Shown: piece by piece, positions 1-64,000 of the stretch | Layout: each line of letters opens with the position of its first letter | Numbering within the stretch: the stretch's first letter is position 1 | Assembly: GCA_023920165.1 (NCBI GenBank) | Contig: CP089278.1 | Coordinates: forward strand, 3,224,001 to 3,288,000 | DNA: 64,000 bases | Direction of reading: 5' to 3' | Source: Curvularia clavata | Taxonomy: Eukaryota | Notes under the pieces: model-generated | The model's database searches: none | Told to the model about the DNA's origin: nothing | What the model saw: only the letters and a program-made list of their open reading frames with translations | Program-made: the position numbers and the translations under genes

Positions 1-1590
1 CAGGAAAGGCAAATGTGATAAGCTGAAGGATCAGGCCTGTGCCGATAAATGCGCTAAATGCTGTTGAGGATCCGAGGTAGATACATCCGATAATAAATAT
101 TACAAATCCATTTGCGCAGAGAGCCCATACGGGAGTCTGCCATCGCACGTTTATGCGCGAGAGCTTCGAGGAGGCAACTAGGCCAGAGTCCAGGGCGAAT
201 GACCAAGTCAGACGCGAGGCGGTCTGCTGACAGCCTGCGGTAGCCAAAAGTCCAGCTACCAATGTGAAGACCAAGAGAGCGGTTGCTGCAGCCTCAGAGT
301 TCATTGCTTGGCGCCAAAGTTCGAAAATAGGGAAGCTGCTCAAAAGTCAGCACAATTCTGTTTGTTCAGTTGGGTTGATGTAACGCATTACCCAGTCTTC
401 GTTGTCGCAACCGCGTTAAAGTCTTGGACAGAATACATGCAAGCAACCGCTGCTATGAACGATGTAACAAATCCAATAGCCCAGGTCGACAAAAGAGCTT
501 TGGTAACAGCTTCTCGAGCGTTGAGGGCTTCCTCTGCTAGGTGGATTGCTCCATCTATGCCCGCATACATATAACCAGGGGTAAGAAGCCCGATCAAAAA
601 TACAATTCCTTTATTGTTCCAGCCGCTCAGATCGACGAATGTAACCCAGACGGCTTTGCTCGACTGGAAATGGGGGGCTCGCGCTAGACTAGTGGTTGTG
701 GCAGCTATAAAGGCGACGAGCGATAACGCAACTGTAACGCGCGTAGAGTTAGTGTCATGGTCAACTCATCCACTATATCCAAAATACTTGCAGATAAGTT
801 CGAATAGCCACATTGTCCGTCGAATGGTGAAAACGTTGTGCAGCAGGCACAATATGCTTACTACCTGGTAGATTATAAACACGTGCCACCGTTGGAGCTC
901 GTAAGAGGGGTTGTAGTTGATGACTAGAGCTAGTAGTGCTTGTGGGACGATAATGGCCACGCCGGAAGAGAGCGCTGCCCAGGCAAATATGTTGATCATA
1001 CCGCATGTGTAGCTCTACAGTAGACCATTTCAGTGTCCGAATCAAAACCCAGAATATTGTCAGAGTTTGCTTACTGTGAGACGGGCGCACCACTTCGGGG
1101 CCACGACCGCTGTCCAATGGTATCTGCAGCATGTCGTTTCAGTGCTGTATCTGACCCAAAGACCCGAGAAGACAACTTACTGTCCGCCTGCTGAAGGATA
1201 AACACGGCACAACTCTGCCAACGTGTATACAACGCAGCCATACATGATAAAGATGAACCAGAGTCCATAGAGAAGACCTGGTGAGCCGCCATTTGAAAGG
1301 CTGAATGCGAGTGTTGCCATAACGCCCACCCAACTGTTGCAAATGCTCCAGCCCACAGATACGATATCGAGGGTGCTGATATCACGCGAGGCTTCAGAGA
1401 CATAGCCTTCCTGAAACGACTCTACTTTCGTCCGTCTGCCTGTCGCGATATTGCGATTAGCGATCGACTACTGTCCATTTGCACTAGGTTACGTACCGGA
1501 GATGGATTTAGACTGCGTCAGTCCATCTAATGCCTTGTCCTCAATGACAGACATCTGTGCTCTTTCATAGTCGTTCTCACCGTTGGTCAT
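1..1590 (-). CDS. APC-superfamily amino acid/amine permease (choline/GABA permease, Hnm1/Uga4-like), multi-exon, runs off the left window edge
   Basis: Hydrophobic exons including GLLTPGYMYAGIDGAIHLAEE and INIFAWAALSSGVAIIVPQALLALV...LQRWHVFIIYQ, typical of fungal ACT-family permeases. ATG at 1590 (MTNGENDYE...). Divergent from the flavin amine oxidase. Confidence 0.85.
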
Positions 1591-2085
1591 ATTGAATGAT
1601 CCGAACAACTCTGGAAACTGTCGATTTGCAGTGAATAGGCACCAGGATCGCCTTTGACTGAGGGAAAATCCATAGAAGCCGTCAGCATGTGGACAGAGTT
1701 GTATAAGAGCATACCGTATCACTATCAACTAGGCCCCTCAGCTGTGACTTATCGCACCATCACCATCAGCATGCCGTCCTATCCTATCGGATCCACTCGG
1801 TGCGACTATCACTGCTCCGCATTTTGTGGATCTGGGGAAATATGGGGACGACAACAGGTGATGGTGCACGGGCCCCGGAACCAATTACCGCATTTGGATT
1901 TCGCAGTGGACTGGTGGCGCTACCGATTCATGGATCTCAAGTCATGAGATGGTCTGTGCCTAATGCGGCTCGCATTACCCTCTTGGTCGCATGGGCAATG
2001 CTCACACGCCAATATAACTCGAGACAGATGGCTTCGCCATGACCATAAGCATCTCAATCATTGAATATCGCTCTTGATTGTAAAC

Positions 2086-3772
2086 ATGGCGCACACAAAA
2101 GAAGGCCACAAGTACGACTGGTCAGGGATATCGAAATGTCTGAGAACCGATGCTGTTGTGTCAAGCACACCAAACCCAAGGTAAATGACTTTTGTGAACA
2201 GGTCACTCTCTGTCAGCACTGATTTGGTGGAAGATGATGTTGAGGCGTGCCTCATGCAGTGCCAATCGCTGACCGCTTCTATAGGAACAAGTACGATGTC
2301 ATCGTGATTGGGAGTGGATTCTGTGGACTTGTTGCAGCTCGTAACCTGTCTTTAGATCGTGACGTAAGAGTCCTGCTTCTAGAGGCTCGCGATCGCATTG
2401 GGGGTCGCACATGGACAGCGAAAGCGTGGGGAGAAGACCTTGAGATGGGAGGCACATACGTACATTGGTAGTTACACATGGTGTAGAAGATGGTGTGACG
2501 CTAAGCTGACAGATCTTGCTAGGCATCAACCCCATTTCTATGCTGAACTATATCGACACGGTCTGGAGAGGCACCTCAAGCCCTCAGCTGGAACGACAGA
2601 CATGGAATACGTATTAAACAAACCTAAAGAATCAAGCGTGCAAAGGATAGACAACGTGACGGAATACAACGCAAGAATGGCGAATTTCGCTGATCAGTTC
2701 TTCAGCATTGACGGTATGACTCCACGCCAGCTGATGCCTTACCCACACGAACCTTTACGATCCCAACCATGGCAGAAATATGACCATCTGAGCTGTCAAG
2801 ACCGACTCAACCAGCTAGACTTACCGCAAGACGACAAGGATCTTTTCGTTCCCCATGTAAACTCCTTCGGCAGCTGTACTGCTCACGATCTAGCGTGGAC
2901 AGATGCATTGCGATGGTATGCTGCTGGTGGCTATAGTCTCGCGACCATGTATGATGCTGTTGGTTGCTTCAAACTTGGTGGCGGAGGCACGACAAATATG
3001 TGCCGCCATATACTAGCAGAGTATAAAGGTGATAGAGTCTTCAATAAGGTGGTCAATGCTATCAAGCAGACCAAAGACTCTAAGGTTATCGTTACCTGTA
3101 CGGATGGATCTGCTTACAGTGCGAGACGAGTTATTTGCACCATCCCACTCAACTGCTTAGCTGATGTTAAGTTTGAGCCACCGTTAACACCTTGGAAGGA
3201 AAACGCAGTTCGAGAAGGTCATATCAACTGTGGTGAGAAATACATATTCTCATTAGATGAGGTGCAAGGCAATTGGTTCGCGAACACTTGCGATTCTAAA
3301 GATAGTGGTTTTCTTTTTGGAATCAAGGATCATGATGGTATGTATAGTCTCTAGCGCGACCTAAATCGCTTTGTGACTAATAAGAGCAGGGACACAATCA
3401 GCGAACCAAGCGGGCACATACGTCTTGATGTTTGGCCAGAATGGAAAGCTTCAAGACCCCACAAATAGTGATGAGATTATTACTCAATTCAGAAAGCTTC
3501 AGCCTTGTGGGAACGTGCGGGGATATGTGTCTCACACATGGTCTAAAGATCCGTATGCCAAAGGCGCATGGTTTGCAGCTGCCCCTGGCTGGGCCACCAA
3601 AAACCTGAAGGCACTTCAGGAGCCCCATGGCCGTGTTTTCATGGCTAGCGCAGACTGGGCACAAGGCTGGAGAGGCTTCATTGATGGCGCCATTGAACAA
3701 GGTACCAGGGCAGCAGCGATCACAAAGTTCGCACTCGAACAGGAAAATGGGAACTTAGATGCTAAGCTCTAG
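2086..3772 (+). CDS. Flavin-containing monoamine oxidase (MAO-N-like), C-terminal PTS1 -AKL
   Basis: ATG 2086 ([12 protein letters not shown]). FAD-binding [12 protein letters not shown]...[14 protein letters not shown]...[10 protein letters not shown]-terminal [20 protein letters not shown]; ends LDAKL*. Three GT-AG introns inferred. Confidence 0.92.
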
Positions 3773-4423
3773 ACCGGAAGTCACCCAAGATATCGAGATC
3801 CTTTGGACACTAGTATATAGGCATTGATTTGTTCCTCAACGACTTTTCATAATCTCTCCGCACTATTCACAATGAAATAAGAAGAGAAGTTCCATCAGCA
3901 ATCAATTCATTTATTAATCAATCGTTGCCACAACTAGAGTGCTCACGCAGATTATGTGTTCACAGTATTCGCCCCATCGGACCTCACCACTGCAATTTTG
4001 GCCTTGTGGGGTGCAAAGCGACAATCTAATTCATTGCAATCCAAAACACTCCATAATCAGTGATGCGTGTTCCCTAGATCTCTCCAATCTTATCAGGAGA
4101 ATGCTTATTCGGTGTGGACAACTCTCAGAGCACGAAGTGATGGCGCCTGATCTCGGTGTCACGAGGGCCCAATCGCTCTATCAAGCGCCTCTAAAGGAAG
4201 TAATCGGAACAGAAAATGACGCCATTACGTGGCAACACCGTTGCAACCGGCGTTGGCTCCCAAAACGAAAGTCTAATCTGCATGATCTGCGACGCCAACA
4301 CATAACGCCTTATCATCCAATCGGAATCATCATCTTCCCTACGGTCGGCCTGATCAGTGCATGAATGCTAACATCTTTTAAGAAAAATTAGGATAATGTA
4401 AGCTATTGAGGTTTTGAGACGTA

Positions 4424-7400
4424 ACGTAGTTTACAAGCGAGTCGGCCATACAAGCGAGTCGGCCACCCCACCAACTTATGCACCTCTACAGGCGTATAGC
4501 TCCACCATATTATAATGATATAAATATATATTAATATACTAGATTAAGTAGTATCTAGAGTATCTTTCTTACATATACGTGAGTTATGGCCAGTCTCTCT
4601 ACACCTACTACAGCGCGCTAGAGCCTGGCGGCTAACACCTGATCGCTCTCCACCCTGACGCTCCTTATAAGCAATCTGCTTATTGGCCTCACATTGAGTA
4701 AGTATATCCTCGCCAGCTCCCTTTGTAAGAACTCCACGCTTCTGTATCCACTTTTTCTTACACTTTCGACGCTCTGATATTGCTGTATTAGCTCTCTTAA
4801 GGCTAGCAATTCGATCGCGCATTAGCTCAGCCGAGAGTATCATCACCTCTACCCCCTTCTTAAGCTGGCTAATCGCTGCAATAATTGACGCTGGTGATGA
4901 GCTTTTATGCTGTCAAACGCGATTACTTATTAGCGTTGATTGAGCTTCAAGCTCGCGTAGGTTGCCTGGCGTATAGGCCTGCCAGAGAGCTTCTATGAGA
5001 GCAGCTGGAGGAGTAGGCGTACGCAGCTGTACGTCAAGCTTTGAGAGAACAGCTTCTAGCTGCAGAGAAATAAGACCTACGCCTTAGAAAGCTGAGCAGA
5101 TATTGGCTGACGTGAAGGATCTATCGAACGCTGCCTTAAACGCTGGTAGAAACTCAAGCTTGGTGATGTGGTTAATATGGTTGCGTATCAGACTCTCCAC
5201 CTCACAGCTATACGCGCGCTTTAGCGGCGAGAAACAGCCAACATCAAGAGGCTGAAGTAGATAAGACGAGTAGGGCGGCATACAGAGCGTATAGATATTG
5301 TTCTCCTTGCAGAGCTCTTAGAACTCAAGTGACTGGTGGCTCTCATAGCCATCAAGAATAAGTAGCCGGCGTGCCCCAACAACCTTGCTATCTGTATACT
5401 TAATAAAGTGCTTTAGCCACTCAACTCCTAGCTCGTTAGTCGTCCAGCCATTATCGCTAACTGCGATCGCCCAGTCGCGTGGGATATCTGCCTCCTCGTA
5501 CCAAACAGATAGGTGATACTTACCAGTAAAGATCAGAAACAGTGGGATAGACCAGCCAGCTGCGTTAATCCCAGCGATAAATGTCACCCACTCGCGACTA
5601 CCTGGCTGGACAGCCTTTGGCCGAGCTCTTCTTTCTGAAGCTGTAACGACAAGCTAAGTAGTAATCTTGCCCATTAAAAAGCCAGCTTCGTCAAAGTTAT
5701 AGACGTCCTCATCACAGATGCCGTACTTAGCCTTTATCTGCTCTACAAGCTCAAACCAGCTCTTGATTAAGACCGGATCTTCGCATAGGGCTCTCTACCT
5801 ATCGTACGCTCGATTAAAACGCGTCGTAAGACTGTCTGTACGCTTGACAAAGTTGCGCGGCCAATAGACGCCAACCTAGCCAGCGCCGCGCGCAGCCAGG
5901 AGTCTATCAGCCATATCGCGCACAGCTACGTAGGTAGGCGAAAATCCACGTAGATCGAGATCAAGTATATAGTTGATTATCACCTCCTTTTCTAGCTTGG
6001 TAAGCTTCTTTGAGTTGGGCTGGCAATCGCGTCGGGCAGGCTTGCCAGCGCGTCGGTTATTGAGTGTAGATTTTAGAACATTATATGCTGACGCAGCCTG
6101 TCTAGAGCTACTTAGCTGCTGGCTATGAAGAGAAGAAATAGCAAGAATAATATCAACTTCATTGCGAGATTGTAGAGTACGTAGTGGTGGAGCCATTATG
6201 GTGTATAGCTTTCAAAGTGCACAAAGTTGGTGGGGTGGCCGACTCGCTTGTATGGCCGACTCGCTTGTACTCGCCCCACGGAGCCTAGTTCTGCCGAACT
6301 AGGCCCTACCCAGCTCAACGTCAACCACCAGCTCAACGTCAATTTTGCTACCCCCCACCACTTCGACTCGATTTTTCTCTACAATAATATATCGCAGCGC
6401 TTTAGAACTTACGCGCAGATTAAAGAGCGTATTAAAATTGCTATTACTAAGTTAGATAGTAGTATCCACGTAAATATACGCGTAGTAGCAGACTATAATT
6501 ATATGCCCTACAGCAGGCTCTAAAAGCGCGTCTTAGGCCGCGCATTAAAAATAGAGCGCGCTATACCAAATCGAAGACTTAATTAATAATAGAAGGATGC
6601 TCCAAAAGCTTATATTACTCACTATAACGTATTATATATACCTCCTTTTATACTGTAGCTAATTTCTACCGCGCAGCGGATTCTTAATCTCGAGCACTTA
6701 GATGGCAAAGCACCACCTATAGGCAAAAACTAGATCTTACGATAGCTAGCGTATAATCTAGACTACCGCCGTAAGAAGCAGAAAAAGCAGGAAATAAAAC
6801 GCCTAGCGGCTAACACAGTAGAGGTCTACAAGAGGCACTTTGCTACTCTAAAGCGCGTAATTAATAAGTATACTATATAGCCTAGAGATCTATATAATAT
6901 AGATAAGATAGATATCTATATAGGCGTTAGAGGCCAGCAGTACGTTATAATAATGGCTAGCGATAATAATACTATACAGTTACCGTCTAATATAAATCGC
7001 GAGTCTGTTACAGTTATCAAGACTGTCGCTGCTAACGGCTTAGTTCTAGCACCATTCATTATTCTTAAAGATAAAGCATACCTCTTAAAATAGTACACTA
7101 ACACAAACTTACCTAACGACTATATAGTAGCTGTCTCAGAGATAGCGTACAATAACGACGAGCTCTCTCTTAAGTAGATTCAATACTTTAACGCCTATAG
7201 TCGTCGCCATCAAACAGATATCTAGAGGCTATTAATTTTTAATAGATTTAGATTCTATAGTATAAAGAAGCTGATTGATTTTTATAACAACAACAATATA
7301 GTACTTTTCTTACTCCTCTCCCATACCTCTCACAATCTGTAGCCTCTTAATATTAGTATTTTTCAAGCATATAAGAAGCACTACAGAGGCGTTGTTAAGA

Positions 7401-8217
7401 GAGCTGCTCGCGAGAGCTGCACTAATTTCAACAAGCTTAAGTTTCTATACGCAATTAATAGCGTTAGAAGATATATATTCAAATCTAGTACTATTTAAAA
7501 AGCCTTTAAATTAGTAGACGTCTAGCTATAGAATTCTAAAAGAGTATTATATAAGCTCGCGCGCCTATAGAGAGTATTAATATCTAAAAAAATAAGCTAT
7601 CTCTTTTAAGCCTCTAAGACGCCTACGCCTATAATTCTTCGCTCCTTTATTACGTACGCTTGTAAAACGCAAGAGCTCTATAATTATACTAAGAATATAC
7701 TAAGTAATTAGACTGTGTAACTTACTAGAGCGTTAGTTATACTAGGTTTAAACTACAATCTTGCGACTCGTAAGCTTGCTAAGACTATAGCTGCTACCCG
7801 CGAGAGGGCTCAGCGCTAGGATAACTCGCGATTAATAATTTAGAAAAGAGATATAGTTACAGCTAAAGATGCGCGGGAGGCTGTATCTTAAAAAGCTAAA
7901 ATCGCTAAGCAAAAGGCTATACGTAAGGCTGTAAGAGAGACAAGATAGCGCCTCCGAGATACCACCCAGCAGCCAACACCTGCCTCTGTAGAGGCCTCAA
8001 CACTAAGTCAACAGACACAAGTAATACGTTTTATACACTAAGAAACACCTTACACTTAGTAGCTATAGTAAATATATAATATTTCGTATATTTTTGCGGC
8101 CAATTTACAATACAAATCGCATAGGTTAGCAAAATTGACGTTGAGCTGGTGGTTGACGTTGAGCTGGGCAGGGCCTAGTTCGGCAGAACTAGGCTCCGTG
8201 GGGCGAGTAAACTACGT
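4424..8217 (-). mobile_element. pogo/Fot1-family DNA transposon, RIP-inactivated; one TIR interrupted by a second element
   Basis: TIR ACGTAGTTTACAAGCGAGTCGGCCATACAAGCGAGTCGGCCACCCCACC at 4424. The other TIR is split into ...GACTCGCTTGTA (to 6269) and AACTACGT (8210-8217). TA TSDs at 4422-23 and 8218-19. Transposase fragments (NGWTTNELG, LLQPLDVGCFSPLK, C-terminal CCHC) contain stop codons. Confidence 0.92.
6270..8207 (+). mobile_element. Second pogo-like DNA transposon (1938 bp), heavily RIPed, nested in the TIR of the previous element
   Basis: TIRs CTCGCCCCACGGAGCCTAGTTCTGCCGAACTAGGCCCT... and ...AGGGCCTAGTTCGGCAGAACTAGGCTCCGTGGGGCGAG, with TA duplicated at 6268-69 and 8208-09. TpA-rich interior retains degenerate DDE_1 motifs (SHNL*PLNISIFQAYKKHY). 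Confidence 0.9.
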
Positions 8218-8575
8218 TATTGTGTTCTGTTCTTGGCTATCTTGCTAAAGAGATATTCAAGGATAGCATAGTTCGTCGTTGAACAACCACGTAACTGCAC
8301 ATGGTGTCCTGGGTTTACAGATAAAGCGCACCATTTTATATGGCACACTGGTTGGACGGCGACGCTGCAGAATCGGGGAATCGGCAGAAGAAGTCTCATG
8401 TTACCATATTGGGAAAATTTAGCCAGCAGATACCGCACTTGGTCTAGGGCCTCCCCATCACGAGATGAAGGTCACCTTGTGAACTTAAAGCACACTACAT
8501 CTGCATATGCATAGCCATAGATCTATATTCAAACGAGATAGCAAATCTTATACTAGAGCCACAACAGTCACAAAG

Positions 8576-9057
8576 ATGCCAGTCGAATACAAATCTGCCG
8601 CTGAGAGATACAAGCTCACCGATCAAGTCAACAAATACGTTTTCTTCGGTCAGTCCGCTTATCTTTTGAGAAATTACTGAAAATTAATACCAATCGTTGC
8701 ATTTCCAGATGACATCTTCAGTTCGAGGGGAGAAAACACCCAAAACCCATTAGCTGGAATATGGTTTCGTATAGAGAAAGGGGGCCCGCCAGTTGGTCCT
8801 GGAATTCATACCTATGATGAGAGTGGGGTTGTCTACGAAGGTACACGAGCAATCTTTTAAGATTTTCAAATATTCGTGGTTGCTGCAGAATCTGACTCTT
8901 TCAAGGCACGGTTACTATGAGCGATGAGACTGGGGCCGAGAGAAAATTGGGCCCTGGAGAGAGCTTTTTTATTCACCGCGGCAGCAAAGTTCTATTCTCT
9001 TCCGATGACTTTGGGGTATGCTACAAGTGTGCGGCACGGCCGAAGGGAAAATTGTGA
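8576..9057 (+). CDS. EutQ-like small cupin (ethanolamine-utilisation EutQ family), 3 exons, about 119 aa, ends -GKL
   Basis: Absent from the ORF track. Exons 8576-8648, 8709-8840 and 8906-9057 with GT-AG introns splice in frame: MPVEYKSAAERYKLTDQVNKYVFFDDIFSSRGENTQNPLAGIWFRIEKGGPPVGPGIHTYDESGVVYEGTVTMSDETGAERKLGPGESFFIHRGSKVLFSSDDFGVCYKCAARPKGKL. The TYDE..VYEG..SDETG...PG..FFI..GS pattern matches fungal EutQ-like cupins. Confidence 0.82.
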
Positions 9058-9522
9058 TCACCGAAGTAGCCGTGATTGCGAGTCGTGACATGTATTTTTA
9101 GCCCTATCTTCAAGCTGCGGTCTTTCTCCTAGCAATCAAGTGTCCTGCCTCTCACTACTTTAATCTTGAATTATTACCAATACTTGTCATTACTTTACAC
9201 TATCTGTCCCTAGCATTCGCATTGGCCAAGTTGCGAGCTGCTATGGCACTATCTTGTATGAACGTCGTGGCTAAGCAGGCGTTCTAACTCGTTCTGCAGT
9301 ATGAACAAATCGATTGCAAGAATTAAATAGGCCAACTTACTTGGCAAGTATTATTTTTCTACAACAATATATAGTCCACTACGACATGGACTTCCTTCAA
9401 GTATGGTGTCATGGAAGACAGACAACAGCAGCGCGAGTACAGGCATCATTTTCATACCTAAACAATCCACCCTTATCTCAGAATTTCATTATTGCAACTG
9501 TAGAGACCCATCTTTTGTCGTG

Positions 9523-11222
9523 CTACAAACGTGGTACCACAATTTTGACTGCCTTGACTGTTGTCCAATCTTCCAAAGCTTCCAAACCGCCATCTCTGCC
9601 GAAACCGCTCTGTTTGTGTCCTGTTTTACCGAAATCAGCATAGTTCCAGCCCTAGCAATGCAAAAATCTTTGCATCTAAGTGACAAGCTAACATACCTCC
9701 AAACGGCATATTAGCAGCCAACATGCCCCACGCATTGATGGTAACCTGGCCGCTCTCGAGGCGGTCCGCAACTCTATGCGCACGGGCAAGATCCTTCGTA
9801 AAAATGGCAGCAGACAAGCCGTACTCAGAGTTATTGGCTTTGTGGATGATTTCTTCTTCGTCATGAAATTTGGCGATGGACTGTAGATGGAAATGTAAGG
9901 GTCAGCGCACTTTGTACAAGTCTCTTAGGGCCTCAAAAGAAAGGTACTCACCGCCACTGGTCCGAAGATCTCTTCTCTCATAATAGCCGAGTCTTCAGGC
10001 ACATCGAAAAATGCTGTGTTTTCAATGGCATTGCTATCTCCGATTCGCCTCCCTCCATGCAACAATGGCGTACCGTTCGCCTTCGCGTTTTCGATATATT
10101 TTGAGACCTTTTCCCGCTGCTGATCGCTAATGAGAGTTCCTTTGTTGGTTCCCGGTTCCATGGGATTACCAAGCGCAGCATTCTTGCATCGATCAGAAAA
10201 GGCCTTCAGAAACCTTTCGTAGACGGTGTCTTGCACGTAAATTCGGGAGCCGGCGGCGCATATTTCTCCTTCGCCTGTAGTTATTCCAATCACAGCCCAT
10301 GTCACTGCCTCATCGAAATCAGCATCGTCGAATATGATCGTTGGGCTCTTTCCTCCGAGCTCGAGAGACACTTTTTTAAGGTTGCTCTCGGCTGAGGCTT
10401 TCAAGATGGCACGTCCAGTAAGGGTAGAGCCAGTGAAGGCAATCTTGCGAACTTTCATATGGTGGGCCAAAGCAGAACCGGCCGTGGAGCCAAGACCTGG
10501 TATGATGTTGATAACACCGGGTGGAAACCCAGCTTCGGCAACCAGCTTGGCCAGATGCAAAGCCGATAGGGGTGCAAGCTCAGGCGGCTTGATGATTAGC
10601 GTATTCCCGGCCGCTATGCAAGGAGCAATTTTCCAGCAAGTGAGCATCCTACAATCATCAATGTCTCTTATCATCTTGGAAAACACTGCGCATCAACTCA
10701 CAGGGGCGTGTTCCAAGGCACAATGGCCGCAGTAACCCCGTAGGGTTCTCGGCGTGTGTATGAGAAGCCCGCTCTCTCTAGCCCTTGATTCCAATCGACA
10801 CTTCTTCCGTCCATTTTATCAGCCCAGCCAGCGAAATATCTAATCCATTCGCAAGCCATTGGCCCCAGCTGACCACTTGTTGTCGCGAGTAGCGCGCCGA
10901 CATCGTTGCTTTCGAGGATGGCGAAGATTTCGAGATCGCGTTCGACTAGGTCAGCAAGCTTCAGTAGAAGATGCCTTCGCTTCGCTGCTGCAGTTTGCTT
11001 CCATATACCCTGGTATGCGCGATAGGATGATACTACTGCAGCGTCAACATCTTTCGCTGTAGCTCCCGAGATGACACCGATGGTTTGCCTGGAATATGCA
11101 TTCTTGATATCGATTGTATGTCCTTCGAGGGATGTAACGAATGTATTATCAATGAAAAGACCCGTAGGCACTGAGACTTGTTTGCCCTCTGGACCTTGGA
11201 TACTTAATGTTGATACCGCCAT
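9523..11222 (-). CDS. Aldehyde dehydrogenase (ALDH superfamily), 4 exons, ends -PRL
   Basis: Motifs IVPWNTPL, WKIAPCIAAGNTLIIKP, FTGST, catalytic LELGGKSP, GEICAAGSR, EEIFGPV and PFGG|HKQSGFGRDGG. Last exon ends ...VKAVKIVVPRL* at 9523. Confidence 0.93.
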
Positions 11223-11751
11223 GTCGATACAATTCTTGTGTAGCTCTTCTCGACTCGTGAATTACGCCGCGTGAATAGAGATTCGAATATTATATCTGTT
11301 TCATTTGTCTAATATGCTCATGTCGCACCGCACAGTTAAGCCTACACAATCGTGGGGTAGGTTCTGACTAAAATTGCCTAAACGGGAATGGCTAGGCTAT
11401 ATGTGCCTGAAGTAGCTTGGTCCGCGCTCGATCGGTGCAAGTCCAGGATACTAGTGCATGCTGCATGACAGGGCTGAAGCAATCAGGCCCAGTCATCGCA
11501 GCTCCTCTTATGCACCGTGTGTAAATTTTCTTCCAGACTCAGCGGGAGTGCCATGCGCGATTCGTCTTGATGTGCAGCTAGTTCCAGAGCGGTGGTAGGG
11601 CGATCCGGGAGAGCTAGCTTTACATAAGAGGATAGATGAGACGCTTGCTCTGAACTTGCCTTGTCTTGCTGGATTCCGCTTCATTGTTCTTTTCTGTTCA
11701 TCTTTGAGGAAATATAAGAGGATTAATTCGATCAACCACAACGCACGCACG

Positions 11752-13985
11752 ATGGCTTTGGATCGTCTGAAGCAGGCGGCGAGCCATGTGACCGGCATTG
11801 GCCGCGCCCCGCATCCGCTGGACCCCTTGATCGAGACGGAGATTGAATATGCCGTTACCATCATCCGAAAGGAGCACCGTAATGTTGCTTTCAATGCAGT
11901 TACCTTGTATGAGCCGCCCAAAGCGGTCATGCTGAAGTGGGTCAAAGACCCGGAGCAGACGCCTCGCCCGAACAGAGTCGCGGATGTTGTATGCGTCGGG
12001 AAGGGTAGCAAGGTCTTTGATGGTCTTGTCGACCTGACAGACGGCAAGATACTCAAGTGGGAAGAGACGTCGGATGTTCAGCCTTTGGTGAGAATCCCCT
12101 AGGGAGATGCGTTTTACGGGCGGCATTGACCACGATCAGATTACTATGGAGGATCTCCAAATTGTTGAGTCAGTTATCCGGAAGGATCCGAAAGTCATTG
12201 AGCAATGCGGAATTGTTGGCATTCCCCCAGAGGATATGGAAAAGGTTTACTGTGACCGTGAGTATTGCACTTCTATCATCAGTTCGGAATTCTAATAACA
12301 CCCAGCCTGGACTATTGGCTATGATGAGCGGTTCGGTTCGAAAATCCGACTTCAGCAGGCTTTGATGTACTACCGTCCGCACCCAGACGACAGCCAATAC
12401 ACCTACCCGCTAGATTTCACACCCATATACAACTCCGACACGCAGGAAATTATCCACATTGATGTTCCCCCTGTTCGTCGGCCAGTCAATAAGGCCCCAC
12501 CAAATAACTACCATACCGCCGCAATTGAGAAAGAAGGTGGCTTCCGTACAGACTTAAAACCTATCAATATCACGCAGCCCGAGGGTGTCTCATTCTCACT
12601 CGATGGCAGAGTTCTTAGCTGGCAGAACTGGAAACTACATGTGGGCTTTAATTACCGCGAGGGCCTAGTCTTGTCCAATATAACGTTCAATGATAAGGGC
12701 ACTGAGCGCGATACTTTCTGGCGGTTATCTCTCGCTGAAATGGTAGTTCCGTATGGAAATCCAGAGCACCCTCATCAGCGGAAACACGCTTTTGATTTAG
12801 GAGAATATGGTGGAGGATATATGACAAATTCGCTCAGCCTTGGCTGTGACTGCAAGGGAGCCATCCATTATATGGATGCAGCTTTTGTTAATAAGGCTGG
12901 TGCTGCTACTACTATCAAGAATGCTGTCTGCATTCACGAAGAAGATGCAGGCATCCTCTTCAAGCACACCGACTTCCGCGACGAATCTGTCATAGTGACG
13001 CGCGCCCGCAAGTTGGTCATCTCTTACATCTTCACAGCCGCAAATTACGAGTACTGCGTTTACTGGTGAGTTATGTAGATCTTGGCCCCAATGCTGGAAA
13101 TGGGATTTTATTGACATTTTTAGGATCCTACATCAAGATGGCACCATCCAGCTGGAGATTAAACTCACTGGCATCTTGAATACATTCCCCTGTAATGAGG
13201 GTGAGGATCACCATGGCTGGGGCACAGAAGTCTACCCAGGTGTTAACGCGCACAACCACCAGCATCTCTTTTGCATGCGCATCGACCCTAATATTGACGG
13301 TCCTAACAACACTGTCTACATGGTTGACGCCGCGCGTGGCTCTGGCGAAGTTGGCTCCCAGGAAAACAGATACGGCAACGCTTTCTATGCGCTTAAGACG
13401 AAGCTCGCAACGCCTGAGCAGGCAGCCACCGACTACAACGGCGCTACAAGCCGCACATGGGAAGTATGCAACGAGAGCAAAATCAATCCCTACTCTAAGA
13501 AGCCTGTCTCATACAAGCTTGTCAGCCGCGAAGTCCCCGAGCTGCTCCCAAAGCCAGGCGGCCTTGTCTGGAAGCGTGCCGGCTTCGCACGGCACGCCGT
13601 GCACGTTACCAAGTATGATGATGGGCAGCTGCACCCAGCAGGACGTCATGTTCCACAGACGTCCGGCGACATCTCTCAGGGAATTCCACAGTGGATTGCG
13701 GCCAATCCTACCGCTGATATCACGAACACTGACGTCGTGCTGTGGCACACCTTTGGTATCACGCATTTTCCATCGCCCGAGGATTTCCCTGTAATGCCTG
13801 CAGAGCCGATGACGTTGTTGTTACGGCCGAGGAACTTTTTCACAAGAAATCCGTGTCTCGATGTGCCGCCGAGTTACTGCAGTGTTCCGAGTGGTGTAAG
13901 GCAGGAGGGTGCGATGGTGGACAAGTTGAGCAGGATGGCGTTTGGCGAAGATCAGAGTGGGGCGAAGGGGTGCTGTCAGAAGTAA
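11752..13985 (+). CDS. Copper-containing amine oxidase (TPQ), peroxisomal type with PTS2-like N-terminus
   Basis: ATG 11752, MALDRLKQAASHVTG...PHPLDPL. TPQ consensus ANYEY, catalytic Asp in HAFDLGEYG, copper ligands HNHQH and GITHFP. Three introns. Confidence 0.95.
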
Positions 13986-13989
13986 TGCC

Positions 13990-14266
13990 ACATTGCATTT
14001 CTCTGGACCATAGAACCATAGATATAAACCCATTCGAATCTGGAATCTGGAAATTGGTAGACACATTTGTCTTTTATGGATGCACAGATCCACGGGATCG
14101 TATTTACGCCCTGTACAGCATGGCAACCGACGTACGACCAACTCAAACATCGTCAAGCGAAAGATTCCCACAAACAGAAGACGATTTCTCGGGTTCCAGC
14201 GGCTCTGCAGGCTTAGCTCAAAATCCACGCACAGGATCAAATATGTTGGAGTATCTGTCTCTATAA
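13990..14266 (+). pseudogene. Fragment of a HET-domain-type protein directly after the CAO stop codon
   Basis: IWKLVDTFVFYGCTDPRDRIYALYSMA matches the C[ST]DPRDRIYAL motif found downstream of fungal HET domains. No start codon or N-terminal HET domain. Confidence 0.55.
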
Positions 14267-14688
14267 AGATACCGGTTATCAAGATATGACGCATGTCAGC
14301 TTGGATACGTCATACATAAAGCTTATCGCGCCCTTTATTGCTAAAAAAAAAATTGCTCTCGATTTTTGGGGCACTATTGATAAGGATAGTGTCAAAGATG
14401 TATGTGAGCTATTTATTGCAGGTTTCAAGAAGATAGTGCCCAAGCATCTACAAAAGAAGATATACCCCAACTCCTAGACGTTTAATAAGCAGATAGAGAC
14501 AGCTTTCTGAGAAGATATTATGCGCGAGTATCTTACGTTCAGGAGCCACTTAGATTGCACTGTATCATCGAATAAGCTCAACATTCTAAACATAGTAAGA
14601 TACGCATCTCTTCTATTCCTAATTGCTGCTAACTGTCTCTCGTATATGCTAGTGTTTTAGCAGATGCGTTGTGCCTAGAACGTTACTG

Positions 14689-16494
14689 CTATAATGCAGT
14701 ACGAAACCGCATGCGTACGTGCAAATCTGACTGCTTAGCAAACCAATATGTTTCGACTTTCCATTCAGGCTTGTTCGATGCCCATTCAATATCAAATAGC
14801 CGAATAATCTGAGGAACTAATTTTCCCATCTCCATGATCGCAATGTTCTTTCCTGTGCAGGTCCGAACGCCAGCACCGAACTGGTGATTTGGACGTCAGA
14901 CTACTGAATGACAACAGAGGTAAACAGTGTGTACTTACGGTCAGTATATTGCGTTCCATCATTTTGACCACCTCTTCATCTGGATTTAGCCAGCGTTCTG
15001 GCCGAAACTGGTCCGAGTCTGGGCCAAAGATGTTTGTGTTGCGGTGAACCACTCCCGGGTTTACGCCGACGATGGTTCCCTCTCGCAGGTAAACATCACA
15101 AAGTGTTGCTCCCCCAGCAGGTACCACTCTTTCAAGAGGAAATTGAACCCCTGGGTGCATTCGCATAGCTTCCTTCAGGCAAGCTTGACTATTTGTTTGT
15201 TAGCGATAGTTGATTCGAAAATGTTGATTGACTTACAGATATTTCAGTTGTAAGCTCTCACTAAACGTGATTATGGGCGAAAGCTTGCCTGCTGTATTGG
15301 CGTCATCAATCTCCTTCTGAAGAGTTCGGTAGGAGTTATTGTTCTTCAGAAGGTAGTAGAATACTGCGCGTAACGAAATGGCTGTAGTGTCACTTCCTGC
15401 AAGACTACGCAATAATGAGTCAGTGTAAAGAACCAAAAAATGACATCTACACCCCTCACTTACAGGTTGGCAGACAAATGACCCAAGCAATCATTGTCGG
15501 TCATGTGCACACTTCCCTTCACTTGCTATCTCCGCAGATATGCCAAAAAATCCTCACGGTCTGGTTTCTCTGACGCTTCCCTATCATAATTCATTAAACG
15601 ATTTCGGATCATCTATTGAAAGACTCAGTAATGTTAATTGAACCGTGAAGAACATTCTTACCTGATCAATAGTTGGCATGGGGTTCCCTGCGCCGCCCGT
15701 GAGTTTTGTCAAAATGTAGTTTACCGTAGCGCTACCTAGTAGATAATCATGAAGTGATGGAATCTGCCCTACGAGACTGGCGTAAACGAGCCCAGTCTCG
15801 ATTCCAGCAATTGTGTTGTTGATGTCTTTGCGCTGTTCCTTGAATCCAAACCGTTGTTTGAACGTTATTTCACCAATCACATCAAATGCATACCATTGCA
15901 CCCAAGCCCCAAGATCTACGATCTCTCCTTGAAGATCCGCCATCGCATCTGTAAATATCTTGCTGCAAGGATCTACCAGATGTTCTAAAGCTAAAATCGA
16001 CGTCATCGAAAATTTTGCTGCAACTGGTCGCTTCAGAGCTTTGTGTTGCTCCGTATCCCTTGCGGCAAACATATTCGGTAGAAGCTCGCCTTTATGCAAA
16101 GGGACGAAGACTTTGTAAAAGTCACTCTATCAATCCATTATTAGCCTTTTTGATCCTATTTTCTAGGTGAAAAGGTTTACTGAGAGCGAGCTACCTTGAG
16201 AAACTTGCTATTGATGCTATAGATGATTGGAATAACGGAAGGATCCGATATATCAACAACATTTGGCGCTGTTCGCACGATAGGCCCATATTTTTGGTGG
16301 AGTTTTCGATACCCTTCATGACCCGTGCCATCGTAAGTAAACCAGATGCGCCACAACGAACTGAGCTTTGCTGGCCATGGACCGGGTACCTGGCGTACAC
16401 CTGACCGATATAGGGTATACAAAGTGCTGAGAAGCCAGTATGAAACAAAGATCAGCCCAACTCCTACTAAAGAAGAGGTACTGAAAGCAATCAT
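14689..16494 (-). CDS. Cytochrome P450 (pisatin-demethylase-like group), multi-exon
   Basis: N-terminal TM anchor then VPGPWPAK; QWYAFDVIGEITF; I-helix AGSDTTAISL; KEAMRMHP; FRPERW; heme motif FGAGVRTCTG. Stop at 14689. Confidence 0.9.
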
Positions 16495-17703
16495 GATGAG
16501 ATAGTGTAGTATGAGAAGTAGGAGAGAAGTTGTTGGAAAGAGTGAAGGGGAGCAGTGAGTGATATACACAGGGTAAAGGACGTTTTCGGCGTATTTCATG
16601 TGGTTATCTGAGTACTGAGGTGTATCTTTGTAATGTGACGGACGAAATGTATTACCGACAGGGTTTCAAATGCTACGTTTTCGACCGCCGAAAATGCGGG
16701 GTTCCCCTCTCTAATCCAATCAACACGTCGCGTGTACATTAAGGTGGATCTTGATCGATGTTTGTTGCCCGAGATATGCCGCACACGTCAGCTTGGGAAG
16801 ATTCCTAGTTCCTGCCAACCTGGTATTAGCCTCTGCCAAACAATTGCTGCACTCATATAACTAAGGGATCCACCGCGCAGGCAAAACACAGATATATTCG
16901 GCAAGTATTGCGACCTCGGCCAAATCAGCCAGGACATCACTCAAATGACAGTACCTCGTAAGACCGAGCACAAGACGGTCTGATCTTGGCCAAACAAGCA
17001 CAAGTTACCCATTGCTGTCTGATTGCGCCCTACAAAGATTAGCAAGTCTTCTTCTTCGCAATAACTATAGACTATAAAATCTCTACGATTGACTTACTTC
17101 TTTCTATAATCTAGATCTATTACGAGAGACGTAGTAATATATTAACATTCTCTCCGTAACCCCTTCGTCTACTCGTCTAAAGCTTGATTCGAGAGCGTTA
17201 TAAGTAATAGGGAGCTTGTAATTAGCGTTACTAACTATCAGTATAGTTATGTCTTAAATCTCTTTGATTATAATTATACATCGAGGCGATCGATTTCCTT
17301 GTGTCTAATCACCCAACGACTTCCTTTAACAAAGATTCATAATCAAACCCAAAGTTGTAAGGCTATACAAGCCTGTTGTATTAGCTAACTTGCTAGAATG
17401 TGCGAATTCTGGGAGACGTTGCATCAGTAGATTAATAAAGATTTGAACTAGTTGCTGTTGCTAGGCAAGCCCTCTTTCCGAAAAATACCGATAGCGTAGC
17501 TCGGTATCAGTTACGAGAGTACACTATACGTTAGCATAGTAAGAGAGCACAAGAGAGCGTATGAGAGACAAGAATAGAAGTAGATAGCCGAAATAATAAA
17601 GAAGAAGAGTAGACCTCGCGCTAATCTAATGTCTAGTAGACCTCCAAGTATCCACTCAGAGATAGGCTTACGAGAAGCTTTCTACAAATACCAGCTCTCT
17701 CAT

Positions 17704-19232
17704 CTAGGACCAATTACCTTCGAGTTCGATCTTTTCGCCTCTTTCTGATGCAGAAATAAGCTCTTGAATCGTCCAAGGCTTGTAGATGTACCCAGGAAAG
17801 TAATTGGTGTCGGCAAAAGGCGTTTTGTCGATAAGGTGGTTAGCTGCAGCCTCGTACATATCATATGCATACTGTTCGGGGTCGTGATTTCCCATCCATC
17901 TCTTCATTTCCACAGGAAGCTTGCTAGAGTCCTTTTTCAAGGCTGCGAAATCAGCCTTATGTAGAAGCTCTCGATTCGCAAATCCCTGGAGCTGAGCACA
18001 GGCGACACGTTCGAAGCGAAGAAGGTTGTAAACACGGCAGGCAAGCGGTATGTCTCCTTTGTGTCGACCTCTCTGGGAAGCGATGTGCAGGCAGGCGGCC
18101 AGCGTGAATCCATCTTCCATTGCCATGGCGGCTCCACTTCCAGAAGTAGGGAGGAAAGCATGTGCGGCATCGCCCATTTGGGCAACACGGCCCTGTGGCG
18201 AGACCATCTTCGGCTGCGGATTGCGCCACATTAACTTCCAGTCGATAGCTTTGCCTCCAGGAGTAGCTTTTATCAGCTCCGAATAGAAAGGTGCCCAGTC
18301 TCTCACATATGGCAGGGCATTTTCAACCGGTGCATTCTGTGCCCAATTCTCCTCTGCATTCCCACTGTCCTATTCGTAGTAAGCCTCACATCATTTCTAC
18401 TCAGAGAGGAAATAGAATAGATTACCTTGTGGGTCATCGTCCACCAGATAGTACTCTCGTTCTTCCCAAACACGCCATGTACATCGGGCCCAAAATGAAT
18501 CCCCATGTAGGTTTTACATCCATTGAACTCTTTCGCAATGATTGGATTTTTTAGTGCGGGTTCGGCTGGGAAGCTGACTCTATAGACCGCAAAGCCAGTG
18601 CTGATAGCTTCCTCTTTGCGTCCCGTGATGAGCTTCCACGATGTTGAACCCACCCCATCAGCCGCAACGACGAGATCGGCCTCCAGCATTCTACCATCGG
18701 TAAGTTTTACCTTGCCGGCTATACCACTTTCCTGGTATTCCTGTACAGCAGTGTTGAATTCAACCAAGATGCCAATGTCGATCGCGTAGTTAAAGAGGGC
18801 TGCATGGAAATCGTTACGGTTTATAGGGAGAGCTTTGTCGCCCTCTGGACCCAACTGCACCTTCCCGAGAAGAGTACCGTCGTATACTTTCCAAACAAGG
18901 ACGGGCTCGTAGGCGAACACGGCCAGACGCTCCATGAAACCAGGCCATCTTTTGGGTGAACGCAAGGACGCAGGCTGAAGCACAATAATATCTCCTAACT
19001 CCCTGTTAGCACGACATATATTACAGCGACGAAAATAAAGAATGTCAGGGATAAACACGATCGGATACAACTGACCAAGATCGTCAAGCCCAGGACGGCG
19101 CTCAATCACTCGAACATTGTGGCCTTTTCGGTACGCCTCGATTGCAAAACAGAGGCCGCCTATTCCTCCTCCAACTACAAGGATTGAAATATTGGTCGCT
19201 GGTGAGCGCTCAAAATTGATCTTGCTGTCCAT
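17704..19232 (-). CDS. FAD-dependent monooxygenase (FAD_binding_3; MAK1/OpS4-like group)
   Basis: ILVVGGGIGGL; DLVVAADGVGS; MGDAAHAFLPTSGSGAAMAMEDG; HDPEQYAYDMY tail. Two introns. Confidence 0.9.
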
Positions 19233-20110
19233 GTTTGAAAATGTGTGCTTCTATTCGGTCGCTTCTTGTTCGTTGGTACTGGTATTTCGGGAAGTTGAGT
19301 TTGTGAATTATGCTTGAATCATTTCACTCTAGTTGCAGATTTATAGACCGTCTTAGACGGTCTCAGTACTGTGGGTCTCTTTCTCGGACGAAGGATATTG
19401 CCCATTTCCGAAGTTCGAGCGCGCATATAAACTATGGATAACGATCATCGTCTGGGCATATACAGAGGGTCATGGGTAAACAACGTTAGTAGGTTTTCTT
19501 AACGCATAGACAAGGCTTTCAGCTGATCAAAGCGTAACATAAAGTGAATTAGGAAGGATAAAAAGCACCACAATGATAGCATGCTAGGGAGAAACTGCGG
19601 CTTACTAGGGGTGTAATGATTGCCCTCAAGGGATGAAACGAAATTTGCTATCCTCGCCACCAATCACAAGAGTAAAAACAGGCCTTTAGAGAGCACTATA
19701 CCTATCTAGATAAGAAAACACGTACTAACGTTACTTACCCATCACCCTCTGTAGCTGCGCGATGATCTTAGGTTTTTATTCTATAACTTATGGGTCTTGT
19801 CAAGTATCAGATGGTGTCTATTAGCGCTTTAGATTGCTAGATAGAACACTATTGTAAAGCCCACATTGTGACCTACCCCTCAATAGGCTATAGAACCTTT
19901 CACTCTAGACTAGCCGCTGGATAAGACCTATGCATAGATAGCAGTCATGACATTTATAGTTACATAGCTTAATTCAAAGAGCATTAGTTTGTAGTCAGCA
20001 TAGCACATCCGAGGGATTTCTTTGTTGCTTGAGGACTTGGACCCTTACTTGCCACGTCACGGTACAGACGATCAATTGTGCCCACTTTATCGTACCGGAA
20101 CATCAATCGT

Positions 20111-20218
20111 GTCCGCGTTCTTGCGCTAGACGGTTAGTGCCGTCCGCCCGCTTTAGTTACCGTATCGGGCGGTTGATTGCGTCCGTGTTCTTGCGCTAGA
20201 CGGTTGGTTCCGTCCGCC
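20111..20218. repeat. 38-bp imperfect direct repeat, 70-bp period
   Basis: GTCCGCGTTCTTGCGCTAGACGGTTAGTGCCGTCCGCC (20111-20148) vs GTCCGTGTTCTTGCGCTAGACGGTTGGTTCCGTCCGCC (20181-20218). Confidence 0.8.
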
Positions 20219-20463
20219 TTGCTGATCATGTTAGTGGGGGTGGCTCACTCGCTTGCCCCCTAATACATAATAAAACCACTCGTGACAGCCTTTCCCTCGC
20301 GCTGAGTCTACCTTACAAACGCAGAGCGGTCAAACCATTCTACTACTACTGTACACTTGCTTGGAAGACTAGGTACTGGCTTCCTTTTTAAGCGCATGCC
20401 CGACTATGTGGATATCGTGGTATGGCATTTCGATGACACTGATACGCCCAGGAAGAGACCAGT

Positions 20464-22305
20464 ATGGACACGTATTATCAGTACAACCCCCTGAACGAGG
20501 CCGCTCTTGAGATTCATCTTGTGAAGTTGCTACCTGGCGATGGAAGCGTTCGCATCGCAGTACAGACCTTCCCTTTAGTGAAAGCCCCACCATTTGACGC
20601 TCTCTCGTACCACTGGGGATCTAATGATATGGTATCATTCAGTGTGAAGGCGCTATTATGAGCGTAGCACCCAGCCTGGGCGCTTTTCTCGAGGTACTCA
20701 AACGCAGTTCTAACACTAACTATCTTTGGGTTGATGTCATATCCGTTAGTCAAGAGAATATGGTGGAAAAAGCACAAACCATTGCCCTGATCCCCCGGAT
20801 CTATCGCGCGGCTGCATGCACTTTAATATGGACTGGATCTGAGGATCATGGACTACTGAACCGTTTTATCAATTCGACTTCCTTGATCGGCGACTTCAGC
20901 AGAGTAGCTGCGGATATGCTTACGGCGACAGACGTTTTTCGTTCCAATCGAAAAATTACACACCAGGATTTGCGAAATTTTCATGGGTTGACGGGTGGCA
21001 CTCATTGGGTTACATGTGATAGGCAGTGGGGCGTGAGCACGTTTCTGAAGCGAACATATTCCATGAGGCACGTCCAATTCTAGTGCGATATTGGTTTGAC
21101 CAGCCTGACCAGATATCAGACTCTGGATACTACCAGATATTATTTGTTCCCAAAACCCCATCATCTTATTCGACGAGAAAGAGAGCATGCCATGGGGACG
21201 ACTTGCGAGTGCTCTGCTCATCTGGCTATTCTTCAACCCCACTTCAAGCAGCTGCCCCTTAGTCCTATTTGTCATCTGTAGTGAAGCCATGCGGCGATCC
21301 TTTCATGGTTTGAGTGACACACAACTGAGTGTGGCCGACGTGCTGCTAAGTTTGCACAGCTTCCCAAGGGAGGCGATCGATCAACGAGACCATGTCTACA
21401 TGTCGTACTCAGTTGCCAGGGCCATCGACTGGATCAGCAATCACTTCAAGGTTGATTATACAATGTCTGCGGACGATGTATTTCGCCACGCTGCCTTTGA
21501 GCTCAATGGTGTATCGGGCCAACCTCTGAGTCTCTCGTTGACCGATAGTGCCCGTTCAGAACTACCATCGTGGACGCCCGATTGGACACCTCAGAGCATG
21601 AGGTTCTTGCTCAACCATGCTACGAGCAAATTCCCGGCATCTCCATATGCTGTGTGCCAGGTGGACTATCGGCACCAGACCGATCATCACAGACAAACTC
21701 AACCTCCAGACGCAAATATTACCTTCTCTGGTCTTTTAGTAGATGTGGTCAAGCACCTAAGCAGTTTTTTACCGCCACGGCGTCATTGCGACCACTACGT
21801 AGTGAATGGTGCTAACTCTTATTTCCTAAGCGAGTGGCATGAGTTCGCGAGAGAACACTCTTTTGCCAAGCGATCAGATTATCTTGTGTCGCTGGCATTC
21901 GCAGACACTATCCAGGCCAGAGGCTGTGGTCACGTATTGGAGGATGCGGGGAAGGCTCCCCAAAACCGCGTACAAGAAGTTACCGAATTCTTGGATTTCC
22001 TTGAAGATGGGGACTCGGCCGCGCATGAGACGGATCTCATTCGAGTCGTTTATGCAGCATGCTTCCCTTCTCATGACAGGAGGTTCGCAGTCACCAAAAA
22101 TGGTCGCTTTGGTCTGGTGCCTGAAGCAGCCAAACGAGGCGATTTGGTCTGCATTCCTCATGGGAGTCGAGTACCCTACATTCTTCGCCCATACAAAGAA
22201 AAGGACTTGTATCAGAATATTGGAGAAGCATTTGTACATGGATTAATGCACGGAGAAGCTGGTGAGATAGAGGTACAGGACATAAGAACTTTCTCTTTGC
22301 ATTGA
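20464..22305 (+). pseudogene. HET-domain (HET-6-like) gene with a frameshift
   Basis: YQYNPL..EIHLVKLLPG...FDALSYHWG shifts frame near 20633 into IIQCEGAIMSVAPSL...LWVDVISVSQ. The RLWIIQE motif has degenerated to RLWILPD. C-terminal LPSWTPDW and GDLVCIPHGSRVPYILRP...IGEAFVHGLMHGE are present. Confidence 0.75.
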
Positions 22306-22349
22306 CATTGAGGATCATTCATTTTCTCTTGTGCGGCGAGAGCACGCGA

Positions 22350-24540
22350 TCATTGCTGCGAAGTCGTTTTAGGTTTACCACCAACTACCTTCCACAGCAA
22401 ACTCTTCACTTTTTGTTTTTTCTTCCGAGGTGAACGTTGATCAGGTTTGAGGTCCCCAGCCAGCATACTCCTTTCCTCAAGCGAACGCTTGTTGGAATCA
22501 TCGGCTTTTGCCTTGACGGCTGGGGCCTCTTCGTGCACGCTCTCACTACTAGCTGGAGCTGCGGTAGACACATAATAGTTGATCATCATCTCCGAAAGTT
22601 CTCTCTCAAGCTCACGTGTTTTTGACGAATCCGAAACAACGCCGATGTGATAGTTGAAGATCTCGTAGAGCCCTGCGACATGAGGGCCATACTGAGGGTC
22701 TTGAGGAGATGTCTTTATCTGCGAGAATACAGCTTTGCAGATCGCCTCGTTTGGTTCGAATCCTGGGTGTGCCCAGCTCCGGATGTCCGTCGCCGATAGT
22801 TCCAGATAATCCCGCACGGTCCGGTGCAGAAAGTCGACCCTATACTCGAAGAGCATTGAAGAGGGAAGCTGCTGCGAATTCTTTTCTTGCAGAAAGTGAG
22901 GCTCGAGAAGACCTTTGCAGCCTGCGATCAGACGTTTCTTAGCATCTCTATGCCTCCTGACGGTTTGCTGCACAGTCAGAGGTCGATGTTCAGTAGGGCA
23001 ATCGTCCTCATCCAGAAACCAGTAAGCCATGAGGGGAAAATTCTCTTTGGCCACTAAAGTCACCAGAAACATTACAGAAGCCTGGTCACGACAGGTCTCT
23101 TTCACGTCATGGAACAGGATGCGCTCAAAGTATTCTTCCAGATTTTTGGGAAGATGACGCAGTCTGTCTTGTAGACGCTTGATACTATCCCCTTCACGCA
23201 GGCCTTCTTGGAATGACCGGACTACCAAGACAACCCATAGAAACACACCGTTTGCAGCGGCAACGATCTCGTTCACAAGAGCTTTACCTCTAGTCTCTTT
23301 ATCCTCCAAATCTTGGAAGTTTTCGTCGTGTGCGAACACGTCGTCAATGTAGGCATTGATATCTCGATGATTGAAGTGTTCCATGAGGAGTTTGGTTGTA
23401 TGAACCTTGCCGTAGGCTTCTTCGAACTCATTCCACTGGCGACTTGAGACACAGATCTTGACATGCTCAAGTTTTCTGAGTACATCCACGAGCTGAATGG
23501 TGTCATTTGTATCGCCGTGGTATTCATCGAGGCCATCAATGAAGAAGCAGAAACGCTTACAACACTTGATGAATCCTTTACAAGTTTGATCAAGAGCGTC
23601 TATCAGGCCCGAAATGGTCGAAGGAATGTCAAACTCGAGCGGAAAGTCGACAACATTTCTGTGAGAAGAATGGTTACCATCGTATAACTTCCAAGCACCA
23701 GGGAACACCAAGCGAATCTGGTCTGGGCACTGCCTTAGGATCTGATAGAGCAGCGACCGAAGTAGACCTTCCTGAGATTTCTGAAGCCCATTCTTGCCAG
23801 CGTCCCAGAAGAAATATTCTGCGATAACCACATCATCCTCTTTTGCCCAGACCTTGAGCTGCTCCTTAGTCGATTGGTGGCTGCCAAGCAACTTCATGAG
23901 CGTTGATTTCCCTGATCCTGGTCAACCTGACACCCAATAGAGAGTGTCGTCTGAATGGAGCCACTCAACAAAGGTCGTCGTCGAGGAGCTCGCATGCTCT
24001 ACTCGATCGCTGTGAGATCCAAAAAGCCAGGTCAAAGTCTTTTTGTGAGCTGATGAGATTTGTGAATATCGATCCTCAAGGCAAACGAAACGCAGTCTAG
24101 ACAAGATTGCCTATTCCGCAGAATAGTGAATACCTTCGGAAGCGACTTGACTGACTTGGTCGGCCCAGAGATCTTCATTTTTTTCCTTTTCTCTATCTTG
24201 GTGGTCCTTGAGAGCTTGATTGAAGTATTCTTTCACATCCACAATATCCTGTGTCCGTGAAATCTCCAGTCTCTCATTGTTCTCCAGTAGCCTATTCAAC
24301 TGAGCTTGAAGGCCTGAAGTGCGGTTGTCTGTGAAGCTTGCATCTACCGCTTGCCCTATGACCGTCAGCCTGTCGCGCAGTGCTTCGATTTCCGAGTCGT
24401 GCCACTGGGTGCGGAGCGCCTGAAGGAAGCTTGTCCATCTAGTCTTCTCCTCACTCAATCTCAGCATTGCGAGGATTGCCAAAAGCTCATCGGCAGTGTG
24501 CTTGCACTGGAGCGCCAACGCTTCCAAAGAGGTTTTGTGC
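22350..24540 (-). pseudogene. NACHT-type P-loop NTPase (NLR-like, SesA-type N-terminal remnant), 5'-truncated with two in-frame stops
   Basis: Walker A reads YWVSG*PGSGKSTLMK (TGA at 23922-24). A TAG at 24111-13 replaces a probable CAG. Walker B FFIDGLDEY, CVSSR, ANGVFLWVVLVV and DFLHRTVRDYL are present. Confidence 0.85.
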
Positions 24541-25373
24541 TGAAATGTGATATGGTCATCCCGGCTCTGTACTTGGCATTTGGTGCTTATTGTGGGACTA
24601 AACGCAAGGCTGACACTGGGGGCCTTGAGTGGGGTGCCTCGTTATCACGTGGCAGCACCATAGGTACATTGATAGGCCTAAGCAAGGCTTGGCCGACGCT
24701 TAGTCCTAACTCGTTCTTACGGTGGTCTGCAAGGTGGTGCGAAGGCGACTACAAGAGAGAAACCGCGCTCTTCTGGATTTCTACAACGCTAGACCAAAGA
24801 TGGAACCGCCCCTCAGCTGCTTATAGGTCGAGCAAAAAGTGAACGTGAATCTAAAGCGAGGAGCCCACTCGTGCATAACAGCTAAAATCTCTTTGCCGCC
24901 TGTCAGATGTGGCTCATACTTGCTTGAGCCACGCTTCGTACAACAGTGATAACTAGTTTGCACTTGTGCCAGCCGAGCAGAATCCGCTGGTAAGGAGTTT
25001 TCTTGCTGTGAATGAAGAACTCCCAGTCGCTTGCATTATTCTCCACAATCTCATTGGCAAATTCTCGAATAGAGGTGACGCAGTTAATAGAAGTGATGAA
25101 GTTGTTGGAGACGAATTCATAGCTTCAATTCTCAACTTTGCGGTCCTCAATGATCTTCATATCCTCATGAGCTACGATATTGGGCGTGTTCTTCGTTCTA
25201 AATACCCTGCGGTTCACCGTGACTTTTCTTGAGGGGCGAACCAGATTTCAAGGTAGTAAATTCTAACGTACAAGCACAGTGATTGACACTTGTACTGGTT
25301 TAGCTGTACAAGCAATGAACGCATGTGACAGCTAGCTTGATCGTTGTGTCAAGGGTTCTTACAATCCCTTCCT

Positions 25374-28252
25374 TTACACTAGGAGAAACCTGCCACCTAT
25401 CCTAAGGTTGTACTTCCACATACCCTTCACACTCCCATGGGTTTTGAATACAAACTTCTCGCCTTGTTCTTCTTCCACACCTTTTTCGGCATTGTTGTCC
25501 GTGCTCTCCGCTGTCCTGTTATCAACGCGTTCAACTTTCCATGAAACGCTCATGTTGCGTAATTCCGGGCGAGGAATCGACTCCAATAACATGTGGAATG
25601 GCTGAAAGACCAAAGTCTTGCCAGAGACATCGCCATCCACGTCAAAGACGCTTCCACTTTCTTCCATGTCCCTGGGAGATTCAATATCCGCAAGTAAGTG
25701 AGCAAGTACTGCTATGTTATCACTTTGTAACTTGGCAAATGAGCTTGGATCCATGAGGTCCTCTTGTTTCATTTCGTCGCCCGTGTTGCTCACGTGTGAT
25801 ACGAGATTGCTCAACATTGAGTGCACGAGGAGCTGATCTTTATGGCTCTTGTAGGAAGGTATGGGTCGGACCTTGTCATCAGGCGTTGCGGGCACGTCAA
25901 TCTGCTCCACAGGAGATTTTGGAGATAGACCAGGCCGCTTGAACTCATCCGCGATATTACCCACCCAGAAGCCACCTTTTGTCATAACGCGGTCGATGAT
26001 CCAACACTGGTGATATCTTCCATCACCACTGTGGTCGAGTGCAAACATGCCCTCTCTATTCTCGACGCTCAAACCAGGAGGAAATTGCCTCACAGACTCA
26101 ACTCCTTGTTGTGATACACGTTTCCATTGCCACATGGGGTTCGACGTTGAGTTCAGAATTGCGTCAGCAGTTTGAAACTCGTTCCGCGATATGAGGTCTC
26201 CAATAATTTCGAACAGAAGATGAGTGGTGCCTAGCTTAAATATTGAAGCAGGCGTTCTGTCCAAACTTTTGTTCAAAGAAGTCCATGAATCGGCATATTT
26301 GCGCTTCAAGCGACGCATGTCGATGTATCGATCCACCTTCCAGATCGTTCCCAATAGCGAAAAGCCAGAGCTGGACAAAGACGGAGAGAAACCCGGTGTG
26401 AGGAATGCCATGTTCCCAGAGGGATTCCATGATGTGGAGTAGATGTACTTCAACTGGGGAAGAATGCTGGGAATCCAAGAAAAATCTGGCAAATTGTTTC
26501 CTTCGGCGACAAAAGAGGCATCTAATGTATACGAAGGTCAGTGAATCTCTCTAGTCTGCTGGTGAGCCCGATTATACACAGTACCAAGCCACTTACCGTG
26601 TTTATCTCTTGGTGGGAAACGGTACAACTCCGGGGTTATCAGGGAGAAGTCTCCATTGGCAAGACTCTGTGCTATCATACAGAGACCAAGACTGTATTGC
26701 GTCTCTGCCAATTTCATCGTATCCAGCCTCAGGGCGTACCCGCACATGTTGGCGACAATGGCAACTTTATCAGCTACAGAGTACAGATCACGCAACCGTA
26801 GATAGGTCAAGGCCACGGCTGCATTGCAAATTCGTTTGAGTCTTGACTCATTTAGCATAATATTCGCCGATGCTGTCTGTCGCGGTTTAGATGGATGGAA
26901 CAATTTGATCCTCTCTAGGGTCTTCTTGAGCTCAGAGGAACATGGGGTTGCAGTCGGTTTACTCATACGGCCTGTGTTCGGGGTATCTGCGACTGAAATT
27001 TGGTTTCTAATGCTAGCGCTGACAAGATTAGAGCACGATTTGATGCATTGAGTTATAATGTCCAGCTGGATCGCTATCTCTGAAAGCGATAGTTCGTGAC
27101 AGACAAGGGTCCAACCATCGATTTTGATATTTTCCAAGCGTGGAAACAGCATGGTCATGTTGCCGCTTGAGACGAAAGCTTCCTACAATCACGATTCGTT
27201 AGCAAAGAGCGCATTTGTGTCGCTTCTAAAGACTTACTTGTAGGACCCAAGCACGAGTGTTCCATTTGTCGTTGGCAATAAGAGAAACAGCCTCAGCAAG
27301 AGTAGCTAGATTGAGCTTCCTGCATCCACGAAACGCAGAACGCCCACGCCGCTTATCAAGCAAATGCGCAAAGTTGGCTTCGTATATGAGAAGTAGAGCG
27401 TCAAAATGCTTTTGTTTGAGATACGATTGTAGTAGCCCGATAGAAGTGTGAGCTTCAAGATACACCAGGTCCATTGCTTGAATTGCCAACTCTTTCTCAG
27501 TTGGTTTATCCTGCTCGATACATTCCTGGTCTACAGTTCAGTGGTTTCCTATCGTATCATGATTGTTAAGTACCTACCTGATCGATCCATATCATCCGAA
27601 ATCCATTCTGCCTTGCGAATTCCACAACACGATCGATAGTTGAACTGCTGGCACGCATATCGCGGACGCTGCCATCTTCTTCAACAACCTTGTATGGAAC
27701 TTTTGGATTTTCCTCTGTTCCTGCGGTTTGTGCTGCCCAACAGTATGAAACGGCAACAAAATGGCGACATCTCGTCCAAGCCTTTGGATCAATACGGCGA
27801 ATCTTGAAAGTGGTGATGGCCCCTTGGTTAGGAAATAGAGGTATGTGTTTGCAATAGTCGCAGGTGAGTTCGCAAACGTGTACGCAAGGATTGGCATACT
27901 CTCGGAGGGACACTTCTCGTTTATCGTCTCTGCTCCCCAACCTAGAATGCGACTCGCATCGGTGGCCGGAGGGAACGGGGATACGCAACTCACATCGCTG
28001 ACATTGTCCCGTGAAAGAACCAAGTATTCGTGGGACCTCTTCGACATCGTCTTCTGATTCATGGGATTCAATGAGTTCAGTCGGGTTGCCATGGACTTCA
28101 GAATCGTCGAAAGTGAGAAATCGAAGGTCGTGACTCCAGCGTTCTGCATGCACACGTGCAACCCGATGGGACATGATCTGATCAATTTCAGACGAGAGAT
28201 TGGTATGAGATATCTTGATTCCATCCTCCAGGTGCTTGGTGTCGTCTATCAT
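25374..28252 (-). CDS. HET-domain protein, multi-exon
   Basis: HFVAVSYCW; FRMIWIDQ|ECIEQD...LAIQAMDLVY; DKWNTRAWVLQ|EAF. Exons join at GT-AG sites. First in-frame ATG at 28252. Confidence 0.8.
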
Positions 28253-28893
28253 GGTTTGGAATTGGTCGTTGCCGGGAACGATAGGTCCAGCCAAAAGATG
28301 CAGAGATAGGGTCGTGAAACGATCTTAAAAGTCAAAACAAGATGGAGTTTAAGTGACATACATAGTCATGGCTTCTTTATTCCCGGGTTTTCGATGATGC
28401 AGAAGAATTCCAAGATTTAAACTTCGTCCATAAAGTTGGTGTGGTAGCCACGTAAGCAGTTAGAATTGAGGCGCAGGCTCTGATAAAGAGGGCGCGCCAT
28501 GTTCGACGATGCATGCGCATGTATGGATTGTCAGCACTACACCTTGCGAGGCAAAAACAAAGCGGGCCAGGGACATGCAGTCCACCAATCAGATTTTTGC
28601 TATGATACACAACATTAGGCTGCATGCAACCGGTGAAACAATTCGTAAGGCAGTCTCACGTTTTAGGCATACTTGGGGCCAAAATGGTACCCGAAGTACC
28701 CGTTGCCTATAAATGTGGGGTCCAAGACCTTGGTAACAGCGTGGCTTCTGCAACAGAACTAGCCATCAGGCCGGACACATACGTACTCTCAGGGAAGACC
28801 TAAGAACGCGTCGAGAAAATATATATATCCGGATTTCCCAGAGTCTATAAATTAGATTTGCCCAAAGTTTCTATTATTCTCACTCCAGTCCAG

Positions 28894-31280
28894 ATGGTTT
28901 CTTACTTTCCACTACCCCCTCCACCGCTCCCTCAACCAGCTATGCGCCCGACCAGGAGGAGACCCGTAAGAAATCCGACGCGATCAAGTGCAGTTTCAAA
29001 TGTTGTAGATGAACAAGATGAATCGGACGACCCAGAAGATGAAGAAGGGGCGTCTGTCGAACCCGGGATGCTCTTAGAGACGAAAGATCTGTACCGATCT
29101 GACCCTCGCCAGGATTGGAATGTGTGGGCACCTGAAGACATTGGGATCGACACAGAAAAGGCTGGTGCTTCAGGAAAGTTTGCACTGGTTGTGAAGCGTG
29201 AAAAGACCCAAGAAGACGATGGATCATCTGGACTAAAGCTTCATTCCATCCAGGTGCAGAGTCCACTCATCAAGACCCTACTAGGCCCTGTTTTCGCAAA
29301 TTACCCAGGAATCAAGACCAGTCTGAAGAAACTCCAGTTCCATTCTCCTTTCCGCGAGTTTTTCTACAGATGGCAGGAATTCTTGCAAGCCTTGAAAGAT
29401 TCCCAGCACGATGAAACCCAAGCGGCACACTTCAAGCTTCTCTTCGACATCGTTTCAACCGAGATGAAGCCTCAAATTGAAGAAGTCAAAGATCTTCTCC
29501 TCAACGATGTCATCACCTACCGCTCCCTTTGGGCTCTTTTTGAACCTGGAATGGAGATATACTCCCTTGTCGACGGTCAACATCGGCTCTATCGTTTGAC
29601 GAGTTCTGAATATGTGAAGACGATCACTGGCCAGGAATCTTTCCAATTGTCTTGTAAATTCGTTGACACGGATGGCGTCAACTTCGGATTCAATTCGACG
29701 ATCCTCACTATTAGCAAGTTCGCGGACGTGGTGCCTATTGTGGACCTGGCCGCCCTTCCTGCTCATATCAAACCAGAGATCGAATCCATTCGCTCCCAAC
29801 TTGTGCAAAGAGGAAAGAAGTTCGAAAGCTTGAATGGTTGTCACTACAAGGCATATGCTGGAGACTACATCCTAGCCAATCCTACTTGGGGCCGATCACC
29901 AAAAGCAACGGTAGGGCTCCGCTTGTATCTGTCCGTTTTTATATGCTAACCTGGAGTTCAGCTTCAGAAAGGCCGCATCATGATCGACGATTCCATGTAC
30001 ATTCGATTCAACCGAGGTGCTGAAAAGCACCTTGAACCCCTGGACGATCCGATATCTGCAAGACCAGCATTTTCTATCGGATCCATCTTTGGTATTGATG
30101 ATGCAGACGATCCCGATATTTTGAGTGCTCCACCAGTATATCAAGCGATGAAACATGCATTGCAGCAAGCGAGGCGCCGCGAAGCTAAAGCGCGATCTCA
30201 AGGCAAACGTAAGTAAACTGGGCAAAGCATTATTGTGTCGAACTAATTTATCACCAAAAGGGAACTCAAAAACAAGTCTCGACGAGGAGCATTATGTTTT
30301 TTGCACATCAATGGTTCGCGGCTTCTGCTTGACATCAAAGCAATGGGGTAAGTGGAGTAGCCGAAAGCCTACCTTGTATATGAGCTAACACAAGCGTTTG
30401 ATTAGTGTCAATGTACGTCGAAAATGTTGCTGAAATCGCATGGAATGAGGAGGCTTTCGAACGCCTAGTTCTCCCTCACGACTATAAGCGACTGATACGA
30501 GGCTTCGTACATACGCAACTAAACTCCGTGGATGGGTTCGACGATGTCATGAGTGGAAAAGGTCAGTACCGGCATTCAAGGCTGCTCTAAGAGTTCTCCG
30601 AATACTAAAACATGCTCAGGCCAAGGGATCATCATGCTCCTCAGTGGTGAGCCTGGAACAGGCAAGACTCTCACAGCTGAATCAGGTAGATCCCATCTAT
30701 TCACCCTGACCTGAGAAGCATAATAACGTATATCGTAGTGGCGGAAGAAATGCGCAGCCCCTTGTACTCAATCGGTGCAGGCGAGTTAGGCGAGTCAGCA
30801 GATGAAGTAGAGGGCAACCTGCGTCGCGTCTTGGAGATATCTACAAAGTGGGGAGCCGTTCTTCTCCTAGATGAATGCGACGTTTTCCTTGAACAGCGCT
30901 CCAGCACGTCACTCCAACGCAACAAATTGGTTTCCGTCTTCCTACGCTTGCTCGAGTACTATCAAGGCGTCATGTTCCTGACAACCAACCGCATAGACGC
31001 ATTTGATCCGGCCTTTGAATCACGCATTCATCTCACTATCCAATTTTCGAAGCTCGATTTTGATGCACGGCTACATGTTTGGAGGACGTTTGTACGTCCG
31101 AAGAATGCAGAGCCAAAGTATGCGAGCGATATTGACGATGAGGAGCTTAAGCAGCTTGCAGTGGCCGATTTGAACGGGCGGCAAATCAAGAATGTCGTCA
31201 AAACAGCAAGATTATTGGCCGCAAGCGAGAAAAGGTTACTGGAGAAAGACCACATTGATGCTGTCTTGAGAGTCAAATAG
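28894..31280 (+). CDS. Fungal AAA+ ATPase (DUF7025-type N-terminus plus AAA domain), multi-exon
   Basis: IQVQSPLIKTLL and ITYRSLWALFEPG; Walker A LLSGEPGTGKTLTAES; Walker B VLLLDECDVFL; FLRLLEYYQGVMFLTTNR; LNGRQIKNVVKTA. Confidence 0.9.
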
Positions 31281-33578
31281 GTCTCATCATGTGTATATTT
31301 TCCCTCTCTTACCTAAAGTAGCCAGTCATTCTCTCCGGTCATCTCGGTCGTGCTCTCAGCTCCGTACGGACGATGAGTCGCTGACAGATGAAGAGAACAT
31401 GTATAAAGTGACTCGCCTGCCGCTACAAGCGGCTTCTATTAGCACGAGACCAATTCTCAGGGGCCTAAATGCTCCTTCTCTTTCTCTGTTCGCTGCTCTC
31501 GGTGCCCCTTCTAGTCCCGCTCTTGGTGTTCTCAGCAACATGGCTCGAAAATCTAAAGAAATCAATCTTTTGACCTAACTAATCGTTGCAACGACTGACT
31601 ATAGTCGATTCATCACCTCGTACCTTTGCCGTATTCACAGGAGGAGTCTGGCAACTCGTAGGCGTTTGAGAAGGTCATTAAACAATATGGTCTGTCCTCA
31701 GTTAATAATTAGTTATTCTTGTAATAACATTCGACTAATTCGCGAATCGACGACCACTGGTCTCGTCTTCTACTTCGTTGACCACGGCGCTCCCGCCAAC
31801 ACCAAGGTGATCAATATGGCGAAAAGGTAATATATCCCGGCTCGTGAGGTCCTCATGCTGACCTTTGTGAATCGGGATCCCACATCGTAATATGTTGTAG
31901 GTATTTGTGAAGAAAGTATAGCAGAGAGGGTAGAAGGTAATCGAAACGAGGGGCTTTCTGCAGGATGTACCGAATGAACTCGCTTGCCTGTAAGAAACCC
32001 TGGTCTTCCAGGCTGTGCCGCAGCCTTACAGCCTTGACATGCACTGCCACTTCTCTGAACGCTTACATAAGCGTTTCATGGGCCATCGTAATCACACGGC
32101 TGAAGCAACATGATATAGCGTTATAGCAGGCCTCACCCAATAGGCAGGTGCATTTGCCCTTGAACAGAGAGCTCTTGTAAGTCTGGGTAGCGGATAGCTC
32201 ACAAAGTTGACAAAAACAGAAAAGGTGACCTTTTTGCAACCTGTTATGATGTGAGTACGGCGATTAATGCTCCAAGGCTATTGACTGAAGGTCTGTAGCC
32301 CCTGCATGACTCATGCTACGACGGCTTCCGGAACGCGTTCGGTGCTCGTTCATCCTGTTGACAAGCATTTTGGGTATATTTGTGATGACCGAACAAGTGA
32401 AAACAAGATCTCCTAATACGTGACGGGGAACCAGCACTTTGCTAACGTAGGCAGTTTGCGTTTATTAGCTACGTTGTTGCCAGACGTCTAGGATGCACCA
32501 GGAAACAGCAGGAATTGCGCGCTGACGGAAGCTATACATGCAAGGCGTGCTTGTTGGCGGGTATGGCTGCACATTGGCCTCACTGTTCAAGGCCTCTAGG
32601 AACGACGCAGCCACAAACTTGGTGACTCCAGGTTCCAGTCTTCGTGTTTCCCCGTTTCCCCGTTTCCAGATACCTACGTACCGTAGACATGTAATTTAAG
32701 GATATTCGTGGCAATCGGGCAGGAGACAACAAGTTCTCTTGTCCGATCAACCAGATATTGAGATATTGTTAATGGGTTATTCGCTGCAGTGCGCGGTAAT
32801 TGGACGCTTGCAACTGTTGTAGCTGTGCCACACCTCCACCTGAGTCTCGTTTACAGCTTTGAACAGACTTTGAAGCAACAAAGCATCCTCAGTCTTGCGC
32901 ACACTCATGTACTCGCTTAGGCGCCGACTGTATCTATAGTGCTGTAAGTTGTGCAGACTATGTCACAGTACTGCTATTGCCTGCTCTAAAGGCGAACAGA
33001 ATTCCCTCAAACGTGCACCTCAGCCCCTTATAAGCTTGCGAAGGATTGGACACAGGCAGACCACAGTCTATTTTATGTCATGCACTGACGTGTACATGGC
33101 ACCTGGAAGGCAGCGACGAACAGCCTGCTTCAATTAATATGCAGCTGAACATATTGCAGGACCTTTCCCAACAAGTGGATACCCTTACCGAGGCTTGTAG
33201 GTCTCAACAGATAACTCACCATCTAGAAGATATTTTTTGAGATCAGGTCATAGTGTTCTGGAATATGGTGCAGTATGTTGAGATAATGCAGGCGTTAGAC
33301 ACCGCTAAAGATCAGCGAGCTTGTATTGACAGCGCGCTGTATTCTCGACCCTTTTAATGCAGCCTCTTGTGACGAGCCGCACCGTTCAAGGCAACATAAG
33401 CTATTATGTAAACTTCTATACAAGCTCTCCTGACTGTAGTGTGCAAGACTGCTAGAGGGCATCGCACAGGGATGGCGTTTGGGTAGATCTATAGTGTTCG
33501 GATGCTAGAGACGATCACCCAAAACACCATTGTACAATGTCATCGTGCCTACGCCAATTCGCGCTATGCTGTGAGCAA

Positions 33579-34100
33579 TCACTTAACAAAAATAATTTTC
33601 CCAAATGTACTACTTCTCGAGCATATTTCATGTCTAGCTCCGGTGAAAGTCGTGTCGTGGCAGGCTCCGCTCAATGTCTCGAGTGTGTACAGATTCCAAT
33701 GACATACGTCGAACAAAATCTCGAGGTCGGCGATGTAGTCAGCCTCGGAAACTATCAGCTCTTCGACAGTATTTCGCAGTTGGAGTGACCGGAGCCATGC
33801 GCTATCGTCGACAATGGGGCCAAGCGTGCCACGATGGCTGTCCATGGACCTTCTGGCGTCGGAGCAGTGGCTGCTTATACCTACCTGGCATCTGAGAGTA
33901 GAGCGATGCTTGTGCTGCCGACCGTCATAGAGGCAATCTTCACATCCCAACGGAAGAGGCTATCGACTCGAAAATCCTGCGTACGAGCTCGTGCAAGTGA
34001 TTTGACGGTATCGTCCCAGTTGTGTTGCCATCTTCGACACCGAACGATAAACGAGGAGTTCGGTATGCCACCCATTCCGACGCCCAAGGTGACGACGCCG
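33579..34100 (-). pseudogene. Decayed RhoGEF (Dbl-homology domain) gene remnant; may extend leftward to about 32.8 kb
   Basis: VKIASMTVGSTSIALLS, then after a frameshift LGPIVDDSAWLRSLQLRNTVEELIVSEADYIADLEILF. This resembles the start of the DH domain (EEL..SE..YI.DL). Confidence 0.55.
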
Positions 34101-35412
34101 TAGAATACTCATCCACCGACGGAAGGGTTGTGAGACAGTGATATCGAGGTGGTTCGGTGGTGCTGGCTTCGTTGTCGGCTCGTCGCCACTGTTGCCGAAT
34201 CATCGCGTCTCTGGCAAGGATACATACATGGCTTCATAGAGATCAAACAAGTCGGACTCTTGCAGATGGTCATCGTCAACCTCGATTGCTCCGTCTGAGC
34301 TGTTGCTGCTGGCAGAAAGCTTAGGTATGTGATATATGTCTTTACTTTTTTTATGTATAGATTGGCAAGTGTTATGGTTTGTGAAAAGGTCGGCACCGGA
34401 GGTCGGAGGGACAGCATATATGCCATACTAGTGTTGGCGGTGCTTCAGGCACTGACTTATGGCAAGCTTGGGAGCTAGAGTGGCATAAGGGATAAACTTC
34501 GCTGCACCAACAAGTAGAGTGCATCTAGATGGTCGAATGTCTGGCATGAGGCACGGCAGCGCTCGAAGAGTTGCGGTAGGAGCTGCTGAGCGTGTGCCAC
34601 AAGCAAACCGCGTGGTTACCGTGCGAGTAGGGTAGCAGAATTCCTATGTTACGATAGCAAAGTAAGGGTGTACGAAGAAGCTGGTTTCTTTGAGTTGGAT
34701 GTTGCAGGTGCGCACGGGCCTTTTGTTCTAACTCGCCCTTCGTACAATTGTGCAAGCTAAGCCATTTTGGGTCGGCCGAGGGGACGTGCACAAAGTCTTA
34801 TCTCAGACAAGCTCAGAGGCCAGACACGGGGTGTAATCTCCATGCCTTCGTATATGGAGGATCCACCAAGCATTGACTCGCACGCTAGCGTTTTTCTTGG
34901 TTACTGCTTGATCCTATGTGCTAAAAATTAGCTTCGATGCAAACCTCAACAGCAACGTCTCAGATGATCTCTATCTCTCAAAGCGTCATTCCCGACTGGG
35001 TAAACCGGTCACTATTATTCGTGTCCCGCTGACCCATTTCGCAAAGACGGTAGATTTTGACGGTACATCCGGCCCCTGGGTACCTGACTGAGAGCCTCAA
35101 TCTCAATAATACGACATTTGTCCGCGCACGCCACGCGCCCACTAGCTCACGACCCAAGATGGATAGCTCACCCAAAAAGGGGTCCAACTCGTATCTAGTC
35201 AGGTACACTTCCCTTTTCCGGGCCGTTTCTGCGGAGTCGAGCGGACTCGCCACCCATTCCGGCTGAACTGCAAAATCAACGCTCCTATTTAACACTGTTT
35301 CCCCGAAGCCAAGAGGGCTTTCTCTCTTCTCACAGGTCTTCCAACCTCTCAACCTAACCAGTACACTCGCTTTTCCACGACCAACTATTACTACACTCTT
35401 TAATTATTAATA

Positions 35413-36526
35413 ATGTCCTCCATCATCCGCAGCGTTCTCGCGCTCAGCGCTGTCGCCGCCGTCGCCGTCGCTCAAGACCCCGCCCCCAAGCTCGACGCTC
35501 CCTGCGCCGATGCCGTTATCTTCATGGCCCGCGGTAACAATGCGCCGTACCACGACTGGCGTACATTCCCCTTCGCCGACGCTACATGCAGCAAGCTGAG
35601 GGCTGAGGGCAAGACCTGCGACTACATTGAGGTTGTGTTCCCCAAGGGTGGCGACTACTGCAAACAGATTGGCGAGGGAGTCGCCAACGGTCTATCCCAA
35701 ATCACCGCTTTCAACAAGAAGTGCCCTTGCACGCACATCATCCTCAACGGCTTCTCTCAGGGCGCCTGGATTATGGGAGATGTTCTTGCTGGACCTGGTG
35801 GATGCTCCCAAATCACCACTGGTCTTGACCCTACCTCGGCTCCTGGTAATGCTAGTAAGTATTCTTAACATGACACACTCGAACCTCGGCCTGTGCTAAT
35901 GTGGTAACTTAGTTGCTGCTGCTCTCCTTTGGGGCGATGTCATGCACGTGGCTAACCAGCCATACAACGTTCTTGACGGCTCTGATCTACAGAAGGACGG
36001 TCGCCACTCCGACTCTCTTGCGCGCCTGAACCGCTACGCACCCATCCTGCGCTCTTACTGCGCCAAGGGCGACCCGATCTGCGCCAACGGCGACGACGTC
36101 GAGAAGCACTTGAGCTACTTTGAGCTGTACACCGACGACGCCTCGACCTGGGCCGTTGGAAAGGTCAATGAGGCCGCCCCTCTATGTGCCGTTCCCACAC
36201 CTACGCCCAGCGCTTCTTCTTCTGCCGTCGCCTCGTCTGCTGGCGTTGCCTCAGTTGCATCTTCAAGCGCTGCCGCTTCCTCCAGTGTTGCTGCCTCCTC
36301 CAGTGTCGCCCCCTCGTCTGTTGGCGTTGCCGCAGTTGCATCTTCAAGCGCCGCTGCTTCCTCTGGCGCTGCTGCTGCTGCTTCTTCTGGCACTGCCGCT
36401 TCCTCCAGTGTCTCCGCTCTTCCCGCTTACCCTACATCTCCGGTTTACGTTGCTCCCTTCACTGCTCCCCAGCCATACAACGATATGTGCGTTCCCCGCA
36501 TCAAGATCAAATACGTCTACGCTTAA
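35413..36526 (+). CDS. Secreted CE5 acetylxylan esterase/cutinase-like protein with a Ser/Ala-rich tail
   Basis: Signal peptide MSSIIRSVLALSAVAAVAVA; IFMARG; nucleophile GFSQGA; intron 35855-35912; SYCAKGDPIC...H. High C/G third-position codon usage. Confidence 0.9.
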
Positions 36527-37699
36527 GAGTAAGAAGCACGGAAGATGTAGCGGAGTAGACATAGTGACAGTAATATATGGGTGTAGATCGATAGAGGTAT
36601 TATTAAAAAGAATGACCGTCGTGGTCGACGTCTGCAAGAACTTTTGATTTTCGTGCGTGATGCGTGCTCTCCGTCTGCCCTGCAAGTGCGCCGTGAATCC
36701 CTGCAGAGTCCTATGATCCAATCCATCGGCGTTCAGCCCGGAATGCAAACGTCCCCCGTAAGCCCCCTTATATTATCCCCCGTATCCAGTTTCCTGATTG
36801 AGTCTGGACAACACGATCCGCCAGAGACCCCTGCATCCCGCTAAGCTCCGGCATATCCTGGCGCTGAAATTCCTGCATAGCACCGCTATTTATGTCAGGT
36901 ATGACGTCTGGGGGCCTGGTGTTGGTCCCATTCAGAACGGTATGGCTACTCACGCAACCAAAGGCACGTAACACCGACAAGCATTCATTACTACAAATGG
37001 CACAGTATGTATAATGCACATGGCTGATATGTTAATGTGCGCGAACTGAGTGTATAGGAGTATTGAGGAGTTAGAGAGGCAAGCTCGGTACGGCGGCTAG
37101 GTGTGCATAGCATAGACCGATCGGTAGTTCACATGCTTGAGAGCTGGAATTAATGAGGCTAACAACGCGTTCCGGCTGACAGCTGTCTGTATCGGGTGAT
37201 CACGGCGCCTATTGTGTTGGTGGTACCATGCCTCTTGCTCCGCGGAGGGAACGATTGGTGAGCAGGCTGTAGTGTTAGAATTAGTGGAGCGGTTTGCTGT
37301 CAAGGCTAGTAGCTCCATGTCTGCCCCTGATTATGCCTTATGCAGATCAACTCCTTGCGCTCCACTATTTCGGGCTGATCTGCTGCTCCCTTCTGCAGAG
37401 CCTTGCTGCGGGTTGCGCGATACCGGAAACAGATATTTTAGCGGTCTGTGTGGTACTCAGAACACGTGACAGTAAAAATATCTGTCCGATCCGCCGTTCG
37501 TCGTATGTCCGTTTTAGGTGCTAGGACCGCCAAGTCACACTACAGTTCCTATTTTGGTTGCTAATAACAGGAATACGTGCGAGAATACTGCCTAAAAGAA
37601 CAAAGACTGATTCAAACGTCTAGTCGCTATATGGTCGTATAGCAGAGGCCTTTTCGCTTTGTTCCTTCCGCTCGACTCGTCTCTTCTTTCCTTCTGTAT

Positions 37700-38260
37700 G
37701 TATTGCACAACCGCACCTCGACCTGCATGTGCATGATGATGCAAATGTGCTTCTCATTATTGCACAGGCCGAGCCCATCGACGACTGCAATCTATGTTCT
37801 TGGCTCTAGCTCTGGCTCTGATCCCAGCTCGTGCAGTTTCGACAGCGGACCGCAAACGAGGCGCTGCCACGAATTATGCAACGCTTGGCTGGCCATTTCG
37901 CTGCGCTCTGCAACAGTGTCGCTAATGTGCTGCCGCGACGCTGGCACGCTCAGCACGAGCTGCATCTCAATGTTCGCCACAAACTTGTCCGCCTACCCCA
38001 TGTCGTTGTCGCCGCGCGAGAAGAAGAAGCTCGCTATGAGGCGCTGCTGGTCTTGGTATCGAAGTTATGTGCAACCGTCCGCGCGATACCCACCAGTCCG
38101 CTTAGTCAGAAGACGCACTGCTTATCTTAATCGTCTGCCTAGCTGTATATCTTATTGAGAAGAACGGTGCGTATATTAAGGAGGTATGTAGGCCCGTGCT
38201 GCTTCGCGAACGCGTTAGAGGGCGCATCTTCGGTGCGTGAGAGCCGACCGAGGGTATTGT
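37700..38260 (-). pseudogene. HET-E-like NACHT domain relic
   Basis: Across frames reads TEDAPSNAFAKQHGPTYL...VF*LSGLVG-IARTVA...IASFFFSRG..ADKFVANIEMQL...WQRLVCGPLSKL...VVDGL. Walker A is deleted and there are stops and frameshifts. Confidence 0.7.
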
Positions 38261-39536
38261 CAAGTCCTGCTTGAGATGTCCGCTTGGCGCACCGCTTCTT
38301 CTTGATAGCTTGACGGTCCTATAACTTACTGATATAGACATAGTCGTTAACAGTGTTGGCTTAGACACTGGATTGTGCATTGCCGAGCGCTATGTTGGGT
38401 GTTGCAGAGGTCACGAGGTCACTGCAGCAGCGGATGCGTCAGCGACAAGGTGTCTGCGGTGATGGTCTGCGGCGCAGTGCCTCCTCGACCTCAGCCTGGC
38501 AGCCATGCAGCCAAGCGGGTCGACAATTGGGCGCACGCACGTACTTGGGCCCAGCCGTGGACCTCGCGAGTGACTGGTCAGGCTGCAGTCTGGCAGCCTC
38601 GCTTCTATTCTGTGCTTAACGTTACCTGGTACGCAATGTACTAGACATGCTGCGATTACACAGGGAATCTATACATCGCGATCGACAGGGACAAAGTCAT
38701 CCACTAGGGCAAGTAACTCTATTCTATCTGAATTACAAATGTAAGACCAGCACTTGACTTAAATAGCTGGGCGTCGCTATATCCCACTCACGCCAGTCTT
38801 AATACATAATGTAGCACAAACTACTAAAGGTGTAAAAGACAACGCCTGAATCAGTACGAGATGTTGTATACGAGAGACCTTGTTCGATAGAAAGCTATCT
38901 GCTACTACTTACGCACGGTAAAACATAAACTAGTTAGAGAGGCGTTGCTCTACACCAAACGTTAGTGCTTGTCACCCGAGCAATAGATTCCGGACGCGAT
39001 CGGAGTACCTCGATTCCGCAGACGACCTAAGAACCTATTAAGAAGTAATTCGAAAGGCAGTTAGCCTACTATGAAAGACTTAATTAAATCGAAGGACTTA
39101 TTTATCATAGTATGTTATCCTAAGTAGACTTTGGATTTGCAGATCTAAACTGGTCTAAGCTAACTTCGTTGACCTGTCCCGCCAGCTTACATTGAGCTAC
39201 TGATTAAGAACGCACAAAAATCTCTCCAGTGTAGAATTGAACCAGTCTCCTGCAGTCTGTCAATTGCTTGACAAGCGGTTATACTGACTACTATATCACC
39301 AAGCCTTTATTAAGAGTAAGGTTCTTAAGTAGAAGTAATATAAGACTTCTCGTGTCAAGACTCTAGAGGTTAGTTTTCGCAGATTAAGCAATAGGATGAT
39401 GTAAACAGTGTCTCTACAAGTAAGTTACATATTATACTTGTACTCGTAACTTAAGTGAAACACATTAAGCTATAAGAGTTTCATGCCTATTCCTATATAC
39501 TAAGTAAAAGCTCTATGCCCTACATGTTCTACATTG

Positions 39537-39756
39537 TGTTATGTTGTCCTATATGTGTTATATCATGGGATTGTATAGGATGTGTGGGACACATGTGACA
39601 AATTTCATCATGGCGTTCCGCTAAGGCTGTAGGATGCATGATTACTCATGCGTCATTGGCCGAGTATTGCTGTCTCTTTGAAAGAGGCCTTGATATAGGC
39701 TTCATTACTTCCTTCTTTCATAACTTGCGCTGTCCTCTCTACTCAGGTTCATAACA
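39537..39756. mobile_element. Possible solo LTR (about 220 bp)
   Basis: TGTTATG...CATAACA 7-bp terminal inverted repeat. No TSD found. Confidence 0.35.
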
Positions 39757-39779
39757 GTTTTAAGCTAGTAGAGGGGATA

Positions 39780-40500
39780 CGCTAGAAGTATGGCGTTCTT
39801 AATCAAGATATTGATAAATTTGATAAGACTAACTTCATAATAGGCATCGCTATGTTATTAAACGTAGTTAAAAGCTCTAAAAAGGTTAGTTAGCTAGCTA
39901 TTATAGGACTAGAGAATTATAAGTAGGTAACATTTATTAAGTGTGCCAACGCGTCTAGCTAGTCTCTACTACCATTAGTAACCTTGTCTAGTAAAGTCTA
40001 TCAGAACGTCTAATATCGCGATCTCCTACTTCACTAGACTGTCGGCGTCTCAAACAATGGCTGGACGATAGATAAGCTAGGCTTAGAGTAGGTAAAGCAC
40101 TTCAACTAGCATATAGCTGCTGGTACGGCTGGAGACTATCAGCTTCTCATCCTAGACAGCTATAGTAGCCACGCCACGCCAGAGTTCGACTGGTACTGCG
40201 TTAAGAACAAGATCATTACTCTCTACATGCCGCCCTATACCTCCCATCTTCTCGAGCCTCTATACGTAAGCTGCTACTCTCCTCTTGAGCGCATGTACGG
40301 ACGCGAGATTGGGGGGTTCTCTCGACGAGGTGTCTACTATGTCAATAAGATCGATTTCCCTATAGCCTAGTGACACATAGATCTAGCCAATAATATCTAT
40401 ATAGTCGAACATCTAATTAGGCTTTTAGGCAATAGATCTTATTTCTTCTTATCTAGATCGTGTTCTCTCGTCGCTAACTATCATCTAGGCGCTATCTCTG
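39780..40500 (+). mobile_element. RIPed internal fragment of a pogo/Fot1 transposase
   Basis: Degenerate YGVLNQDIDKFDKTNF, NNGWTIDKLGLE*VKHF, LILDSYSSHATPEF and YMPPYTSHLLEPLYVSCYSPL. Confidence 0.8.
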
Positions 40501-40602
40501 CTGTAGATCTAAGCTAATCAGCTAGCCTACAACAGAATCCGGGTGCTCAGCACCACACCCGGAATCTATGAGCAGCCTATGATCACAAGCTATAAATAAT
40601 AA

Positions 40603-41165
40603 TGTTACGACCAGTCCGGAGAAACCACATATCTCCAGACAAAAGGTTGTCTCCCGACACGCAGTAGTCCTCAGACAAGGACTAGTTGTTAGACTATTAG
40701 CTGGTGTTATGGGCGAGAGAGGCCTGGCTAACGAGTATGCATTTACCTGTTGTACAGAAGAAGAAAGCTAAGGAAAAACAAGATCTATCTACACCGTTCC
40801 TTTTATACTTCTCCTACGAGAGGTAAGATCACGTGGTAAGTGCACGTGATAAGTGCCTCCGTGTGGGTGCTTGGCGGCCGTACGAAGGTAGACCCAAGTC
40901 ATGTGGCTCTCTGTCACATAACCTCCTAGTCAAGTCACGGGCGTAGCCCTTCACAGCTGGTTGTGAGTACAGCACAGGGTCAAATAGAGATAGTCGCAAG
41001 CAAAAAGTCGTATTTTCACGAGACGAATCACTAGAGAGCTTCTCTGGTGATAGCTAGCTATTTATGCCCGTGGCTAGTATCTAGATGAATAAGCCAGAGC
41101 CTGATAGTTAAGCCGTATCGGTCTATACAGGCCTAAATTGGGGCAGTCTGGGCCAGGTCCTGACA
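40603..41165 (-). mobile_element. Probable solo LTR (563 bp)
   Basis: TGTTACGACC...GGTCCTGACA terminal inverted repeat; TATAAAAG box on the minus strand; flanks ATAA/GTAA could be a mutated 4-bp TSD. Confidence 0.6.
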
Positions 41166-41379
41166 GTAATTTATCTAAAGCCCACCTAGGTGCCCTATAC
41201 ACTTCCTCTACCTACTCTCTAAGTGACTTAGCCCTACCCCTACCCACGCCCCAAGCAACCTAGCCCTACCCCTGCTCACCCTTTGGGTGACCTAGCCCTA
41301 CTCTAGCCCTAGTCTTGGCAGCCCCTATCTCTACCCCTACTCACGTTGGGTGCCCCATACCCATTTAACAGTCTGAGTT

Positions 41380-41597
41380 AACTCAAATTGTACTCTCTTA
41401 CAAGTTACCTTACTTAAAAAGATTGATACTTTGTTATTCTATCTTGGTATAGAATCGATTGTCTTGTACTATCGATTAAATATCCATAACTCTTTTCTAT
41501 CAGAATTATCCAGCAATCACACGGCATACTGCTGACCAGCTAGCTCGCACTAATCTAGACCAAGACTTAGAGAAGTATAAGCCAACCCCGTGTAACA
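41380..41597 (-). repeat. LTR-like repeat, copy A (inverted partner at 52453-52660)
   Basis: Reverse complement starts TGTTACACGGGGTTGGCTTATACTTCTCTAAGTC and aligns for about 210 bp with 52453-52660. Confidence 0.75.
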
Positions 41598-42635
41598 CTA
41601 TAGGGATAAGATGCGGACGAGTTTCGGCCGGAACGGGGCAGAGTAAGAAAACTAACTAGGAATATCTCCCATTTAATGAGCGGTCACGCATCTGCATAGG
41701 GCAGCAATTTGCAGTTACGGAGGCCGGTTATGTGGTGGTGCGTTTGCCGCAGAAGTTTGATATGCTGGAATGGATGGGTCTGAATGCAGAGCCTGCCTAC
41801 CGGATGACACTGACCTGCTCTCCTGCTGACGGCGTAAAATTGAGGCTGAGGGAGGCAAAATTATAAAGGCAGCTGTAAAAGCCAGCTTCAAGGTTAGAGA
41901 GAAATAATATCTGAGTCCGTCAGGCCCAGCTTAAAGCTTTAGTAGATTCAAATTGAATAAAGTTTCGCTGTGCGATGAGTGTTAAGATACGAGGATTTGG
42001 CAGGCCTCTCACGTGATTGTTGACTGATAGTTGAGTCAGGCTGATGGTTGAATGCCAGGCAGATGGGACAAGATGATGTATCTGCCTGTTGGGAATCGTG
42101 TATTTAAAAGAGTGCATACCATCTTAGAAGGGTATGCAAGAACTTGACGCACTGCTTCATCATCCAAATCTGACTTGTTAGCATGACATGACCTTGTCTC
42201 CCTCTGCCAGCATAACCTCCGACAATAAGTTTGTTGTGATCGTTGATTGATTCTCTGTCAAGCTAGCTGGTATGCAGGGGTTTCATCCTGGAAGTGGTGC
42301 ACCACGTGACTAATCACAACAGTGTTTTACACTTTCGAGTACCACCACTGGCAGAAGCCCGACTAGACTTAGATGTACAATAGCAAAGTAATTTTCTTAA
42401 AAGAAATTTGTAGGTGCCCTCTACAGATCGTCTTCTTTGCGCCGTCAAAGTCAGGTCTTTATCTCTTTGTTATCTCTTGAGTGAATGACCGGCCTCCAGG
42501 CTTTCCTGTTCGGGCCAGCCCCGCTTAGTCGGCTCCTCCTCCACTATCTCTCGCTCTCTCGGCTCTCAGGTAGCTATGCAGACTGATGCTAGAGAAATAG
42601 AATGCTCTCAAAGGCATGTATCCTGATGAGAGCCT

Positions 42636-43705
42636 TCAAATCTTCGAAGCTGGCTGCATGCCTCTATACGACTCCACCATATCCGTAATCGTCTCCCTCA
42701 ATCCTCTGAAGCTTATGTTGAGCTCCTCTCTCGTCCTCGAATTGTTAACTTCATAGTGCTGATTTCGCGGCCTACTCTCCGGATTCGGAACGTTTTTCGC
42801 CCATTCTGGCGCCACTTCTTTCAAAATAGCACAGATGTCCTGGAAGAGGAAGGATCCACCGACCGGTAGGAAACGTCCTCCAGTTGGGTATTCGAAAGCC
42901 TTCAGATGTGCCTCAGCGACGTCCCGGACGTCACAATATGCTGGCATGGGCGTTGGTGGGACTTCTTTCGTCTGACCGTTCAGCAGATTCCAGATGTCGA
43001 GCGCTGACTGGTTCAAGTTTGCAATCGAATTTGTCTGTGCGATCGGACCATAGATCATGGGCGGATTGATGGTGGCAAGGCTGAAGCTCGGCCTTTCGTT
43101 CTCTATGAAGTCCCATGCGGCTACTTCTGCAAGTTTCTTGGAAGCGCTTCATACTTGGTCAGAATCGCACTGTGCAGGTTTCAATTGCTCATCTCAACTT
43201 ACGCATACTGGAGCGGTTTGATCTTCTCTGCACGTTCTTTCGTTATTAGGTTCCAGTCTTTTTCAGTATAGACGCAGCCCGATTGTGTACTCTTGGAAAA
43301 GTCTTGGACGGCTGCGAACGATGACGTTATCACCACACGCTTGATGTTACCATCCGTCCTTTTCGCAGCACTCTTCAGGATCTCAAGAGTGCCATGCACA
43401 GCAGGAATATACACGTCATCAAATTTCTTGACGTGATAATAGAATGGGGACGCCACATGGACAATGCCGTCAACACCGTCCAGATGACTATCAAAACTTC
43501 CCGGAGCAGTGATATCGGGGACAATCACCAGTTCGAATTTCGATCCCAGCACTCCAAGCCTATTAGCCGCGTTAGAGACTTGGACTGCTGACTTCTGGGT
43601 CCGGACAGAGCCTCGAACGAAATAACCTGCCGAAACAAAGGATTTTAGGATTTGGATACCAACGAATCCTGAGACGCCAGTTATGAGAACTGTTTTAGTA
43701 GCCAT
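42636..43705 (-). CDS. NAD(P)H-dependent aldehyde/ketoreductase (extended SDR, Gre2/dihydroflavonol-reductase-like), one intron
   Basis: VLITGVSGFVG; IVHVASPF; RVVITSSFAAV; YA|ASKKLAE (YxxxK); TINPPMIYGP; YCDVRDVAEAH. Confidence 0.9.
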
Positions 43706-43994
43706 TGAGATACAACAATATGAAAAGGTATTCTGTAAATATTAAGTGGTTTGTACCGAGTTTGACTCTATCCCACCAAGGCACTAAATACGGACTTATG
43801 TGTCCTGTGGCACCATATTTGCTGCGGAGCAGGATGCCATCTGAGCATTTGCCAAGAACCGACAAACTAATCACGAGAATAGCCGAGGAAACCGACGATC
43901 ATTTTTATCGTTGACGAAGCCCTTGCGGCCACACCGAAGAGGGGCGAGATGCTTTCAGGATCAGTCGTCGGGATGATGAGTAAATATCGCGACA

Positions 43995-44087
43995 GTAATA
44001 TCGTTGAGAGCGTCGGCACTCGCCTGCGGCGAATGTCAGCGCAGCTGACTTAGCTGACTAAGTCAGCTACGTAAGTCTCGGCACGGA
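43995..44087. mobile_element. Orphan terminal inverted repeat of a related pogo-like element, abutting the next element at a TA
   Basis: GTAATATCGTTGAGAGCGTCGGCACTCGCCTGCGGCGAATGTCAGCGCAGCTGAC...GGCACGGA, similar to but diverged from the right TIR at about 45995-46082. Confidence 0.75.
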
Positions 44088-44089
44088 TA

Positions 44090-46082
44090 TCCGTGCCAAG
44101 GCGTAGCTTATGACTAAGCTACGTCAGCTGCGCTGACACTCGCCGCAGGCGAGTGCCGACCCTCAATACGATATTACCTTTAATACGATATTTTTTTGTA
44201 ACTCTACTACTTTAATCCTCTTTTATAGCCTCTATAATAGCTTAATTGCAAATTTTAATTAATAATTGTATTGCAGAGATTTTAGAGTCTATTAAGGATA
44301 TTGTAAAGTTAAATTTTAAGTAGCTCGCGCGTGAATATGGTGTTCTATACTAGCGATTACTCGCCTAATCAAAGGGCCGCCTAATATACTCTAAACGCCC
44401 TTCTAGCATATATAAGCTAGCTGAGGTGTAAGACTAAGCGCTGTACAATTATATCGCACGTCTTGATAAACTTGGTGTTTGTGTACAACTGTCTATGATT
44501 GTGTCGTGTGCTAATTATCTTCTTTAATAAGCTTATAATGGTCCTGGTCCTCCACTAACTGTAAGCTCGCGATGGGCAAAATAATGGCTTAAATAGCAGC
44601 CTGAGCTTTACGTATGGCGACAGCGATCTCTTAATCTTAATTGCGTACTTGCGTATAACTTAGACTCTATTATAGAGTGGTTTAACACCTTTATAAGCCT
44701 AATTTAGACGTATGGTATCCCACTATTAGATATCTGGAACTTTGATGAGACGGGCTTTCGCATTGGGATTGGAAAAGACTAGTGGGTTATTACTTTTGAG
44801 CCTCGCCGCCGTATCTATCTACTAACGTCTAATAATTGTATATTATTGACTGTAATTGAGTGTGTTAATGCTGCAGGCTACGCTATTCTACTAATGATTA
44901 TTGTTGAAGGCGACGCGCTTCTTGAGCGCTACTTTACTGATTTGCCTAATAACTATTTAATCGCGTATAGCGATAGTGGCTATATAAACGATTAGTTAAG
45001 TCTTGAGTGGGTAAAGTACTTTGTATAATAGAGCTAGAAGTACACTTAAGGGCTATATCGGCTGCTTTTGTTTAATAGATTTGATTTATACTGTACCTAA
45101 GAGTTTCTAGAAGTCCTTAAAAACTATAATGTTATTGTCTATCGCCTACCTCTATATATATCTCACTTTCTCTAGCCGCTTGATGTAGGCTGTTTCTAGC
45201 CGTATAAGCACTGGCACGCGTAGGCTGTTGATTATGCAATCTGAATAGGCTGTATAGCTTTTAATAAGGTTGAGTTCTTGGCTGCTATTGAGTTAATCCG
45301 CGCCTATATATTTAAGTCCCGTATAATATAAAAAGGCTGGCGGGACTTAGGATTATATCTATTGAATATTAAGCGCGTTAAGAATAATATATAGAGAGAT
45401 TTTGCTGATTGGGATGCTGATTGCTAAGATACTGGCAGTAGTAGTGAAAGTAGTAGTAACGCTATTATAGATAGAACACTACTACTATTAGAGCTAAATA
45501 CGCCTCTAACAATCTGGATATTTAAGCGTAATATTGACTATTGTCTAGAGAATGAGGAGCTTAGCGATAATATAAAACGTACGTTGTTTGGAGCGTATAA
45601 TATGTCTATTGCTAGAGACTAAGTAATTGGTGAACTACGTACTATAACTTTAATTGTATAATTATGGTGATTACGCTAATAAAGGACTTGTATAATTCTT
45701 AAATCTTTAATGGGAGTTATTTACTCTTATTTGGTATAAAAGATAGTTTAAAATAAGCTTGTAGCTGAGTTAAGCTAGCTTATAGTTGAATATTTAAAGA
45801 TGAAGGGTATGCTAGTTATGAAAAAAAAGTGGTATTTCTAAGCTTACTAACTAGTATATAAATAATTATAGTGGGTGTAGGTATTAATGCGTGCTGCAGG
45901 TTTACTAGCGTACGAAAATTAGTACGAAAACTGGCGTGGTTGAGTAGTAATTTGATAGTTTATTAAAGGTAGTTGAAAAAATATTGTATTGAAGGTAATA
46001 TCGTATTGAGGGTCGGCACTCGCCTGCGGCGAGTGTTAGCGCAGCTGACGTAGCTTAGTTATAAGCTACGCCTTGGCACGGA
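44090..46082 (+). mobile_element. pogo-like DNA transposon (1993 bp), RIPed
   Basis: TIRs TCCGTGCCAAGGCGTAGCTTA... and ...TAAGCTACGCCTTGGCACGGA; TA TSDs at 44088-89 and 46083-84. Remnants IWNFDETGFRIGIG and SHFL*PLDVGCF*PYK. Confidence 0.9.
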
Positions 46083-47002
46083 TAGTTATACATTGCGCTT
46101 ATCCGATGACTAAACATCAAATCGCATACCTCGGTTGCGTACATAGAGTTTGTAACGAGATCTATGGCTTACAGGGAGTTCTAACCAGGCGGATCTTCAA
46201 CTTCGCCAACGCGGTCGGATTCTCACTTAATTCGGTGCACATGCTCCCCATTTTAAAAACGCATGGATGTTTTCTTTGTCATCGTGTTTCGTGAACCAAG
46301 CTGCAGGGACGGTATGCTCTAGGTTCTTCCAGTGCACGCTTGTGACATCCGGTAAGGCACCTTTAACTAAAACGATGGCTTTTCGAGAGCGAGATTTTAT
46401 TGGTTTCTGGTGCATCTAGTTAGTCAAATGAGGTAGGAGCCGACTGGTCTGTATGCAATATCTGCATCCACTTCCACAAGAAGAAAAGCATTTATTGTAC
46501 TTGTAGCCCCTGTCAACTAGGAATACGGCCAAAATATGGCTGTATATAACGCCCTCAATATTCATGCAAGAATCGATTCATTTTGCCGACTGCCCTTTAT
46601 CTGTGAGATCGCTATCACACGTCGAATCATGCTTGCTCTTGAATTTGCAGCGAATTTTAATTTTATGAAGTCTCTTAGGCGGCTCTTATGGCGTTTTGGG
46701 AAGATTGTAATACTCAAAACGTGAACTGACTACGGCACAGTCCAGTCTACCCGGCAGTAGCACACAACATCCTTTCGTACGAATGAAACTGCCCCATGTC
46801 AATTTACTCCGCATTAGGGTGCATAGTGTAATCAATTGCCGAGCGTAAGATTACCTTTAAGCCTGGCTATACCGAGGTATATCGCCGCATAAATATGAGG
46901 TGCGAGCACTCCTCAAAGGCATCAAAAGAGAGCAATTGATCGTTCTAAGCCTCTTCTATACCAGCGGGACAACCCCACATTCCTTCCAAACCTCCTCGAA
47001 AA

Positions 47003-47455
47003 ATGCCTGTCTGGCTCGTCCTCCACGGCCCCGCCACCTTTCGTGACGAAGCTTCCCGCGCTGCGTTTGCCAAAGATATCACCTTCCAAATCTACAAGCG
47101 CATCCCACCCTTCTACACCGATGTGGCGTTTATCCCGACGCCCTCTCTCTACGTCGGCGGCGAGAAAAACGACAAAATGGTGCGTATCGTCATCCACGAG
47201 CTGGCAGGGCGCCACCCCTCGGCCGAGGAGCGCGAGGGGTGGCTGAACATTATTGACCGCGCGATAAAGCCCCACATCGCGGACAAGGGCTATGAGTGGA
47301 AATACCATATCGAAGAGCCTGCTAGAGATTTGTGGAAGATTCAGGGGTATGTCCCGCCGCCGTTTGCTACCGGGGCGCAGAAAAAGTGGCATAGCGAGAA
47401 TAAGCCTAGCCCGTATACGAAGCGGGATGGGAGGGTAGAGAAGGCGCTACTCTGA
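47003..47455 (+). CDS. Tautomerase-superfamily protein (cis-CaaD/putative oxalocrotonate tautomerase-like)
   Basis: Begins MP (catalytic Pro-1). Motifs IPPFYTDVAF, YVGGE, IADKGYEWKYHIEEPARDLWKIQGYVPPP are typical of fungal Tautomerase_3 proteins. Single exon, 150 aa. Confidence 0.85.
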   Translation: MPVWLVLHGPATFRDEASRAAFAKDITFQIYKRIPPFYTDVAFIPTPSLYVGGEKNDKMVRIVIHELAGRHPSAEEREGWLNIIDRAIKPHIADKGYEWKYHIEEPARDLWKIQGYVPPPFATGAQKKWHSENKPSPYTKRDGRVEKALL

Positions 47456-48288
47456 GAGGCGAGGAGTTTGAGAGGGCTCTGAATGTCAGTTTTGCAACTG
47501 CGAATAACTATACTCTAGGTCTCGCTTGGTGAAGTCTCAATTGGACCTTTGCCGGTATATAATCCAAGAATGTGCACATTAAAGAGCAGTTGGACAAGAA
47601 AGTAATGCGAGCAGTATTATGTGCCTTGACATGTCTATATACCGTTAATCAAGAAGGTTCACAAGATACTATGTCGTCCGTAGTGACTAAGTATTCGTCT
47701 CTATGGCCTCTCTCGCCCGTAACAATACTGATCTAACTAATGTCGAGAAGCTACTCGAGTGCGCCGGAAATTCTGGCTAGACTGAGATAAATAGGGCGTC
47801 TAGAGCTGCTAACGTTTTAAAACCCTTAGAAAAAAACGTATAACTATAGAATTTTCTGAGGCTATGAAGAAATGTCTAAAGCCTTTCCATCCACAACGCG
47901 ATGTCGAACCACACGAGATGCAGGGTACGTTTAAAGAATGCTAATATAGAGATAGAATTCTGAGTAAGAACTTTGCCGACTTAGACTCTAAGCGCTCTAT
48001 CGCGATATTCACTTTAGACATCTAGGACTGGTATTACCTTTCAGTCTGACAACCGCCTTACTACTATATTAATAAATAACTGGACGTAGTGTGTAAAGGT
48101 TACAGCTATACTAGACATTTATACTATATCTGAATATTCTGTTAGTCTGAACCGTATATGGACATGATACTCTTTCAATATGAGTGTTATCTCGTATCTA
48201 GAAAAACCCCAGCTTGATGTCGTTGACATCCTACGCAAGGGCCATCTTGCACGCATCATGTACAGTGGGGTGACAAAAAGAAAGAGTA

Positions 48289-50150
48289 ACGTACCTCACG
48301 GGTTCGCGGTCCACACGGGTTCGCGGTCCACTTTTGCCAAGACCCCACCAAAATACCTACTACCCACAAATGTTACAACAACAACAGCAGTTACAGCCTT
48401 CTAGTGAATGTCAAATACAGCTTGCTCTTCAAGCTCTCAAACAGGACGCGAATCTCTCAGAACGACGCGCTGCAGCTCTTTATAACGTCTCTCGAACAAC
48501 ACTACGTCAAAGACGCGACGGACGGGATTCACAAGCAGATCGCAGGCCTAAAACAATGAATCTAACTAAGCTTGAGGAGGAGGTGGTTGTTGAGCATATT
48601 CTTGATCTTGGTTCACGTGGATTTCCCCCTAGGCTCGCAGATGTGGCTAATATGGCCAATTCCTTGCGCGCTGAGCGCAATTTGGGCCAGGTTGGCCAAA
48701 ACTGGCCCAGCACATTCGTTAAGCGCCGCCCTGAGCTTAAAGTAAAGTTTAATCGCAAGTATGACTACAAGAGAGCACTCTGTGAGGATCCTAAGGCTAT
48801 TCAAGACTGGTTTGGCCTAGTAGCCAATATGAAAGCCAAGTATGGTATCCAAGATGACGACACGTACAACTTTGACGAGACAGGCTTTATGATGGGCCAG
48901 ATTACCCCTGGAGCAGTTGTTACAGCTTCAGAGAGACGTGGACGGCCAAAGACTATCCAGCCTGGCAATAGAGAGTGGGCGACGGTTATCCAGGGCATCA
49001 ATGCGACCGGGTGGACGATTCCGCCCTTCATCATACTTAAGGCGCGCCACCACCTCTCAAGCTGGTACAAAGATGGAGATATACCCCAGAACTGGGTTAT
49101 TGGAGTCTCTGAGAACGGCTGGACGACCAATGAGCTTGGTCTTGCGTGGCTAAAGCACTTTGATGAGCATACAAAGAAGAAGGTGGTAGGTACCCACCGT
49201 CTACTCTTTATTGACGGCCATGAGAGCCACAACTCGCTGGATTTCCAAAAATACTGCAAAGATAACAAAATTGTTACTCTTTGCATGCCTCCACACTCGT
49301 CTCACCTCTTACAGCCGCTTGATGTGGGCTGTTTTGCCCCTTTAAAGCAGGCCTATGGGCGCCAAGTCGAATCGCTCATGCGCACCCAGATCAACCACAT
49401 CACCAAACAAGAGTTCCTACCTTGCTTTAGGCGGGCTTTTGACGCATCATTTATAGCTAGCAATGTCCAAGGAGGGTTTCGAGGCGCTGGATTGGTCCCA
49501 TTTGACCCAGAACGGGTCATATCCGCCCTTAATGTCCAGTTGCGCACTCCATCACCCCTACCTGTCGATACCCAGCCCTGGCTGTCGCAAACCCCGAGGA
49601 ATACCCTTGAAATAGGGTCGCAATCGACGCTAGTGAAGCAGAGGATTCAGAGGCACCTAGACAGCTCACCAACGTCTATGGTGGAGGCTTTTGAGAAGGT
49701 CTCAAAGGGGGCAGCTATTATCGCGCATAAGCTAGTGTTGGCACAAAAACGGATTAGTGAGCTTGAAGCAGCTAACGCAGCCGCCACGCGACGAAAATCG
49801 CACAAAAGAAAGCGGGTTCAGGCAGAGGGGACCTTAACAGTTGAAGATGGGGCGCGCTTGACTGCTCTCCAGGACTTTGGGGTGCGTAGTGATGGGAAGA
49901 AGTCAAAGAAGCAGAAGCGCGCTGAAGTGGGTGAACCGTCTCAACGGCGGTGTGGACGGTGCAATAGGACTGGGCATAACGCGCGAACGTGTAAGAATGA
50001 AGCAGAAGTAGGCTCTGAATAGTATTTTATGTTTTTTTGCATTAAACTGGCCAAGGTTGGGCTGTATTAGGCCATAATGTGGTGGTTTTGGTGGGGTCTT
50101 GGCAAAAGTGGACCGCGAACCCGTGTGGACCGCGAACCCGTGAGGTACGT
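48289..50150 (+). mobile_element. Molly-like pogo/Fot1 transposon, copy 1 (1862 bp), intact and unRIPed
   Basis: TIR ACGTACCTCACGGGTTCGCGGTCCACACGGGTTCGCGGTCCACTTTTGCCAAGACCCCACCAAAA is perfect at both ends. TA TSDs at 48287-88 and 50151-52. Confidence 0.95.
48370..50022 (+). CDS. pogo/Fot1 transposase (HTH_psq, CENP-B HTH, DDE_1, C-terminal CCHC)
   Basis: ATG 48370 (MLQQQQQLQ); YNFDETGF; FIDGHESH; LLQPLDVGCF; CGRCNRTGHNARTC. Confidence 0.95.
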   Translation: MLQQQQQLQPSSECQIQLALQALKQDANLSERRAAALYNVSRTTLRQRRDGRDSQADRRPKTMNLTKLEEEVVVEHILDLGSRGFPPRLADVANMANSLRAERNLGQVGQNWPSTFVKRRPELKVKFNRKYDYKRALCEDPKAIQDWFGLVANMKAKYGIQDDDTYNFDETGFMMGQITPGAVVTASERRGRPKTIQPGNREWATVIQGINATGWTIPPFIILKARHHLSSWYKDGDIPQNWVIGVSENGWTTNELGLAWLKHFDEHTKKKVVGTHRLLFIDGHESHNSLDFQKYCKDNKIVTLCMPPHSSHLLQPLDVGCFAPLKQAYGRQVESLMRTQINHITKQEFLPCFRRAFDASFIASNVQGGFRGAGLVPFDPERVISALNVQLRTPSPLPVDTQPWLSQTPRNTLEIGSQSTLVKQRIQRHLDSSPTSMVEAFEKVSKGAAIIAHKLVLAQKRISELEAANAAATRRKSHKRKRVQAEGTLTVEDGARLTALQDFGVRSDGKKSKKQKRAEVGEPSQRRCGRCNRTGHNARTCKNEAEVGSE

Positions 50151-50583
50151 TACAAGAAAAAATGGCTAATTTCAAATAGCTATATCTCAGCTTATATAAT
50201 AACTAATAATAAGAAAATTTAATCTTTATATAGAGATTTACTAGATCTTAAAAGCTAGTATTTGAAATACTGCTTACTAAGCATACAGAGTATACTAAAG
50301 AATACTAAAGTAGAGAGAAAAAAAAACGCCAACTTTAAGCTATTTTTTCGCGCTTGTTTTTTGGATTTTATATATATATCTATATATAGAAAGACACTAC
50401 TAGTCTATATATATAATATATATAGTTTTAAGCTATGGTTGTCTATCTAGTTAAGTAGCTATATAAGATTTTAAATTTTGGCACTAGCTTATATAAGCAC
50501 TAGCTTAGTCAGCTATTAGTAATCAACTAGTATATAACTATAACTTTCTATTCCTAGCAACTTAAAACTGTATTCCCTACACG

Positions 50584-51845
50584 ATGGAGTCACAACTGTC
50601 GAATTTCGAACGCCAAATTAAAGCGTTTTTAGACGCCAATACACCTATAAAAAATATAATAAATTACTTTCAAAAAAATCCACGGTCTATATATAACGCT
50701 ATAGCTCGAATAAAACGAAAATATAAGACTATTAGTCAGCAAAACAGAGCTAGTTTAGGCAGAATACCAAAGACAACTACTAGAGATATAAGAGCGTTAA
50801 ATAGAGATATAACGCGAAGTCTAAAAAAGCTAAAAAATAGATTATTAAACGAAAATAATCTAGAAATATCTAATAGAACTCTTCAAAGTGTTTCAAAAGC
50901 TGAGGGTTGGACTATAACAACTAGTCAAAAAAAGCCAATTTTAAACGCTAAAAAAGCTAAAAAACGGCTATTATACGCTAAAACTACGCTTAAAAAGCTT
51001 AGTAATATCAACGTTAAAAAGATTATATTTTCTGACGAGTCTGGAATCCAGCGTGGATATGGCTCTCGAGCCGAATTTTCTCGAAATAGGCCAAAATACC
51101 ACGAAAATATAAAACTATACTCTATCAAAGATACAAGTACGTTTAAAAATATTTCTAACTGGCTAAAAATAGTTATATATATATATAACTATATATATAT
51201 ATTATATTTTATATATCTAGCTGACTAAGCCAATTTTTAGCCCATGATATAACTATCCAAGTTTGGGGAGCTATTTGGATAGGTGGCAGATCCAATCTAG
51301 TGGTTATTAAGACGCCAAATAGCGTAGTTAAACATCGAAATCACCACTATATTAGAAAATGTCTAATCCCGTATGTAAAACCGAATATAAAACGCGGTAA
51401 GTTTTACCATATATTTTTACTTATATATAGTTATATATATATATATATACTTATATATATATATATCTAACTAGTATAAAATACTTTACTAATATATAGC
51501 TATCTAGGCTGGAAATTCCAACAGGATAACGCAACAATCCACAAGGCTAGAAACGTTTTAGACTGGTTTAAGCGCCATAAAATTACACTTTTCGACCATC
51601 CAGCGTATAGCCCAGATCTAAATCCAATAGAAAACGTATGGAGCTTGTTTAAAAACCGGCTTACTAAGCTGCCAAGCTGTAGTCTTGGCACTGGCGCTAG
51701 TGAGACTAGTATAAATACGTTTATTACAGCTATTCACCAAGAGTGGCATAAAATACCACAAAAAGACATAGATAGCTGTATTTTATCTATGCCAAAACGC
51801 TATAATAGAGTAGTAGAAGCTAGGGGCTGGTATACTAAGTATTAG
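50584..51845 (+). CDS. Tc1 DD34E transposase, 3 exons, about 348 aa, open reading frame
   Basis: Exons 50584-51136, 51241-51396 and 51508-51845 (GTACGT/GTAAGT donors, TAG acceptors) splice without stops: IFSDES ... VWGAIW ... FQQDNATIH ... PAYSPDLNPIENVW, with 34 residues between D and E. Confidence 0.85.
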
Positions 51846-52452
51846 ACAGTAATTTACAATTATTATCTAATTTAAATACTAAAATATAATTTATATATAT
51901 ATCTACTAACTTAGATAGACAACTATAGCTTAAGACTATATATATTATATATATAGACTAGTAGTGTCTTTCTATATATAGATATATATATAAAATCCAA
52001 AAAACAAGCGCGAAAAAATAGCTTAAAGTTGGCGTTTTTTTTTCTCTCTACTTTAGTATTCTTTAGTATACTCTGTATGCTTAGTAAGCAGTATTTCAAA
52101 TACTAGCTTTTAAGATCTAGTAAATCTCTATATAAAGATTAAATTTTCTTATTATTAGTTATTATATAAGCTGAGATATAGCTATTTGAAATTAGCTATT
52201 TTTTCCTGTACTCTTTCTTTTTGTCACCCCACTGTAATATAAGGGCGCGGGCCCTCGACAGTGTCGTGATATCGGCGCACTGGTAGGTCACCAGGTAATC
52301 GAGAACCCTAGGCAAACTACTCAACACCCTACTAAGAGAACCGCGCGCCTATAGGGCAGTAAGAATGTTAATTGAATATGCTCTCAGAACAAGATTACTA
52401 ATCTATATGAGTGTAGACGATTAGAAGAACTATAGGACGGGCATGAGCCAAT

Positions 52453-52660
52453 TGTTACACGGGGTTGGCTTATACTTCTCTAAGTCTCAGTCCGGGTTAG
52501 GGCGAGCTAGCTGGTCAGCAGTACGCCGTGCGATTGCCGAGTAATTCCGATGCAAAAGAGTTATGGATATTCAACTAATAGTAAAGACAATCTATTCTAA
52601 CCAGTTAACTATTAATCTTATTATGTAAACCAACTTGTAAGAAAGTACAATTTGAGTTGA
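52453..52660 (+). repeat. LTR-like repeat, copy B (inverted relative to 41380-41597)
   Basis: Starts TGTTACACGGGGTTGGCTTATACTTCTCTAAGTC; diverged match to copy A. Confidence 0.75.
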
Positions 52661-53643
52661 CCACAACGAGTCTAGTAGTGAAACCCGTCCATCCTTTATA
52701 CCTATTACAATCCGCCGGCGCTCGTCAGTCCAGCCAACACGTTTCCAGCATCGAATCCAGCCACCTTGTTATACATTTTGAGACGCGGTCTAATGCACAG
52801 CGATAACTACTTTGTAACGTAAAGACATACTATTATGTCGCCCTCGCTGTTGTCCCCTCCGCTGGCTAAACGAAATCCCTAACCAAGCCTACGAACAACT
52901 TCTTGAGGCCACCGAGCAACATGCCTTTTCCTTCGTTGAGATCGGTGGGTATGAGGGCTATCCTCTGTTGATCCCTGAGATTGTTCATAGCGGTTTGGGA
53001 CTGGGCTATGACATCCGAACCGGAGTTGCAAAGAATCCCTTGGATTGGTCTGCCATGACAGATTCGTCAGTCATCGTGGATAGCCGTTTAGACCGAGCCA
53101 TGATCAAAATCAGCCTCAAACTGAAGGCAAAGTATCCAAACTTGATGTTCTCGGGCTGCACACGTCTATATGAGGTCAAAACCCCAGATGGTCAGGAGAT
53201 GAGTCTTCATGAAGGACGGACAGCTGCGAGCAAAACCAGATCCAAAGACAGATGCCGGGATCGCGCAAAGATGTCGAGAATTCCATGGGGGTTTATACCC
53301 GAGATCAGATATTGTTGTTGCCGATGACCCTTTTGCCGAGATCGCTGCACGTACATGGATTGACGAGTATGCGAAGTTGAACCGTAGCAAATTGTTGGAA
53401 ATGAGCTATGATAAGTGGCTTCGGACAGCAGGGAAGACGGTTTACAGTGCTGTATGGGAACTCTAAGGCCCTTTTGAAGCAAACACTGTCTCTTTAACCA
53501 TAAGCAGCGACCTGCGCATTCAAATGCCACAGTGATAGGGTAAAATCTGTCTGGGCACATGTGGGCTAGGTCCATTTGACATCGGCTTATAATGATATAA
53601 CTTTTCTTCTTCAATTTCAATGTTTGACTCCAAAGTTCGCCTT

Positions 53644-55527
53644 TCAGATGATCTGAAACATCACCTCCGAAGCATCAGCCTGCTTCAGAGCTTCTCCATT
53701 CATAAATCCATCAAGGTAACATTCCCCTACAATTGTGAATCGCTCCTCGTCTTCCCGTTTGCGTAGCAACATGGGGACACTACAACCATAAAGAATGCAG
53801 ACTAGGTCTCCCGTTGTGGCCTTTGCCGGCACCGTCCCAACACGGCCTTTGTAGCTACTCATCAAGCGTAGTGACATTCGAACAGAAACGTCAAAAAATC
53901 TGCCATAGAAAGAATCTTGGATGTACTCGTCCTGATTTGGAGGTAGGTGAGCGAGCGCAGCAGTCTTCTCATCTTGGACACTTCTGAGAACATTCTCAAA
54001 GCTCTGTCCGTTGAAACAAAGCGATGCCATCGATTGGAACCAGTCTCGAAACTCCTTGTTGATAACATGTGGACTCTCTGTAATAAGCAGTAGACACAGA
54101 TTTAGGAAGTCGTTGTAGAACTGCACTGTAGGCATGGGATAGCGCAGATATCGATCTCCGCGGCCAAGAACCAAGCTTCGACAGATGCTTTCCAGGGTCT
54201 CTGTTGGTGATCGTGCCCCTTCATGTGGCTGTGCATGACGCTCTGTGCTTCGAACACCTTGAGCAATCTCAGACCCGGCTATACTATCGATTTCATCGAT
54301 AACAAGTCCACGTGCGACTAGCACGGAGCCTTCGAAACCAAACACCGCTGCTGTGGACCCGCATGCAGAATATCGAGTTGATCGTTCAGCATACTCAAAA
54401 GTTTTCGGAGGACGAAGATTTCCCACAGTGCTACACGAGCTTTGACTGATCATCAGAGGAACAACCAGAGGCTGCAATCGTGTACGCCAGTCGGGGACCC
54501 AAGATGGAAGCGAAGAGGCAGCCGTAGTGCTGAATAAGGAGGCAAAGCTGAGGATGTCCAGGCACTTGTGATGCTCAATGAAGGACTGGGCGAAGCGTAG
54601 ATAAACTTCGTCAGTATGCCAATGATAGTTCACCTCGAGGCCATGATTCTCGGCAGCGAGCGCAGCCAAGCCATACAATCGATCCCGATCATCCGTGGCT
54701 TCGTTACTGCAGAAGTACGCTACCAGCGCTAGTAAAGTCAACCCTAAGCCTTTTTCGGGCTTGGAAATGATCTTTTGCAGTAGCCATGCCCTTCGGCGAT
54801 TCCATGCATGATGGAAAGCGATCGAGTCCTTGAATCCAGTAGTGTTGCACCTATCTGCGACCCACAAGGCAGCACAAACGGCAGTTCTGCTGACGTTGCG
54901 GATCCCGCACAGAAAAGAAACGCTTGACGGTATCACGAACTCTTGTATCGTCCAGACTCTTGTCCACCACTTCCGGAGGAAGAAGTTCCTCAAAGCTATC
55001 CAATCAAGCTGCTGATCTTCTTCCTGTAAGAGAACGCGCATTTCTTCGTCACTGTGGCCGGCACGACTCAGCTTGTTGAGCGAGCAGACGAAATCCAGAG
55101 CGCGGTCGCTATCATCCGATTGTTCACCTAGCCACACAATAGTGTTGTGAGCTCTGCGGTAGATATCCTTCATCCGCCTAACATGTTCACCTCTTTCGTG
55201 AATGTTCGCTTGGTCGATGCAAATGGAATCGATCCACCACCATGTCCCATCCAACAGAGTGCCCTTCGATCTCAGTGCCTGCACGAATGACCGCAATGAA
55301 TCAAGGGCTGGAAGATACTTTTCTCCGATCTTTAAGTTCCATTGTCTGTCAGATTCGGGATGATGCTTTCCCCAGGTGTAAGAGAGAGCGGTGTATCGTA
55401 GGTAAGACGCGCTCGCTGGGAAGATCTTGAGAACTGCGCATACGTGATCATTATCCTCAACGAAGCGACACATGCGAAGCTCATCCGGCTGTACAGGATC
55501 GTAGGAGTAGCGACTGAATTTGTCCAT
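53644..55527 (-). CDS. Intact single-exon HET-domain protein (HET-6-like)
   Basis: YTALSYTWG; WWWIDSICIDQ; WWTRVWTIQE; ATDDRDRLYGL; LPSWVPDW; GDLVCILYGCSVPMLLR...VGECYLDGFMNGE. Likely ATG at 55527. Confidence 0.9.
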   Translation of the reverse strand: MDKFSRYSYDPVQPDELRMCRFVEDNDHVCAVLKIFPASASYLRYTALSYTWGKHHPESDRQWNLKIGEKYLPALDSLRSFVQALRSKGTLLDGTWWWIDSICIDQANIHERGEHVRRMKDIYRRAHNTIVWLGEQSDDSDRALDFVCSLNKLSRAGHSDEEMRVLLQEEDQQLDWIALRNFFLRKWWTRVWTIQEFVIPSSVSFLCGIRNVSRTAVCAALWVADRCNTTGFKDSIAFHHAWNRRRAWLLQKIISKPEKGLGLTLLALVAYFCSNEATDDRDRLYGLAALAAENHGLEVNYHWHTDEVYLRFAQSFIEHHKCLDILSFASLFSTTAASSLPSWVPDWRTRLQPLVVPLMISQSSCSTVGNLRPPKTFEYAERSTRYSACGSTAAVFGFEGSVLVARGLVIDEIDSIAGSEIAQGVRSTERHAQPHEGARSPTETLESICRSLVLGRGDRYLRYPMPTVQFYNDFLNLCLLLITESPHVINKEFRDWFQSMASLCFNGQSFENVLRSVQDEKTAALAHLPPNQDEYIQDSFYGRFFDVSVRMSLRLMSSYKGRVGTVPAKATTGDLVCILYGCSVPMLLRKREDEERFTIVGECYLDGFMNGEALKQADASEVMFQII

Positions 55528-56101
55528 GCTGGAGAAAACGACACGCGGCGCGATGGTAGGTTGCGGATTCCCAAGATGAAGACGGTTGTGATTTTTGCGC
55601 ACAAGGCTCAAGCTCACACAGAATGCGTAGAGGCGCTCACATGTAGAGGTGTCTCACTCTTATCTGATGGTATGGCGCTCTCTGCGAGAACCTTGTAAAT
55701 CAGGCTGCAGATGAGCGTGGCTGAGTGCAGCTTGGACCACCAATAATGGCAGTGCACCCCGCAGCACATACGGAAGCCTGATTGACAAGACTAAAAGCGC
55801 AAATGATATGATAGGGTCTATTTCGACGAGTCACGTGGCGCTTAGATGCAGGCAAAACCTCTGCACGGAGGCCTCGCCCCATCATCAAATCAACACTCAG
55901 CCTCATCAGCTTGAGCTTGAATTACAACGCCACGCCGACTCTCTATCGAATAGAGAGGCTATTCGAGCCTCGCGTTATCGTCTCTCACGTCTCGTACGCC
56001 TCGCGTGTTGTTTACGAGTCGCCGTCGCTTTTGTTGCTTGTTGGAGCTTTTCTAGCCTCCAGTCGCCCCGGCCGTTACCTACTACTGCCTCAGTTACAAT
56101 C

Positions 56102-57000
56102 ATGCCCGACGGCTCCAGCGCGTTGGTAAAGCCAGCCGTGCTCGCCCATCTCGACCCCTTACTGGTTGCCCTTCTCTCAGCCTAGCAGAAGGCGGAATAC
56201 GTGAAGGAGCAGCTGGATCTTATGCGTGCTACAACGAAGCGCGCGCTATCGAGGAGTCGTCGCTACCGTTGCAGCGTAAAAGGTTTCACATGGGCCTCAG
56301 AGAGGACTAAGGTGAGGCTCCGCCCCCTCCTGCCATGGCCGCCGTAGGCGGGAAGTTTCCAGGCATTCCTCAACAGCTACTGCTGCAAATATACAAGAAT
56401 AAGTTCTAGCCAGCGTAGCAGCAGCCGCTCCTTAAGAAGGCTACGCAGCACCGCTCTATGTTAAGTGGCGAGGACGCTGAGGCCTCAGAGGCTAGGCTAG
56501 ATAAGCTACTGCGAGATTTTGGCACAAACCACGCTGTATGGTCTGGTTGCTTCGTCCTCTACGCGGAGCTCATAGGCAGGCTACATCCAAAGCACCTCAG
56601 CGCCGTGCTTGACATGCTAGCCTTGCACAGTCGTTTTGTAGAGTGGGCCCAGATCTACAAGTAGCCAGAGGCAGTGCTGCCGCTCGCCAACAATTAGCAT
56701 CAATACATGATTGACACCAACGCCTTGGACCTTACGTGGTGTTCGATCACGTTGGACTTCAAGGACTCGTATCTCTCGCAGCCAGCCCTAAAGCCATCCA
56801 AGAAGGACTACTCCGCGCGTTCCTCAGGGCACGTAAACACTAGTTACCGCAGCGAAAGTTTCGAGCATCGTCTAGTAAGCTGACTTGTGGAATCACGTGT
56901 TGAAGTTGTGCAACTTGAACCTTAGCAGAGGTACAGTAGATAAACGCATCAGCTACGCTAGCAGGGAGGACGGCCGACCCGCTCCACCCACAGAATTGCC
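56102..57000 (+). mobile_element. Relic of a gag-like ORF, possibly from a tyrosine-recombinase (DIRS/Ngaro-type) retroelement
   Basis: Fragments GKFPGIPQQLLLQIYKNKF*P, LRDFGTNHAVWSGCF and IYK*PEAVLPLA resemble fungal Ngaro/DIRS gag-like proteins as I recall them. Many stops. Confidence 0.4.
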
Positions 57001-58297
57001 ATGATCGTCTAGAATGGATGGCGTTGGGAAGGGCGTAGGGCCCTGCCAATCCTAACCACCATCACGGCTACTCGTCTCCCACAAACATGAACGATTCAAC
57101 CTTCTCATAACCCTTAGAGGTCAAACTAAAGCACGCCTCTACGGCGCTAGAGATTATAATGCTCGTATAAGGAGCCGTTAGTTATTTAACCGTACGATAG
57201 CTATATTACTAAAATATGTCGCGCCTCTCCACCTTCCTATATGCTTGCAACGATGGCGTTCTGCTAGTGCCACCCAGTCCACCTGCCGAAGCGTAGGCTT
57301 CGATTTATAGGGCCATTGTACTCTATCGTATCTTAAACCTCTCCTATCTCGTTGTGTTCCCCTTTAAGCCGAGACTAGATCTTGGCTGCTTGCTTGGTTT
57401 AAGAATCAGTGCTGGTGGGCGCGAGAAGTATGAGGATGTATTAGGCTTGATTAGATCGTTTCTTCGGTCTGCGGAGGGGTCAACGGCGGATTTCGGCGAG
57501 TGAGGGCGATGTGATGGTATGTCTCTACACTACAAAGTAGGTATCGCTGTGCGTTGGACCCTATCTCGAAGTGTGTGGGATGGCTGTGTCGGTAGAGGTA
57601 AAATGCGCTATTCCACCATTGTTCCTAAAATACCATAGTTCTGTTTGACATAATGTGTAGGCTGAAGAGCATCTTAAGCGTCTTCAGCATCTTGTTATCA
57701 ATTAGTAGTTGATATTTAATAGAGTACTGTTGTGACGTAGTAGGTACTATGTCAAGAATGCTACAAAAACGTATTGAAAAAATAACAACGATAACGAGTC
57801 TTTCTAATAATTACTAACCTCCATACTCTTATTCACCTTAGCGCATCGTCTCCGAAAGTTCTAGACGTAACTCTCAACCTGCTCCTCACTCCACTTCCAA
57901 AAACCTCTAGCCTTACCTTTAGTTATGTAATCTTTCCTAAGATCCATAATTCTGCCCTAGAGAACGATCTATTGCCCTTCCTTAAGGCTTACTGTATTAA
58001 GTAATAGTCCTGTAAATAACTCTACATAGGCGCCATATAACGGCGCATAAAGTATTAGTTTAAGTAGCAATCCTATTAAAAAACTTATATATCGCTATAA
58101 TTCGGATTTAAAATTTCCTAAGTTGAGTGACTTTTGCCCTATTAGACTAAGCAATTATACGCAAGACGGTAGGAGAACGACACTTACAATACTTATAGTA
58201 CCTTTATCTCGGAACCATCTTTAATACTCAATGGCACACAATATATTGGCCCCTTTGCTAGCCGCGTACTTGTATGACGCCGGCTTGTCTTTGTTAT

Positions 58298-58543
58298 CGT
58301 AAAGGCGCAGCCTGGACAGCGCAGCGGCATCGGGGCACTGGTGGGCCACGGGGCATAAGAGACCCATGGACAGAATACTCGACCCCCTACTATACACCCA
58401 CGGCAGAGAGAGAGTGTTGAGAAGAGCTCCCATGGAAACATATTTCCCACCTTTATAAATATAGATAGCTAGGAGCCCTAGAGCGGCATAAGTCAATTTT
58501 ATTCTTTCATCACTCATTGCTCACTGCTATCAGACTTCTTACA
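58298..58543 (+). mobile_element. Solo LTR (246 bp) inside the SDR pseudogene
   Basis: Termini CGTAAAG...CTTACA, exact 5-bp TSD GTTAT (58293-97 and 58544-48), internal TATAAATA. Removing it restores the SDR frame (LDY-N-KDK). Confidence 0.85.
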
Positions 58544-59085
58544 GTTATAATCCAAATTCTGCATGTCAATTCCTCCTGGTGGCGCGAAAACAGCTGCAAC
58601 GATTGAGGAAACCTAGACCACTCTCACGTCTCCAACCAGACTCGACTTAGTCGTCTGAATAAGTAATGGAGCGAGTAGCTTTATACATAGAAATGGTGCC
58701 ACGCAGTTTATCCCTAGCTGCAATTCGTACCCCTATTTCGTTTAGCTGCCTAAAGGTGGCGTTATAACGCCGGCATCGTTAAAGAGAACATCGAGCCTCT
58801 TTTCCTTCCCCAAAAACTCTTTAACGGCTGGCTTAATGCTCCCTAGGTCACTTAAATCCAACTTTAGGAAATGAAGATTACCCTTTAAATCTTAATAATG
58901 TTCTTTAATCCAAGACATGGCAGCATTTGTCTTTTCATTTGGACTTGTAACTATACAGGAGCCTTGCAAGCTCCTTCCCGGCACCTGCTGAGGCACCAGT
59001 AACAATACAGACTTTCGATAAGAGGTCTGTAAGTTATTTTTCGGTGAAGAACAGAACTGGAGGAAAGTAAAATAAGAATTAGCTA

Positions 59086-60947
59086 ACGTACCTCACGGGT
59101 TCGCGGTCCACACGGGTTCGCGGTCCACTTTTGCCAAGACCCCACCAAAATACCTACTACCCACAAATGTTACAACAACAACAGCAGTTACAGCCTTCTA
59201 GTGAATGTCAAATACAGCTTGCTCTTCAAGCTCTCAAACAGGACGCGAATCTCTCAGAACGACGCGCTGCAGCTCTTTATAACGTCTCTCGAACAACACT
59301 ACGTCAAAGACGCGACGGACGGGATTCACAAGCAGATCGCAGGCCTAAAACAATGAATCTAACTAAGCTTGAGGAGGAGGTGGTTGTTGAGCATATTCTT
59401 GATCTTGGTTCACGTGGATTTCCCCCTAGGCTCGCAGATGTGGCTAATATGGCCAATTCCTTGCGCGCTGAGCGCAATTTGGGCCAGGTTGGCCAAAACT
59501 GGCCCAGCACATTCGTTAAGCGCCGCCCTGAGCTTAAAGTAAAGTTTAATCGCAAGTATGACTACAAGAGAGCACTCTGTGAGGATCCTAAGGCTATTCA
59601 AGACTGGTTTGGCCTAGTAGCCAATATGAAAGCCAAGTATGGTATCCAAGATGACGACACGTACAACTTTGACGAGACAGGCTTTATGATGGGCCAGATT
59701 ACCCCTGGAGCAGTTGTTACAGCTTCAGAGAGACGTGGACGGCCAAAGACTATCCAGCCTGGCAATAGAGAGTGGGCGACGGTTATCCAGGGCATCAATG
59801 CGACCGGGTGGACGATTCCGCCCTTCATCATACTTAAGGCGCGCCACCACCTCTCAAGCTGGTACAAAGATGGAGATATACCCCAGAACTGGGTTATTGG
59901 AGTCTCTGAGAACGGCTGGACGACCAATGAGCTTGGTCTTGCGTGGCTAAAGCACTTTGATGAGCATACAAAGAAGAAGGTGGTAGGTACCCACCGTCTA
60001 CTCTTTATTGACGGCCATGAGAGCCACAACTCGCTGGATTTCCAAAAATACTGCAAAGATAACAAAATTGTTACTCTTTGCATGCCTCCACACTCGTCTC
60101 ACCTCTTACAGCCGCTTGATGTGGGCTGTTTTGCCCCTTTAAAGCAGGCCTATGGGCGCCAAGTCGAATCGCTCATGCGCACCCAGATCAACCACATCAC
60201 CAAACAAGAGTTCCTACCTTGCTTTAGGCGGGCTTTTGACGCATCATTTATAGCTAGCAATGTCCAAGGAGGGTTTCGAGGCGCTGGATTGGTCCCATTT
60301 GACCCAGAACGGGTCATATCCGCCCTTAATGTCCAGTTGCGCACTCCATCACCCCTACCTGTCGATACCCAGCCCTGGCTGTCGCAAACCCCGAGGAATA
60401 CCCTTGAAATAGGGTCGCAATCGACGCTAGTGAAGCAGAGGATTCAGAGGCACCTAGACAGCTCACCAACGTCTATGGTGGAGGCTTTTGAGAAGGTCTC
60501 AAAGGGGGCAGCTATTATCGCGCATAAGCTAGTGTTGGCACAAAAACGGATTAGTGAGCTTGAAGCAGCTAACGCAGCCGCCACGCGACGAAAATCGCAC
60601 AAAAGAAAGCGGGTTCAGGCAGAGGGGACCTTAACAGTTGAAGATGGGGCGCGCTTGACTGCTCTCCAGGACTTTGGGGTGCGTAGTGATGGGAAGAAGT
60701 CAAAGAAGCAGAAGCGCGCTGAAGTGGGTGAACCGTCTCAACGGCGGTGTGGACGGTGCAATAGGACTGGGCATAACGCGCGAACGTGTAAGAATGAAGC
60801 AGAAGTAGGCTCTGAATAGTATTTTATGTTTTTTTGCATTAAACTGGCCAAGGTTGGGCTGTATTAGGCCATAATGTGGTGGTTTTGGTGGGGTCTTGGC
60901 AAAAGTGGACCGCGAACCCGTGTGGACCGCGAACCCGTGAGGTACGT
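59086..60947 (+). mobile_element. Molly-like pogo/Fot1 transposon, copy 2 (1862 bp), intact, apparently identical to copy 1
   Basis: Same TIRs; TA TSDs at 59084-85 and 60948-49; identical 562-aa translation in the ORF track. Confidence 0.95.
59167..60819 (+). CDS. pogo/Fot1 transposase, identical to 48370-50022
   Basis: Same motifs and translation as copy 1. Confidence 0.95.
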   Translation: MLQQQQQLQPSSECQIQLALQALKQDANLSERRAAALYNVSRTTLRQRRDGRDSQADRRPKTMNLTKLEEEVVVEHILDLGSRGFPPRLADVANMANSLRAERNLGQVGQNWPSTFVKRRPELKVKFNRKYDYKRALCEDPKAIQDWFGLVANMKAKYGIQDDDTYNFDETGFMMGQITPGAVVTASERRGRPKTIQPGNREWATVIQGINATGWTIPPFIILKARHHLSSWYKDGDIPQNWVIGVSENGWTTNELGLAWLKHFDEHTKKKVVGTHRLLFIDGHESHNSLDFQKYCKDNKIVTLCMPPHSSHLLQPLDVGCFAPLKQAYGRQVESLMRTQINHITKQEFLPCFRRAFDASFIASNVQGGFRGAGLVPFDPERVISALNVQLRTPSPLPVDTQPWLSQTPRNTLEIGSQSTLVKQRIQRHLDSSPTSMVEAFEKVSKGAAIIAHKLVLAQKRISELEAANAAATRRKSHKRKRVQAEGTLTVEDGARLTALQDFGVRSDGKKSKKQKRAEVGEPSQRRCGRCNRTGHNARTCKNEAEVGSE

Positions 60948-62019
60948 TACCCATGACTACATTTTATAAAGCCTTCAATATTTTGCTTATTTCAGTCTAA
61001 TCGTTTCGCGGATGATTTGTCGGTAACGCTCTTTCTTTTAACCCCTTAAAACAAAAAGATCATATCTTCCTATTCATTAAGCGTCTTATTTATGCTTACG
61101 TAGTTTCGGACAAACTGGTCAGATTTCCAAGCTTATCACGGCCTAATAATTAGTAGCCGGAGGAAGTTTTGTGGAGAAAACAGAGTGCACATCGGACTTG
61201 ATAGACAATTTGCCTTTGGCCAGAGGGTAACAAATGGCTAGATACGGACGGAAACCCTAACACTAAGCCTATTTCAGCGCGAACTAAGCCTCTTTCGTCA
61301 TCTCACATTAGTGAGGAAACACCACGCACATTGCCACTGATTGCGGAAGATTCTTGGAGGTTGCCAAGACGAGGTCATCAAAACCTCCTGGAAAGGGGTA
61401 GCTTAGGGCATGTAAAGACGGTGCTACAGGTTTCGGTGGCTGCTCTGCAACCCCAGATCAAACTTCTATCGCTGTGCCGCCGTATAGCGTATTCAGCCGG
61501 CCACCAGATCGGAAGGGCCTGCGAACCCACTGCGAACGCCGTCTTGCCTATGTGCACAGCTTGGAGGATAAAGTTGCAGTATTCACTGCCGCCAGCAGCC
61601 TTATTAGCTGAAAATGAGGCTCTGGCCCTTCTTGTATTCTCTATCATATCGACTAGACGCTTTATCTATGGCTAGTATATTCGTCGCGATGCCCAAACGC
61701 AGGGGTTTCGCTAGTCTAATCCAGCGTAGGTCCGTCCGTCGTCCGGCCCCTCTACGCTAATGCGGCTAGAAGCCTTTCACTGTGAGTAACATGATGTGGT
61801 CTCGGGATGCGGTGTCCGGACAACAGGATGTATACAGACGAGTTGAGGTCGCAGCTAGCGGGACGACACTAGAACAAACTACCGCTTACGCTGCTGAAGC
61901 ATAAAGGCGAGAATGTTGAATCTGTGCAAAGTTGTGTCGTAGGTCTGCACTGCAGCTGTGAAGTTCCCCACACGGTTTTAAGCTAGCCTCAGTGTCAGTG
62001 GGCAGATTTCGTACTGCGC

Positions 62020-62032
62020 ATCGTCTGATTGG
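62020..62032. promoter_or_regulatory. Possible SRE-like palindrome overlapping an inverted CCAAT box in the CYP51 promoter
   Basis: ATCGTCTGAT (ATC-N4-GAT) overlaps ATTGG, 160-172 bp upstream of the ATG. Motif match only. Confidence 0.3.
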
Positions 62033-62191
62033 TACGGGGAAACGACATGAGCCGCGCCACTCCGCTAAGCCATTTATGAGTGCCTGCTTACATAGGGTAC
62101 TGGCCGGCGTTAAATGCACTTGGCAAGTTTCTATCAACATAATGCCCGCCCTTTGCTTTTACACTCCTTTCCTAGGCCATCACACAATACA

Positions 62192-63864
<1,673 letters not shown>

Positions 63865-64000
63865 CTATAACGAGGGTGTAGCTCAAATCTGCATATTATG
63901 GAATTAGCGATTTAGGCGACGGAGGCTACGTGGTAGATCGTGTTGCACGGGCTGATTAAAGCTAGGTGTAGTAGACTTATCACGTCTTGATTATCATAGG

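What the first reader, a model, noticed from the sequence alone, without database searches (positions are those of the whole stretch)
1..13985. Candidate peroxisomal amine-utilisation cluster: permease, flavin MAO, EutQ-like cupin, ALDH and copper amine oxidase
Seen: five adjacent genes, as two divergent pairs (permease/MAO and ALDH/CAO) with a cupin between them. Known: MAO-N-type and TPQ-copper oxidases convert amines to aldehyde, NH3 and H2O2; ALDH oxidises the aldehyde; Hnm1/Uga4-family permeases carry choline, ethanolamine or GABA; bacterial EutQ belongs to the ethanolamine-utilisation microcompartment operon. Inference: a complete uptake-oxidation-detoxification pathway with two mechanistically different amine oxidases, perhaps acting in sequence (secondary then primary amine). 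It may be a B12-independent route for ethanolamine or related amines (via glycolaldehyde to glycolate), with the peroxisome in the role of the microcompartment. I do not know of a description of this gene set, but I cannot search the literature.
Basis: partly seen in the sequence, partly recalled or inferred. Interest (0 to 1): 0.85.

Follow-up and report, generated by a model that had tools for sequence, protein, structure and literature searches.

The report
Fungal peroxisomal amine-breakdown gene cluster
A plant-pathogen-type fungus keeps genes for an amine importer, two different amine oxidases, an aldehyde dehydrogenase and a small barrel protein of unknown role side by side, all soluble ones tagged for the peroxisome, and the pairing of the flavin oxidase with the small protein recurs in many other fungi.

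Summary
Window 1-13985 carries, in the stated order and orientation, an APC permease (cut by the window edge), an MAO-N-type flavin amine oxidase, a 118-aa cupin, an ALDH and an HPAO-type copper amine oxidase. All the enzymes are intact.

Every soluble product carries a peroxisomal signal: -AKL, -GKL, -PRL, and a PTS2-like RLx5HV.

Co-localisation is conserved, but in layers:
- MAO and cupin are adjacent in 6 of 7 informative metagenomic fungal lineages, with MAO identity down to 33%. They are also adjacent in Bipolaris and Zymoseptoria, judged by consecutive accession numbers.
- The permease joins the pair in 3 of the 7 lineages.
- ALDH and CAO join only in the Curvularia/Bipolaris clade. One other lineage has a different ALDH.
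- The cluster's CAO nests inside Didymosphaeriaceae sequences, which suggests it was transferred or relocated.

The cupin is a short EutQ-like cupin, not a demonstrated EutQ, and nothing points specifically to ethanolamine.

Best reading: a peroxisome-contained amine-to-acid catabolic cluster built around an old MAO-cupin module. The substrate is unknown; plant aryl-alkylamines are a reasonable guess. Four literature searches found no description of this gene set.

The parts
2..1467 (-). APC-superfamily permease (AA_permease_2). It is partial: the 3' end lies beyond the window start, and the first coding exon with the ATG lies somewhere in 1468-2085 and was not resolved.
   Evidence: Pfam AA_permease_2, E=1.1e-7, on 2-346. 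Orthologous exons at 57-76% identity lie divergent to the MAO in loci L001-L004. The Atlas places it among Ascomycota AA_permease clusters.
1468..2085 (.). Shared upstream region of the divergent permease/MAO pair. It also holds the unresolved first permease exon.
   Evidence: Gene models. It contains 4 HGATAR sites, against 2.2 expected per 600 bp of the window. This is weak evidence.
2086..3772 (+). MAO-N-type flavin amine oxidase, 491 aa, ending in -AKL. Exons: 2086-2180, 2285-2467, 2523-3337, 3390-3772.
   Evidence: Pfam Amino_oxidase. The spliced model is 84% identical to B. zeicola P0007. P0007 against MAO-N 2vvm gives E=1.1e-74 over residues 5-477. GSGFCG lies at residue 41.
4432..6269 (-). 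Decayed pogo/Tc5-type DNA transposon (element A) with 46-nt perfect terminal inverted repeats. The DDE_1 transposase is broken into several ORFs.
   Evidence: DDE_1 hits on 5087-5317 and 5321-5653. Inverted repeat I2. 68% identity over 890 nt to the intact copies at 48.5-49.4 kb and 59.3-60.2 kb.
6268..8209 (.). Second transposon relic (element B) with 86-nt terminal inverted repeats (98% complementary). It is AT-rich with RIP-like dinucleotide bias and abuts element A.
   Evidence: Inverted repeat I1. GC 0.38, TpA/ApT 1.66, (CpA+TpG)/(ApC+GpT) 0.67, against 0.6-0.7 and 1.3-1.5 in the neighbouring genes.
8576..9057 (+). Small cupin of 118 aa (short EutQ-like / Cupin_3-type barrel), ending in -GKL. 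Exons: 8576-8648, 8709-8840, 8906-9057.
   Evidence: Model with GT-AG introns, 100 of 117 residues identical to Bipolaris P0001. Homologue Pfam scores all lie at or below the cut-offs. AF2 core pLDDT is about 85. Foldseek returns small cupins, with EutQ 2pyt/4axo at ranks 2-5. The Atlas's nearest clusters are short EutQ-family proteins.
9523..11222 (-). NAD(P)-dependent aldehyde dehydrogenase (ALDH1/2-like), 499 aa, ending in -PRL. Exons: 11222-10702, 10648-9952, 9880-9697, 9620-9523.
   Evidence: Pfam Aldedh, E=1.2e-83. Best PDB matches are ALDH1/2 enzymes, E=4.8e-74. The model is letter-identical to P0352. ELGGK lies at residue 270 and CAAGSR at 304.
11223..11751 (.). Shared upstream region of the divergent ALDH/CAO pair.
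   Evidence: Gene models. No k-mer of 8 nt or more is shared with the other two promoter regions.
11752..13985 (+). Copper/TPQ primary-amine oxidase of the peroxisomal yeast (HPAO) type, 691 aa, with the N-terminal PTS2-like nonapeptide RLKQAASHV. Exons: 11752-12087, 12140-12257, 12306-13065, 13124-13985.
   Evidence: Pfam Cu_amine_oxidN2/N3 and Cu_amine_oxid. H. polymorpha peroxisomal amine oxidase 3sx1, E=1.5e-96. The model is letter-identical to P0372. NYEY lies at residue 398 and HNH at 448. The nonapeptide is conserved in relatives.

Best explanation
This is a catabolic gene cluster for scavenging or detoxifying amines, and its chemistry is confined to the peroxisome.

Proposed pathway:
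1. An APC permease brings the amine into the cell.
2. An MAO-N-type flavoenzyme and an HPAO-type copper/TPQ enzyme oxidise amines to aldehyde, ammonium and H2O2.
3. An ALDH turns the aldehyde into the acid.

The core of the cluster is an old two-gene module found across Pezizomycotina: the flavin MAO plus a short EutQ-like cupin, often with the permease and sometimes with a Zn-cluster regulator. In the Curvularia/Bipolaris lineage this module lies beside an ALDH and a copy of the peroxisomal CAO. The closest relatives of that CAO are in another family, Didymosphaeriaceae.

What is shown:
- Gene content, intactness and catalytic motifs.
- Targeting motifs.
- Conserved linkage.
- The discordant CAO phylogeny.

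What is inferred:
- That the proteins actually reach the peroxisome.
- That the genes are co-regulated.
- The role of the cupin. My guess is that it acts on, or hands over, the MAO's imine/aldehyde product.
- The substrate. My guess is plant aryl-alkyl or alkyl amines such as tryptamine and tyramine, rather than ethanolamine.
For: Gene identities and intactness.

Peroxisomal signals:
- The MAO ends in -AKL. 20 of 20 near-full-length homologues end in PTS1-like tripeptides, 13 of them [SA][KR]L; the rest are PKL, AML x2, GNL, SHL, ASL and AKL variants. 11 of 12 metagenomic MAO ends are PTS1-like (ARI, SRL, PKL, AKL, PKI, SKI); L010 is the exception.
- The cupin ends in -GKL. Relatives end in GKL x6, ARL, AKL x2, ARM (found in L005 and again in its near-duplicate L007, counted once), AML and SKL.
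- The ALDH ends in -PRL. Its nearest out-of-cluster relative, a Penicillium ALDH at 56% identity, ends in -SRL.
- The CAO begins with RLKQAASHV, which fits R-L-x5-H/Q-hydrophobic. Equivalent nonapeptides are present in 9 of 9 relatives inspected.
- The H. polymorpha amine oxidase is cited as a PTS2 protein in a passage of PMC9291962. The Histoplasma Pot1 PTS2 is RLSQVTSHL, in a passage of PMC13343957.

Linkage:
- Consecutive accession numbers or locus tags for MAO and cupin in B. zeicola, B. sorokiniana (two assemblies), B. oryzae, and Z. tritici IPO323, 3D7 and 3D1. In strain 1E4 the two numbers are 3 apart.
- B. oryzae: ALDH/cupin/MAO = EUC49661/2/3.
- B. sorokiniana: CAO/[one number not seen]/cupin/MAO = EMD68565/-/67/68 and GGP41_003222/-/220/219.
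- B. victoriae: CAO and cupin are two numbers apart.
- Metagenome contigs: 17 loci were returned. They fall into 7 lineages with usable flanks (L001/2, L003/4, L005/7, L006, L008/9, L010, L015/17); 5 short contigs are uninformative. The cupin lies next to the MAO in 6 of 7, in three different relative orientations. A permease is present in 3 of 7, an ALDH in 1 of 7 and a CAO in 0 of 7. A Fungal_trans_2 regulator lies beside the pair in L002 and L005.

CAO history:
- The Curvularia/Bipolaris CAO sits inside a Didymosphaeriaceae clade (SH-aLRT 100).
- The AU test rejects a single Pleosporaceae clade (p=7e-6, lnL difference 216). Taxonomy was checked.
Against: - No expression, localisation or substrate data exist. 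No RNA run was listed for this stretch, and the read-laying run did not run (see Tried and rejected).
- ALDH and CAO are absent within 10 kb of the MAO in 6 and 7 of the 7 metagenomic lineages respectively. In other Pleosporales the CAO sits beside the mitochondrial carrier Flx1. The four-enzyme set may therefore be two units that merely abut.
- The B. oryzae ALDH model is short (230 aa) and has SLGGK where the catalytic ELGGK should be. The ALDH is therefore not maintained everywhere.
- -GKL and -PRL are not the classical [SAC][KRH][LM] PTS1.
- Two transposons now separate the MAO from the cupin here.
- No shared promoter motif was found.
- All linkage evidence for Bipolaris and Zymoseptoria is indirect, resting on accession order rather than DNA. 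The B. sorokiniana ALDH itself was not seen.
Confidence: 0.65

Rival explanations
1. One reading: a B12-independent ethanolamine (or choline-derived) route. Ethanolamine is imported and oxidised to glycolaldehyde, then to glycolate, with the EutQ-like protein as a functional echo of the bacterial eut system and the peroxisome standing in for the microcompartment.
For: - The cupin's nearest neighbours by language-model features are short bacterial proteins labelled as EutQ family (score 0.96, 193 of 256 features).
- EutQ structures 2pyt and 4axo are among the top five fold matches (rmsd 1.7-2.4 A over 75-80 residues).
- The permease family (AA_permease_2) includes amine and choline carriers. 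This last point is recalled, not tested.
Against: - PF06249 EutQ is below its gathering score in the 3 homologues where it registered (11.8-18.4 bits against 21) and did not register in the fourth.
- Many unrelated small cupins (TM1459, hydroxynitrile lyase, Psf4) score as well in the fold search.
- The protein is only the 118-aa barrel.
- No other eut-type gene lies in the window or beside the pair in the six metagenomic lineages.
- Nothing in the oxidases points to a C2 amino-alcohol.
Confidence: 0.1
2. There are two independent units that happen to abut. One is a conserved permease-MAO-cupin module. The other is a separate ALDH-CAO pair, a relocated copy of the general peroxisomal amine oxidase, with no shared pathway or regulation.
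For: - The CAO is never beside the MAO in the 7 metagenomic lineages, and an ALDH is beside it only once.
- CAO orthologues elsewhere neighbour Flx1.
- The histories differ: the MAO tree is roughly vertical while the CAO is discordant.
- No shared promoter words were found.
- The region is transposon-rich and plastic.
Against: - The arrangement MAO-cupin-ALDH-CAO has persisted across Curvularia and at least three Bipolaris species, judged by accession order.
- An ALDH of a different subfamily has independently come to lie next to the MAO-cupin pair in L015/L017.
- An MAO hit (P0018) and an ALDH hit (P0204, 77% identical to the window's ALDH) each stand on a single JGI contig of the same length, 8759 bp. 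This suggests one contig but does not prove it.
- All four enzymes carry peroxisomal signals and form a chemically complete sequence.
Confidence: 0.2
3. The genes are tailoring or precursor-supply enzymes of a secondary-metabolite (alkaloid-type) pathway, acting together with the adjacent P450 and FAD monooxygenase rather than in catabolism.
For: - A P450 (14795-16126, -) and a FAD-dependent monooxygenase (17707-19250, -) follow directly.
- A figure legend in PMC4624724 lists a peroxisomal Cu amine oxidase and an EutQ-like gene among the flanks of the scopularide NRPS/PKS region in Scopulariopsis brevicaulis (only that passage was seen).
Against: - No PKS, NRPS, terpene cyclase or DMATS domain was found in any ORF of 90 aa or more in the 64-kb window.
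- The conserved neighbours of the MAO-cupin pair in other fungi are a permease and a regulator, not biosynthetic genes.
- The CAO belongs to the near-universal peroxisomal Cao1/AMO type (629 hits at E<=1e-60).
Confidence: 0.05

Closest known systems
Peroxisomal amine oxidase (AMO/HPAO) of methylotrophic yeasts (Ogataea/Hansenula polymorpha)
   Same: The closest solved relative of the window's CAO (E=1.5e-96). It uses copper/TPQ chemistry (NYEY and HNH are present). It has an N-terminal PTS2-type signal. It lets cells use primary amines as a nitrogen source inside the peroxisome (recalled).
   Different: In yeast it is described as a single gene (recalled). Here it sits head-to-head with an ALDH and next to an MAO-cupin-permease module, and its sequence affinity is to another fungal family.
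Aspergillus niger monoamine oxidase N (MAO-N; PDB 2vvm, 2vvl, 3zdn)
   Same: The best solved match of the MAO orthologue, aligned over residues 5-477 of 492 (E=1.1e-74). It is a flavin amine oxidase of the same length and a fungal peroxisomal enzyme with a C-terminal tripeptide signal (the MAO-N signal is recalled).
   Different: It is a distinct subfamily. The two alignments shown look roughly 40% identical by eye (not computed). No cupin or permease partner has been described for MAO-N as far as my searches show.
E. coli tynA-feaB (copper amine oxidase plus phenylacetaldehyde dehydrogenase) aryl-ethylamine pathway
   Same: The same two-step logic: CAO makes the aldehyde and an adjacent ALDH gene product makes the acid.
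   Different: It is bacterial, with a periplasmic oxidase and a cytoplasmic dehydrogenase. It has no flavin MAO, no cupin and no organelle.
Bacterial EutQ (ethanolamine-utilisation operon; PDB 2pyt, 4axo)
   Same: The cupin barrel superposes at 1.7-2.4 A over 75-80 residues with 24-25% identity. Language-model neighbours are short EutQ-family proteins.
   Different: - The Pfam EutQ score is below the cut-off.
- There is no long N-terminal region (recalled for Salmonella EutQ).
- There is no eut context.
- The fungal protein carries a PTS1-like end.
- Metal-ligand histidines are not conserved: the one His in FIHRG is Pro or Arg in L006 and L017.
Fusarium graminearum copper amine oxidases AOX1-8, which convert tryptamine to indole-3-acetaldehyde and then auxin (PMC13490858)
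   Same: They are fungal cereal-pathogen CAOs, predicted peroxisomal, acting on a plant defence amine with an ALDH step to the acid (passages seen).
   Different: The passages seen report no gene cluster, MAO or cupin. Seven redundant CAOs had to be deleted. Orthology to the window's CAO was not tested.
Neisseria amine-oxidase / small-cupin / ALDH / permease set noted earlier in this scan (e1-2003876)
   Same: The same four kinds of gene: a FAD amine oxidase with a small cupin partner, an ALDH and an APC permease.
   Different: It is bacterial. The oxidase is PuuB-like rather than MAO-N-like, and the set is tied to a ring-cleavage operon. Homology of the two cupins was not shown: the fungal cupin profile found only weak hits (best E=6e-7, inside larger ORFs) in 10 of 401 genomes of one bacterial phylum.

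Membership tests
Flavin amine oxidase, MAO-N-like (Pfam PF01593 Amino_oxidase) | Full-length match to PF01593 and an N-terminal FAD dinucleotide-binding GxGxxG motif | tested here: met
   PF01593 matches two exons, E=2.8e-16 and 3.2e-14. GSGFCG lies at residue 41 of the spliced model. The alignment to MAO-N runs end to end.
Copper/TPQ amine oxidase (PF01179 with N2/N3 domains) | TPQ precursor motif N-Y-D/E-Y, an HxH copper ligand pair, and the N2, N3 and catalytic domains | tested here: met
   Domains. NYEY lies at residue 398 and HNH at 448. HPAO E=1.5e-96.
Aldehyde dehydrogenase superfamily (PF00171), ALDH1/2-like | The catalytic Cys in CxAGSR and the general-base Glu in ELGGK | tested here: met
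   ELGGK at residue 270 and CAAGSR at 304. Aldedh E=1.2e-83. ALDH1/2 structures score E around 1e-70.
EutQ (PF06249), ethanolamine-utilisation protein | A score above Pfam's gathering threshold for PF06249 | tested here: not met
   Four homologues were tested. PF06249 was reported for 3 of them at 12.1, 18.4 and 11.8 bits and not at all for the fourth; the cut-off is 21. The window's own exons gave no hit.
EutQ (PF06249), ethanolamine-utilisation protein | Genomic context with other eut genes (ammonia-lyase EutBC, shell proteins) | tested here: not met
   There are no such domains in the window or beside the cupin in L002, L003, L005, L010 and L017.
EutQ (PF06249), ethanolamine-utilisation protein | Acetate-kinase-type activity reported for Salmonella EutQ (recalled) | not testable with these tools
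   This needs an enzyme assay.
EutQ-like cupin domain (PF05899 Cupin_3) / RmlC-like cupin fold | A small double-stranded beta-helix barrel close to Cupin_3/EutQ structures | tested here: inconclusive
   - Cupin_3 scores 15.2-21.7 bits against a cut-off of 23.5. Cupin_2 scores 27.3 against 27.2 in one of four homologues.
- The AF2 barrel at residues 39-111 has pLDDT about 85, but the whole-model mean is 65.5.
- Foldseek probability is 1.00 to many small cupins, including EutQ.
- An Atlas Ascomycota cluster carries PF05899 and PF06249 on all its members.

The fold is met. The precise family is only borderline.
PTS1 peroxisomal matrix protein | A C-terminal tripeptide of the [SAC][KRH][LM] type, conserved in orthologues | tested here: met
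   The MAO ends in -AKL, and 13 of 20 homologues end in [SA][KR]L. For the cupin (-GKL) and the ALDH (-PRL) the match is only to relaxed consensus forms. Relatives carry AKL, SKL, ARL and ARM (cupin) and SRL (ALDH). Actual import was not tested.
PTS2 peroxisomal matrix protein | An N-terminal nonapeptide R-[LI]-x5-[HQ]-[LAVIF] | tested here: met
   RLKQAASHV lies at residues 5-13 of the CAO. Equivalent nonapeptides are present in 9 of 9 relatives printed. Import was not tested.
Fungal catabolic (metabolic) gene cluster | Linkage of pathway genes conserved across species beyond what background synteny would give | tested here: met
   - MAO-cupin linkage appears in 6 of 7 metagenomic lineages in three orientations, and in Bipolaris and Zymoseptoria by accession order.
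- ALDH and CAO linkage appears only within Curvularia/Bipolaris.
- Co-regulation was not tested.

The most novel reading that the evidence does not exclude
The short EutQ-like cupin is a dedicated, peroxisome-targeted partner of MAO-N-type flavin amine oxidases. It would be a previously unrecognised second component of flavin-dependent amine oxidation. For example, it might hydrolyse or trap the enzyme-released imine, or pass the aldehyde on so that it never escapes.

Around this ancient pair, fungi would repeatedly assemble amine-degrading clusters by recruiting permeases, regulators, ALDHs and, in Curvularia/Bipolaris, a horizontally acquired copper amine oxidase. In cereal pathogens the assembled cluster would turn host defence amines into harmless or hormone-like acids such as indole-3-acetate.
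Probability: 0.3. Interest if true: 0.75.

Novelty: new variant of a known kind. Interest (0 to 1): 0.55.

Why it matters
Peroxisomal amine oxidases and fungal catabolic gene clusters are each well known. I found no published account of a cluster that joins both classes of amine oxidase with an ALDH, a permease and a cupin, or of the much wider MAO-cupin gene pair.

The pair gives a concrete, testable handle on the function of short EutQ-like cupins, a large family with no established role outside the eut operon.

The cluster lies in relatives of major cereal pathogens (Bipolaris, Curvularia). Cereals defend themselves with tryptamine-, tyramine- and serotonin-derived compounds, and fungal amine oxidases have just been tied to auxin production and virulence in Fusarium. 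This locus is therefore a defined candidate for host-amine detoxification.

The discordant CAO adds a case of a catabolic cluster being assembled from parts with different histories.

Tried and rejected
- **Whole genome of the window**: not held.
- **Look-alike windows and notes in this scan**: none for this genome or stretch.
- **Complex prediction on B. zeicola MAO + cupin**: no verdict, score 0.00 in two runs, controls not run. This is not evidence either way.
- **RNA evidence**: no RNA holder was listed, and 9 runs held only 6-17% of the sampled words.
- **Bacterial relatives of the cupin**:
  - The wide alignment A2 was too variable to scan with.
  - The narrower alignment A3 found one spurious 15-residue match in genome contigs.
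  - The A3 profile found nothing in that genome.
  - It found only weak hits, best E=6e-7 and mostly inside ORFs of 120-395 aa, in 10 of 401 genomes of one phylum. I did not inspect their neighbours and draw no conclusion about a cross-domain MAO-cupin pair.
- **Shared promoter words**: among the three upstream regions, no 8-mer is common to all three. Two 9-mers are shared by the two divergent promoters, with no control run. HGATAR counts are 4, 3 and 0 against about 2.2 expected per 600 bp. Inconclusive.
- **Atlas search on a permease exon**: returned only generic AA_permease clusters, so the 'Hnm1/Uga4-family' assignment was neither confirmed nor refuted.
- **Exon-boundary search**: my first attempt failed. 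A one-base and a ten-base miscount of the cupin coordinates were corrected.
- **Horizontal transfer of the MAO**: considered and rejected. Its tree is broadly consistent with the class phylogeny, though poorly resolved and with long branches.
- **Literature**: four searches and passages of six papers gave no description of this gene set. PMC3914699 (tyrosine modules) does not mention amine oxidases.

Full report
**What is in the sequence**

The window is intron-bearing fungal DNA. Stop-to-stop ORFs and a Pfam scan of 40 of them give the following order.

| Position (strand) | Feature |
|---|---|
| 2-1467 (-) | AA_permease_2 permease; runs off the window start |
| from 2086 (+) | Flavin amine oxidase |
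| 5087-5653 | Two DDE_1 transposase fragments |
| about 8.6-9.1 kb (+) | Small gene with no direct Pfam hit |
| 9.5-11.2 kb (-) | Aldehyde dehydrogenase |
| 11.75-13.99 kb (+) | Copper amine oxidase with N2, N3 and catalytic domains |

I fitted GT-AG introns against the closest homologues to get spliced models.

| Gene | Coordinates | Length | Closest homologue |
|---|---|---|---|
| MAO | 2086-3772 | 491 aa, 3 introns | 84% to the Bipolaris zeicola protein P0007 |
| Cupin | 8576-9057 | 118 aa, 2 introns | 100 of 117 residues identical to Bipolaris P0001 |
| ALDH | 9523-11222 | 499 aa | letter-identical to P0352, a named NCBI protein of Curvularia clavata |
| CAO | 11752-13985 | 691 aa | letter-identical to P0372, a named NCBI protein of Curvularia clavata |

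None of the four is interrupted. The motifs that define each enzyme class are present:
- GSGFCG in the MAO.
- ELGGK and CAAGSR in the ALDH.
- NYEY and HNH in the CAO.

Two things were missed. The first is a pair of transposon relics between the MAO and the cupin:
- Element A, 4432-6269, has 46-nt perfect terminal inverted repeats. It is a broken pogo-type transposase, 68% identical over 890 nt to two intact copies further along the window.
- Element B, 6268-8209, has 86-nt inverted repeats, 38% GC and RIP-like dinucleotide indices.

The second is that the permease's first exon is unresolved. The first long exon has no usable ATG.

**What the proteins are**

- **CAO.** The C-terminal half of the CAO matches the peroxisomal primary amine oxidase of Hansenula polymorpha best among solved structures (E=1.5e-96). 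It belongs to a near-universal Pezizomycotina family that many sources name 'peroxisomal copper amine oxidase' (629 hits at E<=1e-60).
- **MAO.** The MAO orthologue P0007 aligns over residues 5-477 with A. niger MAO-N (E=1.1e-74). The next matches are pseudooxynicotine and nicotine oxidases.
- **ALDH.** It is ALDH1/2-like but forms its own small group. In the 1.84-billion-protein library the best representative is 92% identical, two fragments are 77% and 73%, and the next are at most 56%.
- **Cupin.** It has only four word-index relatives. Pfam scores sit at or under the cut-offs in these:

| Pfam family | Scores (bits) | Cut-off (bits) |
|---|---|---|
| Cupin_2 | 14.7-27.3 | 27.2 |
| Cupin_3 ('EutQ-like cupin domain') | 15.2-21.7 | 23.5 |
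| EutQ | 11.8-18.4 in 3 of 4; not reported for the fourth | 21 |

Three further results bear on the cupin:
- An AlphaFold model built on a 17-row alignment has a confident barrel (residues 39-111, pLDDT about 85) and a disordered N-terminus.
- Foldseek finds many small cupins at E around 1e-5. The Salmonella and C. difficile EutQ structures rank 2-5 among them.
- The protein-language-model atlas puts it next to short (113-127 aa) bacterial 'EutQ family' clusters and next to an Ascomycota cluster of 115-aa proteins.

No histidine set typical of metal-binding cupins is conserved across the alignment.

'Short EutQ-like cupin' is thus a fair structural label. Membership of EutQ proper is not shown.

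**Peroxisomal targeting**

- **MAO.** It ends in -AKL. Twenty of 20 near-full-length homologues end in PTS1-like tripeptides: AKL x10, SKL x2, SRL x2, AML x2, and PKL, SHL, GNL and ASL once each. Eleven of 12 metagenomic MAO ends are also PTS1-like.
- **Cupin.** It ends in -GKL. Relatives end in GKL, ARL, AKL, ARM, AML and SKL.
- **ALDH.** It ends in -PRL. The nearest ALDH outside the cluster, from Penicillium, ends in -SRL.
- **CAO.** It has no PTS1. Its end, -CQK, is conserved. It starts with MALDRLKQAASHV, and the nonapeptide fits the PTS2 pattern. It is matched by equivalent nonapeptides in all 9 relatives printed.

Two published passages are relevant. The yeast amine oxidase is referred to as a PTS2 protein in PMC9291962. 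A validated fungal PTS2, RLSQVTSHL, is quoted in PMC13343957.

All four soluble proteins are therefore predicted to be peroxisomal.

**Is the linkage conserved?**

No fungal genome could be searched directly, so I used two indirect routes.

*Route 1: accession and locus-tag order in named records.* MAO and cupin are consecutive in:
- B. zeicola (EUC30525/24).
- B. sorokiniana (EMD68568/67; GGP41_003219/220).
- B. oryzae (EUC49663/62).
- Zymoseptoria tritici IPO323, 3D7 and 3D1. In strain 1E4 the numbers are three apart.

The wider set shows the following:
- B. oryzae has ALDH/cupin/MAO as EUC49661/62/63.
- B. sorokiniana has the CAO two numbers before the cupin in both assemblies. The number in between was not seen.
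- B. victoriae has the CAO and the cupin two numbers apart.

*Route 2: one scan of metagenome contigs with an MAO alignment.* It returned 17 loci. tblastn with the window's exons and Pfam on 136 flanking ORFs sort them into 7 lineages with usable flanks and 5 short, uninformative contigs.

| Lineage | MAO identity to the query | Arrangement |
|---|---|---|
| L001/2 | 63% | permease(-) MAO(+) cupin(+), then a Fungal_trans_2 regulator |
| L003/4 | 67% | permease(-) MAO(+) cupin(-) |
| L005/7 | 45% | regulator, cupin(-) MAO(+) |
| L006 | 47% | cupin(+) MAO(+) |
| L010 | 41% | another AA_permease_2, cupin(+) MAO(+) |
| L015/17 | 33% | cupin(-) MAO(+), then an ALDH only 33% identical to the window's |
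| L008/9 | 48% | MAO alone, beside Pex13 |

The neighbour counts are:
- The cupin is the MAO's neighbour in 6 of 7 lineages, in three relative orientations.
- A permease is a neighbour in 3 of 7.
- An ALDH is a neighbour in 1 of 7.
- A CAO is a neighbour in 0 of 7.

In other Pleosporales the CAO orthologue lies beside the mitochondrial folate carrier Flx1. It is often fused to it in gene models of about 1030 aa. Consecutive tags in Paraphaeosphaeria show the same neighbour.

**History of the parts**

A tree of 35 CAOs places the Curvularia/Bipolaris sequences inside a clade of Didymosphaeriaceae (Paraconiothyrium, Paraphaeosphaeria, Pseudopithomyces; SH-aLRT 100). They sit apart from the other Pleosporaceae (Pyrenophora, Alternaria), which group with Plenodomus and Phaeosphaeriaceae as the taxonomy predicts (taxonomy).

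Forcing the Pleosporaceae together costs 216 log-likelihood units (AU p=7e-6). One caveat applies: I named the group after seeing the tree.

The Didymosphaeriaceae CAOs are themselves Flx1-linked. Transfer of a CAO copy into the Curvularia/Bipolaris ancestor therefore explains the pattern more simply than ancient paralogy. Whether those genera also keep a vertical copy was not determined.

The MAO tree (25 rows) is poorly resolved but compatible with vertical descent and patchy retention.

The surrounding window is rich in transposons, HET and NACHT genes. That is the kind of region in which such rearrangements are common.

**Mechanism**

The supported core is the chemistry that defines the families. 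The amine is oxidised to an imine or aldehyde, with ammonium and H2O2, by either oxidase. The aldehyde is oxidised to the acid by the ALDH. Uptake is by the permease. Everything downstream of uptake is predicted to occur in the peroxisome, where catalase deals with the peroxide.

The recurrent, orientation-independent MAO-cupin linkage argues that the cupin works with the MAO. What it does is inference. It has no conserved metal site. Its nearest named relatives are EutQ-like and (S)-ureidoglycine-aminohydrolase-type cupin domains. A role in handling the imine/aldehyde product, or as a small-molecule-binding accessory, is my best guess.

The substrate is open. Passages of a 2026 paper show that Fusarium graminearum CAOs, predicted to be peroxisomal, convert host tryptamine to indole-3-acetaldehyde and on to auxin, and that they contribute to virulence (PMC13490858). 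Curvularia and Bipolaris are grass pathogens, so aryl-alkylamines of host origin are attractive candidates, but nothing here tests that.

The ethanolamine proposal has no support beyond the family name of the cupin.

**Literature**

Four full-text searches found no paper describing this gene set or the MAO-cupin pair.

One figure legend lists a peroxisomal Cu amine oxidase and an EutQ-like gene among the flanks of an NRPS cluster region in Scopulariopsis brevicaulis (PMC4624724). This hints that CAO-cupin proximity may also occur in a Sordariomycete.

My attempt to link the fungal and bacterial cupins by profile search gave only weak hits.

**Verdict**

The general interpretation, a peroxisomal amine-utilisation cluster, is the best reading at roughly 0.65.

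The specific ethanolamine/Eut analogy is weak, at about 0.1. The main rival is that the ALDH-CAO pair and the permease-MAO-cupin module are separate units that abut in one lineage, at about 0.2.

The most interesting outcome is not the five-gene set itself. It is the old, widespread and apparently undescribed pairing of an MAO-N-type oxidase with a PTS1-bearing short EutQ-like cupin, together with the mosaic origin of the cluster.

Noticed in passing
window 48274-50019 (+) and 59083-60816 (+): Two intact pogo-type transposase ORFs (582 and 578 aa; DDE_1 plus HTH_psq) sit 10.8 kb apart, with matching antisense ORFs at the same offsets. They look like recent copies of one active element. The relic between the MAO and the cupin is 68% identical to them.
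   Followed up: partly
window 14795-16126 (-), 17707-19250 (-), 62725-63861 (+): Two cytochrome P450 genes and a FAD-dependent monooxygenase lie just beyond the cluster. No core biosynthetic enzyme was seen in the window.
   Followed up: partly
window 20628-31277 and 53647-55653: The region is dense in HET-domain genes and also holds NACHT/NPHP3_N-DUF7791, SesA and fungal AAA+ (DUF7025) genes. Such genes are typical of fungal non-self-recognition regions, and the area is plastic and transposon-rich.
   Followed up: no
window 35404-36523 (+), 46949-47452 (+), 50566-51842 (+): A cutinase gene in two exons, a Tautomerase_3 protein, and a Tc1/mariner-type (DDE_3) transposase fragment.
   Followed up: no
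L009:11999-13393 (-): In the one metagenomic lineage where the MAO has no cupin neighbour, the gene just downstream encodes the peroxisomal import peroxin Pex13. This is probably coincidence.
   Followed up: no
P0290 (Bipolaris oryzae ALDH, EUC49661.1): The cluster ALDH of B. oryzae is modelled at only 230 aa. It has a run of glutamates and SLGGK in place of the catalytic ELGGK. It may be decaying or mis-modelled.
   Followed up: partly
P0002 (ENA, 173 aa) and L003:3904-4437 (-): This cupin 'protein' is an unspliced read-through. Both introns happen to stay in frame, which inflates the predicted length from about 118 to 173 aa.
   Followed up: yes
P0058-P0061, P0065, P0067 and others: In many Pleosporales annotations the CAO is fused to the neighbouring mitochondrial carrier (PF00153, Flx1-like) in models of about 1000-1040 aa. 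These are probably gene-model mergers of adjacent genes.
   Followed up: partly
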